A DNA stretch of 20,000 bases, taken from the IMG/VR virus record IMGVR_UViG_3300042383_001692; one strand, given 5' to 3'. Shown piece by piece: positions 1 to 20,000 of this stretch. Every line of letters begins with the position of its first letter. Position 1 is the stretch's first letter. Made by a program: the position numbers and the translations under genes. Source of the stretch: an uncultured virus (IMG/VR IMGVR_UViG_3300042383_001692) (lineage: Duplodnaviria > Heunggongvirae > Uroviricota > Caudoviricetes). The notes under the pieces were generated by a model, which was given only the letters and a program-made list of their open reading frames with translations, did no database searches and was not told the origin of the DNA.

Positions 1-224
1 TCGATGCGTTTGAGGCGTTGACTACTACAGAAATGGGACAGTTGTTTACGCGCATGCTGTTTTTAGATCCAGAAGACCCCGACGTGACGCCGGAAGATCT
101 TCACATTGCTCGTCAGCGTGCACTGAAAGGCAAAGCAGTGAAGATCGAAGCCGGCATCATTGACGGTGAGGTTAAAGAAATCAGTCCAAAAACACAGGAG
201 GACGCCCCTGCCTTTTCGGACTGA
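1..224 (+). CDS. 3' end of a plus-strand gene entering from the left edge (hypothetical protein, partial)
   Basis: Frame is open from position 3 (DAFEALTTTEMGQLF...) to TGA at 222-224. It converges on and overlaps the end of the minus-strand ORF at 181. No family recognised. Confidence 0.5.
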   Translation, partial: DAFEALTTTEMGQLFTRMLFLDPEDPDVTPEDLHIARQRALKGKAVKIEAGIIDGEVKEISPKTQEDAPAFSD

Positions 225-696
225 CAACGCGCTTTCCTTTCGCGCCGTTGATTTCGTACAGGTATTCCCGGGGCTTGTCCCACGCGTCTCGCGCGTCCTT
301 GCCTTTGAACTCGTATTCCGTGTACGAATCCAGTTCCGGAATTGAAAGCATGAAACTGCTGCCGTTGGCCAATTCATCTATCAAATCTACAGACATGTCG
401 TGCATGTCCGTAAAAAACGAGTCGTTGTATGCGTGCAGCTCTTCGCTGGAATCCGGAAAGCGCTCATGAATCACATGAGCAATGGCGTAGTGCATCAGGT
501 TGAACAGCGCCGTGTCGTTTCTGACGTTGGTTTTGGTCAGGCCCGAGATTTCCAGCGACAGGATGCAGTGCTCTGCTGGAAGCGTGTTGTCCTGCACCAC
601 GATGCGAATGTTCTTTTTGAAACGATCGCGGGCGACAGACACGATGTAATCCTTGTTTTTAGGTTCGATTTTTGGCGTCTTGATTTTTTTGGGCAT
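181..696 (-). CDS. hypothetical protein (~171 aa)
   Basis: ATG at 696 (MPKKIKTPK...) lies 5 nt after the thyX stop, giving operon-like packing. Confidence 0.7.
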   Translation of the reverse strand: MPKKIKTPKIEPKNKDYIVSVARDRFKKNIRIVVQDNTLPAEHCILSLEISGLTKTNVRNDTALFNLMHYAIAHVIHERFPDSSEELHAYNDSFFTDMHDMSVDLIDELANGSSFMLSIPELDSYTEYEFKGKDARDAWDKPREYLYEINGAKGKRVVSPKRQGRPPVFLD

Positions 697-701
697 AAAT
701 A

Positions 702-1415
702 TCAGGGAAGCGCAATGCCTTCGCGCAGCCACGCGGCTGTGTTGGGCATGAACTTGTTGAAGATTTCAAAAATTTCGTTGGCGTACATTCGAATTTCGTA
801 TTGCGCGTCTTTCTGCATGCGCAGATCCAGGAAATGCATCAGGTTGTGCGCGTCGATGGTGCAGATGGCCTGATACATCATGGCAAATCCGGGCAGAAAC
901 AGGCGAGCTTGCTCCTTGGCCGCCTCTTTGTCCAGTGCAAACCGGTAGTTTCGCATGGCGGCCTGCTGTGCGTCATCCCATAATTGATTGAGCTCCTGCT
1001 CTGTTTCGTCGTCGACGTAGCCGTCCGATCCCTGCTTGCTGGACTTGCTCTGCAGTCGCCAAAACATTGGGTCCCAGACCTGCGTCTCGTCAAACTCAAC
1101 GTAGCGACCGGACTGAAAGTTGAACGACCAAGTGCGGTGCCGCACCCATTGCCACCACACCACTACGGGTGCAGTAATGCGAAACTTGAAGATCACGTGC
1201 TCAAACGGGCTGGTGTGCCTGTGTTTGAGCAGGTACTTCAGCAGCTTGAGATCGGCTTCTTCCCCCTTGCTTTCGCCGAGGTAGGAGACGCGCGCAGCGT
1301 TGACGACAGCAGTCTCCGGCCACACATTGGTGGATGGATGCGGCATAACGTCAATCAGCTGAACATATTCGCCTGGCTTGGGTTCGAGTTCCTTGATGAG
1401 ATGTTTGTATTCCAT
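702..1415 (-). CDS. thyX: flavin-dependent thymidylate synthase ThyX
   Basis: Signature RHRxxSxxxxSxR (RHRTWSFNFQSGRY), plus AARVSY, HTSPFEH, AKEQARLFLP and LRMQKDAQYEIR. Start taken at ATG 1415 (MEYKHLI). Confidence 0.96.
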   Translation of the reverse strand: MEYKHLIKELEPKPGEYVQLIDVMPHPSTNVWPETAVVNAARVSYLGESKGEEADLKLLKYLLKHRHTSPFEHVIFKFRITAPVVVWWQWVRHRTWSFNFQSGRYVEFDETQVWDPMFWRLQSKSSKQGSDGYVDDETEQELNQLWDDAQQAAMRNYRFALDKEAAKEQARLFLPGFAMMYQAICTIDAHNLMHFLDLRMQKDAQYEIRMYANEIFEIFNKFMPNTAAWLREGIALP

Positions 1416-1418
1416 TGT

Positions 1419-1446
1419 AAAAAAGAAAGAGGGGCCGCACCCCCTC
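1419..1446 (-). terminator. intrinsic terminator-like hairpin just upstream of thyX
   Basis: Minus strand GAGGGG-TGCGG-CCCCTC followed by TTTCTTTTTT. Confidence 0.6.
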
Positions 1447-1539
1447 AGTTTCACCCTTCGACAAGCCAGCAAGTGCCGTCACTTTGCAAGCCGCCTGTAT
1501 TCAGTTGTTCGTCTTCACCGATCTGTGCGGTCACGGCTA

Positions 1540-1587
1540 TGGAAAGAGCCGGGAATCGAACCCGGCTTTATGCCTACATATCTTCCC
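1540..1587 (-). ncRNA. minimal tRNA-like structure (acceptor stem + T-arm only)
   Basis: Minus strand GGGAAGA-UAUGUAGGCAUAAA-GCCGGG-UUCGAUU-CCCGGC-UCUUUCC-A. Canonical T-loop and a 7-bp acceptor-like stem, but no full D or anticodon arms. Confidence 0.6.
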
Positions 1588-1804
1588 GAAACAAAACGAT
1601 GTTTGCGCGGCGTGGATAACGCCACTGCATAAGAAGGTTTCTGATGCGCTTGTATGTGCACCACGTGATGATTTCCATGTAATACATACACCAGGCCATT
1701 TCCAGCGCCACGGCAAACGATTCGTTTTCTTCTCTGTTTACTTCAGCAGCTCCCACCAGTTCCATCAGGTGGTTCTGCATGTAAATCTTCTTTTCTTTGT
1801 CCAT
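1574..1804 (-). CDS. hypothetical protein (~76 aa)
   Basis: ATG at 1804 (MDKEKKIYMQ...). Same-strand packing; its stop lies inside the tRNA-like element. Confidence 0.5.
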   Translation of the reverse strand: MDKEKKIYMQNHLMELVGAAEVNREENESFAVALEMAWCMYYMEIITWCTYKRIRNLLMQWRYPRRANIVLFREDM

Positions 1805-2174
1805 GATTTTTTTGCCTGAGATGTTCTGCGTATTTCTGCTCAATGTAGTCCGCGGCGGCCAGCATTGCTTCAGCGCATTCCCGCGCCATCTTGGCGTTGA
1901 TATGCACGCTGGACCACAGCGGTTCGTCCAGAATCATGTGGTCCACCGTATCGAGTTCGATGTGCCCTGTATTCGGAGACGGAGACCAGCCCATCACATA
2001 CAGGTGATAGGCGTGCTTTTCTTCCATTCCGGGCCACAATTCAAGCGGGGTTCTGTATCGGATTTCATCCATATTCATCAGCGGCAGGAATCGAACCGTG
2101 CTGTCGTGATTCGGCAGGAGTTGGTGAGCATCGTATTCCCGTAGAGCCCGAATCTGCATCCCAATTGGCTTCAC
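1743..2174 (-). CDS. hypothetical protein (~143 aa)
   Basis: Long minus-strand ORF with protein-like composition. Start uncertain (GTG 2174 or ATG 2159). Confidence 0.6.
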   Translation of the reverse strand: MKPIGMQIRALREYDAHQLLPNHDSTVRFLPLMNMDEIRYRTPLELWPGMEEKHAYHLYVMGWSPSPNTGHIELDTVDHMILDEPLWSSVHINAKMARECAEAMLAAADYIEQKYAEHLRQKNHGQRKEDLHAEPPDGTGGSC

Positions 2175-2246
2175 TGATGCTGCGTCTGCATCAAAGATTA
2201 TTTAACCGTTGTTCAACGGGCGTAAGGAGGCCCCTGATGCAAACCA

Positions 2247-2319
2247 CGCTCTCGGAGGGATTCGAACCCCCAGCCAACCGGGTAGAAGCCGGTTGCTCTG
2301 TCCATTGAGCTACGAGAGC
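2247..2319 (-). tRNA. tRNA-Arg (anticodon UCU), CCA not encoded
   Basis: GCTCTCG-TA-GCTC AATGGACA GAGC-A-ACCGG CT TCT AC CCGGT-TGGCT-GGGGG TTCGAAT CCCTC-CGAGAGC-G forms a full cloverleaf. Confidence 0.95.
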
Positions 2320-2657
2320 CTGCGATGTCTTTCTCTATACTGCCATGCCGTCACACCGCATTTGCGCTGCATCACGGCAGACAAATGAGATGCATGACAA
2401 AACCCATGCTGCGCGGCAATGTCTTCCATGCCCCATGAACTGCTGGCTATCTTTTTCATTGCCTCTTCCATCTTTCGATGGAGACAATAGCCATGTGGGG
2501 TGTTTCCATACAAAACGCGAAACGCATCTGTAAGAACGCTTTTTGAGATTTCCATCGTGTCCATAAACCGATACAAATCCCCTTTCTCCTTGAACAAATA
2601 GTTTTTGTCGCACCAGATTTTCAACTGGTTTGCAAATTCTATAGTTTTTGCATTCAT
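2310..2657 (-). CDS. stand-alone AraC-family helix-turn-helix protein
   Basis: ISKSVLTDAFRVLYGNTPHGY...RKMEEAMKKI...MEDIAAQHGFCHASHLSAVMQRKCGVTAWQYR matches the AraC double-HTH pattern. No N-terminal sensor domain. Stop codon overlaps the tRNA 5' end. Confidence 0.85.
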   Translation of the reverse strand: MNAKTIEFANQLKIWCDKNYLFKEKGDLYRFMDTMEISKSVLTDAFRVLYGNTPHGYCLHRKMEEAMKKIASSSWGMEDIAAQHGFCHASHLSAVMQRKCGVTAWQYRERHRRLS

Positions 2658-2696
2658 TTTTGGAGGACAAAAAATTTTTGTCTATTTCTACATGCC

Positions 2697-2776
2697 CTGC
2701 AAGCCTCCGGAGAGATTCGAACTCTCACATTCGCAAAAGGCGAAATTCTAGCCAGTTAAATCACGGAGGCTTGCAG
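2697..2776 (-). ncRNA. atypical tRNA-like RNA with a shortened anticodon loop and a 13-bp acceptor stem
   Basis: CTGCAAGCCTCCG...D-arm (AACTGG)...TTCGC-CTTTT-GCGAA...GAGAG TTCGAAT CTCTC-CGGAGGCTTGCAG. T and D arms are normal; the anticodon loop is only 5 nt. Confidence 0.75.
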
Positions 2777-2779
2777 ATT

Positions 2780-3049
2780 CTATATGTTTTCGTTCAGGGC
2801 TTCCGCCACTTCAGACCAGCTGATGTCCCGCTTGCAGACTTTGGTTCCATCTGGAGTTTCCGCTTTGCCAAAGCATTGCTCGAGAATAACAGTGGCAGTG
2901 CGCCTGGCAGTTGCAGGCCCCCACTTTGTGCCGTGATTCCTGCGAATTTCGGCACGACGAGACACAATGCCATACGCATTCTCGTCGTTGTGCAGCCACA
3001 GCACGATGTTCCAGGTGTTGTAGTTCTTGTATCCGTTGTATTCAGTCAT
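2780..3049 (-). CDS. conserved phage hypothetical protein (YNGxxNYxTWNxxLWxxND type)
   Basis: N-terminal YNGYKNYNTWNIVLWLHNDE motif is recurrent in small phage proteins. GGAGG SD; ATGA overlap with the upstream gene. Confidence 0.75.
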   Translation of the reverse strand: MTEYNGYKNYNTWNIVLWLHNDENAYGIVSRRAEIRRNHGTKWGPATARRTATVILEQCFGKAETPDGTKVCKRDISWSEVAEALNENI

Positions 3050-3420
3050 TTTGCCTCCATGGCTTCTGAGCGAAACAGAACGGGAGTGTCACGATCTTCG
3101 CATTCATACTGCATTAGCGCAAGGACGTTCCAGGCTACGGCGGCTAGATGATCCTCATCCGTTTCTCCGCGGCGATACGCCTCCAGATGCCTCATGGCGC
3201 TGGCAAGCATCTGTTGAGAAGGAATTCCTTTCTGCCAGTTGTTTTCACCATACTTCTGAGCACCACGCGCATACAGCATGGCTACGCGCCACAACGCATG
3301 AGGAGGAATTAGATCAAATCTTGGTTTGTTCACGTCAGTGTCCCGGACAGCGCCAGTCTCAAAAGACCGGCGCTCTCCTGAATCCTTTGTTTCAAAAAAC
3401 AAGTGAGTAAATTTACTCAT
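3046..3420 (-). CDS. dATP/dGTP diphosphohydrolase-like protein (DUF5664 family)
   Basis: FETGAVRD...KPRFDLIP...GAQKYGENNWQKG...SAMRHL...EDHLAAVAWN is characteristic of this phage family. Confidence 0.9.
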   Translation of the reverse strand: MSKFTHLFFETKDSGERRSFETGAVRDTDVNKPRFDLIPPHALWRVAMLYARGAQKYGENNWQKGIPSQQMLASAMRHLEAYRRGETDEDHLAAVAWNVLALMQYECEDRDTPVLFRSEAMEAK

Positions 3421-3421
3421 T

Positions 3422-3982
3422 TCATTGAGTATTTGGAAAACGCGCAATTCCGGCAACGGTCGTATTTGGTCCTTCGTTGCTGTTCAGATACCGAAGGTCA
3501 AGAATTTCCATGCCGTCAAAAAACACATCTTCCATCGTGTCTTTTGTGAATCTCCAGTAGTCTTTTGGGTATGCGTGATACCGAAATCCGTAAGAAGGAG
3601 AAGTGATGATCAGAAGCTGATTACGGAGCGAATATTCGTTGATTCCACGATCTTCCGCAACCTGACGAGCGTTCCATAACGCGTATTTTGCGGAAGAAAC
3701 AACGTCAATCGGATATTTGACGTGTTCAAGACATTCGCAGATAACAAACGTATCTGCAGGATTTTTCATGGATTCGACGATTTGAAAGTAATCAAAATGA
3801 TCTTCATCGACGACTACGTCCACGTCGCGGCCTGCTTTGATGTCTACGCCAATCCATTGTGCATGGTGAATGGCCTGACGCGCTGACCCGTTGACGTTCA
3901 TGGACCCGATTTCGATTACGTTTCTATTTTTACCGATCAGATTTTCCATCGATCGGAGGTAGTTGAGAATTTCCGGCGTCAT
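3422..3982 (-). CDS. class I SAM-dependent methyltransferase
   Basis: VIEIGSMNVNGS (motif I variant), IGVDIKAGRDVDVV, ECLEHV, LIITSP and YHAYPKDYWRFT. Confidence 0.85.
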   Translation of the reverse strand: MTPEILNYLRSMENLIGKNRNVIEIGSMNVNGSARQAIHHAQWIGVDIKAGRDVDVVVDEDHFDYFQIVESMKNPADTFVICECLEHVKYPIDVVSSAKYALWNARQVAEDRGINEYSLRNQLLIITSPSYGFRYHAYPKDYWRFTKDTMEDVFFDGMEILDLRYLNSNEGPNTTVAGIARFPNTQ

Positions 3983-4193
3983 GTTTTGCTTCCTGGAACT
4001 GCCTAAACAATTCCATCATTCTGGCTCGAATTTGTGTGTCCGTTTTAGGCGGACACACATACGAGATGTTCATTTGCTGCTTGTTTCCAAACGATGCAGC
4101 AATTTCCACGGCATTGTATTCTTCCGCGGCCAGAATCGCACACGACGCCATCAAAAAATTCGGCACCTGAAACTTAATCCTCTTCGTTTCCAA
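3930..4193 (-). CDS. hypothetical protein (~87 aa)
   Basis: Fills the gap between neighbouring genes; TTG start uncertain. Confidence 0.5.
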   Translation of the reverse strand: METKRIKFQVPNFLMASCAILAAEEYNAVEIAASFGNKQQMNISYVCPPKTDTQIRARMMELFRQFQEAKHDAGNSQLPPIDGKSDR

Positions 4194-4602
4194 GATTCTG
4201 AAGCATCCTCCACTTCTCTCCGATTTCTTCCTGAATGCTTTCGTACATCTTGTCGATGCGTCCCTGAATCAGATCTACCGCTTTTCGCCCTTTTGTGCCA
4301 TCTTCCACGCATTCAATCATCAGCGCTGTAACTTCGGCCATTTGCTGAGCAAAGTAATTGGCAATTTGAAGATGAACACGAACGCTTTCGTCAAAAGAGT
4401 ACATCTCCTTGTACGACTGCTCTTTCCATGTCATGTCCATTTTTTTGGAAACAACAATGCGGGTTAAAAGTTCCACGCCTTCGCGCAAAAAATCCATCAG
4501 CTCTGTTGAGTTTTCCAGCACGCTGCCGCAGGCAGACAATGCAATCTCGGAGGCAGACCACTCGGTGACGATTTCGTGCTCAATCTCTTCTTCAGATTTC
4601 AT
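4174..4602 (-). CDS. hypothetical helical protein (~142 aa)
   Basis: AGGAGA SD upstream of ATG 4602 (MKSEEEIEHE). Confidence 0.65.
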   Translation of the reverse strand: MKSEEEIEHEIVTEWSASEIALSACGSVLENSTELMDFLREGVELLTRIVVSKKMDMTWKEQSYKEMYSFDESVRVHLQIANYFAQQMAEVTALMIECVEDGTKGRKAVDLIQGRIDKMYESIQEEIGEKWRMLQNLGNEED

Positions 4603-4661
4603 AGGTGTATTGTCTCCTTGTTTTGCCTGCAGAAAAACGGGCCTCTTTCGAGGCCCTCCAA

Positions 4662-4991
4662 TCATTCTTCCTTGCCGCCCTGTCCACTCAAAAACGACCA
4701 GCGATCCACGATGATTTCCAAAGTGGCCGTGGCATTTCCGTCTTTTGCGATGTAGGCGTTGAGATTTCCGTTCTTGTGGCTCACGCGGCCAGAGAACGAA
4801 ATCCCGCGTCCCTTCTGCAAATACTGATTGGCGACTTCAGCGGACTTGCCGAAAATCGTCAGGCGCAGCCAGATCACTTCATCTTTTCCTTCCGGCGAAC
4901 GAGCGCGGAAATTGGTGATGGCGGTGCCCTTTTCGTTGTACTTCATCTCGGGCTCGGTGATGAGGTATGCGTCTCCATTCACGGTAATCAT
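4662..4991 (-). CDS. ssb: single-stranded DNA-binding protein (OB fold) without an acidic C-terminal tail
   Basis: EPEMKYNEKGTAITNFR...WLRLTIFGKSAEVANQYLQKGRGISFSGR...LEIIVDRWSFL. AGGAGA SD. Confidence 0.9.
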   Translation of the reverse strand: MITVNGDAYLITEPEMKYNEKGTAITNFRARSPEGKDEVIWLRLTIFGKSAEVANQYLQKGRGISFSGRVSHKNGNLNAYIAKDGNATATLEIIVDRWSFLSGQGGKEE

Positions 4992-5004
4992 TGTGTGTTT
5001 TCTC

Positions 5005-6354
5005 CTAATACTTTCTAAACGTTCTCTTGTAAAACGTCGACTGAATTCCGTTTTCAAGATTGTATAAGCTGCGATACATTTCGATGTTTGCAGCCTTCAA
5101 CAACTGATCCACAAATTCAAACATTCCAGACGATTGGGACTCTCCCATGCCTGTCACGTTGCCGTCGCTGATCCAGATCTTTCGACCTTTCTGCTGCGAC
5201 AGCCACAGAAGAGCAGGGCCGTCGATCACATTGCTGTATCCGACGTCCATGCGCATCTTTTCGATCTGTTCCGCGCCGGCGTATTTCCCATTCTTTCCAA
5301 GAATGTATAAGCTTCCGCGATTGATGCTGCCCGAGTATCCAGCCACGATAGACGCCGGCTGCTTTTCCAGGATCTGAATCACATCCTTTTCTTCGAAACT
5401 CATGCTGCCCGAGCAGTCGATCAGCACGGCCATCGGCGGAATCGAGCGATCCTTCAGGCCCCACACCTTCATGTCGGTGATAGCGCGGTGCATATAGCGC
5501 AGTGAGCCCATATACTTGGGCTTGTAAGCCTGCTTCCAATTGCGCATCATGGAGTTTTCCAGAGGCATTTCCCGAATGTCCATGTCGCCCCAAATGCAGT
5601 CTTCCGCAACTGGAAAATCGTATTCCTCGACATCTTCAATCAACTGCTTTTGATTTTCCAAAGACCGCTTTGCTTCATTGACGCGCAGAATTAAATTTTT
5701 TGCGTATTCCGAAAAGGTTTTTTCGTTAAAAAGACTGCTTTGCCTTCGAATTGTTTCTTTGCAGTAAAACACTAGGTCGTACAAAGCGCGGTTGATGTCG
5801 TGGCCGTAGGGATGCTTGGTCAAAACCCCGGCAAGATCCCCGACCATCTTCTCCATTTTCTTGCACTCTGCTCGCGTTTCCTTGTTTCTGCTGTAAACCT
5901 CGTCGTGCGCCCACGATCCGTAATACACGCCAAGCGTCTGAAGCAGATAGCTTGCCTGCGATCCAATTTCCATCTTGCTGAACTTTTCCAGGAATTTCTT
6001 TTTGGGAATCAGATCGTGCTCAAACGGAAGGTGGCGCGAGCTTTTACCAATAAACGCGTTGACCGCCGCGTCCATGCATGCCTGAATCAGGTGGTCATCT
6101 GCGCCTTCGTTTTTCATTTCGGTGATGAACGAAAGCGGCAGAATGTTTCTTTCCGTCATGGCGACATGTCCGTATTCATGCGCCTTCAACGAGCCGTAAT
6201 TTTTCTGCGTGATCATCTTGCCGTCGACTTCCGGAAGATGAATCACCCCCTGGTCTTTAGGACTCAGGGGGATTTCCGTCATGGCGCTCCGACCCGATCC
6301 CGAAACAATCGAGAACGAGCCGGAGTGCAGGGTGTTTGCAACGGTCTTTTTCAT
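5005..6354 (-). CDS. VWA-domain protein with an N-terminal HEXXH motif (MoxR partner)
   Basis: HEYGH putative zincin motif and MIDAS-like LIDCSGSM. Directly downstream of a MoxR AAA gene. Confidence 0.8.
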   Translation of the reverse strand: MKKTVANTLHSGSFSIVSGSGRSAMTEIPLSPKDQGVIHLPEVDGKMITQKNYGSLKAHEYGHVAMTERNILPLSFITEMKNEGADDHLIQACMDAAVNAFIGKSSRHLPFEHDLIPKKKFLEKFSKMEIGSQASYLLQTLGVYYGSWAHDEVYSRNKETRAECKKMEKMVGDLAGVLTKHPYGHDINRALYDLVFYCKETIRRQSSLFNEKTFSEYAKNLILRVNEAKRSLENQKQLIEDVEEYDFPVAEDCIWGDMDIREMPLENSMMRNWKQAYKPKYMGSLRYMHRAITDMKVWGLKDRSIPPMAVLIDCSGSMSFEEKDVIQILEKQPASIVAGYSGSINRGSLYILGKNGKYAGAEQIEKMRMDVGYSNVIDGPALLWLSQQKGRKIWISDGNVTGMGESQSSGMFEFVDQLLKAANIEMYRSLYNLENGIQSTFYKRTFRKY

Positions 6355-6356
6355 AA

Positions 6357-7088
6357 TTACTTTGAGCTCAAATGGCAGGCAAGCGCCACTTCGCTGACAA
6401 TGTCGGGAGACACATGTCCCCACACCGCCTGCGCCGCCGCTTCTTGCCCAATGGTTTCGGACAAACGCACAAACGCAAACGCTTCGCGTGACGTGATTGT
6501 CGGCTTCTTGTTGCCTTCACCGTAACTTCGCTTCACCATGTCACCGAGACCTGGCCTCCAGGAGTTCAGCGACTGAATGATGTTCGGATGCGGCGTAGTT
6601 ACTTTCAGACGCGCCTCAAACCGGTCCTGCAGCGCCTCCGGCAGCTTGCTGAACGGCGAATTGCTCGTAGCGATGATGCGCAGATCCGCATGCCGCTCCA
6701 CCGTTTCCCCCGTCATCAGCGTGATTTTCGCCGACTCCCGGCTGTCCAGGATCGACAGCAGAAAATCCAGCACCGCGTCCGATGCTCGCCCCAGCTCGTT
6801 CAGCACGAGGATTCCGCCGCTGCGGAAAGCCAGCATGATCGGGCCGTCGCGCCACACCCAGGCGCCGCTTTCAGTCGGGATGTAGGTGCCCTGATATTCC
6901 TGCACGGACGAATCCGGGTTAAACGTGATCTGATAAACAAAAAGCTTCTCTCCGTTCTTTCCGTTCAGACCGGCGTAGGTCTTGCCGAGGCCGGGAGCGC
7001 CCTCGATAAACGTGGTGAACGCATTGCGCACGCACATGTTCACAAGACTCCACTGCTCGACGTCGTTGCTCCAGTTCATAGTAGTCAT
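6357..7088 (-). CDS. MoxR/CbbQ/CobS-like AAA+ ATPase
   Basis: Walker A GAPGLGKT, WVWRDGPI, Walker B variant ILVLNE, RIIATSN and LPEALQDRF. AGGAGA SD. Confidence 0.9.
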   Translation of the reverse strand: MTTMNWSNDVEQWSLVNMCVRNAFTTFIEGAPGLGKTYAGLNGKNGEKLFVYQITFNPDSSVQEYQGTYIPTESGAWVWRDGPIMLAFRSGGILVLNELGRASDAVLDFLLSILDSRESAKITLMTGETVERHADLRIIATSNSPFSKLPEALQDRFEARLKVTTPHPNIIQSLNSWRPGLGDMVKRSYGEGNKKPTITSREAFAFVRLSETIGQEAAAQAVWGHVSPDIVSEVALACHLSSK

Positions 7089-7126
7089 AGGTTCTCCTTA
7101 TGCTTGGAGGGGTTCCATATCCCCCG

Positions 7127-7145
7127 CTCATGCGGCCGTCAGGCC
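7127..7145 (-). promoter_or_regulatory. TGAC-loop hairpin motif, copy upstream of the AAA/VWA operon
   Basis: GGCC-TGAC-GGCC-GCATGAG, one of 11 copies in the window. Confidence 0.7.
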
Positions 7146-7172
7146 AAAACTTCTCGAGTTTTCCAGCAAATC

Positions 7173-7442
7173 TCAAATTCCGACTTCTTTGCGCGCAGCT
7201 TCCATTTTTTCCCGGTTGTATACGTCAAACTTTTGCAGCCAGCTCCACGCGTACTTGTATCCCGGGGAATCGCTTTCTTCAGCCTTCACTTTTTCAATTT
7301 CCGAAAGCGAAACGCTTTCGTAAATTTCCATGAAATGGCGCATCATTTCAGGGTTTTCCTTGTAAGAAACAGTCAAATAGCAAATTGCCTTAAGGCGATT
7401 GCTGATTTTTCTCATCGACTTCCATTTCTGTTTTTCTTCCAT
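7173..7442 (-). CDS. hypothetical protein (~89 aa)
   Basis: ATG 7442 (MEEKQKWKS) preceded by AGGTGG. Confidence 0.6.
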   Translation of the reverse strand: MEEKQKWKSMRKISNRLKAICYLTVSYKENPEMMRHFMEIYESVSLSEIEKVKAEESDSPGYKYAWSWLQKFDVYNREKMEAARKEVGI

Positions 7443-7770
7443 GTATAACCACCTTTGCGTTTTTAAATAAACCAAACACTTTGGCGAGTTCAATGCGTTC
7501 GAGATTGGAAAGACCTGCAAAGTTTTCAGGAATTGCAATATCTATTCCTTCTCTTTGTGCGTCTCTAAACCTATCTTCACAGACAAGTTCATGTGGAAGA
7601 CGCAAAGCGGATGCTCGAAGTTTTGCACGCCCCGTCAACGAGACTTTTGTGCCAAATCTGATGCGAGCGGGACACGCTGCAGCTCCTATATACGGAATCT
7701 TTCCAGAAGCCATAGTTCCGCTGCCGGAAATTCCATCTCCTGAATCCGGCGAATATGCGGTAATTGACAT
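7390..7770 (-). CDS. 3D-domain (cell wall lytic transglycosylase-like) protein
   Basis: ITAYS...TMASGK...AACPARIRFGTKV...CEDR...IDI fits the 3D-domain pattern. Start chosen right after the stop of the upstream ORF; it could extend further upstream. Confidence 0.75.
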   Translation of the reverse strand: MSITAYSPDSGDGISGSGTMASGKIPYIGAAACPARIRFGTKVSLTGRAKLRASALRLPHELVCEDRFRDAQREGIDIAIPENFAGLSNLERIELAKVFGLFKNAKVVIHGRKTEMEVDEKNQQSP

Positions 7771-7777
7771 GAAATAT

Positions 7778-8095
7778 TCACGAAAAAGAATGCTCTTTTC
7801 TGAGAATTTCCACGATTTTGCAGAACTCTCCGCTTCGAAATTCAGCAACGCATTTTTTCCATGAGATGGAAATGGTATTGTGAAAAACCAGAAAATCGTC
7901 AGGATTTTCCAGAAGACGAAACGGAAGGGCTTCCATTGACTCTGAAATTTGAACAATTTGTTTGAGGCATGCACGTTTGCACGGGGAGTAAAGAGACTTG
8001 ATTCCATACTCCCGGGTAGAACGAGAGTAAACGAATAGCAGGACGGGAATTCCGTTCTGTTCTGCTGTGGACCATTGAATCAAATGCTCTTGCAT
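7778..8095 (-). CDS. hypothetical protein (~105 aa)
   Basis: ATG start; ends 7 nt before the chosen 3D gene start. Confidence 0.5.
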   Translation of the reverse strand: MQEHLIQWSTAEQNGIPVLLFVYSRSTREYGIKSLYSPCKRACLKQIVQISESMEALPFRLLENPDDFLVFHNTISISWKKCVAEFRSGEFCKIVEILRKEHSFS

Positions 8096-8212
8096 TAACT
8101 AGGATTGTAAAGTCCTGTTCAGTTTTGCAGACAAAAACACCCTTGCAAAACTTCCATGTTTTTGTAGAATAAAAACATTCGGTTTTGGTGTTGTTCTCCT
8201 CTTGGGATCTCC

Positions 8213-8252
8213 GGAGACCCCCGCATTCGGCAATGCGGGGGTTCTCTTTTTT
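8213..8252 (+). terminator. strong GC hairpin with a T-tract on the plus strand (may also protect the 3' end of the minus-strand mRNA)
   Basis: GAGACCCCCGCATT-CGGC-AATGCGGGGGTTCTC-TTTTT, directly after the stop of ORF 8252..8641. Confidence 0.6.
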
Positions 8253-8641
8253 CAGCGATATACGCCCATTTTGAGAAGCGGATATCTTGGGTGATGGATC
8301 CATCCGTCTTCGGAGATTTGAATTGCGGAATTTTCCATGTTTGCCGCTGCAGGGTTGAAATATGCATGAACGTAAATCCACGCATGGTCAATTTTTGCGT
8401 AGATTACAAACACGCATTTTTCAGCTCCTGTTTGCAGCTGAGCGAGGATTTCCTGCTTGCCTATTCTGTGCTTGGGCTTGGCCTTCACTTGCTCCGCATA
8501 GAGATTTTTGCGGAGATTTTCCAGGAATTCTCGACGTGGAACTTTCTTGTCGCCTAGCCACCCGTTGTCGTGCAACTGGGTGGCTAGATCGAACAAATCT
8601 CTGATTACATCCGTGGGAGCGAGCTTATCTTCCCACGGCAT
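8252..8641 (-). CDS. hypothetical protein (129 aa)
   Basis: GGAGG SD and ATG start; operon packing. Confidence 0.7.
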   Translation of the reverse strand: MPWEDKLAPTDVIRDLFDLATQLHDNGWLGDKKVPRREFLENLRKNLYAEQVKAKPKHRIGKQEILAQLQTGAEKCVFVIYAKIDHAWIYVHAYFNPAAANMENSAIQISEDGWIHHPRYPLLKMGVYR

Positions 8642-9053
8642 TTATTTCCTCCGCACTCAAATGCTTGATTAAACCCTGCATTACTGTGTCAACCAAAACA
8701 ACACGAATAGGCTTTTTCATGGCCAGCATTGTTTTGATCATGTGAGTAGTGCCCGGACTGCTGCCGTCATAAAACACAACGGCGGCATCTGCATATTCTG
8801 CCATGCGCTCATTTCGACGCATGCCCGCAGAACGTCCTTCTTCATCCCACTTTGCAGGCATCAAACAAATGCGGTATCCATGCTTCAACGCATACGCTCG
8901 ACCAAGGGTGTCTGGTCCCTGCGCTCCTCCGGATATCACTTCAATTCTGCATTCATTCTTTTTGTAAACAAGAAGATTATTCACAACCTCTTCTAGTTTG
9001 TCGTAATTGCAGAAAGACCGGCTTCCTGCAATTACAAGTCGAAACGTGTTCAT
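8625..9053 (-). CDS. YspA-like SLOG family protein (DUF2493)
   Basis: LVIAGSRSF...VISGGAQGPDTLG...PAKWDEEGRSAGMRRNERMAEYADAAVVFYDGSSPGT. ATGA overlap at 9050-9053. Confidence 0.9.
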   Translation of the reverse strand: MNTFRLVIAGSRSFCNYDKLEEVVNNLLVYKKNECRIEVISGGAQGPDTLGRAYALKHGYRICLMPAKWDEEGRSAGMRRNERMAEYADAAVVFYDGSSPGTTHMIKTMLAMKKPIRVVLVDTVMQGLIKHLSAEEINAVGR

Positions 9054-9319
9054 TTGTTCCTGCTCCATGCAACCAGCGGCGTGTTGAATAGATTCACACC
9101 GTTGGCCAGCATCTGTTCTGCATCCTTGACGTCGTCTTCAGAAAAAACCCAGTAGGACATGATCGCTCCATCCCACGGATCGTTCGTATACACGAGCGTC
9201 ATCCCGAGATTACTGGCGTCTTTCTGGTCAAGAGCGCTGTAATCGACCATGACCGCCTTGTTTTGCGATTCTGCAATTTTGATCAATTCAAGCACGATGT
9301 TCTCCTTGGCTGTCTTCAC
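9050..9319 (-). CDS. hypothetical protein (~89 aa)
   Basis: Tightly packed minus-strand ORF. Confidence 0.6.
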   Translation of the reverse strand: MKTAKENIVLELIKIAESQNKAVMVDYSALDQKDASNLGMTLVYTNDPWDGAIMSYWVFSEDDVKDAEQMLANGVNLFNTPLVAWSRNK

Positions 9320-9563
9320 ACTTCTGACAGGACAGAGTTCCTGGTCCCATCAGATACATGATTCCGTTTTTGTCTTTGACATAGAAATACTCTTTGACGG
9401 GAGTATTTGTTTCAAAAACCACAAACGGCTGCTGATCCGGATTGATTCCCATCCTAATGATGGTGTTCAGGTCGGCAACAATAAATTTGCTGCCGACCGA
9501 AAGCGTGGACAAAATGGTGTTATTCACAGTAAAGAGTGTATCTTCGCTCGTCCGAAGACACAA
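9288..9563 (-). CDS. hypothetical protein (~91 aa)
   Basis: Tightly packed minus-strand ORF; start uncertain. Confidence 0.5.
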   Translation of the reverse strand: MCLRTSEDTLFTVNNTILSTLSVGSKFIVADLNTIIRMGINPDQQPFVVFETNTPVKEYFYVKDKNGIMYLMGPGTLSCQKCEDSQGEHRA

Positions 9564-9771
9564 TTACCCTGTAGGAAGAAGAGTTGTCGCAAAACTGCGA
9601 CACGACAGAAACGTTGTCCTTGTTTTCCTTTTCCTGAAAGAGGCAGGAAAACATTTCGTTGCTGACTCCTCCATACCGCGTGCAGGCGCGGCCAAACAGA
9701 CTGCTTCTTTCCATCACGGTCCCTAGGATCATTGACGCAAAAATCACGATGGCTACTGCGATCTTTTTCAT
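9520..9771 (-). CDS. small protein with an N-terminal signal/TM segment
   Basis: MKKIAVAIVIFASMILG; GGAG SD. Confidence 0.6.
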   Translation of the reverse strand: MKKIAVAIVIFASMILGTVMERSSLFGRACTRYGGVSNEMFSCLFQEKENKDNVSVVSQFCDNSSSYRVIVSSDERRYTLYCE

Positions 9772-9786
9772 TTTTGACTCCAAAAC

Positions 9787-9820
9787 TCCGGGTTTTGTTG
9801 ACGCGGACCCGGAAACCGCG
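9787..9820 (-). ncRNA. H-type pseudoknot motif after a stop codon
   Basis: CGCGG-UU-UCCGGGU-CCGCG-UCAACAAA-ACCCGGA. Confidence 0.7.
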
Positions 9821-9825
9821 AGAAA

Positions 9826-10281
9826 CTAGAACGGAATGTCCTTGTCGAGAACGTCTTCGCGGGCAACAGAAGTCTCTTCCTTCTTCTGCTCTTCGCCCCA
9901 CTTGGCCAGCTCAAAGACCATCGGCTTGCTGTCAGGATCGTTGCGATCGCAGCGAATCCACTTGCCGGTGTCGTCCTGCTTTGCCGTAAACGGATTCAGC
10001 CACAGGCTGCCGCTCTTGTCGGGATTCAGCAGCCCGTAGACGGACGCCTTGGCCTTGAGGCCGCGGACTTCGCCGGTCTCCTCGTTCTCGATGCGCTCCC
10101 ACTTGAAGTTGTCTGCAAACCCGATCGGAACGGTAAGAGCCGCACTGAATTTCAGTTTGAACGTCACCACGCCGTCGGCCTGCGTGTAGGCCTGCCACGA
10201 CTGCGCGCGCAGGACCTCGCGCTTGCCGTCCTTGGTGCGAACATTGTTTCGATACAGCGTCACATTGTGTCGATTGCTCAT
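9826..10281 (-). CDS. beta-rich protein with an SSB-like acidic C-terminal tail (possible second SSB)
   Basis: AGGAGG SD; ends ...EDVLDKDIPF. Confidence 0.75.
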   Translation of the reverse strand: MSNRHNVTLYRNNVRTKDGKREVLRAQSWQAYTQADGVVTFKLKFSAALTVPIGFADNFKWERIENEETGEVRGLKAKASVYGLLNPDKSGSLWLNPFTAKQDDTGKWIRCDRNDPDSKPMVFELAKWGEEQKKEETSVAREDVLDKDIPF

Positions 10282-10337
10282 AAAAAACTACCTCCTGAAC
10301 TCTAATCACCATATGAACGAGCACGCGCCCGTTCACT

Positions 10338-10357
10338 CCTATACGCGCGTCAGCGCG
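10338..10357 (-). promoter_or_regulatory. TGAC-loop hairpin motif abutting a hammerhead
   Basis: CGCGC-TGAC-GCGCG-TATAGGAG (variant tail). Confidence 0.7.
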
Positions 10358-10421
10358 GTCTCCTCAGCGCAGGCATCACCTGCGGATCATCGGGGAGAAG
10401 AATCTCCCCTAGATTTCGACC
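10357..10421 (-). ncRNA. hammerhead ribozyme, type II (HH-A)
   Basis: GGUC-GAAA-UC UA GGGGAGA UUCU UCUCCCC GAU GA-UC^-CGCAGG UGAUG CCUGCG-CUGAGGA-GACC. Predicted cleavage after AUC, between 10385 and 10384. Confidence 0.92.
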
Positions 10422-10466
10422 TGGTTAATGGCGTCGGCATGCTTGCGCACACCGACGCCGACAAAA

Positions 10467-10658
10467 CTACCGCCAGCGCAGCTCTTCGAGGTCGTCCGAC
10501 CCCCAGAAACTGAGCTGACCACTGTTCCCCCCGAGCTTCTCGATGATCTTCCGTGCGAGTTCTTCGGCGTCCCAGTCGTAGTTCACGACCGTGACGTCGA
10601 TTTCCTCTTCGTTGAAGCTCCAATCAAACGACACTCGCGGATCCTTCTTCTTGCCCAT
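10467..10658 (-). CDS. small acidic hypothetical protein (63 aa)
   Basis: AGGAGG SD with ATG. Confidence 0.7.
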   Translation of the reverse strand: MGKKKDPRVSFDWSFNEEEIDVTVVNYDWDAEELARKIIEKLGGNSGQLSFWGSDDLEELRWR

Positions 10659-10670
10659 GTTTTTTGCCTC

Positions 10671-10880
10671 CTACCTGCAACTGCGCGTCCATCCATGCTC
10701 CGTGCGCGCATACACGGTTTCCTGGTGCATGGTTCTCAAATTACGAACGACGATTTCGCTGATTCGATCGTCATGCTGATAAAACGAAAGAAGGGCTCGA
10801 TACTCCTCGAGCCCTTCTGAACTGACGGTCACCACGTTCAGGCGACCGTCAGTTTGGAAGCGAAGTTCAATGACGTTCAT
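10671..10880 (-). CDS. hypothetical protein (69 aa)
   Basis: ATG 10880 (MNVIELRF); its GAGGAG SD is supplied by the hairpin motif. Confidence 0.7.
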   Translation of the reverse strand: MNVIELRFQTDGRLNVVTVSSEGLEEYRALLSFYQHDDRISEIVVRNLRTMHQETVYARTEHGWTRSCR

Positions 10881-10887
10881 TTTTCTC

Positions 10888-10907
10888 CTCATACGGCCGT
10901 CAGGCCG
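10888..10907 (-). promoter_or_regulatory. TGAC-loop hairpin motif (the loop TGA is the hicB stop codon)
   Basis: CGGCC-TGAC-GGCCG-TATGAG-GAG. Confidence 0.75.
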
Positions 10908-11118
10908 CGGGAACTGGAACCTCCATTCCCGCATCCAATGCCACTTCGATCCACAAGCGCATGGCATCCTCGATCATGGCGCCGACTTCCTCGAAGGTAT
11001 CCGCCTCAGTCGCGCAACCCGGCAATTCGCGAACGCGCGCGAACCACACCGGATGATCTCCGGAGAGATCCTGGGTCACTTCGATGGTGTAGGGAAGGTT
11101 CATATAGTGGTCTACCAT
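10900..11118 (-). CDS. hicB: HicB-like antitoxin, N-terminal domain only, orphan
   Basis: YMNLPYTIEV...WFARVRELPGCATEADTFEEVGAMIEDAMRLWIEVALDAGMEVPVP is a typical HicB. GAGGA SD. Confidence 0.88.
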   Translation of the reverse strand: MVDHYMNLPYTIEVTQDLSGDHPVWFARVRELPGCATEADTFEEVGAMIEDAMRLWIEVALDAGMEVPVPAA

Positions 11119-11130
11119 TTTTATCCTCAA

Positions 11131-11322
11131 CTAATCGCCGAGTTCCGCAATCTTGCGATCCACCAGAGCGCGGAAACTCTGGTTGTCGTAGCGGATTTCT
11201 CCGCTTTCGAGCGCCTTGTCGAACGCCTGAATGGCGCCCTTGAGGCCTTCGACGCCGGCGTTCACATCGCCGGCACGCGCAACTTCCATTGCTCGTTCGA
11301 CCATTCTTACAAACTTGTGCAT
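11131..11322 (-). CDS. small helical hypothetical protein (63 aa)
   Basis: GGAG SD with ATG; not HicA-like. Confidence 0.65.
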   Translation of the reverse strand: MHKFVRMVERAMEVARAGDVNAGVEGLKGAIQAFDKALESGEIRYDNQSFRALVDRKIAELGD

Positions 11323-11429
11323 TTTTTTACTCCAAAAAAAGACTCCGGTTTTGATAGAGAACCGGCAAACTCCGGGGTTTATGGCTATGCCCCCCTAACC
11401 GCACAGCGGGTTAAAACGGATAGAAGCAC

Positions 11430-11473
11430 AACCCTGTCAGGGAATCGAACCCTGATAAATCGCCAGACAGGGC
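11430..11473 (-). ncRNA. minimal tRNA-like structure (acceptor stem + T-arm)
   Basis: GCCCUGU-CUGGCGAUUUAU-CAGGG-UUCGAUU-CCCUG-ACAGGGU-U, with exact 7-bp + 5-bp geometry. Confidence 0.7.
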
Positions 11474-11519
11474 AATCTTCGTCCTACCGCATAGCTTGCA
11501 ATTCAAGTGAGGATTGCTC

Positions 11520-11539
11520 CTCATGCGACCGTCAGGTCG
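11520..11539 (-). promoter_or_regulatory. TGAC-loop hairpin motif
   Basis: CGACC-TGAC-GGTCG-CATGAG-GAG. Confidence 0.75.
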
Positions 11540-11660
11540 AATGCGCCTTGGCTCCGGAGATTCGACGTGGTCATCTCCAAACCAGAGTTGCGGCGCTTCT
11601 GTTGTCATCCGCGAGGGAAATAGTCCCGCATTTCTGCTGGTCCACTCTATTTCCATTACT

Positions 11661-11725
11661 GGTCTCGTCAGCACCCGCATTACGGGTGGATCATCGGGGA
11701 GCTTTCGCTCCCCTAGATTTCGACC
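11661..11725 (-). ncRNA. hammerhead ribozyme, type II (HH-B)
   Basis: GGUC-GAAA-UC UA GGGGAGC GAAA GCUCCCC GAU GA-UC^-CACCCG UAAUG CGGGUG-CUGACGA-GACC. Predicted cleavage between 11689 and 11688. Confidence 0.93.
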
Positions 11726-11734
11726 TTATGGGGA

Positions 11735-12031
11735 TCAGAACGGGATTTCCCCGTCCTGATCCTTCTCCTTTCCCTGCCAATACTTCTCGATTTCGGAATC
11801 GAGAAGGTTGGCAAGGAACATTGCCACGCGGAGTTCGTCGTCGCCCTGCTCGCGCGCAAGACGCACGAGCTCTTCGGTGATCTTGCAATCACCGAAATTC
11901 TCTAAATTGGTGACAAACTGATCGAGTTCGTCACTGATTTGGAGATATCCTCCAATCACGTTTGCGTCGTGCCACGCCGCCGTCAATTGAATGACGGCGA
12001 ACATGACTGCTTGGAAATTGTTGTCGTTCAT
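11735..12031 (-). CDS. hypothetical protein (98 aa) with an SSB-like tail
   Basis: ATG 12031 (MNDNNFQ) after GAGGAG; ends KDQDGEIPF. Confidence 0.75.
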   Translation of the reverse strand: MNDNNFQAVMFAVIQLTAAWHDANVIGGYLQISDELDQFVTNLENFGDCKITEELVRLAREQGDDELRVAMFLANLLDSEIEKYWQGKEKDQDGEIPF

Positions 12032-12038
12032 GATTCTC

Positions 12039-12058
12039 CTCATACGCCCGTCAGGGCG
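12039..12058 (-). promoter_or_regulatory. TGAC-loop hairpin motif
   Basis: CGCCC-TGAC-GGGCG-TATGAG-GAG. Confidence 0.75.
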
Positions 12059-12080
12059 TTTTTGCCAACAAAACCCCACT

Positions 12081-12141
12081 GGTCTCATCAGTGTGCGCAT
12101 CACGCACAGACCCCTTGCATCGCACGCAAGGGATTTCGACC
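12081..12141 (-). ncRNA. hammerhead ribozyme, type II (HH-C)
   Basis: GGUC-GAAA-UCCCUUGC GUGCGAU GCAAGGGG-UC^-UGUGCG UGAUG CGCACA-CUGAUGA-GACC. Predicted cleavage after GUC, between 12109 and 12108. Confidence 0.95.
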
Positions 12142-12150
12142 TGTCTCGGC

Positions 12151-12495
12151 CTAGGAAATGACTTCCCAGACCGAGAATTCAAACGACGCAGAAGAAATTT
12201 CTGCGTCACTGTATTCCGCAACGCCTTCGCGTCGCGGCAAACCGCGAACCGACATGACCACGAGCTTGTCGTTCAGCCCAAGCTTGACCATCGGCGCCTT
12301 CGCTGGCACTTCGACCATCAGGCCGAAGCGCCTCTGCATTGCGATGATCGTTGCGCCATGCGAGGGGTTCAACGCCGGGATGACCCCAGCGTTGACCAGT
12401 TCGCGGACGGCCTCGACCGTGACGATCTTGCGGGTGACCGTCACGTCACCCGCAAACATGCCGTCGGCGACGGCAAAGCTAAAGTAAGTGCTCAT
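12151..12495 (-). CDS. probable DUF1874 / AcrIII-1-like ring nuclease (STIV B116-like), divergent
   Basis: 114 aa. YFSFAVADGMF / ALNPSHGAT (His46) / VKLGLNDKLVV / LPRREGVAEYSDAEI / FEFSVWEV follow the order and spacing of the B116-family blocks as recalled (NAFS.NM / AIGH..T / V.L..GD..(I/L)V / RL.EG.VL...EI / FY.V). GGAGG SD. Confidence 0.68.
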   Translation of the reverse strand: MSTYFSFAVADGMFAGDVTVTRKIVTVEAVRELVNAGVIPALNPSHGATIIAMQRRFGLMVEVPAKAPMVKLGLNDKLVVMSVRGLPRREGVAEYSDAEISSASFEFSVWEVIS

Positions 12496-12533
12496 TTTGC
12501 CTCCAAAAGAACTACTGCACACAAGACTCTACT

Positions 12534-12592
12534 GGTCTCATCAGCACACGCATCACGTGTGTATACCCCTTAGCTAGAGGGGTATTTCGACC
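12534..12592 (-). ncRNA. hammerhead ribozyme, type II (HH-D)
   Basis: GGUC-GAAA-UACCCCU CUAGCUA AGGGGUA-UA^-CACACG UGAUG CGUGUG-CUGAUGA-GACC. Predicted cleavage after AUA, between 12562 and 12561. Confidence 0.95.
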
Positions 12593-12594
12593 TG

Positions 12595-12940
12595 GACTCA
12601 CTACTGATTAGCTAGATCAATAGTGAGTCACAGCACAAGATTTCGGCTTGTGCACACCGAACGCGCACGACCGGTCCACCGGCATCTCATTGCGCGCTCC
12701 ACTACATTTCAACGCATTGCTTGTATTTGCAACTACAAACAACGCATTGAAATGCGCTCTTGCTTCCTGGTGCAAGAGAACCATCTCTCAACCAACACTG
12801 ACTCGCGGCCTCGCAAAGCAATCCCGAACGGATTGAGTCTCTGCTTTGCGACCGGGTCTCGCGGGCGACCCTGAACTGCCCGAGCACTTGCTCAGACGAT
12901 CCGCGAAACCGGATGAGAGCTACGACGCAGCCCTCAGCCA
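12595..12940 (-). ncRNA. large structured non-coding RNA of unknown class (~350 nt)
   Basis: About ten consecutive hairpins, including a 21-bp stem (12705-12754) whose plus-strand C/A mismatches are all G-U pairs on the minus strand. No convincing ORF with an SD. Confidence 0.75.
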
Positions 12941-12945
12941 AAACT

Positions 12946-13021
12946 CTCATACGCACGTCAGTGCTTTCGCACGGACACTGCGTATGCGGAACTCAAGAGC
13001 TCCTCATACGCACGTCAGTGC
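12946..13021 (-). promoter_or_regulatory. two tandem TGAC-loop hairpin motifs (12946-12964, 13003-13021)
   Basis: Both read GCAC-TGAC-GTGC-GTATGAG and lie immediately upstream of the ncRNA. Confidence 0.75.
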
Positions 13022-13044
13022 TTTACACTAACTGAGAACTCACT

Positions 13045-13105
13045 GGTCTCATCAGTGCACGCTTTACGTGCAGATCTCCCGCATCGCACGCGGGAGATTT
13101 CGACC
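13045..13105 (-). ncRNA. hammerhead ribozyme, type II (HH-E)
   Basis: GGUC-GAAA-UCUCCCGC GUGCGAU GCGGGAGA-UC^-UGCACG UAAAG CGUGCA-CUGAUGA-GACC. Predicted cleavage between 13073 and 13072. The first G is shared with the upstream TAG stop. Confidence 0.95.
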
Positions 13106-13302
13106 TACAAAGAAACGATGATCAGGCCGAGGTTGCCTCCGCAGACGAACTCGGTCTTGAGCCCTCCGAGCTCAAAGAGGACTTGCTGGGCAAGGGCGTC
13201 TTCGCCCTCGCGCAGATGCCACACGACATTCCCTCGATCTCCGTAGTCAAGGGCGTCCATCACGCCCTCGACCGTCTGCCACTTCACCTTGTTCTCGTTC
13301 AT
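13105..13302 (-). CDS. hypothetical protein (65 aa)
   Basis: AAGGAG SD; ATG 13302 (MNENKVKW). Confidence 0.7.
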   Translation of the reverse strand: MNENKVKWQTVEGVMDALDYGDRGNVVWHLREGEDALAQQVLFELGGLKTEFVCGGNLGLIIVSL

Positions 13303-13369
13303 AACACTCCTTCGGGAAAGCTCTGCGGCCTCCCATATGCGAACAATTAAGAGAGCACACAAGCTTCTC

Positions 13370-13447
13370 CTCATACGCACGTCAGTGCTTTCGCACTACA
13401 CATGCGTATCAGGAGGAAGCAAAATGCTCTCATACGCCCGTCAGGGC
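13370..13447 (-). promoter_or_regulatory. two TGAC-loop hairpin motifs (13370-13388, 13429-13447)
   Basis: GCAC-TGAC-GTGC-GTATGAG and GCCC-TGAC-GGGC-GTATGAG. Confidence 0.75.
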
Positions 13448-13551
13448 AGAGTCTCCACTCGAGACTCGCTCTGTTATGTATCACCTCCCTAACCGTTGCT
13501 GTTAGGCGAAGGAAGGGAGGTGAATACGACATCCTGTGAACCGAAAGGGTA

Positions 13552-14079
13552 TCACCGGATGGGAACCCACTCGAGGGTGACATTGTCACGCTCGGTGAGT
13601 TCGGCCGAGTTTAGGGCGAGAACCCGGCAAGCCAGCTGGGTGGCCTTCTGCTGCCAGAGCTGGACCTCCTCGTAGAAGAAGGTCTGGCGTCTGGTGAGCG
13701 GCTTGCCCTGGACCAGGCGCCGCTCGATGTCGCGCTGGGTGGACTCCCGGAGGCGCGAACCATCCATGGGGCGCCACGCCGCGATCTGGCCGGCGTAGGC
13801 CCATTCTCGCATTTTGGGGTCCGGCTTGACCCCGTGGCGCTTCGCGTATTCTGCGAAGGCCTGCGATACCGCCTCAGGGCGGATGAATATATCCCTGCGC
13901 ACATCGTCCTTGCGCACAGGAATATTCACGAACCGACCGTGGTTGACCACGGCGGCTCGGTGCCCGGGAGGAGGTTTGCCGAAGTTCTCCTCCGTTGCGG
14001 AAGGCTTGGCCGCGCTCGGCACGGCTGCCCTCCGGGTCGTGGTGGGCGCTCCACGACCAAAAGCTGGTTTCTCGTTCAT
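13552..14079 (-). CDS. basic hypothetical protein (~175 aa)
   Basis: Start taken at ATG 14079 (MNEKPAFG). The upstream extension in the ORF track runs through hairpins and a T-tract. Confidence 0.7.
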   Translation of the reverse strand: MNEKPAFGRGAPTTTRRAAVPSAAKPSATEENFGKPPPGHRAAVVNHGRFVNIPVRKDDVRRDIFIRPEAVSQAFAEYAKRHGVKPDPKMREWAYAGQIAAWRPMDGSRLRESTQRDIERRLVQGKPLTRRQTFFYEEVQLWQQKATQLACRVLALNSAELTERDNVTLEWVPIR

Positions 14080-14176
14080 GCTCGCCCCCTTCGGGCGCTC
14101 GGCCCCTAGGGGGGCCTCGCCCCCTTCGGGGGCTTCGCCCCATGAAATAAAAAGCCTCGCATTGCTGCGAAGCTTA

Positions 14177-14249
14177 CTCATACGCGCGTCAGCGCGCAGA
14201 AGAGAAAGACGGGATTCCCCGTTCTTCTCCTCATACGCGCGTCAGCGCG
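14177..14249 (-). promoter_or_regulatory. two TGAC-loop hairpin motifs (14177-14196, 14230-14249)
   Basis: Both read CGCGC-TGAC-GCGCG-TATGAG. They are the first copies downstream of the polymerase gene. Confidence 0.75.
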
Positions 14250-14395
14250 CATAGGGAGACACTCAGTTGCGGCTACCCTTCCGAGTCGTCGCGCTGCTGG
14301 GCATCCAGCCGCGCCGGTCCGGACATCCGAAGGCGGACGCCCGAGTAAATCGTTTGCCCGTACGGATGCGCCTGAGCAAGGGCAGGCATTCGTAG

Positions 14396-14430
14396 AAAAA
14401 TAAAAAAGAGGGCGGTCATAGACCACCCTC
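14396..14430 (-). terminator. intrinsic terminator of the WYL-polymerase operon
   Basis: GAGGGTGGTC-TAT-GACCGCCCTC-TTTTTTATTTTT. Confidence 0.8.
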
Positions 14431-14475
14431 CACTGGAGCAGGAGATGATTCCAGTCACCTCCTGCCCGCTACACA

Positions 14476-17277
14476 CTACATCACGTCCGTTTCGATCACG
14501 CCGTCATCGGCGCTGGCGTAGTCGAAACCGCCGTCATCCGCCCACTCCGGCTCCGGAGTGTCTCCGTCCAGCGAAATCTCGAAGAACTCGGCCATCACTC
14601 TCCCCGTAAAGGTGATTTCCACGCTCTTCATCCCGGGAACGGTAGCGAGTTTGACGTGGTACATTCCCGTCGGAACAACCGCGCCAACCATGCCATGCGT
14701 CTGTCCGTCGCCCACGCGAACAGACAGCGGATACTTTGGCGTTTTTGCGCTTGTATCAACGACTTCGACAACCGTATACACGGTGTCGCTGTCCATATAC
14801 TTAGCGCGGAATTCCATGCCGCCCATGATCTTGCCGATCATGCCGGCCCCCACTGCGCGTCTCTCGGCAATGCTGTCCTTTCGGGCAATCAGCATCCGCG
14901 CGACTACTTCCGGAAGTGCAAACTTCATTGCAAATCCGGCGTTGTCGCCGCGAGAGAACGCAGCCCACAGCGCGCTGGCGGCAGATTCCAGCCACGCCGT
15001 GTTCTCGTTCTCCTTGCCAAGATTCATCTCGACCGCCTTGTCGCGCCAAACCTTTCGATAGCCTTCGAAAAGCTCAGCGCGCAGCATGTCGGCCATTTCC
15101 AACGCGATCTTCTTTGCCTTAAGATCGTTGGCAATGTCGCCCATGCGCTTATACAAGCGGTCGACCGCCCAGTTTGCCCACTTAAAGCCCTCTCCCGGGA
15201 TCTCCTCAATCCACCCGGCAAAGAACTTGTTGTCCAGCGTGGACAACTGGATGAGTGGCACCTCATCCTCGTGGGCGCGGATAAACGCCGCCAGCGGCAT
15301 CAGCTCCTCGTCAGGAGCGTCCACCTGACTGAAGAACCTGCTGGGCAGGATCGGCTGTCCTGGCTCCACCACCGGCCGGCCGTTAGCGTCTCCAAAGAAG
15401 CGCGCGGTCTCCACCGCTGCGTCCTCCGCCGTGCCCGCAAAGAGGGTGAACGGCTTAATGTTCTTCCTCTTCTGGAGCTGGCGGTAAGCGTGCATGGAAA
15501 GAGTAATGCCATACTCCTCCTGCGCCTCCTTGGAGAGTTTGCGGACAAGCTTCATGTCCGCAGTGGCAGCCTTCTTGACGCTGTCCACCGCCTTCTGAAG
15601 CTCGACCCGCAACGCGTCGATTCTTTCGGTCGCCAAAGCCTTGGCGTGCGCCACCATGCGCTCTATGACGACCCATTTCTGATTGACGTAGTCAATCAGG
15701 CCGATGCCGGCGGCCATTGACTGCGCAATCATCTTGCTACGATTGGTCGGCGGAACCGCCTTCTGCCGCAGCTTCTCTTCGCTAATCGGCAGTCCCTCGA
15801 CCGTCTTACGCATCTCGACCACGACCTCGTCAGGTCGCAGGATGGCAAAGGCGTCGCCATCGAAATCGAGAGCCGCACGATTCATCGTGCGTTCGTTGAC
15901 CCACGCCTCGTACCACCGCACACGTGGGTCAGCGTGTACGATGACTGCGACCATTTCATTCCGGTGGGCAAACGGGTACCGGATGGCCACAGTCTTAACG
16001 CCGTCTCGGCCTGTCTTTCCAAACAGGTGCTGGAACACCTTTGGATTGACAGCGACGACGTTGTCGCCCAAGCTTCTGTTGCAGACCGCGCGGAATCTCC
16101 ACGCGTAGATTCCCAGACCTGCCAGGATCTGGTAACCCACAGTGGCGACCCACTCGGTCAGCGCGGCAACCATCATTTTGCTGCGCATCAGCCGCGTGTC
16201 GCCGATAGCGACGCACACAGCTGCAAACAGCCTGATGATGTCGAACTGCTGGAGGTTTCCCTCCTCGTCTCGCAGCGACGTGCCCCGGCCGGCCAGCCAG
16301 CGCACGTCGCTGAGACGCTCTCGCAGTTCGCCCAGCTTTGCCGATACGAGGTCGTGCGCCTTGTTCACGACTTCGCTCGACATCCACTGGGTCACCTGTG
16401 GACCGATCAGCATGGGGCCGGCCAGGTCCTCGTCACCATTGACGATGCCGAACCCCATCATCACCTCGTGCACGCCGTCCGGAAGCACAATGCCCTTGTT
16501 GTGCTTGAGCGTGCCCCTGGGCATTACCAGGTCCACCCCGTCCGGCAGCCGAGCCGGAATCAGGGTGCCTTTGCCCAGGATCCACTTGGACGAGTCCTCA
16601 TTGTCCAAGTGGAGGATCGCGCGGAACTGCGGGTCGTTCTCAAACACGACCTTGTGCTGCGCAGCCCACGCGCGATCAATCAACCCCTGGCCGTCGCCGA
16701 TGCGGGTAAAGCCAGGATCGTCATCCTTGCATACCAGCACCCGGGCGGTCACGTGAAAGTAACCACCCCGCAGGGGCGTATGCAGCGCTCCAGGGCGCAC
16801 GGCGTCTCCCGCGTCCGGGAACATCGCCTCCATGCGCTTGGCCCAGTAAAAGTCCACCACCGGGAGCACTGCATTATTTGACTTGGCGGCCTGCGTCATG
16901 TACCGCAGCCAGCCGCATTTGCGCTCATCCGAGGGGCGGACCGGCCAGTCCACCTCAGGGATGTCGATGCCCCTGTCCTGAATGATGTCGAGGGCGAGAG
17001 TGGAGATCTCTTCCTCATCGGCATCAATGAGACTTGGGGCCAACTGTACGCCCGCGATGAGAGCGCCTTCCTCGCGGGCAATGCATGAAGCGTAGTCCCG
17101 GCGCACCCACCGGTATCCGCTTGGCTTGAGCGGACCCGGCTTGGCGTTGGACAAGCCCATGCGCTTGAGAACTGGCCAGTTGGTCACCAGCTCTCCGTTG
17201 CGTCCCTTCATCACCGGGACGACCACGAATACGTCGTGGATCGTCAAGGTGACGATAGGGACTTCGAACATCTTCAT
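14476..17277 (-). CDS. single-subunit two-barrel (DPBB) RNA polymerase, YonO / cellular RdRP-like (~933 aa)
   Basis: Ordered motifs GDGQGLI, PQFR...GKG, MPRGTLK, IRYP, catalytic DFDGD (15853-15867), IGLI and QKAVDSVKK match the conserved blocks of QDE-1-type RdRPs and phage YonO. GGAGG upstream of ATG 17277. Confidence 0.88.
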   Translation of the reverse strand: MKMFEVPIVTLTIHDVFVVVPVMKGRNGELVTNWPVLKRMGLSNAKPGPLKPSGYRWVRRDYASCIAREEGALIAGVQLAPSLIDADEEEISTLALDIIQDRGIDIPEVDWPVRPSDERKCGWLRYMTQAAKSNNAVLPVVDFYWAKRMEAMFPDAGDAVRPGALHTPLRGGYFHVTARVLVCKDDDPGFTRIGDGQGLIDRAWAAQHKVVFENDPQFRAILHLDNEDSSKWILGKGTLIPARLPDGVDLVMPRGTLKHNKGIVLPDGVHEVMMGFGIVNGDEDLAGPMLIGPQVTQWMSSEVVNKAHDLVSAKLGELRERLSDVRWLAGRGTSLRDEEGNLQQFDIIRLFAAVCVAIGDTRLMRSKMMVAALTEWVATVGYQILAGLGIYAWRFRAVCNRSLGDNVVAVNPKVFQHLFGKTGRDGVKTVAIRYPFAHRNEMVAVIVHADPRVRWYEAWVNERTMNRAALDFDGDAFAILRPDEVVVEMRKTVEGLPISEEKLRQKAVPPTNRSKMIAQSMAAGIGLIDYVNQKWVVIERMVAHAKALATERIDALRVELQKAVDSVKKAATADMKLVRKLSKEAQEEYGITLSMHAYRQLQKRKNIKPFTLFAGTAEDAAVETARFFGDANGRPVVEPGQPILPSRFFSQVDAPDEELMPLAAFIRAHEDEVPLIQLSTLDNKFFAGWIEEIPGEGFKWANWAVDRLYKRMGDIANDLKAKKIALEMADMLRAELFEGYRKVWRDKAVEMNLGKENENTAWLESAASALWAAFSRGDNAGFAMKFALPEVVARMLIARKDSIAERRAVGAGMIGKIMGGMEFRAKYMDSDTVYTVVEVVDTSAKTPKYPLSVRVGDGQTHGMVGAVVPTGMYHVKLATVPGMKSVEITFTGRVMAEFFEISLDGDTPEPEWADDGGFDYASADDGVIETDVM

Positions 17278-17293
17278 TTGCCTGCCGGACCTC

Positions 17294-17800
17294 CTAAGCC
17301 GGCTTCCATTGAAGAATTCGCGCCACCACGAACGTGCGATCTTCATTGCGCAGGTGGCAGCGCGCAATGAGACCGAGTTCAGACCAGGACAGAGGGGTGA
17401 CGACCCGCTCTGTCACCTCGCCTCGAATCCGCCCGTCATAGCGGATCCAGAGCTTGGCTCCGGTCTTCATGGCCTCGCTCGCGGCCATGGTGAACTCAAC
17501 GTTGTCCGTGTGGACCACCTGCGAGCGCAGGTTGGCGGGGCAGTCCGGTCCGTACACCGGCACGCCCTGCGCGGCCATCCAGGCTGCGACCTTGGCCGGG
17601 TTGGCAGCCCGGTCATAGTCGCGGCGTGAATCGCCACGCATCCACACGCGGGTGCCGTTCGTCGGGAACTCCACGGCCAGCACCCCGAGCGCCGTGAGCT
17701 CCTGCCACGTCTTCAACCGACTAGACGCGTCGGTTGGGCTGAACAGTGGCTCGTTCAGCCGAAGAATTGCCCGCAGTTTTGACGGCAAAACAACCGTCAT
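17294..17800 (-). CDS. WYL-domain protein (168 aa)
   Basis: C-terminal AMKTGAKLWIRY...ERVVTP...LIARCHLRNEDRTFVVARI is a WYL domain. AAGGAGG SD before ATG 17800. Confidence 0.85.
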   Translation of the reverse strand: MTVVLPSKLRAILRLNEPLFSPTDASSRLKTWQELTALGVLAVEFPTNGTRVWMRGDSRRDYDRAANPAKVAAWMAAQGVPVYGPDCPANLRSQVVHTDNVEFTMAASEAMKTGAKLWIRYDGRIRGEVTERVVTPLSWSELGLIARCHLRNEDRTFVVARILQWKPA

Positions 17801-18020
17801 AGGGCACCTCCTTTCAACTACGGTTTTCGTGAGTCGCAGGTTCCGCTCCTGCCTAGCCGCCATTGCGGCACCGTTCGTTCGCCAGAACGGGCTTACATCT
17901 ATGCCGTCCTGGGTTGTTTCGAAACCCGAAGCTCCGCCAAAACTTTGCCGAAGAAAACGCAAAGAGGGGAGAGGGGAATGCCCCGCGCAGGCTCGTCAGC
18001 CTTGCAGGACACATGGCATG

Positions 18021-18076
18021 AAAAATAAAAAAAAGGGAAAATAAAAAAGCAGGGTCAGCCGTAAAGCCGCCCTGCT
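18021..18076 (-). terminator. terminator hairpin with a doubled TTTTATTTT tract
   Basis: AGCAGGGCGGC-TTTACG-GCTGACCCTGCT-TTTTTATTTTCCCTTTTTTTTATTTTT. Confidence 0.8.
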
Positions 18077-18085
18077 TAATTCGTC

Positions 18086-18120
18086 GGGGTTTTGTTGACG
18101 CAGGTGATCCCCTTCCTGCA
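18086..18120 (-). ncRNA. H-type pseudoknot motif after a stop codon
   Basis: UGCAGG-AA-GGGG-AUCA-CCUGCG-UCAACAAAA-CCCC. Confidence 0.7.
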
Positions 18121-18125
18121 ACTGG

Positions 18126-18491
18126 CTAGTTCAAACGAGCGGCGAACCGCTTTTCGAACTGACTTGCCACCCAGTTACCTTCCGAGAAAGAGGGCCTTCC
18201 CTCCGGAAGGCGGTTTTGGACTATCAGGTGGTGAAACTCTTCACCACCATTGAACGCTTCAATTCCTTCCCACGCCTGCCTGTAAAGAAACAGGTCTTGA
18301 ACCTGCCCCCAGGCTGGGCGGAGCATCGGCACCGAATCCGTGACCACTACCAGGAAGTGGCCTTCTACTATCGACAAAGCGGTCAGTTCTACGAGCTTTT
18401 CGGCCAGGGCGATGTTGTCGCCGCTGGCCTCCAGAATGCGCTGCTCTCCGGTGTTTCTGTTCCGGAACAGCGCAAAGGTTGTTGTGGGCAT
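18126..18491 (-). CDS. hypothetical cassette protein (121 aa)
   Basis: AAAGGAGG SD; ATG 18491 (MPTTTFALF). Confidence 0.8.
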   Translation of the reverse strand: MPTTTFALFRNRNTGEQRILEASGDNIALAEKLVELTALSIVEGHFLVVVTDSVPMLRPAWGQVQDLFLYRQAWEGIEAFNGGEEFHHLIVQNRLPEGRPSFSEGNWVASQFEKRFAARLN

Positions 18492-18503
18492 TTGCCCTCC
18501 TTT

Positions 18504-18565
18504 GCTCCTGTGAGCATAATTGCTTGGCGCTGTATCCGTAAACACGGAGCTCAGCCAACTCAATC
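18504..18565 (-). repeat. conserved leader hairpin, copy A
   Basis: 31-nt core 18526-18556 is identical to 18927-18957, and the flanking stems covary. Confidence 0.8.
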
Positions 18566-18568
18566 ACT

Positions 18569-18623
18569 AAAATAAAAAGAAAGAGAAAATAAAAAAGCAG
18601 GGTCGACCGCGAGGCCGCCCTGC
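18569..18623 (-). terminator. terminator hairpin with a doubled TTTTATTTT tract
   Basis: GCAGGGCGGCC-TCGC-GGTCGACCCTGC-TTTTTTATTTTCTCTTTCTTTTTATTTT. Confidence 0.8.
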
Positions 18624-18632
18624 CTGATCGTC

Positions 18633-18667
18633 GGGGTTTTGATATCGCAGGTGATCCCCTTCCTGCG
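18633..18667 (-). ncRNA. H-type pseudoknot motif after a stop codon
   Basis: CGCAGG-AA-GGGG-AUCA-CCUGCG-AUAUCAAAA-CCCC. Confidence 0.7.
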
Positions 18668-18673
18668 CGCCGG

Positions 18674-18895
18674 CTACTCTCCGTAAAGGTACCAGCGCAG
18701 GTTTGAGGCCTGCTTGGAAATCTTTACAAATTGTTCTTGGAGAGAAGCCAGCTGCGGGGCCAGCCCTTCCCCGTCTTGCACTTCCAAAGCGGATGCGACC
18801 GCCACCCACTTCGCTTCCTCGATGGAGGTGAAGATCTCTGCCATCTCCACCTCCAGCGCCATAAGTTTGAACGACAGACTCTCGTGGTCCATCAT
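18674..18895 (-). CDS. small acidic helical cassette protein (73 aa)
   Basis: AAAGGAGG SD with ATG. Confidence 0.8.
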   Translation of the reverse strand: MMDHESLSFKLMALEVEMAEIFTSIEEAKWVAVASALEVQDGEGLAPQLASLQEQFVKISKQASNLRWYLYGE

Positions 18896-18904
18896 TCCTC
18901 CTTT

Positions 18905-18966
18905 GCCCCTGTGGGCCTAACTGCCCGGCGCTGTATCCGTAAACACGGAGCTCAGCCGGCTCAGTC
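18905..18966 (-). repeat. conserved leader hairpin, copy B
   Basis: GACTG-AG-CCGG-CTG-AGC-TCCGT GTTT ACGGA-TA-CAG-CG-CCGG-G-CAGTT, then GCCC-ACAG-GGGC next to the SD. Confidence 0.8.
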
Positions 18967-18969
18967 ACC

Positions 18970-19026
18970 AAAAAAATAAAAAGGAGAAAAATAAAAAGGG
19001 AAACGCCGCCGCAAGCGCTCCCCTTT
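18970..19026 (-). terminator. terminator-like hairpin with a doubled TTTTATTTT tract
   Basis: AAAGGGGAGCG...CGTTTCCCTTT followed by two T-tracts, each interrupted by a single A. Confidence 0.65.
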
Positions 19027-19037
19027 GCCGTGATTGA

Positions 19038-19070
19038 CGGGGTTTTGGTCACGCAGACCCCGGAACTGCG
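19038..19070 (-). ncRNA. H-type pseudoknot motif after a stop codon
   Basis: CGCAG-UUC-CGGGGU-CUGCG-UGACCAAA-ACCCCG. Confidence 0.7.
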
Positions 19071-19079
19071 GACGGAGAC

Positions 19080-19661
19080 CTAGTCGTCAGCGTAGTCTCC
19101 GTCGTAATCTTTGCCGTTCCACCGGAAATGTTGCCAGCCTTCCGGCCGGCTGGCAATTTCCCTGTTTCGTGCCTCTTGCCAGGCTTTCTGCCTGGCCTCC
19201 TCTGTCATCTTGGCAGCGGCTTCCGCCGCCGCCTTCGCCCTGACCTTGGCGTCGTGAAGGACCTCCATGGCCCTCCACTCCGCCAGGAGAGATTCGTAAT
19301 CTGTCTGTCGGCGCTTGGCCGACTCCAGATTACGCTCCGCCTCGCGGTATCCAGTCTCCCAACGGAGACCGGAGTTCTTGTCGAGGAGGCGCCGCCAGAC
19401 GGCGTTCGCCTCCTGGCGAAGCTCGCGCGCGCGGTCGCGCGAGCCCTGGCCGCGCTGGATGCGCGCCCTCTCGCGCGCTTCCAGCTCCTCGAGGCGCAGG
19501 GCCTCCTCCCGGATGGCCGCCTCCTTGGCGGCCCAGGGAGCCCAGGCCTCCTCGGCCTGGAGGAGGATGCGGCGCAGGGCCGCGATTTCTTCCATCACGG
19601 AGTTCTCCGTGACGGGAAACGAAACCGGCGTGAAGTCGCTCTGTTTGTAATCGATGGCCAT
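19080..19661 (-). CDS. coiled-coil cassette protein (193 aa)
   Basis: AAGGAGG SD; ATG 19661 (MAIDYKQSDF); A/E/R-rich heptad-like sequence. Confidence 0.8.
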   Translation of the reverse strand: MAIDYKQSDFTPVSFPVTENSVMEEIAALRRILLQAEEAWAPWAAKEAAIREEALRLEELEARERARIQRGQGSRDRARELRQEANAVWRRLLDKNSGLRWETGYREAERNLESAKRRQTDYESLLAEWRAMEVLHDAKVRAKAAAEAAAKMTEEARQKAWQEARNREIASRPEGWQHFRWNGKDYDGDYADD

Positions 19662-19806
19662 GACGGCCTCCTTTTGCCACACAACGCTCCACAACACTCT
19701 TCTTACCACTGCGTCAACCTGGTCTGCCTCTGAGACGAGGTCTTATCGAGAATGGTTGACCGGCAGTGGCAAAGCCTGTATTGCTTCTGCGCTGTGCGGC
19801 AGCAAT

Positions 19807-19851
19807 GACTCTGGCACTGTATCCGCACAACACGGAATCAGCCACTCAGTC
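19807..19851 (-). repeat. conserved leader hairpin, copy C (diverged)
   Basis: GACT-GAG-TGG-CTG-AT-TCCGTG TTG TGCGGA-TA-CAG-TG-CCA-G-AGTC. Confidence 0.7.
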
Positions 19852-19855
19852 GCTC

Positions 19856-19914
19856 AATAAAAAAATAAAAAGGAGGAAAATAAAAACGGGACACGGCGTC
19901 AAATGCCGTGTCCC
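19856..19914 (-). terminator. terminator hairpin with a doubled TTTTATTTT tract
   Basis: GGGACACGGCA-TTTG-ACGCCGTGTCCC-GTTTTTATTTT, then a second T-tract interrupted by A. Confidence 0.75.
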
Positions 19915-20000
19915 TGTGAACTATTGTAGGTTTTGGTATCGCGGGTTTGCCCTTATCCCGCGGAAAGCTTCTCCTTTACCTGCTTTCGAGGTGTGCATGC

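Follow-up and report, generated by a model that had tools for sequence, protein, structure and literature searches.

Organization of the locus

The window, which is the whole 20,000-nt stretch of DNA analysed here, carries on its minus strand a gene for an RNA polymerase of 933 amino acids (14476..17277). The gene of a WYL-domain protein (17294..17800, minus strand, 168 amino acids) is located just upstream. The polymerase had been called YonO-like in an earlier note on this DNA, and this is borne out by a DFDGD motif at residues 471–475, whose aspartates D471, D473, and D475 are invariant among 31 aligned sequences, and by a structure model (pLDDT 85.9, pTM 0.80). Foldseek searches with the model returned QDE-1 (E 1.9e-13, TM 0.45), gp64 of phage P32 (E 9.7e-09), and gp66 of the crAss phage phi14:2 (E 6.6e-07); further matches were RDR2, P23-45 gp96, and Pol II Rpb1. 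Judged by the motif and these model matches, the protein belongs with QDE-1, YonO, and phage gp64 among the single-chain two-barrel RNA polymerases. The polymerase operon is closed by an intrinsic terminator with an 11-bp stem and a T run (14397..14431, minus strand). The genes upstream of the polymerase have a distinct repeated cassette, found three times at 18000–19900 and composed of a terminator, a T-rich run, and about 45 nt of conserved sequence.

Eleven copies of a conserved hairpin element

Downstream of the polymerase gene, the element GNNC-TGAC-GN'N'C-GYATGAG (19 nt; a 12-nt hairpin and a 7-nt tail) occurs 11 times, exclusively on the minus (coding) strand. A search of the 20,000-nt window with the pattern GNNCTGACGNNCGYATGAG, allowing up to two mismatches, gave 11 matches versus 0.12 expected; the maximum among 200 shuffles was 3, and 0/200 reached 11. 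All copies reported before were thus recovered in one orientation, and the plus-strand starts given for them (7127, 10338, 10888, 11520, 12039, 12946, 13003, 13370, 13429, 14177, and 14230) mark their 3′ ends, because the motif reads 5′ to 3′ on the minus strand. Ten copies are exact, and the one at 10338 has two mismatches (tail GTATAGG). A 4-bp Watson–Crick stem with a TGAC loop was found 11 times on the minus strand, each time as part of a motif copy, and never on the plus strand of the window. The minus strand has 11 occurrences of GYATGAG (10 inside copies, one orphan without hairpin at 5405), and the plus strand has one (3296). In agreement with the earlier note, neither pattern nor hairpin scans revealed copies upstream of the polymerase gene (14249–20000); nor did they reveal any in 1–7126. 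Although the stretch is 66.5% coding, 10 of the 11 copies are confined to the gaps between ORFs, and the remaining copy overlaps the final 7 nt of an ORF. In the alignment, the conserved part spans 19–21 nt and the flanks of the copies are unlike one another. The motif matched no Rfam family and was not found in the other sequence collections searched.

All copies (m1 to m11) are given in minus-strand orientation. The first tandem pair consists of m1 (14230..14248) and m2 (14177..14195), both with the stem GCGC; a terminator-like hairpin with a T run (14152..14175, minus strand) follows m2 directly. The second pair comprises m3 (13429..13447, stem GCCC) and m4 (13370..13388, stem GCAC). Upstream of m4, a GTGC-GAAA sequence (family D15) can pair with the 5′ arm, and the corresponding GUGC-GAAA able to compete for this arm is also found at m6. 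The copies m5 (13003..13021) and m6 (12946..12964) share the stem GCAC. In total, there are three tandem pairs with spacings of 53, 59, and 57 nt, and no gene directly follows the first member of each. The copy m7 (12039..12057, stem GCCC) lies 7 nt ahead of the ATG at 12031, and m8 (11520..11538) has the stem GACC and the tail GCATGAG. In m9 (10888..10906, stem GGCC), which is 7 nt ahead of the ATG at 10880, the TGA of the loop serves as the stop codon of a HicB-like ORF. The deviating copy is m10 (10338..10356, stem GCGC), and m11 (7127..7145, stem GGCC, tail GCATGAG) is located 38 nt ahead of an AAA_5 ATPase gene. The tail runs into GAGGAG in 6/11 copies, consistent with the "often" of the earlier description. 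The AUG of the motif is open and in frame with the next gene in four of the six copies directly ahead of a gene.

Covariation and stability of the hairpin

The outer G–C pair and the loop-closing C–G pair are invariant (11/11). The inner two pairs occur as CG, GC, and AU, with 0/22 cells unpaired, in accordance with the reported complementarity and the five stem types (GCGC, GGCC, GCCC, GACC, and GCAC). The covariation score was 0.467 versus 0.145 ± 0.045 in shuffles (0/500 reached 0.467), and pairing dropped to 20–59% with shifted partners. Since only five distinct stems occur, the independent evidence for covariation comes from five stems and not from eleven. A fifth pair is present in 8/11 copies and a sixth in 7/11, neither clearly above chance, and the selected stem is therefore considered to be 4 bp long. 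Five G–U or U–G cells occur in the optional pairs on the sense strand; on the template strand, these would be A–C mismatches.

The predicted folding energy is −4.9 to −12.2 kcal/mol as RNA and −3.3 to −7.4 kcal/mol as DNA on either strand, so that the energy model gives the DNA hairpin no template-strand advantage. On the template strand, the loop reads C-GTCA-G in 11/11 copies, as stated previously, and fits the class of GCGNNAGC "mini-hairpins" that includes the N4 promoter hairpin, as far as the class is described in the accessible part of the source. Most copies have a variable second hairpin after the tail; hairpins at this position were not enriched over the background.

Hammerhead ribozymes and break points

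The previous inventory of the gaps listed the motif copies but missed five type II hammerhead ribozymes, which are interleaved with them, and a tRNA-like minihelix in the gaps shared by both. The hammerheads were recognised by their cores, and cleavage is predicted. All are encoded on the minus strand. HH1 (13045..13105, predicted cut after C 13073) scored 21.5 bits with RF02276, below the gathering threshold of 37, and HH3 (12081..12141, predicted cut after C 12109) scored 15.6 bits. HH2 (12534..12592, A at position H17) was parsed by hand. HH4 (11661..11725) and HH5 (10357..10421) contain the cores CTGACGA and CTGAGGA, respectively; HH5 had no Rfam match at E ≤ 1. The cassette order is motif, gene, hammerhead. 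Three copies are located 0–23 nt past a hammerhead (m5 and m7 each 23 nt past HH1 and HH3, respectively, and m10 abutting HH5). IMG/VR contigs frequently contain the stem II build GGUC/GACC (at least 124 loci). Where type II hammerheads built in this way occur in other phages, they run straight into a Shine–Dalgarno sequence and ATG, leaving no room for a promoter, and the order of ribozyme and then promoter is thus not general. No comparable covarying hairpin family was found in hammerhead loci of other phage contigs (0/~350).

In related strains, contig joints coincide with the 5′ edge of the motif (12966, 13447, and 14248). One tandem m5/m6 unit is lost in two runs (joint 12943→13001, skipping 57), and the HicB-like gene just upstream of m9 is present or absent among relatives. 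The hammerheads likewise serve as break points (joint 12966→12078). Because both elements are repeated, motif and ribozyme would also provide the points at which cassettes break and are shuffled between strains. In run X6 of a relative, the 147 nt between the polymerase terminator and m1 (14249–14395) are swapped for 177 letters unlike them, with both flanks retained, which makes the motif (m1) the first conserved element downstream of this terminator.

A possible promoter of the phage polymerase and alternative functions

We tentatively assign the 19-nt element as the promoter, or promoter core, of the phage's own two-barrel RNA polymerase, an assignment to which we give somewhat less than an even chance. 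The genome architecture favours it: the terminator, the replaced spacer behind it, and the distinct upstream cassette. A distinct cassette upstream and the motif downstream is the pattern expected of two promoter classes. Sigma-70-like sites were not enriched (6 versus 11.0 ± 3.5 in shuffles). The copies are strand-specific and all oriented as the genes, which was counted in favour of a promoter. According to the proposed scheme, the host polymerase would use the upstream cassette to transcribe the polymerase gene together with the early genes and would halt at the terminator (14431–14397). The phage polymerase, once made, would initiate at the hairpin elements, recognising the 12-nt inverted repeat after its extrusion or melting into a single-stranded hairpin. 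The strand read would most likely be the template strand with its fixed loop c-GTCA-g (a G...A "mini-hairpin" loop). The GYATGAG tail might provide a single-stranded ruler and the initiating region, for which reason the RNA would start in or beside ATGAG, at a distance from the loop centre (about 11 nt) like that in N4. A unit would comprise the motif, one or more genes, and often a hammerhead, which would cut read-through RNA at the unit end.

The hairpin promoter suggested in the earlier note is partly supported: it retains the polymerase, the placement past the terminator, the loop class, and the 19-nt size in its favour. Against it stand a polymerase family unrelated to that of N4, a stem of 4 bp compared with 5–7 bp in N4, and a hairpin whose RNA form is more stable than the DNA form of either strand. 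Three tandem pairs, and a terminator-like hairpin 2 nt past m2, would be unusual in a simple promoter, and the GAGGAG overlap and the 7-nt spacing to the start codon (m7 and m9) equally fit a role in RNA or translation.

A function of the motif in RNA is the main rival and a serious one, because the five hammerheads and the tRNA-like element occupy the same gaps, but we regard it as rather unlikely. The UGAC-loop hairpin and GYAUGAG tail would then act in 5′ untranslated regions, where a protein would bind or cut the hairpin; an endoribonuclease of phage or host and a translational operator protein, possibly that with the WYL domain, are candidates. Together with the hammerheads and the tRNA-like element, it would split long transcripts into single-gene mRNAs, setting their 5′ ends, stability, or translation. 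RNA processing is clearly active in these gaps, as judged from the interleaved elements; the RNA hairpin folds well in 11/11 copies and in most longer contexts, the tail overlaps GAGGAG, and the wobble pairs of the stem extension suit the sense strand only. The GUGC-GAAA competing for the 5′ arm of m4 and m6 resembles an RNA switch, and the in-frame open AUG suggests a nearby mRNA 5′ end. However, another promoter would then be needed, and none is conserved past the polymerase terminator. The first copies of the tandem pairs have no gene to serve, paired cuts at the three copies close behind a hammerhead would free only RNA scrap, and the scanned ORFs included no recognisable nuclease gene. 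The search for a hairpin that begins at the would-be RNA 5′ end was negative (5/11 copies versus 30–48% of control positions). The complement of c-UGAC-g is the G..A DNA mini-hairpin loop, whereas c-UGAC-g itself is not known to belong to a stable RNA tetraloop class.

It is improbable that the motif serves chiefly in DNA recombination or as a cassette boundary (for a recombinase or HUH-type enzyme acting on the hairpin, or as a plain repeat for homologous exchange) with a secondary role in expression. The joints at the motif edges, the loss of a tandem unit, and the variable HicB-like gene at m9 would fit, but ordinary recombination yields such break points at any repeated element of 19–25 nt, the hammerheads included. 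No transposase or recombinase was recognised in 36 ORF translations, and all copies are oriented with transcription and placed just ahead of genes. Very improbable is a mimicry of CRISPR repeats, with solitary copies as RNA anti-CRISPRs, tandem pairs as one-spacer mini-arrays, and a 7–8-nt handle as in Cas6-processed repeats. Hairpin, tail, and pair spacing do recall repeat-spacer units, and solitary repeat units in phages are reported in the accessible part of PMC10651486. Mimicry would require a single host repeat, whereas five stem types occur; moreover, the would-be spacers are themselves hairpins, two of which share sequence (family D15), and the window contains no cas gene. Known CRISPR repeats are longer than the 19–21 nt conserved here between unconserved flanks. 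Equally hard to credit is a part in a new small self-cleaving ribozyme or ribozyme regulator. New ribozyme classes have reportedly turned up beside hammerheads in phage-like DNA, and the adjoining hammerheads and the second hairpin after the tail might be read this way; yet this hairpin is not above background, the conserved part of only 19 nt has no conserved pairing partner, and Rfam scans, narrow ones included, gave no ribozyme match.

Comparison with known systems

The promoters of the N4 virion polymerase contain, as far as the accessible text describes them, a conserved element from −17 to +1 with stem positions that are either fixed or free, the free ones needing only to pair, a sheared G:A pair that holds the loop, and a single-stranded ruler leading to +1 (PMC4496689). 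The N4 sequence GCGGAGC and the general form GCGNNAGC are termed "mini-hairpins" in the part available of another source (PMC13037366). On this partial basis, the element resembles N4 P1–P3 in its size (about 18–19 nt; 19 nt here, as in the N4 −17 to +1 element), in combining a small GC-rich hairpin with a fixed single-stranded tail, and in a stem that is partly fixed and partly free if paired. The template loop is closed by C–G and bracketed by G...A in both (GGA or GAA in N4, GTCA here), and the distance between loop centre and likely start is about 11 nt, the start site here being a putative one. N4 differs in its polymerase, a T7-like single-subunit enzyme carried inside the virion, as opposed to a two-barrel enzyme, in having three promoters at one genome end instead of 11 copies, and in stems of 5–7 bp with 3-nt loops, compared with a selected stem of 4 bp and a 4-nt loop.

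The polymerases of Thermus phage P23-45 and YonO share the predicted fold class of the 933-aa enzyme. For P23-45 gp96 and gp64, two distinct short conserved promoter motifs, one per polymerase, are described ahead of early genes; the accessible text contains 0 occurrences of a hairpin (10.1101/2022.12.01.518664), in contrast to the element described here. The 2017 paper did not define the promoter of SPbeta YonO, and no later definition was found in the literature searched.

In phages and prophages, hammerhead arrays have been proposed to cut long transcripts into gene-length mRNAs (Perreault et al., 2011; PMC3088659, as far as accessible). Several type II hammerheads flank single genes there and here, but the ribosome site directly follows the ribozyme there, and the extra hairpin motif is found only here. 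T4-type PeSLs, to the extent covered by the source text, are likewise regulatory elements present in several copies; they border small variable ORFs, and modular shuffling has its break points there. They consist of a host-type early promoter and a terminator stem-loop, unlike the covarying 4-bp hairpin and hammerheads of the motif region, and this build fits the early cassettes better. Besides the motif, the hammerhead is the only repeat family between the motif copies, and one further family in 7127–14249, D13, is a GC-rich tandem repeat of 17–18 nt at 14081–14141.

A covarying hairpin in eleven copies

Searching the window with GNNCTGACGNNCGYATGAG and allowing up to two mismatches yielded 11 matches, compared with an average of 0.12 and a maximum of 3 in shuffled sequences. 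All of them lie on the minus strand, and every convincing gene of the window is encoded on this strand as well. The motif (GNNC-TGAC-GN'N'C-GYATGAG; copies m1, 14230..14248, to m11, 7127..7145, in gene-wise order) has a total length of 19 nt and consists of a 12-nt hairpin and a fixed 7-nt tail. A TGAC loop in any 4-bp Watson–Crick stem was found at 11 sites, all of them minus-strand motif copies; the plus strand has none. Beyond these copies, the GYATGAG tail is present at two sites only, 5405 (minus) and 3296 (plus).

The outer and the loop-closing stem pairs are invariant across the aligned copies. The two inner pairs occur as CG, GC, or AU in five stem types, and none of the 22 cells is unpaired, which bears out the eleven-copy covarying hairpin proposed in the earlier note. 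The covariation score of 0.467 (0.145 in shuffles) was reached by none of 500 shuffles; when the partner was shifted, only 20–59% of the cells could pair. Since the inner pairs covary, we infer that the motif acts as a single-strand hairpin. Several copies are clear duplicates with common flanks (repeat families D2, D4, and D15), and because only five distinct stems exist, the number of independent witnesses is five and not eleven. Concerning the extension of the stems by G-U pairs on the minus strand, which had also been proposed, the wobble pairs do suit the sense strand only, but the extension itself is not clearly above chance: a fifth and a sixth pair are present in 8 and 7 of the 11 copies, respectively, so that the stem under selection has 4 bp. 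A long hairpin between m1 and m2 is predicted. Such inter-copy pairing was rejected as a general feature of the tandem pairs (m1/m2, m3/m4, and m5/m6), because the stems of m3 and m4 differ and cannot pair with each other.

Arrangement of the motif region

All elements of the motif region are encoded on the minus strand. Downstream of the polymerase gene, a terminator (14431-14397) is followed by a 147-nt spacer and by m1 and m2, which are separated by a 34-nt hairpin-forming spacer (14196-14229). A terminator-like hairpin and a 175-aa gene come next, and then m3, m4, a 65-aa gene, and HH1, the first of five type II hammerheads (HH1 to HH5). The copies m5 and m6 precede a structured segment of roughly 350 nt without a good ORF, which is followed by HH2, a 114-aa gene, HH3, m7, a 98-aa gene, HH4, m8, and a tRNA-like element. 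The remaining part comprises a 63-aa gene, a HicB-like gene, m9, two small genes, HH5, m10, a run of genes including a block of lower GC content, m11, and an AAA_5 ATPase gene.

Ten of the 11 motif copies are fully intergenic (between ORFs) in a region that is 66.5% coding. The final 7 nt of the HicB-like ORF overlap one copy, the loop of which forms the stop codon. This ORF (11118-10900, minus) matches the antitoxin family PHROG 497 (E 4.9e-12); a HicA-like partner was not recognized among the ORFs scanned. As described earlier, the motif tail runs into the ribosome-binding site, and the two overlap in several copies. From the ATG of the tail, an open frame leads into the next annotated gene in m2 (14181), m4 (13374), m7 (12043), and m9 (10892); the ATG of m11 is in another frame, and m10 lacks one. 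An in-frame ATG would fit mRNA 5' ends nearby, which, m7 and m9 being paralogous, is no more than suggestive.

Two further structured segments were observed on the minus strand. Directly 5' of the ATG of the 175-aa gene, three GC-rich tandem units of 17–18 nt each form a small hairpin (14141-14081; GGGGC-GAA-GCCCC and similar). The stretch from m6 to HH2 (12945-12600), in which no convincing ORF was found, contains a near-perfect long hairpin (12757-12694) and a second one of 9 bp (about 12630-12595), and may be a non-coding RNA freed by HH2.

Type II hammerheads and a tRNA-like minihelix

The five hammerheads, which are absent from the earlier note, are interleaved with the motif copies and located in gaps between small ORFs (13105-13045, 12592-12534, 12141-12081, 11725-11661, and 10421-10357 for HH1 to HH5, all minus). 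They share the layout GGUC-GAAA-[stem III]-H-[stem I]-CUGANGA-GACC with an open stem II of 4 bp (GGUC/GACC). Cleavage is predicted after 13073, 12562, 12109, 11689, and 10385 in HH1 to HH5, respectively. A strict pattern (CUGANGA...GAAA, A15.1-U16.1, H17, three stems) is matched at the core positions by all five, with the stems of HH2, HH4, and HH5 parsed by hand. In narrow Rfam scans, for which HH1, HH3, and HH5 were submitted singly, Hammerhead_II (RF02276) matched HH1 over its full length with 21.5 bits and HH3 with 15.6 bits (gathering score 37) and did not match HH5; none of the five was reported in wide scans. In three of the five cases, a motif copy follows within 0–23 nt of the hammerhead. 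The same build was detected in IMG/VR contigs at at least 124 loci, several of them with two to five copies. Phage hammerhead arrays flanking single genes were reported in 2011 (PMC3088659), and the array described here is of this known kind.

A conserved ACCAGU(G/A) tail follows stem II in HH1, HH3, HH2, and HH4 (13049-13040, 12085-12076, 12538-12529, and 11665-11656, respectively; minus). It is able to pair with the end of stem I and C3-U4-G5, as CACUG/CAGUG in HH1 and HH3 and as UGCUG/CAGUA in HH2 and HH4, so that the outer pair covaries from C-G to U-A. The resulting hairpin would mask the catalytic core and could represent an off-state or else the fold adopted after cleavage. A loop I pseudoknot, as reported for type II hammerheads elsewhere, was not evident. 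The tRNA-like minihelix 47 nt downstream of m8 (11473-11431, minus) is composed of a 7-bp acceptor stem and a T arm with GGUUCGAUUCC. It gave a weak mascRNA-like Rfam match (18 bits) and may be a processing signal for RNase P/Z.

The polymerase and its WYL neighbor

The polymerase ORF (17277-14476, minus; 933 aa) contains a DFDGD motif, the aspartates of which (D471, D473, and D475) are invariant in 31 sequences. Direct sequence searches with this protein found nothing in Pfam (including RdRP, PF05183) or PHROGs and nothing significant in the PDB. Homologues are rare: just 11 were found in 5.8 billion proteins (95–45% identity; the longest contigs encoding them measure 51 kb and 22 kb), and none among INPHARED phages, IMG/VR, or GTDB genomes. 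A profile search of 1.84 billion cluster representatives recovered 28 relatives. The Pfam RdRP family touches two of the 22 distant relatives scanned, one above and one below the cutoff, and the ESM Atlas neighbors carry the name RdRP. Modeling from 11 sequences gave a poor structure (pLDDT 56), which was set aside; the model from 31 sequences reached a pLDDT of 85.9 and a pTM of 0.80. With the latter, Foldseek retrieved QDE-1 (E 1.9e-13, TM 0.45), plant RDR2, the non-virion and virion polymerases of P23-45-like Thermus phages (gp64, gp96), gp66 of the crAss-like phage phi14:2, and, weakly, Rpb1 of Pol II. On the basis of these matches, the 933-aa gene encodes a single-chain two-barrel RNA polymerase. 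Together with DFDGD, the modeled fold substantiates the YonO-like enzyme claimed from the sequence. A T7-like polymerase was not recognized among the ORFs scanned.

The gene directly upstream of the polymerase gene encodes a 168-aa WYL-domain protein. QDE-1-type enzymes take single-stranded DNA as template, as stated in the titles of their structures, and WYL domains are reported to bind single-stranded DNA in several regulators. Against this background, a role of the WYL protein as a helper of the polymerase is conceivable.

The region upstream of the polymerase gene and related contigs

Upstream of the polymerase gene, the small genes are each preceded by a cassette of a different kind, which is present in three good copies (19920-19815, 19030-18925, and 18630-18524) and one partial copy (18085-18020; all minus). 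Its parts are an intrinsic terminator, a double T-rich run (TTTTTATTTT..TTTTTATTTTTTT), and a block of some 45 conserved nt with CCGTGTTTACGGATACAGCGCC at its end; this block is missing past the polymerase terminator. Clear sigma-70 hexamers were not found in the cassette, and sigma-70-like sites are enriched nowhere (6 vs. 11.0 +/- 3.5). The cassette is probably a unit of a terminator and an early promoter, comparable to the PeSLs of T4-type phages.

DNA of the window is present in freshwater and lake metagenome runs from 12 studies, none of which is on record as RNA. Contigs of relatives (≥80% likeness) were taken from four of these runs, termed X2, X4, X6, and X14, and show about 650 differences from the window. 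Break points of rearrangements in these contigs are located at the elements described above. In X6, 177 unlike letters stand in place of 14249-14395, with the terminator and m1 retained. Both X6 and X14 lack 57 nt corresponding to one m5/m6 unit as well as the HicB-like gene, and the latter joint is located 17–22 nt upstream of m9. In X2 and X4, m6 comes to lie behind an HH3-like ribozyme, the 3' end of which is connected to the 5' edge of m6 by 17 other letters; the ribozyme–spacer–motif junction therefore recurs in another gene order.

Distribution of the motif

No Rfam family was found on the motif in wide and narrow scans, in which a 19-nt element can hardly attain the threshold. The motif followed by GAGGAG had no match in IMG/VR. 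The 14-base form CTGACGNNCGTATGAG, a weak pattern, matched at 117 loci in metagenomes and at 109 in IMG/VR, always once per locus; the stem is complementary in five of the 117 loci from metagenomes, roughly as many as expected by chance. The motif was not found in any other collection searched. A de novo scan for hairpin families (at least three copies and at least two stems) recovered the motif in the window. In some 350 further fetched loci, of which about 120 were viral contigs with hammerheads, it found no comparable covarying family. We class the motif as a phage-specific hairpin element, either a promoter or another regulatory signal.

A possible promoter or RNA-level signal

Two regulatory classes are split by the polymerase gene, and this gene is followed by a strong terminator, a variable spacer, and then the first conserved motif. 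For this reason, the motif is considered as a promoter class for the phage polymerase, a reading to which we assign slightly less than an even chance. To our knowledge, the promoters of the N4 virion polymerase are the sole known single-strand hairpin promoters. The start site of N4-type promoters keeps a constant distance to the hairpin, and these promoters need supercoiling and SSB. 

The motif resembles them in several respects. With 19 nt, its size corresponds to the conserved stretch from −17 to +1 in N4, where a single-stranded ruler leads to the start (PMC4496689), and both combine a hairpin with a single-stranded tail. As in N4 stems, which have fixed and free positions (PMC4496689), the variable positions of the motif need only stay paired. 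The loops of N4 promoters are held by a G:A pair in sheared geometry and count among the "mini-hairpins" GCGNAGC or GCGNNAGC (PMC4496689, PMC13037366). The template (plus) strand of the motif reads C-GTCA-G in all 11 copies; by sequence, this is a candidate loop of the G..A class GCGNNAGC closed by C-G. By N4 geometry, the RNA would start within ATGAG. In contrast to the two-barrel, QDE-1-like enzyme encoded here, the N4 promoters are read by a T7-like single-subunit virion polymerase. The two-barrel polymerases of phage P23-45 are reported to use short promoters of their own (10.1101/2022.12.01.518664). The promoter of YonO, and whether enzymes of this kind recognize one alone, was left undefined in the 2017 paper, and neither a later definition for YonO-like enzymes nor a hairpin promoter outside N4-like phages was found in the open-access literature searched. 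The idea that transcripts open with a 5'-terminal hairpin was discarded (5 of 11 copies vs. 30–48% of control positions, p 0.22–0.67).

The same features may be explained by a site acting at the RNA level, at which protein binding or cleavage would set mRNA 5' ends, stability, or translation. The hairpin is stronger as RNA (−4.9 to −12.2 kcal/mol) than as DNA (−3.3 to −7.4 kcal/mol, equal on both strands, in a model that cannot capture the extra stability of mini-hairpins). Owing to this RNA stability, the wobble pairs restricted to the sense strand, the tail serving also as ribosome-binding site, the hammerhead context, and a neighborhood rich in RNA processing throughout, the RNA-level site is retained as a strong rival, which in itself appears rather unlikely. 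In other phages, a ribosome site immediately follows the same hammerhead, so a ribozyme followed by a promoter is not a general plan. A recombination site, a new ribozyme, and a CRISPR-repeat mimic or solitary repeat unit are minor alternatives; conservation limited to 19–21 nt and five stem types among the copies argue against the mimic. Further assignments were rejected. The motif is not a split or insertion-bearing hammerhead core (CUGA...UGAG), since position 9 is not A and neither GAAA nor stem III follows; spacing and key bases misfit sigma-70, sigma-54, and extended −10 promoters; a primase site was dismissed on reading the sequence; and a terminator for the phage polymerase is contradicted by the location at gene starts, not ends.

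Returning to the promoter reading, a broader scheme, which we regard as doubtful, would make the motif a second class of DNA-hairpin promoters with an evolutionary origin of its own. The two-barrel polymerase would read a 4-bp template-strand mini-hairpin with a 7-nt ruler, perhaps aided by the WYL protein of the single-stranded DNA-binding type; hammerheads would replace terminators at unit ends, and the self-contained promoter–gene–ribozyme cassettes would also drive gene shuffling. If the hairpin is the recognized form, DNA-hairpin promoters would be no N4-like oddity but a convergent answer for sigma-free polymerases, and the orderly combination of motif and hammerhead would give a concrete case for the purpose of phage hammerhead arrays. 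If the RNA-level rival is true, the motif would be a new small RNA signal amid ribozymes and likewise of interest. Because the motif is short, has five natural compensatory stem variants, and lies beside the gene of the enzyme, it is a synthesizable candidate of 19 nt with which a simple in vitro assay becomes possible.

Further elements of the window

The segment 7173-9800 differs from its surroundings by a lower GC content (44–49% vs. 55–61%) and contains no motif copy. It holds an SLOG/YspA-like gene, a strong two-way terminator (8216-8243), and a sigma-70-like site found by eye near 8140-8105 (TTGTCT-17-TACAAT), and may have been acquired as a module that carries a host-type promoter of its own. 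A tRNA-like gene with a shortened anticodon region (2702-2770, minus) scored 45.4 bits in Rfam and was not called by ARAGORN. It adjoins a tRNA-Arg(TCT) gene (2247-2319), and a ThyX gene is located at 1472-702.

Follow-up and report, generated by a model that had tools for sequence, protein, structure and literature searches.

Why does a phage carry five hammerhead ribozymes among the small genes of one accessory region, and what would become of a message that contains them? The question arises in a 20,000-nt stretch of DNA from an uncultured virus (the window), in which a preliminary description had placed five co-oriented type II hammerheads.

Five hammerheads on one strand

The exact pattern GGTCGAAA, 20-50 nt, CTGANGAGACC matched the window five times, always on the minus strand, and matched nowhere in any of 200 dinucleotide-preserving shuffles. 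Pattern search and parsing thus confirmed the five elements and their coordinates (bit scores refer to the covariance model R1, described below):

HH5, 13045..13105, minus strand: type II hammerhead; triplet AUC; cut 13073/13072; R1 57.5 bits
HH4, 12534..12592, minus strand: type II hammerhead; triplet AUA; cut 12562/12561; R1 51.9 bits
HH3, 12081..12141, minus strand: type II hammerhead; triplet GUC; cut 12109/12108; R1 57.7 bits
HH2, 11661..11725, minus strand: type II hammerhead; triplet AUC; cut 11689/11688; N7 = C; R1 48.9 bits
HH1, 10357..10421, minus strand: type II hammerhead; triplet AUC; cut 10385/10384; N7 = G; R1 43.7 bits

The array had also been called unusually dense. This part of the description fails, because another IMG/VR contig packs nine co-oriented hammerheads into 2.9 kb.

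Parsing showed the core CUGANGA / GAAA (N7 = U, U, U, C, G), the A15.1-U16.1 pair and a GGUC/GACC stem II in all five elements, with the cleavage triplets AUC, AUC, GUC, AUA and AUC by rising coordinate. Stem I has 6 bp (7 counting the closing U.G), perfectly paired and of a different sequence in each element, and is closed by the loops UAAAG, UGAUG, UGAUG, UAAUG and UGAUG. Stem III of HH2 contains a 2x3 internal loop, and that of HH1 is similar. The full cores, triplets, invariant stem II and differing, paired stems I described earlier were thus all recovered. When the five were aligned (alignment A1), 65 of 65 cells paired and five of the six stem I pairs had changed on both sides. Moreover, the minimum-energy structure of each element folded alone was the three-way hammerhead junction (5/5), with z-scores of -3.0 to -4.7; 0, 0, 0, 0 and 2 of 200 shuffles folded as well. 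Parsing, folds, covariation and the R1 model all support the type II topology.

Two related phages, L130 and L131, share the DUF1874-like gene that lies between HH4 and HH3 (94% and 82% protein identity, respectively), and each carries five hammerheads. In the combined set of 15 elements (12 distinct), 97.7% of the cells are paired, with double changes at 9 of the 16 pairs; the deviant copies have a C at position 16.1 (three L131 elements) or an A.C mismatch in stem II (HH-b of L130).

A viral subclass of type II hammerheads

The Rfam hammerhead models had been proposed as a check, and they matched none of the five elements: searches of the window with Rfam 15 gave no hammerhead at gathering scores, nor even at E<=10, on either 20 kb or 2.9 kb. 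Similar viral elements score 23.9-36.1 bits against the RF02276 (Hammerhead_II) cut-off of 37. The window elements share with RF02276 the core and the circular permutation, in which stem II is open and stems I and III are capped; however, the Rfam consensus combines a 2-bp stem II with a 3' tail, whereas stem II of the window elements has 4 bp (GGUC/GACC), loop I has 5 nt (U-R-A-W-G) and there is no pseudoknot. The 3' tail of the consensus pairs with loop I (PMC3088659). Such a pseudoknot speeds many type II hammerheads. In four of the five window hammerheads, loop I and 3' tail have no complement longer than 2-3 nt, and the 5-nt, wobble-rich match of HH3 was equalled in 281 of 1000 shuffles.

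Model R1 was built from 35 viral-contig elements of other DNA, chosen by the stem II/core pattern of the window, in which 99.8% of the cells pair and 10 of 16 pairs have changed on both sides. In the window it retrieved exactly the five hammerheads (43.7-57.7 bits, E 2e-11 to 1e-15), the next match scoring 10.2 bits. The features of this class are common to at least 124 IMG/VR stretches: an A precedes GGUC in 136 of 139 class elements, A or G follows GACC in 129 of 139, and loop I reads U-N-A-N-G (U in 135, A in 105 and G in 120 of 144). All five window elements fit these features. The window hammerheads thus belong to a viral subclass that is abundant and lacks the pseudoknot between loop I and 3' tail.

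Units between the predicted cut sites

All genes of the hammerhead region are on one strand, in the following arrangement:

14407..14431, minus strand: U-run with terminator-like hairpin, following the 933-aa gene; upstream limit of the variable region
13105..13362, minus strand: small gene ending at HH5; 85 aa (TTG) or 65 aa (ATG at 13302)
12562..13072, minus strand: unit of 511 nt, from the cut site of HH5 to that of HH4; non-coding, strongly structured
12151..12495, minus strand: DUF1874 / AcrIII-1 (ring nuclease) fold gene, 114 aa, between HH4 and HH3
11735..12031, minus strand: 98-aa gene between HH3 and HH2
11323..11660, minus strand: non-coding leader after HH2; contains a UGAC hairpin and, at 11431-11473, a minihelix like the acceptor/T-arm of a tRNA
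11131-11322, minus strand: gene, 63 aa, in the 1304-nt unit
10900-11118, minus strand: HicB-like gene, 72 aa, in the 1304-nt unit
10671-10880, minus strand: gene, 69 aa, in the 1304-nt unit
10467-10658, minus strand: gene, 63 aa, in the 1304-nt unit

Three hammerheads directly follow stop codons, as had been claimed: the TAG stop before HH5 (13105-13107) ends in the G with which HH5 begins, and HH3 and HH2 each begin 9 nt past a stop, that of the DUF1874-like gene (12151-12153) and that of the 98-aa gene (11735-11737). HH1 lies 45 nt beyond a stop; HH4 is preceded by non-coding RNA, and 38 nt separate it from the downstream ATG of the DUF1874-like gene. Recomputing the cut sites returned the same values as before: cleavage would create new minus-strand 5' ends at 13072, 12561, 12108, 11688 and 10384, and units of 511, 453, 420 and 1304 nt.

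The 511-nt unit has a minimum free energy of -242.7 kcal/mol (z -9.65), and 17 of its 114 predicted pairs are kept through double changes in three phages. Its ORFs have 51% and 44% protein identity to L130 within a wider block of 92% DNA identity, which supports its earlier description as non-coding. Both the minimum-energy and the centroid folds pair a 5'-proximal GACC with a 3'-proximal GGUC, bringing the termini together. Comparison and folding thus indicate that one ribozyme-flanked unit is a conserved, strongly structured non-coding RNA.

The protein of the DUF1874-like gene in the window itself had no Pfam match at E<=0.01. Its family profile matched AFV3-109 (2j6b, E 0.006), and its AlphaFold model (pLDDT 92) matched STIV B116, SIRV1 ORF114a, AcrIII-1 (6scf) and Crn2 with probability 1.00 and TM 0.66-0.73; profile and structural matches together support the label AcrIII-1-like. 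The link between this gene and hammerheads is not general, because five distant IMG/VR homologues have no hammerhead within 3 kb, a range of which the contig of the L127 homologue covers only 384 nt before the match. The 98-aa gene, identical (100%) in L130, gave no usable look-alike and no family match; the small gene at 13105..13362 is likewise 100% identical in L130. The hicB gene proposed for the 1304-nt unit is indeed HicB-like (PF15919, 35 bits, cut-off 27); the other small genes of the region had no family match. To speak of an anti-defence operon is thus an overstatement, because only one of roughly seven genes has an anti-defence fold. The minihelix of the leader resembles mascRNA at 18 bits, below threshold, and drew no ARAGORN call; a C-G pair in it is replaced by U-A, a compensatory change, in L131. 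These observations establish the motifs with their covariation, the gene context in which they lie and their conservation in the two related phages. Since no sigma-70-like promoter was found in 9700-14600, the minus-strand transcript itself is one that we infer.

Our preferred explanation, to which we assign a probability of about 0.78, is that five genuine, catalytically complete type II hammerheads split the minus-strand message of the accessory region into units. The hammerheads would be transcribed within the message of a variable accessory-gene region, in a freshwater phage of at least 77 kb, and each would most likely cut itself during transcription, 3' of C17 or A17. Upstream of the cut, the RNA would then terminate in the long hairpin of stem III and bear a 2',3'-cyclic phosphate; downstream, it would begin immediately with the stem I hairpin and carry a 5'-OH. 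A single long transcript would thereby become a set of hairpin-capped units: the 511-nt structured non-coding RNA, single-gene messages for the DUF1874/AcrIII-1-like and the 98-aa proteins, and a 1304-nt unit with four small genes including the HicB-like one. That the array is cleaved in vivo, that its ends have this chemistry and that it brings a benefit are proposals; for self-cleavage and processing into units we follow the standard inference of Perreault 2011 (PMC3088659). One assembled contig, from a run labelled RNA-Seq, runs unbroken across the HH1 site, although the contigs are probably DNA.

Possible cassette joints and circles, and known arrays

A second repeated motif, a UGAC-loop hairpin followed by GUAUGAG, occurs in 11 copies interleaved with the hammerheads:

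14230..14248, minus strand: copy 1; stem GCGC/GCGC; endpoint of a 3892-nt strain deletion
14177..14195, minus strand: copy 2; then a terminator-like hairpin (14152-14175)
13429..13447, minus strand: copy 3; GCCC/GGGC; endpoint of a 1390-nt strain deletion
13370..13388, minus strand: copy 4; gives GAGGAG ahead of gene 13105-13362
13003..13021, minus strand: copy 5; 23 nt after HH5
12946..12964, minus strand: copy 6; L130 homology resumes here
12039..12057, minus strand: copy 7; GCCC/GGGC; Shine-Dalgarno of the 98-aa gene; other endpoint of the 1390-nt deletion
11520..11538, minus strand: copy 8; GACC/GGUC
10888..10906, minus strand: copy 9; the HicB-like gene stops at the loop's UGA; GAGGAG serves as Shine-Dalgarno site of the gene after it
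10338..10356, minus strand: copy 10; tail GUAUAGGAG; directly abuts HH1; other endpoint of the 3892-nt deletion
7127..7145, minus strand: copy 11; tail GCAUGAGCGG; outside the hammerhead array

These copies bear on the possibility that hammerheads and UGAC hairpins act mainly as short conserved DNA joints, at which homologous recombination would insert, delete and swap gene cassettes as with the PeSL cassettes of T4-type phages (see below), RNA cleavage being secondary or incidental. Indeed, the region from 14387 to about 10100 is a variable part amid conserved backbone genes, and all three cassette gains or losses found in related strains have endpoints inside a hammerhead or UGAC hairpins. 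One strain contig is missing 3892 nt (10358-14249) and another 1390 nt (12058-13447), both junctions falling exactly in UGAC hairpin pairs of the same stem. L130 carries an extra 350-nt cassette (ORF of ~83 aa) between two hammerheads that have 29 identical bases in common (stem I and core) and chimeric stems II, GGUC..GGCC then GGCC..GACC; HH5 of the window carries the 5' half of the former and the 3' flank of the latter. The presumed donor type, hammerheads with GGCC/GGCC in cis, is common in IMG/VR (at least 131 stretches). However, the events number only three, two of them from assembled contigs, and patches of homology need neither intact cores, nor compensatory changes in stems I and III, nor a preserved triplet, all of which are kept. 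Mis-joining is unlikely to account for the deletions, because the junction repeats (17-19 nt) are shorter than the 31-mers used by the assembler. A role mainly in recombination therefore seems unlikely to us, and it would not be exclusive with RNA cleavage.

It is less probable still that excised units re-close into circular RNAs, the 511-nt non-coding RNA among them: the half-ribozymes at the two ends of a unit would pair through the shared stem II (GACC towards the 5' end, GGUC towards the 3' end) into a nicked hammerhead, to be sealed by self-ligation or an RtcB-type ligase. One stem II is common to all five hammerheads, so any two neighbours would be compatible, and across the L130 cassette stem II is perfect (GGCC/GGCC), whereas it is imperfect within each encoded ribozyme. 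The folds of the 511-nt unit also join its termini by GACC/GGUC; however, this pairing is a trivial consequence of the shared 4-bp stem, and DNA recombination is the simpler account of the L130 pattern. Perreault 2011 raised the possibility of circles and states that circular or spliced products were sought and none found, the data being unshown there (PMC3088659). Finally, the lack of an Rfam match and of a pseudoknot could suggest that the motifs are look-alikes due to chance, or relics decayed beyond cutting, a notion made most improbable by 0/200 shuffles with even one match, complete cores in 5/5, compensatory variation in the window and across relatives, and an R1 gap of at least 33 bits to the next match.

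Splitting of the message, the reading that we prefer, has precedents. Clustered hammerheads around phage genes, and their interpretation, have been known since 2011: Perreault 2011 describes clusters that flank prophage genes, including the anti-restriction gene ardA, and reports in vitro cleavage for three clustered arrangements, one also cleaving in E. coli (PMC3088659). As in those prophages, several hammerheads of one orientation stand close together in the window (a few kb) around single phage-derived genes or short gene blocks; these genes differ in identity, one being anti-defence (ardA there, DUF1874/AcrIII-1-like here), and the proposed role, cutting a long phage transcript into gene-length messages, is the same. 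In contrast to the arrangements of three described there, the window holds five, without the pseudoknot, and one flanked unit is a structured non-coding RNA; the array comes from an uncultured freshwater phage, and cleavage, demonstrated in the 2011 system, is predicted here. In Desulfovibrio vulgaris, three type II hammerheads were reported active in vivo by cyPhyRNA-seq; they too adjoin hypothetical and phage-like genes, at three separate loci rather than in an array (PMC8782182). The PeSL cassettes of T4-type phages are likewise short, conserved structured motifs that recur between non-essential small genes of a hyperplastic region, and it is in these motifs that insertions, deletions and replacements between close relatives end; a PeSL is a sigma-70 promoter with a terminator stem-loop (Arbiol et al. 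2010, PMC2839356). In contrast, ribozymes form the joints of the window, together with a UGAC-loop hairpin that runs into a Shine-Dalgarno-like tail, and no promoter was found. RiboJ-type insulators, engineered from a satellite-RNA hammerhead, place a hammerhead and then a hairpin beside the ribosome-binding site, so that upstream RNA is removed and expression becomes context-independent; the likeness to the window is one of mode of working, not of membership. By processing of this kind, the stability and translation of each unit would become independent of its neighbours, which fits the gain and loss of cassettes seen in this region among related strains.

Five hammerheads in the type II permutation

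A search for the pattern GGTCGAAA, followed after 20-50 nt by CTGANGAGACC, returned five matches in the window, every one on the minus strand, and none in 200 dinucleotide-preserving shuffles. These are exactly the positions and the strand assigned in the preliminary description, which had read them as a dense array of five type II hammerheads cutting a phage transcript into gene-sized units. The array, which is on the coding strand, takes up 2749 bp among small genes.

Hammerheads of the window in 5' to 3' order, with cleavage triplet, base N7, predicted new 5' end and position relative to the stop codon of the gene before.
13045-13105, minus, HH5: AUC; U; 13072; overlaps the TAG by one base
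12534-12592, minus, HH4: AUA; U; 12561; after non-coding RNA
12081-12141, minus, HH3: GUC; U; 12108; 9 nt after the stop
11661-11725, minus, HH2: AUC; C; 11688; 9 nt after the stop
10357-10421, minus, HH1: AUC; G; 10384; 45 nt after the stop

In the 5' to 3' direction of the minus strand, every element has the order GGUC-GAAA, the hairpin of stem III, U-H, the hairpin of stem I, and CUGANGA-GACC. The core (C3-U4-G5-A6-N7-G8-A9 and G12-A13-A14) is complete in 5/5 elements, and the A15.1-U16.1 pair and H17 (not G) are present at all five cleavage sites. Stem II is open and loops cap stems I and III, which is the type II permutation, and the minimum-energy folds agree in all five cases. Indeed, with each element folded alone, the hammerhead junction was the minimum-energy structure, with z-scores of -3.0 to -4.7. 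The stem I sequences are all different and all paired: in A1, our alignment of the five, 65 of 65 cells pair and both-sided changes affect five of the six stem I pairs. Compensatory changes back stems I and III; stem II (GGUC/GACC) is without variation in the window.

All together, the topology, the full core and the all-different yet paired stem I stood as first claimed. The predicted cuts would leave units of 511 nt (HH5-HH4), 453 nt (HH4-HH3), 420 nt (HH3-HH2) and 1304 nt (HH2-HH1, four small genes); the arithmetic of these lengths and of the 5' ends is correct, as is the count of three elements starting 0-10 nt after a stop codon (HH5, HH3 and HH2).

A pseudoknot-free subclass and its relatives

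A search with the Rfam hammerhead models had been proposed as a check, and it came back empty even at E<=10. In Rfam 15, no hammerhead family of any type matched, at gathering scores over the window or at E<=10 over the 20 kb and over 2.9 kb; only tRNA was returned. The 37-bit gathering cut-off of RF02276 (Hammerhead_II) was not reached by any of the five. The hammerhead pattern occurs in at least 124 stretches of IMG/VR, and when 20 of the listed loci were compared with Rfam, RF02276 matched 15 elements at 23.9-36.1 bits, all below its cut-off. We also built a covariance model, R1, from 35 distinct 52-nt IMG/VR elements, none from the window; 99.8% of their cells pair and 10 of 16 pairs show both-sided changes. 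Because its seeds were picked by the stem II and core pattern seen in the window, R1 is independent of the window in stems I and III, in loop I and in the spacings alone. Searched with filters off, it scored the five elements at 43.7-57.7 bits and the next match at 10.2 bits, so the elements number exactly five. From the scores of the sister elements and of R1, we read the Rfam blank as a limit of the RF02276 model and not of the elements.

The subclass has features of its own. Among the IMG/VR matches listed, the base 5' of GGUC is A in 136 of 139 elements, the base 3' of GACC is A or G in 129 of 139, and the stem I hairpin measures 17 nt in 127 of the 136 that could be parsed. Loop I reads U-N-A-N-G (of 144 elements, the 139 listed plus the window's five, 135 have the U, 105 the A and 120 the G), and the window's elements conform to every one of these features. 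In the wider class, the second pair of stem II (10.2-11.2) alternates between A-U and G-C, and at least 131 stretches have the GGCC/GGCC form. A pseudoknot that joins loop I to the 3' tail marks the type II consensus as published (PMC3088659); no complement above chance was found for it in any of the five window elements. The conserved first U of loop I, the A before stem II and the purine after it fit the loop-loop contact described for other hammerheads, and we infer that loop I may contact the purines flanking the open stem II instead of forming the pseudoknot.

Blastn of 9800-14500 against 50,697 phage records gave no match, and IMG/VR contained neither the exact HH5 sequence nor the UGAC motif (a second repeated hairpin, see below), so that the lineage is absent from both collections. 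The stretch occurs, in part or in full, in DNA runs from 14 studies, and no RNA run contained it; two runs labelled RNA-Seq, with 0.05-0.07 of its words, are probably DNA and exist as contigs, hence they are uninformative on RNA ends. Of three metagenome contigs that encode a relative of the flanked gene (the one between HH4 and HH3), L130, at 94% protein identity, and L131, at 82%, carry five hammerheads each; L132, at 51%, carries none. Over the 15 elements (12 distinct) of the window, L130 and L131, 97.7% of cells pair and double changes occur in 9 of 16 pairs. Three L131 hammerheads (7905-7975, 8654-8724 and 9217-9287) have C at 16.1, giving the triplet GCC opposite A15.1; they break the usual N-U-H rule and the rest of their core is intact.

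Five distant IMG/VR homologues of the flanked gene have no hammerhead within 3 kb, the upstream side of one of them, L127, being covered by only 384 nt of contig. There is thus no fixed link between the ribozymes and this gene, and the cases reported in 2011 were not bound to a particular flanked gene either (PMC3088659). An unrelated 24-kb IMG/VR contig, G001, carries nine co-oriented type II hammerheads within 2.9 kb (11365-14296). Thus five in 2.8 kb, which had been called unusually dense, is not exceptional.

Genes, structured RNA and a second hairpin

The region's plausible genes are without exception on the minus strand, and PHROG hits and a tRNA give the array its phage context.

Main features around the ribozymes.
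14476-17277, minus, 933-aa ORF directly upstream of the variable region; 88% DNA identity in L131
14407-14431, minus, strong terminator-like hairpin after the 933-aa ORF
12562-13072, minus, 511-nt unit
12151-12495, minus, 114-aa gene between HH4 and HH3
10900-11118, minus, HicB-like gene (Pfam)

The 114-aa gene encodes a DUF1874 fold. A profile of 27 family members matched AFV3-109 (2j6b, E 0.006), and the AlphaFold model (pLDDT 92.2) was placed by Foldseek, at probability 1.00 and TM 0.66-0.73, with STIV B116, SIRV1 ORF114a, AcrIII-1 (6scf) and Crn2; the structures matched at these values include 2j85, 2x4i, 6scf and 2j6b. The protein itself had no Pfam match; within its family, PF08960 matched 3 of 27 members at E<=0.01 and 9 of 27 in precomputed tables. 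H46, R84 and E90, which may correspond to the known active site, are invariant in the family. The earlier label of AcrIII-1-like holds at the level of the predicted fold. The hicB named for the 1304-nt unit was likewise supported, as a HicB-like gene. No family was found for the other small genes, which are conserved in the relatives; the 98-aa protein gave nothing usable in Pfam, PHROGs or the ESM Atlas, and the 933-aa ORF had no Pfam or PHROG match.

The 511-nt unit is strongly structured (minimum free energy -242.7 kcal/mol, z -9.65), and several of its hairpins are kept across three phages, L130 and L131 included, via double changes in 17 of 114 predicted pairs. Its two ORFs (84 and 55 aa) were rejected as genes: they show 51% and 44% protein identity to L130 inside a block of 92% DNA identity. 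On this comparison of sequences the unit is non-coding, in line with its original designation as an ncRNA; no Rfam family matched it. At 12694-12757 it contains a 64-nt near-perfect hairpin, in place of which L130 has unrelated sequence that is also hairpin-forming.

Two tRNA-like elements were observed on the minus strand. The non-coding leader after HH2 contains a minihelix (11431-11473) with an acceptor-like stem and a T-arm with GGUUCGAUUCC, conserved in L131 (8785-8830) with a compensatory C-G to U-A change; ARAGORN made no call and Rfam stayed below threshold (mascRNA-like, 18 bits). A second tRNA-like gene (2702-2770) scored 45 bits with the Rfam tRNA model, has an anticodon loop of only 5 nt (CUUUU), received no ARAGORN call and has a normal tRNA-Arg(UCU) as its neighbour at 2247-2319.

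In the UGAC motif, of which the window has 11 copies, a 4-bp stem closes a UGAC loop; G(U/C)AUGAG comes next, often with GAG after it.

UGAC copies, 5' ends.
14248, 14195, 13447, 13388, 13021, 12964, 12057, 11538, 10906, 10356 and 7145, all minus

The loop and tail pattern matched eight times against 0.15 expected, and the stems, in five variants in the window and further ones in L130 and L131, are all complementary. Frequently, the motif provides the gene that follows with its Shine-Dalgarno sequence. In two cases (window 10906, L131 8342) the gene before it has the UGA of the loop as its stop codon; after some copies comes a terminator-like hairpin instead of a gene. Among the matches listed, none of the 124 other IMG/VR hammerhead loci has a UGAC hairpin beside it, which argues that the motif is lineage-specific and outside the ribozyme class. 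A degenerate hammerhead, another known ribozyme class and a phage RNA-polymerase promoter were considered for it and are disfavoured: Rfam gives no support, and the compensatory stem favours a hairpin. No sigma-70-like promoter was found in 9700-14600. At its start, the variable region has a leader-like arrangement (14150-14250, minus) of attenuator-like appearance, in which a UGAC hairpin is followed by a long hairpin sequestering the GAGGAG, by another UGAC hairpin and, last, by a terminator-like hairpin and its U-run.

Probable transcript cutting and possible cassette exchange

The array arrangement is already known, since Perreault 2011 described multiple hammerheads flanking prophage genes and proposed processing to operon- or gene-length mRNAs (PMC3088659). 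According to the same work, three tandem arrangements cleave in vitro and one, flanking the anti-restriction gene ardA, also in E. coli, and circular or spliced products were raised as a possibility (PMC3088659). The window resembles those arrays: its hammerheads, all in one orientation, are spread over no more than a few kb of phage DNA and flank genes or short gene blocks. On phage hammerhead arrays and anti-CRISPR, our literature search found only that paper, a 2021 method paper (PMC8782182) and unrelated reviews.

We consider it probable (roughly 0.78) that the five ribozymes cut the nascent transcript. Owing to the type II permutation, the upstream product would keep the 8-11-bp stem III hairpin, with a cyclic phosphate at its 3' end, and the downstream product, bearing a 5'-OH, would begin at the foot of the stem I hairpin. 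In bacterial mRNA decay, such ends resist 3' exonucleases and 5'-end-dependent attack by RNase E or RNase J, so that neither the lifetime nor the translation of a unit would depend on its neighbours.

That the elements act mainly on the DNA, as joints for recombination, is a distinctly weaker candidate, and one compatible with transcript cutting. Up to the terminator that follows the 933-aa gene, and once more below about 10100, the window's backbone runs collinear with L130 and L131; what lies between varies, and three strain differences end in structured motifs. First, in L130 two hammerheads (7109-7173 and 7440-7509) with 29 identical bases in common (stem I and core) enclose an additional cassette of 350 nt that carries one ORF. 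Each has a chimeric stem II (GGUC..GGCC in the first, GGCC..GACC in the second), with a G.U in one and an A.C in the other, and pairing across the cassette would make these stems perfect; HH5 of the window corresponds to the 5' half of the first plus the 3' flank of the second. We read this pattern as a probable crossover inside a ribozyme with a GGCC/GGCC-type donor, which would leave exactly that. Second, a strain contig from run X2 joins 10357 to 14250, omitting 3892 nt with the whole array, the junction lying in two GCGC-UGAC-GCGC hairpins. Third, a contig from run X4 joins 12057 to 13448, a 1390-nt gap with its junction in two GCCC-UGAC-GGGC hairpins. The repeats shared at the last two junctions (17-19 nt) are shorter than the 31-mer that we take to be the assembly word size of these contigs, and mis-assembly is therefore unlikely. 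For the UGAC motif, the nearest analogy in behaviour is to the PeSL cassettes of T4-type phages: in both, indels between close relatives end in a repeated motif, as in the three events above. PeSL, however, combine a promoter with a terminator stem-loop, whereas here no promoter was found and terminator-like hairpins follow only some UGAC copies.

Returning to transcript cutting, its products might go a step further. The half-ribozymes on each excised unit could re-pair, rebuild the active site across the unit's ends and ligate it into a circle. One stem II common to the whole array would allow the halves of every unit to re-pair, but circular or spliced products were sought in Perreault 2011 and none was detected (PMC3088659), and we regard circularisation as improbable. 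If true, it would mean that the phage turns transcript segments into circular RNAs, including the 511-nt structured RNA and perhaps circular messages for the anti-CRISPR-like protein. That the five elements are inactive relics is scarcely credible.

Less ordinary than the arrangement are the Rfam-blind, pseudoknot-free subclass, the ribozyme-flanked structured non-coding RNA, the likely crossover inside a hammerhead and the UGAC hairpin; the structured RNA and the UGAC hairpin merit separate study. As a common pseudoknot-free type II subclass is missed by Rfam, phage annotation under-counts type II hammerheads. In the window, an AcrIII-1-like gene of an abundant lineage of freshwater phages is surrounded by a clean and fully canonical array of five ribozymes. 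The array lends itself to work on two questions that the 2011 study left: what clustered phage hammerheads do to the genes they flank, and whether they may double as crossover points in the exchange of gene cassettes.

Follow-up and report, generated by a model that had tools for sequence, protein, structure and literature searches.

Five type II hammerhead motifs bracketing small gene units in an uncultured freshwater phage: predicted self-processing and the question of circular RNAs

The layout in which hammerhead ribozymes flank single phage genes is known since 2011 (Perreault et al.). As described there (PMC3088659; review de la Pena 2017, PMC6155905), co-oriented type II hammerheads lie a few hundred nucleotides apart around small, non-conserved phage genes; cleavage of arrays of this kind was shown both in vitro and in E. 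coli, and processing into single-gene mRNAs was proposed. The locus analyzed here, within a 20,000-nt stretch of phage DNA (the window), displays the same arrangement, its hammerheads lying in gene orientation and bracketing single genes or short blocks. In contrast to those prophage arrays, the present one, from an uncultured freshwater phage, comprises five consecutive hammerheads adjacent to an RdRP-like polymerase carrying a DFDGD motif, and it includes one structured non-coding unit, extraordinarily structured unit interiors, and a near-identical relative showing cassette gain or loss together with hybrid stem II. In Desulfovibrio vulgaris, according to PMC8782182, type II hammerheads likewise occur near phage-like genes, two copies being about 310 nt apart, and cleave in vivo, the cleavage ends having been captured from cells by cyPhyRNA-seq, whereas the present hammerheads are known from DNA alone.

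In retrozymes (plant LTR and metazoan non-LTR elements), the unit released by tandem hammerheads is likewise a few hundred nucleotides long and has joinable ends, which are closed by RtcB or tRNA ligase (de la Pena et al., PMC7761336, PMC7229834). Retrozymes, however, are repeats of one non-coding sequence with type III/I hammerheads, reside in eukaryotic genomes, and employ reverse transcription (PMC7761336, PMC7229834), whereas the units described here have unrelated interiors, two of them are protein-coding, and their hammerheads are type II. Avsunviroidae and viroid-like circular RNAs resemble the present case in the hammerhead cleavage of highly structured unit-length RNAs of 250–500 nt, but they have RNA genomes, ribozymes of both polarities, and alternative folds by which the circle conceals its hammerhead, unlike the DNA-encoded units, single polarity, and stable local hammerhead hairpins found here. 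In engineered circularization by hammerhead or hairpin ribozymes in E. coli (PMC11592204; review PMC4344496), cleavage also leaves a rejoinable 5'-OH and cyclic phosphate; PMC11592204 quotes circles of 83–103 nt at 6.7–9.5%, which are short, while the ends of the present units would be held by a 4-bp stem II only.

Hammerhead motifs and the units between them

A pattern search of both strands of the 20-kb window with GGTCGAAA-N30-60-CTGANGAGACC identified five matches, all on the minus strand, as against none in 200 dinucleotide shuffles of the window. Relaxing the pattern at the outer positions of stem II recovered the same five and nothing extra (0.14 expected). The motifs, each identified by pattern, parser, and fold, are listed below.

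13045..13105, minus strand: hammerhead A, type II, predicted cut after C at 13073
12534..12592, minus strand: hammerhead B, type II, predicted cut after A at 12562
12081..12141, minus strand: hammerhead C, type II, predicted cut after C at 12109
11661..11725, minus strand: hammerhead D, type II with an internal loop in stem III, predicted cut after C at 11689
10357..10421, minus strand: hammerhead E, type II with stem III of the same type as D, predicted cut after C at 10385

The catalytic core was complete in all five, with CUGANGA, GAAA, the A15.1-U16.1 pair, and a residue other than G at H17 (C, A, C, C, and C in A to E, respectively). As the earlier note had claimed, the five share one stem II, GGUC/GACC, in which 4 of 4 pairs are formed in each case. 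The parser assigned stem I as a 6-bp hairpin and stem III as a hairpin, leaving stem II open, and the canonical three-stem shape was the minimum-energy structure of every hammerhead folded alone. Hammerhead C was 80% identical to A, and E was 79% identical to D. Across 10 distinct hammerheads from the window and sequences L001 and L002, all 60 stem I cells were Watson-Crick, with at least two pair types at 5 of the 6 positions; in addition, stem III of hammerhead A shows a compensatory change relative to its copy in L001, the near-identical relative, and stem II in L002 is fully compensated (AGGC/GCCU). The motifs, the geometry of their cleavage, and their conservation with compensatory changes are established.

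Full-length matches to the Rfam family RF02276 (Hammerhead_II), the consensus of which differs from the window hammerheads in its 2-bp stem II and shorter stem III, were obtained in 91-nt scans for A (13105; 21.5 bits) and B (12592; 23.7 bits), both scores lying below the gathering score of 37 bits. None of the five was reported in Rfam scans of 20 kb and 4.1 kb, and the hammerheads at 12141 and 11725 were absent from the Hammerhead_II matches of a 501-nt scan. Taken together, the five motifs were confirmed as type II hammerheads, predicted to be self-cleaving, with sub-threshold Rfam scores for A and B.

In most type II hammerheads, loop I and the 3' tail form a pseudoknot of at least 4 pairs, according to Perreault et al. 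(2011, PMC3088659). Inspection by eye found no consistent Watson-Crick pseudoknot of at least 4 pairs between these elements in the five hammerheads. Meanwhile, among copies of the loop-I subfamily, an A was located 5' of stem II in 78 of 78 and a purine 3' of stem II in 73 of 78, and this near-invariance suggests that the subfamily may use a contact different from the usual pseudoknot.

The predicted cuts would yield units of 511, 453, 420, and 1304 nt. For the first three, both the sizes and the ends given in the earlier note (13072/12562, 12561/12109, and 12108/11689) proved exact.

13105..13302, minus strand: gene of 65 aa lying upstream of hammerhead A, with a TAG stop that overlaps the first G of stem II
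12562..13072, minus strand: unit U1, 511 nt, non-coding and highly structured (from cut-site parse, folding, and comparison with L001)
12109..12561, minus strand: unit U2, 453 nt, one gene from ATG 12495 to stop 12151, 114 aa
11689..12108, minus strand: unit U3, 420 nt, one gene from ATG 12031 to stop 11735, 98 aa
10385..11688, minus strand: unit U4, 1304 nt, four small genes, one of them HicB-like, together with a minihelix resembling a tRNA and a hairpin resembling a terminator

The gene stop codons are placed 0–10 nt upstream of stem II, and Shine-Dalgarno sequences 12–40 nt downstream of the hammerheads. U1 contains two hairpin-UAUGAG copies and one long variable hairpin; since it has no ORF in common with L001 and its indels relative to L001 are not multiples of three in length, it was assigned as non-coding. 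The 114-aa product of U2 matched neither Pfam nor PHROG, and the U3 gene is preceded by a hairpin-UAUGAGGAG motif. Elsewhere the window carries genes of phage type, namely those for ThyX, SSB, and a dATP/dGTP diphosphohydrolase domain, and a tRNA. The only direct repeats among the units are the hammerheads and the hairpin-UAUGAG motif, of which 11 occurrences were counted; the interiors are unrelated. No sigma-70-like promoter was found in 9800-14700, and the phage polymerase could use the 11 hairpin-UAUGAG motifs as promoters, in which case many RNAs would start within units, without excision from one precursor.

Predicted processing into linear RNAs

The reading we favor, to which we assign a probability of roughly 0.65, is that the five hammerheads are sites at which the RNA of an operon of small accessory genes cleaves itself during transcription, and that they serve at the same time as joints between cassettes. 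Cutting of a long minus-strand transcript would give four linear RNAs: a non-coding one of 511 nt, two single-gene RNAs of 453 and 420 nt, and one of 1304 nt with four small genes. Given the type II layout, each product would begin with a 5'-OH placed directly on the 6-bp stem I hairpin, and its 3' end would consist of the stem III hairpin followed by a single unpaired base and a 2',3'-cyclic phosphate. Bacterial RNA decay in general leads one to expect protection by such hairpin-capped ends, which should be badly suited both to RNases that act from RNA ends and to poly(A) addition; each cassette would thereby have its own stability and translation. At the DNA level, the hammerheads may also provide short conserved joints for the gain, loss, and swap of cassettes among related phages. 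Self-processing is favored by the far-above-chance occurrence of the motifs, all sense to the genes, by their folds and stem I covariation, by their tight placement between genes, by the wide distribution of this architecture, by the cleaving arrays cited above, by the strong structure of the unit interiors, and by the cassette joints described below. The sub-threshold Rfam scores of A and B, the missing Watson-Crick pseudoknot, the missing sigma-70-like promoter, and the absence of RNA runs among the sequencing matches given below count against it. Cleavage in vivo, the long precursor, and the protection of RNA by capped ends are what we infer.

The strong structure of the units on the sense strand is likewise established. 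Relative to shuffles, the folding z-scores of the interiors were -8.4 to -12.8 for U1, -8.5 to -11.1 for U2, and -10.0 and -13.7 for U3. The minimum free energy of U1 was -215 kcal/mol in the sense orientation versus -164 kcal/mol in the antisense, with 28 versus 2 G-U pairs.

A search of sequencing runs located the window DNA in DNA metagenome runs of 14 studies, with no RNA run among the matches. One run labelled 'RNA? (probably DNA)' (X20) covers 11022-11318 only, and is thus uninformative on circles.

Circularization and RNA replication as alternatives

The earlier note had proposed that the released units could circularize and had compared them to retrozymes and viroids. The end geometry on which this proposal was built holds: owing to the type II layout and the common stem II, the ends of every excised unit hold the two halves of a hammerhead, including the conserved flanking A and purine, so that they can pair into a complete chimeric ribozyme through an identical 4-bp stem II. 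The labels did not hold, given the unrelated unit interiors, the single ribozyme polarity, and the lack of any Pfam match to reverse-transcriptase families in the 29 minus-strand ORFs. A retrozyme would require tandem repeats of one unit, whereas only the hammerheads and hairpin-UAUGAG repeat here; hammerheads of both polarities, as required for the Avsunviroidae type, were not found on searching both strands, all five being on the minus strand; and a viroid-like RNA without a DNA stage is at odds with the presence of the unit sequences in the DNA runs of the 14 studies.

The same note had speculated that the units might be templates for the adjacent RdRP-like polymerase, which would amount to RNA replicons with a viroid-like cycle launched from phage DNA. 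The adjacent 963-aa protein does carry an invariant DFDGD, and in a language-model feature search its score was 0.95-0.96 against clusters that bear the RdRP name or contain PF05183. Nothing, however, suggests RNA-templated copying. None of 11 members of the polymerase family gave any Pfam match, RdRP included, even at E <= 10, and YonO, the one studied phage member of this kind found in the literature, is described as a DNA-dependent RNA polymerase in the title of PMC5467207. The AlphaFold model of the 963-aa polymerase is unusable (mean pLDDT 56, catalytic region <50), and no PDB sequence match was obtained for it. Moreover, with no hammerhead on the plus strand, antisense multimers could not self-process, and the unit sequences reside in DNA, as noted above. 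We consider replication of this kind hardly credible.

Circularization itself requires closer weighing. In this scenario, excised units would be closed by reverse cleavage at the chimeric hammerhead or by a host RtcB-type ligase, producing exonuclease-proof circular mRNAs (U2 and U3) or ncRNA (U1) at a biologically relevant level. Besides the paired halves at the unit ends, several observations favor it. In L001, the ends of an extra gene cassette form a perfect GGCC/GGCC stem with each other, while the two adjoining contiguous hammerheads contain G-U and A-C. In other viral contigs, stem II is common to neighbors in 25 of 48 pairs versus 7.7 +/- 2.3 with shuffled partners, and this concordance persists where stems I and III have diverged (13 of 25 versus 0.16 for random pairs). 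The units match viroid-like RNAs in strength of structure, and engineered hammerheads provide the E. coli precedent cited above.

Against this stand a number of points. Perreault et al. (2011, PMC3088659) considered circular or spliced products and detected none from three comparable arrays. A rejoined junction would rebuild a complete hammerhead, which should be capable of renewed cleavage; each unit end has a strong, local hairpin (stem I or stem III), the ends are held together by 4 bp only, and even the linear products have a hairpin cap at either end. Among neighbor pairs with two perfect native stems, the chimeric stem is imperfect in 24 of 68, and the ends of the first L002 unit (GCCU with GGUU) pair poorly. 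The common stem II could equally reflect shared descent with slow change of a 4-bp helix, or compatibility for DNA recombination.

Folding predictions did not decide the matter. In linear U1, U2, and U3, the predicted probability of the chimeric stem II was 0.57, 0.03, and 0.89, and end pairing was predicted to cost just 0.1–2.2 kcal/mol, which in itself would favor closure; interior-shuffled controls (12 per unit), however, gave end-pairing probabilities of 0.00–0.99, and the real units fell within that range and performed no better. In circular folds, the junction hammerhead had probabilities of 0.015, 0.001, and 0.107, while the native hammerheads with 150-nt flanks reached 0.00–0.63. As the nearest-neighbor model does not discriminate, the folding of ends and junctions carries no weight either way. 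Rolling-circle translation was rejected, since the ORFs of U2 (453 nt) and U3 (420 nt) both stop, leaving no endless frame, even though both lengths are multiples of three. No match to the RtcB family (PF01139) was found by Pfam scan in the 29 minus-strand ORFs of the window, and a literature search covering sources outside the subscription journals returned no report of hammerhead arrays in phages or bacteria giving rise to circular RNAs. Overall, we regard circular products at a relevant level as unlikely.

Cassette differences and their meaning

The array differs between relatives by whole cassettes. The polymerase of L001 is 98% identical to that of the window, and L001 has one extra gene cassette of 330 nt, bracketed by a 27-nt repeat consisting of stem I and core, the flanking hammerheads of which carry hybrid stem II halves; the protein encoded in this cassette gave only a weak, probably spurious match. 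X12 contigs diverge exactly at 12081, the 3' edge of hammerhead C, and in an X2 contig, where another hammerhead occupies the A position, U1 is joined to a C-like hammerhead. X4 and X12 lack the HicB-like gene, which in L001 has the other, non-hammerhead repeated motif at its flanks. These cassette differences are established.

Such differences raise the prospect that the hammerheads are mainly linkers for homologous recombination between co-infecting phages, the common stem II keeping hybrids functional and cleavage providing each cassette with its own processing signal, a view compatible with the self-processing proposed above. The identical 27-nt bracket and the hybrid stem II halves in L001 are what crossovers within two hammerheads would leave; the divergence at the edge of hammerhead C, the different hammerhead at the A position, the absence of the HicB-like gene from X4 and X12 together with the repeated motif that flanks it in L001, and the above-chance concordance of stem II within arrays point in the same direction. 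On the other hand, the clean hybrid footprint is a single one (1 cassette), and recombination at any conserved intergenic element would give the same picture. A screen of 252 sequences (the window and L001-L251) for hammerhead-bounded insertions detected 1 event, its edges outside the hammerheads, although the screen is insensitive, as it missed the window/L001 case. A main role as linkers is thus possible, and we hold it tentatively, at less than even odds.

A further proposal is that the hammerhead-bounded units are mobile phage cassettes that leave one genome and enter another at resident hammerheads, the common stem II keeping the hybrid ribozymes working. The intermediate could be a one-hammerhead circle, either of RNA (by reverse cleavage or RtcB) or of DNA (by recombination between neighboring hammerheads), and one such entry would have left its footprint in the L001 cassette, with its perfect GGCC/GGCC stem between hybrid flanking hammerheads. 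We judge this very improbable.

Comparison with GenBank phages gave no match by DNA or by polymerase protein, and the polymerase retrieved no relatives from IMG/VR, where a scan with the hairpin-UAUGAGGA motif returned 5 single matches and no relatives. Type II hammerheads with GGUC/GACC were present in at least 124 IMG/VR stretches, with up to 5 matches per locus and a median spacing of 386–519 nt.

If circles were demonstrated, they would represent the first natural case of circular mRNA made by ribozymes in a bacterial virus, which the present evidence makes unlikely. The role of hammerheads in phages has been a question since 2011, and this locus offers a clean and rich case, with five ribozymes, a bounded ncRNA, strong sense-strand structure, and natural variants across several freshwater metagenomes that differ by whole hammerhead-bounded cassettes. 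What is new is that hammerheads mark the boundaries of cassettes that differ between near-identical phages, that one relative has an extra cassette flanked by hybrid stem II halves, and that neighboring hammerheads in other viral contigs have stem II in common beyond chance, although 24 of 68 well-formed neighbor pairs lack cross-compatibility. The hybrid footprint, together with the excess of stem II sharing within arrays, provides a statistic applicable to large genome sets, which bears on whether neighbors are selected for cross-compatibility, be it for circles, for splicing, or for the exchange of cassettes at the DNA level.

Hammerhead array on the minus strand

A search with the pattern GGTCGAAA-N30-60-CTGANGAGACC gave five matches in the window, all of them on its minus strand, and none in 200 dinucleotide shuffles; a looser pattern with the outer stem II positions left free retrieved the identical five, with no further match on either strand. 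The hammerhead coordinates listed here were obtained with a custom parser.

Hammerheads and the neighbouring polymerase-like gene
14476-17367, minus strand: 963-aa gene, upstream of the hammerhead array, with a strong terminator after it
13105-13045, minus strand: hammerhead A, H17 = C at 13073
12592-12534, minus strand: hammerhead B, H17 = A at 12562
12141-12081, minus strand: hammerhead C, H17 = C at 12109
11725-11661, minus strand: hammerhead D, H17 = C at 11689
10421-10357, minus strand: hammerhead E, H17 = C at 10385

In the parsed structures, all five possess a complete core (CUGANGA, GAAA and A15.1-U16.1). Stem I has 6 bp and a loop of 5 nt, stem III is a hairpin (with an internal loop in D and E), and stem II is an open helix of 4 bp, GGUC/GACC. 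When each was folded alone, the canonical three-stem shape was the minimum-energy fold for 5/5. Pattern search and parser confirmed the five ribozymes with a shared stem II described in the earlier note, and the predicted cuts yield units of 511 nt (U1, 12562-13072), 453 nt (U2, 12109-12561), 420 nt (U3, 11689-12108) and 1304 nt (U4, 10385-11688), the first three agreeing exactly with the sizes and ends it had proposed. Rfam scans of 20 kb and 4.1 kb reported no hammerhead, and a 501-nt scan did not report Hammerhead_II for C or D; in 91-nt scans, RF02276 was aligned over its full length to B (23.7 bits) and A (21.5 bits), both below the gathering score of 37.

A polymerase profile search provided two metagenome contigs as relatives, namely L001 (polymerase 98% identical to that of the window; five hammerheads) and L002 (47% identical; three hammerheads). 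Among the 10 distinct hammerheads of the window and these relatives, stem I cells were Watson-Crick in 60/60, with at least two pair types at five of the six positions. Stem II was fully compensated in L002 (AGGC/GCCU), one hammerhead of which carries a G-U at 10.1/11.1.

Probable linear products, possible circles and the polymerase-like protein

The best explanation, to which we assign a probability of roughly 0.65, is that a long transcript is self-processed into linear, hairpin-capped, highly structured RNAs. Each product would carry its 5'-OH on a hairpin that is paired throughout, and at the 3' end a hairpin would be followed by a single free base and the cyclic phosphate. In bacterial RNA decay, ends capped in this manner would be poor substrates for 5'-end-dependent RNase E/J, 3' exonucleases and poly(A) polymerase.

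Compared with dinucleotide shuffles, the unit interiors (11726-13044, minus strand), two of which are protein-coding, displayed folding z values near -10 in one run of the test and of -11 to -14 in another, and the remaining 400-nt segments of the window ranged from +0.4 to -7.7 in the former; the polymerase gene gave -4 to -7, and the AAA, SSB and 9826-10281 genes were near 0. Folding was much stronger for the sense than for the antisense strand; U1 folded at -215 kcal/mol in the sense and -164 kcal/mol in the antisense orientation, with 28 versus 2 G-U pairs. Because of these interior z values and the sense-strand bias, the unit RNAs are judged to be selected for structure as RNA, circular or not. 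U1 (minus strand) is 86% identical to L001 7909-8362 over the aligned stretch, both flanking hammerheads included; since the two share no common ORF and their indels are not multiples of three, U1 was judged to be a conserved non-coding RNA. In L001 and in a contig of the metagenome run X4, the central long hairpin of U1 is swapped for a different long hairpin, with the structure kept and the sequence replaced.

The earlier note had proposed that the excised units could circularise. In type II geometry, stems I and III are hairpins each lying inside one product, and stem II alone joins both products; with stem II shared, the ends of each unit therefore hold both halves of a complete hammerhead, including the flanking A and purine. 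This part of the proposal stands, and low-level circles are chemically plausible; for engineered hammerheads, 6.7-9.5% on 83-103-nt RNAs in E. coli is the figure quoted in PMC11592204. Against stable circles, the ends are joined by only 4 bp, and the rejoined junction would again be a complete hammerhead, with strong hairpins formed locally by its stems I and III. Circular or spliced products from phage-type arrays had already been considered by Perreault et al. 2011 (PMC3088659), who sought them and "were unable to detect" them. In nearest-neighbour folding, the chimeric stem II had probabilities of 0.57, 0.03 and 0.89 in linear U1, U2 and U3, within the 0.00-0.99 of interior-shuffled controls; the circular folds gave 0.015, 0.001 and 0.107, and native hammerheads with flanks 0.00-0.63, and such a model cannot decide circularisation. 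Closure into circles at a biologically meaningful level, geometrically sound and otherwise unsupported, is regarded as quite unlikely. The retrozyme and viroid labels failed their defining tests, the ribozymes being of one polarity and the unit interiors not mutual repeats.

The 963-aa protein had no sequence match in Pfam, PHROG or PDB. Its DFDGD motif is invariant in 11 homologues (45-95% identity, metagenomes only), and a language-model search placed it near clusters named RdRP or carrying PF05183. The label "RdRP-like" fits this motif and cluster likeness, as a lead, and the protein is probably an RNA polymerase, divergent and of the single-chain two-barrel type. YonO, a characterised phage protein of the RdRP-like kind, is a DNA-dependent RNA polymerase according to the title of PMC5467207. 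For the suggestion that the units might serve as templates for the adjacent polymerase, nothing spoke in favour except that protein's family resemblance.

Sharing of stem II between neighbours

Type II hammerheads with GGUC/GACC occur in at least 124 stretches of viral contigs. Among 82 distinct hammerheads selected on stem I and loop I alone, with stem II free, this stem was found in 23, the second commonest type, GGCC/GGCC, in 22 and GGAC/GUCC in 8; the other 29 had 13 further combinations, and stem II was fully paired in 78/82. Because the sampled types vary, five identical stems out of five exceed independent draws, a comparison whose weight is limited by the non-independence of copies within a genome. 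Neighbours had a common stem II in 25/48 pairs versus 7.7 ± 2.3 with shuffled partners (maximum 17 in 2000 shuffles), and where stems I and III had strongly diverged, they still shared it in 13/25 versus 0.16 in random different-locus pairs.

Cross-compatibility of neighbouring hammerheads is nevertheless far from general: the chimeric stem was imperfect in 24 of the 68 neighbour pairs having two perfect native stems, the ends of the first L002 unit pair poorly, and native stems (fully paired in 83/96) are kept far more strictly. The excess can be caused by common descent with slow change of a 4-bp helix in which a single mismatch is costly, by compatibility during DNA recombination or by selection for chimeric hammerheads, three causes not separated by the present data.

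Where loop I of IMG/VR type II hammerheads is UGAUG (L127-L250), an A lies directly 5' of stem II in 78/78 and a purine directly 3' in 73/78. This conservation points to a stem II, exactly 4 bp long, that is capped in a non-canonical way replacing the usual loop I-tail pseudoknot.

Genomic setting and cassette differences

The window looks like phage DNA, encoding ThyX, SSB, a dATP/dGTP diphosphohydrolase domain, an AAA ATPase, HicB-like and WYL proteins and tRNA-Arg; no relative was found among GenBank phages. A search of sequencing runs located the stretch in freshwater/lake metagenome DNA runs of 14 studies and found no RNA run containing it. The N-terminal domain of the diphosphohydrolase (PF18909, E 5.6e-27) is encoded close to ThyX (3046-3456 and 702-1472, both minus strand), which hints at nucleotide-pool remodelling and perhaps at base modification of the phage DNA.

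The hammerheads are packed between genes, with 0-10 nt from stop codon to stem II and Shine-Dalgarno sequences within 12-40 nt downstream; two of these stop codons, both TAG, contribute the conserved A as well as the first G of stem II. U2 and U3 each carry one small gene of unassigned family. Two further RNA elements were identified.

Other RNA elements
14233-14244, 14180-14191, 13432-13443, 13373-13384, 13006-13017, 12949-12960, 12042-12053, 11523-11534, 10891-10902, 10341-10352 and 7130-7141, minus strand, in gene orientation: eleven copies of a hairpin motif
11431-11473, minus strand: tRNA-like minihelix with a 7-bp acceptor stem and T arm (GGUUCGAUUCC), without D and anticodon arms

The eleven-copy motif (0.1 copies expected) begins with a UGAC-looped hairpin of 4-6 bp, after which come (G/C)(U/C)AU and mostly GAGGAG; its stems covary (GCGC, GCAC, GCCC, GACC, GGCC), and it lies downstream of 4/5 hammerheads. 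L001 has 9 copies and L002 a UGCC-loop variant, and the UGAC form was absent from every other of the 251 loci examined. It could act as a phage-polymerase promoter, bind a protein in the manner of boxB or form a translation leader. The minihelix, a weak Rfam match to mascRNA-menRNA (18 bits) not called by ARAGORN, is kept in L001 and may direct processing by RNase P or RNase Z within U4.

In L001, an extra unit of 330 nt separates the counterpart of hammerhead A from that of U1; it holds an ORF of 83 aa and is bracketed by a 27-nt identical segment corresponding to stem I and the core. The hammerhead preceding it reads GGUC...GGCC (one G-U) and that following it GGCC...GACC (one A-C mismatch). 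Between themselves, the two ends of the cassette pair perfectly as GGCC/GGCC, and its removal restores the GGUC/GACC of the window. Such hybrids would be the expected trace of crossovers inside hammerheads, if the donor had GGCC/GGCC as its stem II. Among contigs of metagenome runs matching the window, those of X12 diverge exactly from the 3' edge of hammerhead C, one of X2 has a C-like hammerhead in the A position, and the long X4 contig has ~386 letters between matches ending at 12943 and starting at 13048 (~105 in the window). The HicB-like gene (10900-11130, minus strand; L001 9806-10105) is missing in X4 and X12 contigs, which skip from 10923/10928 to 11132/11129, and is flanked on both sides in L001 by the hairpin-UAUGAG motif, the one with eleven copies in the window.

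The L001 footprint and the X2, X4 and X12 differences thus mark the hammerheads as joints of cassettes at the DNA level. An RNA circle might take part in the exchange, of which L001 carries the one footprint. In the best explanation, the hammerheads double as cassette joints, alongside RNA self-processing.

Follow-up and report, generated by a model that had tools for sequence, protein, structure and literature searches.

A gene-less, hairpin-rich unit between hammerhead ribozymes in the operon of an uncultivated freshwater phage

What is the role, in a phage operon, of a hammerhead-bounded unit that folds strongly as RNA and holds no gene? The question is raised by a phage-like contig known from freshwater metagenomes and uncultivated (IMG/VR record IMGVR_UViG_3300042383_001692); the whole stretch analyzed here, 20,000 nt long, is referred to as the window. 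The window codes for ThyX, SSB, an AAA ATPase, tRNA-Arg and several PHROG families, with transcription on the minus strand, and the PHROG matches, ThyX, SSB and the tRNA support the original prediction that this DNA is borne by a phage. All or part of positions 10300–14300, where the unit lies, is present in 20 listed runs from 14 studies, and the sample labels of these 20 runs are nearly all freshwater, lake or aquatic. Read on the minus strand, the gene-less interval contains, in this order, hammerhead E, a leader in which a hairpin motif occurs twice, a 346-nt body and hammerhead D (Table 1). We find that the feature is real, non-coding and outside Rfam and that its fold is not exceptional for its surroundings; the new element is a gene-less unit within a known hammerhead-array arrangement.

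Table 1. Coordinates of the unit, its parts and the surrounding features (window numbering)
Feature	Position	Strand	Remarks
Gene-less interval	between 13105 and 12495	minus	~610 bases, from the stop of a 91-codon frame (13105) to the start of a 114-codon gene (12495)
Hammerhead E, type II	13045–13105	minus	predicted cut after C17 at 13073; downstream product starts at 13072
Leader of the unit	12941–13044	minus	two tandem copies of GCAC-UGAC-GUGC-GUAUGAG at 13021–13003 and 12964–12946
Non-coding structured body	12595–12940	minus	346 nt; ~8 hairpins
Body hairpins P1 to P4	P1 12936–12914; P2 12909–12856; P3 12851–12811; P4 ~12795–12758	minus	
Body hairpins P5 to P8	P5 12755–12702; P6 12697–12658; P7 12652–12632; P8 12628–12595	minus	
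Variable middle part (P5 and P6)	12658–12770	minus	sequence almost wholly different in L110, both hairpins retained
Hammerhead D, type II	12534–12592	minus	predicted cut after A17 at 12562; released RNA ends at 12562
Predicted released RNA	12562–13072	minus	511 nt; cut sites read from the hammerhead cores
82-codon open frame	12702–12950	minus	84 codons from the GTG at 12956; judged spurious
Other hammerheads of the window	C 12141–12081; B 11725–11661; A 10421–10357	minus	
Hairpin motif, 5' ends	14248, 14195, 13447, 13388, 13021, 12964, 12057, 11538, 10906, 10356, 7145	minus	
933-aa polymerase-like protein	14476–17277	minus	invariant DFDGD; 1.5 kb upstream of the unit

For comparison, we used the DNA of two relatives of the polymerase-like gene, both from JGI metagenomes: locus L110, whose polymerase protein is 98% identical to that of the window (~92% identity at the DNA level), and locus L111, at 47% protein identity. 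L111 has three hammerheads between small genes, without the ORF-less unit and without the leader motif. At least four variants of the unit itself are known, each from another sample, namely the window, L110, X2 and X16; its full sequence was compared for two of them, the window and L110, and the consensus structure discussed below is derived from this pair. Searches for further homologues returned none from GenBank phages (blastn in distant mode), from IMG/VR (by neighboring protein, polymerase alignment or tandem leader motif) or from GTDB genomes (by polymerase alignment and by tandem motif), and the JGI metagenomes gave L110 and L111 only. Searching IMG/VR with three exact pieces or patterns of the RNA gave no homologue, the 4 matches being unrelated palindromes, while a scan of IMG/VR for the single motif gave 109 single matches, the 80 of which that were inspected look like chance.

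The genes in the vicinity of the unit include, in the hammerhead B–A segment, a small gene (10900–11130, minus strand) with a HicB-like antitoxin domain (Pfam PF15919, E 2e-8), preceded by a 63-codon gene (11322–11131) in which the divergence from L110 consists mostly of conservative changes. The small proteins encoded at 9826–10281 and 11735–12022 (minus strand) terminate in ...DKDIPF and ...DGEIPF, respectively; these ends, we presume, recall the C-terminal tip of bacterial SSB and may mimic the SSB tail, the SSB-family gene proper being located at 4662–5057. Farther away, the window encodes ThyX at 702–1472 (PF02511, E 3e-50) and a dATP/dGTP diphosphohydrolase N-terminal domain at 3046–3456 (PF18909, E 6e-27), both on the minus strand; the latter domain is known from phages with modified bases, though the window showed no PurZ. 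Hammerhead B is followed by another stretch without an ORF, ~320 nt long (11660–11340, minus strand) and 100% identical in L110. Within it, a 7-bp acceptor-like stem and a T-arm (CAGGGUUCGAUUCCCUG) form a tRNA-like minihelix (11473–11431), for which the sole Rfam match was a weak one (18 bits, E 0.37), with the model of the tRNA-like mascRNA, and ARAGORN made no call.

The proposed bracketing of the body by hammerheads is well founded: both E and D have a complete type II core and stems, with (i) the CUGAUGA...GAAA core, (ii) A15.1–U16.1 and a C or an A at position 17, (iii) closed stems I and III and (iv) an open 4-bp stem II. By direct reading and by a scripted check, all five hammerheads of the window share the CUGANGA and GAA cores, G10.1–C11.1, A15.1–U16.1, a C or an A at position 17, closed stems I and III, an open stem II with the sequence GGUC/GACC, and an inner part consisting of two hairpins one base apart, the sequence of stem III varying between copies. 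Altogether, 11 of the 14 pattern candidates from the window, L110 and L111 passed the hammerhead check; among the three that failed, 19164–19080 is a false candidate and the other two fail only in the fold chosen by RNAfold. Compared to the type II hammerheads described by Rfam Hammerhead_II (RF02276), those found here form a sub-type that scores below threshold: E, as an 86-nt query, matches the full model (1–66) with 21.5 bits (E 0.011), the gathering score being 37. No Hammerhead_II match appeared when the 851-nt region or the whole window was scanned with Rfam, and none of 11 loci holds a hammerhead of this sub-type at the Rfam gathering score. Further arrays of the sub-type are present at 9 IMG/VR loci; the largest, in L119, packs 8 hammerheads into 4.2 kb.

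Reading the cores also redefines the ends of the RNA. Positions 12940 and 12595, originally thought to be precise ends, are not RNA ends: the cores place the cuts after 13073 and 12562, so that the released RNA would extend from 13072 to 12562 and measure 511 nt, not 346 nt. This 511-nt RNA folds with −242.7 kcal/mol (z −9.65). Since type II hammerheads are cut between two closed hairpins, each released piece would start with stem I of the upstream ribozyme and finish with stem III of the downstream one. We infer that these hairpins protect the new ends of the pieces, and such built-in end protection would offer a simple reason for the dominance of the type II layout in phage arrays. Note that the P8 loop (12616–12608) and the loop of hammerhead D stem III (12578–12570) share, on the minus strand, the same 9 bases, UCUAGCUAA, the UAGCUA core of which is self-complementary; a kissing interaction between the two neighboring loops, or pairing between two molecules, is therefore conceivable. 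Taken simply as a repeated 9-mer, UCUAGCUAA is not significant (E 20).

The leader does carry two tandem hairpin motifs ahead of the body, as initially noticed, and these belong to a family of 11 copies in the window, all on the minus strand, with the consensus G-S-N-C UGAC G-N-S-C GUAUGAG(GAG). The 4-bp stem of the motif co-varies between five versions (GCAC/GUGC, GCCC/GGGC, GCGC/GCGC, GGCC/GGCC and GACC/GGUC). The motif is often tandem, with a spacing of 53–59 nt, lies mostly directly before a ribosome-binding site and an AUGAAC start, and has all its copies downstream of the polymerase-like gene. Two roles are conceivable, that of a promoter for the phage polymerase and that of a site at which a protein binds the RNA; in the former case, the RNA would begin near 12950 or 13010 and not at 13072. 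The number of copies before the body varies, with two in the window and one in L110 and X16, the latter skipping 57 bases between 12943 and 13001.

A search of 1.84 billion representatives for relatives of the 933-aa polymerase-like protein gave only 28 at E ≤ 0.001; identities to its relatives range from 95 to 45%. The window copy belongs to no Pfam or PHROGs family, and a profile of its close relatives found no match in the PDB. A profile of 21 distant relatives gave weak best matches in the PDB, namely an RNA-dependent RNA polymerase at E 0.036 and RPB1 at E 0.29, the latter around its metal-binding motif; one of the 21 relatives has a Pfam RdRP match (E 2e-4), and a language-model look-up pointed in the same direction. 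The protein is probably a remote relative of the two-barrel RNA polymerases, which include the RNA-dependent enzymes of RNA silencing. As a lead, we regard it as a probable YonO-like enzyme (PMC5467207), with both barrels in a single chain. Upstream of the polymerase-like gene, between small genes, repeated units (18016–18120, 18564–18666, 18965–19056 and 19854–19889, together with 14395–14412) display on the minus strand a conserved 40-nt block, a GC hairpin and then long T-rich runs; they look like terminator-plus-promoter modules.

The body proved highly structured, in line with the original prediction. Its minus strand folds with a minimum free energy (MFE) of −162.4 kcal/mol, compared to −121.9 ± 5.2 kcal/mol for 100 dinucleotide shuffles (z −7.78), and none of the 100 shuffles folds as well; the plus strand of the body has an MFE of −121.9 kcal/mol (z −5.83). 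The preference of G–U pairs for the minus strand is genuine: the minus-strand fold contains 20 of them and one A·C single mismatch, versus 2 G–U pairs and 8 A·C mismatches in the plus-strand fold. This asymmetry indicates that the stems are kept in a single strand of minus polarity and not as DNA palindromes.

Of the ten helices proposed for the body, eight are recovered by at least one of two folds, that of the single sequence and the consensus of the two sequences. The recovered helices are GAGGGCUGC/GUAGCUCUC, GUCUGAGC/GCUCGGGC, UCGCAAAGCA/UGCUUUGCGA, CUCUUGC/GCAAGAG, the 21-bp stem, GCGCGCA/UGCGCGU, GCACAAG/CUUGUGC and the 14-bp stem; GGGUC/GACCC is seen only in the consensus fold, while AUCCG/CGGAU, one of the five pairs of which is G·G in L110, appears in neither. 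The three proposed pseudoknots all involve positions without variation. Body positions 32–43 have two competing partners, positions 65–85 in both single-sequence folds and positions 131–139 in the consensus fold.

When the body was compared to Rfam 15 (4227 models), nothing reached the gathering score, and at E ≤ 10 the only matches were chance-level ones to microRNA-type hairpins, the best being mir-2831 with 24.7 bits versus 90. The body is thus absent from Rfam 15, as the failure to assign it by eye had suggested, and the idea that the unit might be a ribozyme found no match besides the two flanking hammerheads. The best complement to the RNA elsewhere in the window is a perfect one of 14 nt (17359–17372, E 0.02), which we take as a chance match, the site being identical in L110 and the RNA side different there. 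The roles of decoy or scaffold originally offered are a guess, and the presumed abundance found no support: no RNA run with positions 10300–14300 is listed among 22 runs, and the RNA-Seq-labelled runs X19 and X20 (share 0.05) contain short pieces that are mostly unlike the window, none of them within 12562–13072.

The predicted non-coding nature of the unit stands. The 82-codon frame that runs through part of it starts at an ATG inside the leader motif. In the L110 counterpart, stops fill all three frames, and only 5 codons are open from the motif ATG onward; L110, X2 and X16 also lack one base at 12876. Finally, a search of 5.8 billion clusters for protein relatives of the 82-codon frame found none sharing enough words with it, the control for this search being the neighboring 114-aa frame (12151–12495, minus strand), which gave 27 relatives at 49–100% identity. 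Note that nine of these 27 relatives carry Pfam PF08960 and that the window copy falls below the Pfam threshold.

Comparison with L110 shows that the hairpins are retained in a diverged copy. The alignment between the window and L110 is a mosaic in which blocks without any difference (100% identity) alternate with patches of 46–95% identity, and the RNA unit is one of the diverged patches: 88 of 100 columns are identical in the 5' part of the RNA and 46 of 100 in 12745–12659, and from 12658 through hammerhead D, itself 100% identical, the window and L110 are the same. The L110 body displays the same hairpin layout (z −7.15) though two of the hairpins, P5 and P6, differ almost completely in sequence. 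The two-sequence consensus fold has 110 pairs, all of them kept in both sequences, with 10 changed on both sides and none broken; as a control, sliding the partner by 1–3 columns left 0–4 double changes. Nine of the 10 double changes fall in P5/P6, a segment that may be a replaced module and not a diverged copy; neither the rest of the window nor the examined loci contain a recognizable source of the L110 variant hairpins. The remaining double change, the sole one in the 5' domain (38:79), belongs to an alternative helix and is one-sided in X2, since X2 has 9 of the substitutions of L110 without the change at position 38. When the MFE fold of the window alone is taken as a reference, the 39 pairs touched by differences comprise 24 kept pairs, 12 broken ones and 3 on gaps. 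L110 also contains, at 7599–7935, an extra unit absent from the window, in which a separate hammerhead accompanies an 83-codon gene of lower GC, indicating that whole hammerhead-bounded units are gained or lost.

Strong folding is not restricted to the gene-less unit. The adjoining coding units have z-scores of −8.04 (D–C, 12529–12143) and −11.08 (C–B, 12076–11727), with rows of 10–14-bp hairpins inside their reading frames. Per 200 nt of minus strand, the mean z is −3.9 over 10401–20000 versus −1.4 over 1–10400 (Mann–Whitney p about 1e-7); it is also −3.9 within the 2.8-kb polymerase-like gene, and two 200-nt windows inside the RNA have z-scores of −4.5 and −5.5. The hyper-folded half, 10401–20000, is the GC-richer half of the window. 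Because the neighboring coding units are equally folded, strong folding characterizes the operon as a whole, and given this regional norm the fold alone is no proof of a dedicated function of 12940–12595. The D–C unit is instructive in this respect. Its L110 counterpart has 24 base differences, amounting to 11 synonymous and 7 non-synonymous codon changes; 4 of the 14 touched pairs are kept and 10 are broken, yet the stability is −194.7 kcal/mol in L110 versus −191.8 kcal/mol in the window. Pairs change and stability holds, so stability as such seems to be selected across the operon. About 10 kb of transcripts far more folded than expected by chance point to a strong, unexplained pressure on RNA structure in this phage lineage.

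How could the unit be used? In the reading that we tentatively prefer, the minus-strand operon would consist of small genes, each bounded by type II hammerheads, and the self-cutting of E and D would free a 511-nt RNA (13072–12562) with a 5'-OH and a 2',3'-cyclic phosphate. This RNA would carry a 5' hairpin (stem I of E), a 3' hairpin (stem III of D) and a body of about eight stable hairpins, which are retained at the RNA level. It would be stable and act in trans early in infection, its likeliest role being to sequester an RNA-binding factor of the host or of the phage. Cutting, stability and, above all, function in trans are what we infer, and a stable, hairpin-capped RNA freed from an early operon to act in trans in this way is put forward as a possibility short of even chances. 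It is supported by the better conservation of touched pairs in the body (24/39) than in the coding neighbor (4/14). Also in its favor are the completeness of both flanking hammerheads, the strong folds of the window and L110 bodies, the G–U bias, the non-coding character, the double changes among the consensus pairs, the occurrence in four variants and the gain and loss of whole units. Besides, the ORF-less unit has been kept among small proteins of the host-takeover type (the HicB-like one and the family with 27 relatives), which suggests that it is used. Against it stand the strong folding of the coding units, as an operon-wide pressure could by itself preserve the hairpins, the derivation of the consensus structure from the two sequences compared, the concentration of nine double changes in a possibly replaced segment, the one-sided state of the tenth in X2 and the loss in L110 of the 14-nt complementarity.

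Nearly as likely, and likewise doubtful when taken alone, is a structured spacer or relic, that is, a formerly coding unit that has lost its frame, or filler, without any trans function; its hairpins would be kept by an operon-wide pressure such as the need to shield untranslated RNA from nucleases or from Rho-dependent termination. The region-wide hyper-folding, which includes long coding genes, fits this explanation, as does the D–C unit, a coding one that keeps its stability though 10 of its 14 touched pairs change. The same explanation is suggested by the leader, which has the motif of coding units with a weakened ribosome-binding site (GAGAG for GAGGAG) but lacks a suitably spaced start codon, and by the fact that the unit is the most diverged part of the window–L110 alignment, with several indels. 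However, 350 useless bases are seldom kept in phage genomes and the unit is present in four variants, and individual pairs are better kept in the body than in the coding neighbor. Moreover, the other hammerhead arrays examined are not hyper-folded: the 14 inter-hammerhead segments of L111 to L120, whose coding status was assessed by longest-ORF fraction only, have z-scores from +1.9 to −4.6, none being below −4.6, and the hyper-folding of the window half is not seen in L111 or in L112–L120. Four of these segments have an ORF fraction of 0.50–0.57; that of L111 holds two genes, and the others are in L116, L117 and L118. An apparently ORF-less segment in L119 is coding, its stop overlapping the next hammerhead.

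The released RNA could also be circular, which we regard as improbable. After excision, the two halves would re-form a hybrid hammerhead made of stem I of E and stem III of D, with stem II closing the body, and, as happens in retrozymes and viroid-like RNAs, either the ribozyme acting in reverse or an RtcB-type ligase of the host would join the ends. When folded without constraints, the 511-nt RNA indeed adopts such a hybrid hammerhead, in which GACC of E pairs with GGUC of D with a probability of 0.57 and CUGAUGA and GAAA are left open; the C–B unit closes likewise (0.90), and the stem II sequence is common to all five hammerheads of the window. On the other hand, the closure probability is only 0.03 for the D–C unit, the stem II sequences differ between neighboring hammerheads in L111, and circular or spliced array products were sought and none found, according to Perreault et al. 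2011 (PMC3088659). As no translation is involved, the unit is a clean test case for the circularization of excised pieces.

The remaining readings are much less probable. If the unit were a DNA-level element (a replication origin, a packaging site or protein-binding palindromes) and its RNA fold a by-product, the many serial inverted repeats, and the 6-base palindrome TAGCTA in two loops, would be accounted for; against this very unlikely explanation stand the 20 G–U pairs of the minus strand, which are A·C mismatches on the other strand, an MFE 40 kcal/mol better on the minus strand, the absence of direct repeats (iterons) within the body and the similar hairpins that run through coding genes. 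An equally long shot is a DNA-launched viroid-like RNA, which the hammerheads would excise, which the hybrid hammerhead or a ligase of the host would close into a circle, and which the 933-aa polymerase of the phage would use or copy; were it true, the extreme folding of the operon would reflect a free-RNA life stage. Least credible of all is a small protein made from the 82-codon frame (12950–12702) or a shorter one, for which speaks the opening of that frame from the ATG in the leader motif, and which is contradicted by the stops in the three frames of L110, the deletion shared by L110, X2 and X16, the lack of a relative among the clusters searched and the lack of a start codon at the proper distance from the ribosome-binding site.

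If the unit does release a trans-acting RNA, the implications go beyond this phage: the purpose of phage hammerhead arrays has been in question since 2011, and a gene-less unit would mean that arrays can deliver RNA products and not only trim messages. Arrangements of this kind have been engineered. RiboJ-type synthetic insulators place a self-cleaving ribozyme and a hairpin ahead of a ribosome-binding site, and in ribozyme-flanked guide RNAs two ribozymes free an exact RNA; the unit described here differs from these engineered systems in being natural and part of an array.

Among natural systems, the closest are the clustered type II hammerheads that flank genes in phages and prophages, known since 2011 (Perreault et al., PMC3088659), for which a role in the processing of long transcripts was proposed and spliced or circular products were considered and none found. 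The novelty originally claimed must be qualified in this light: hammerhead arrays between phage genes are not new, but a gene-less unit inside an array, without an Rfam family, is. Like the published arrays, the present one consists of several type II hammerheads in the same orientation between small early genes, thought to yield gene-length pieces; unlike their gene-holding units, one unit here has no gene and, instead, a 346-nt hairpin array. With retrozyme and viroid-like circular RNAs (PMC7229834, PMC8781251), the unit shares two hammerhead cuts that would bound the RNA, end halves predicted to be able to re-form one hammerhead, and a non-coding, highly paired RNA of a few hundred nucleotides. 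It differs from them in that it belongs to a DNA phage operon, has a single polarity and type II instead of type I or III hammerheads, and has a predicted fold that is branched and not rod-like. Finally, as with the HDV-like theta ribozymes beside phage tRNA genes (PMC10879173), a small self-cleaving ribozyme would set the end of a phage non-coding RNA; the ribozyme class is different, however, and whereas the theta ribozyme releases a tRNA of known role, the RNA released here would be one without a family.
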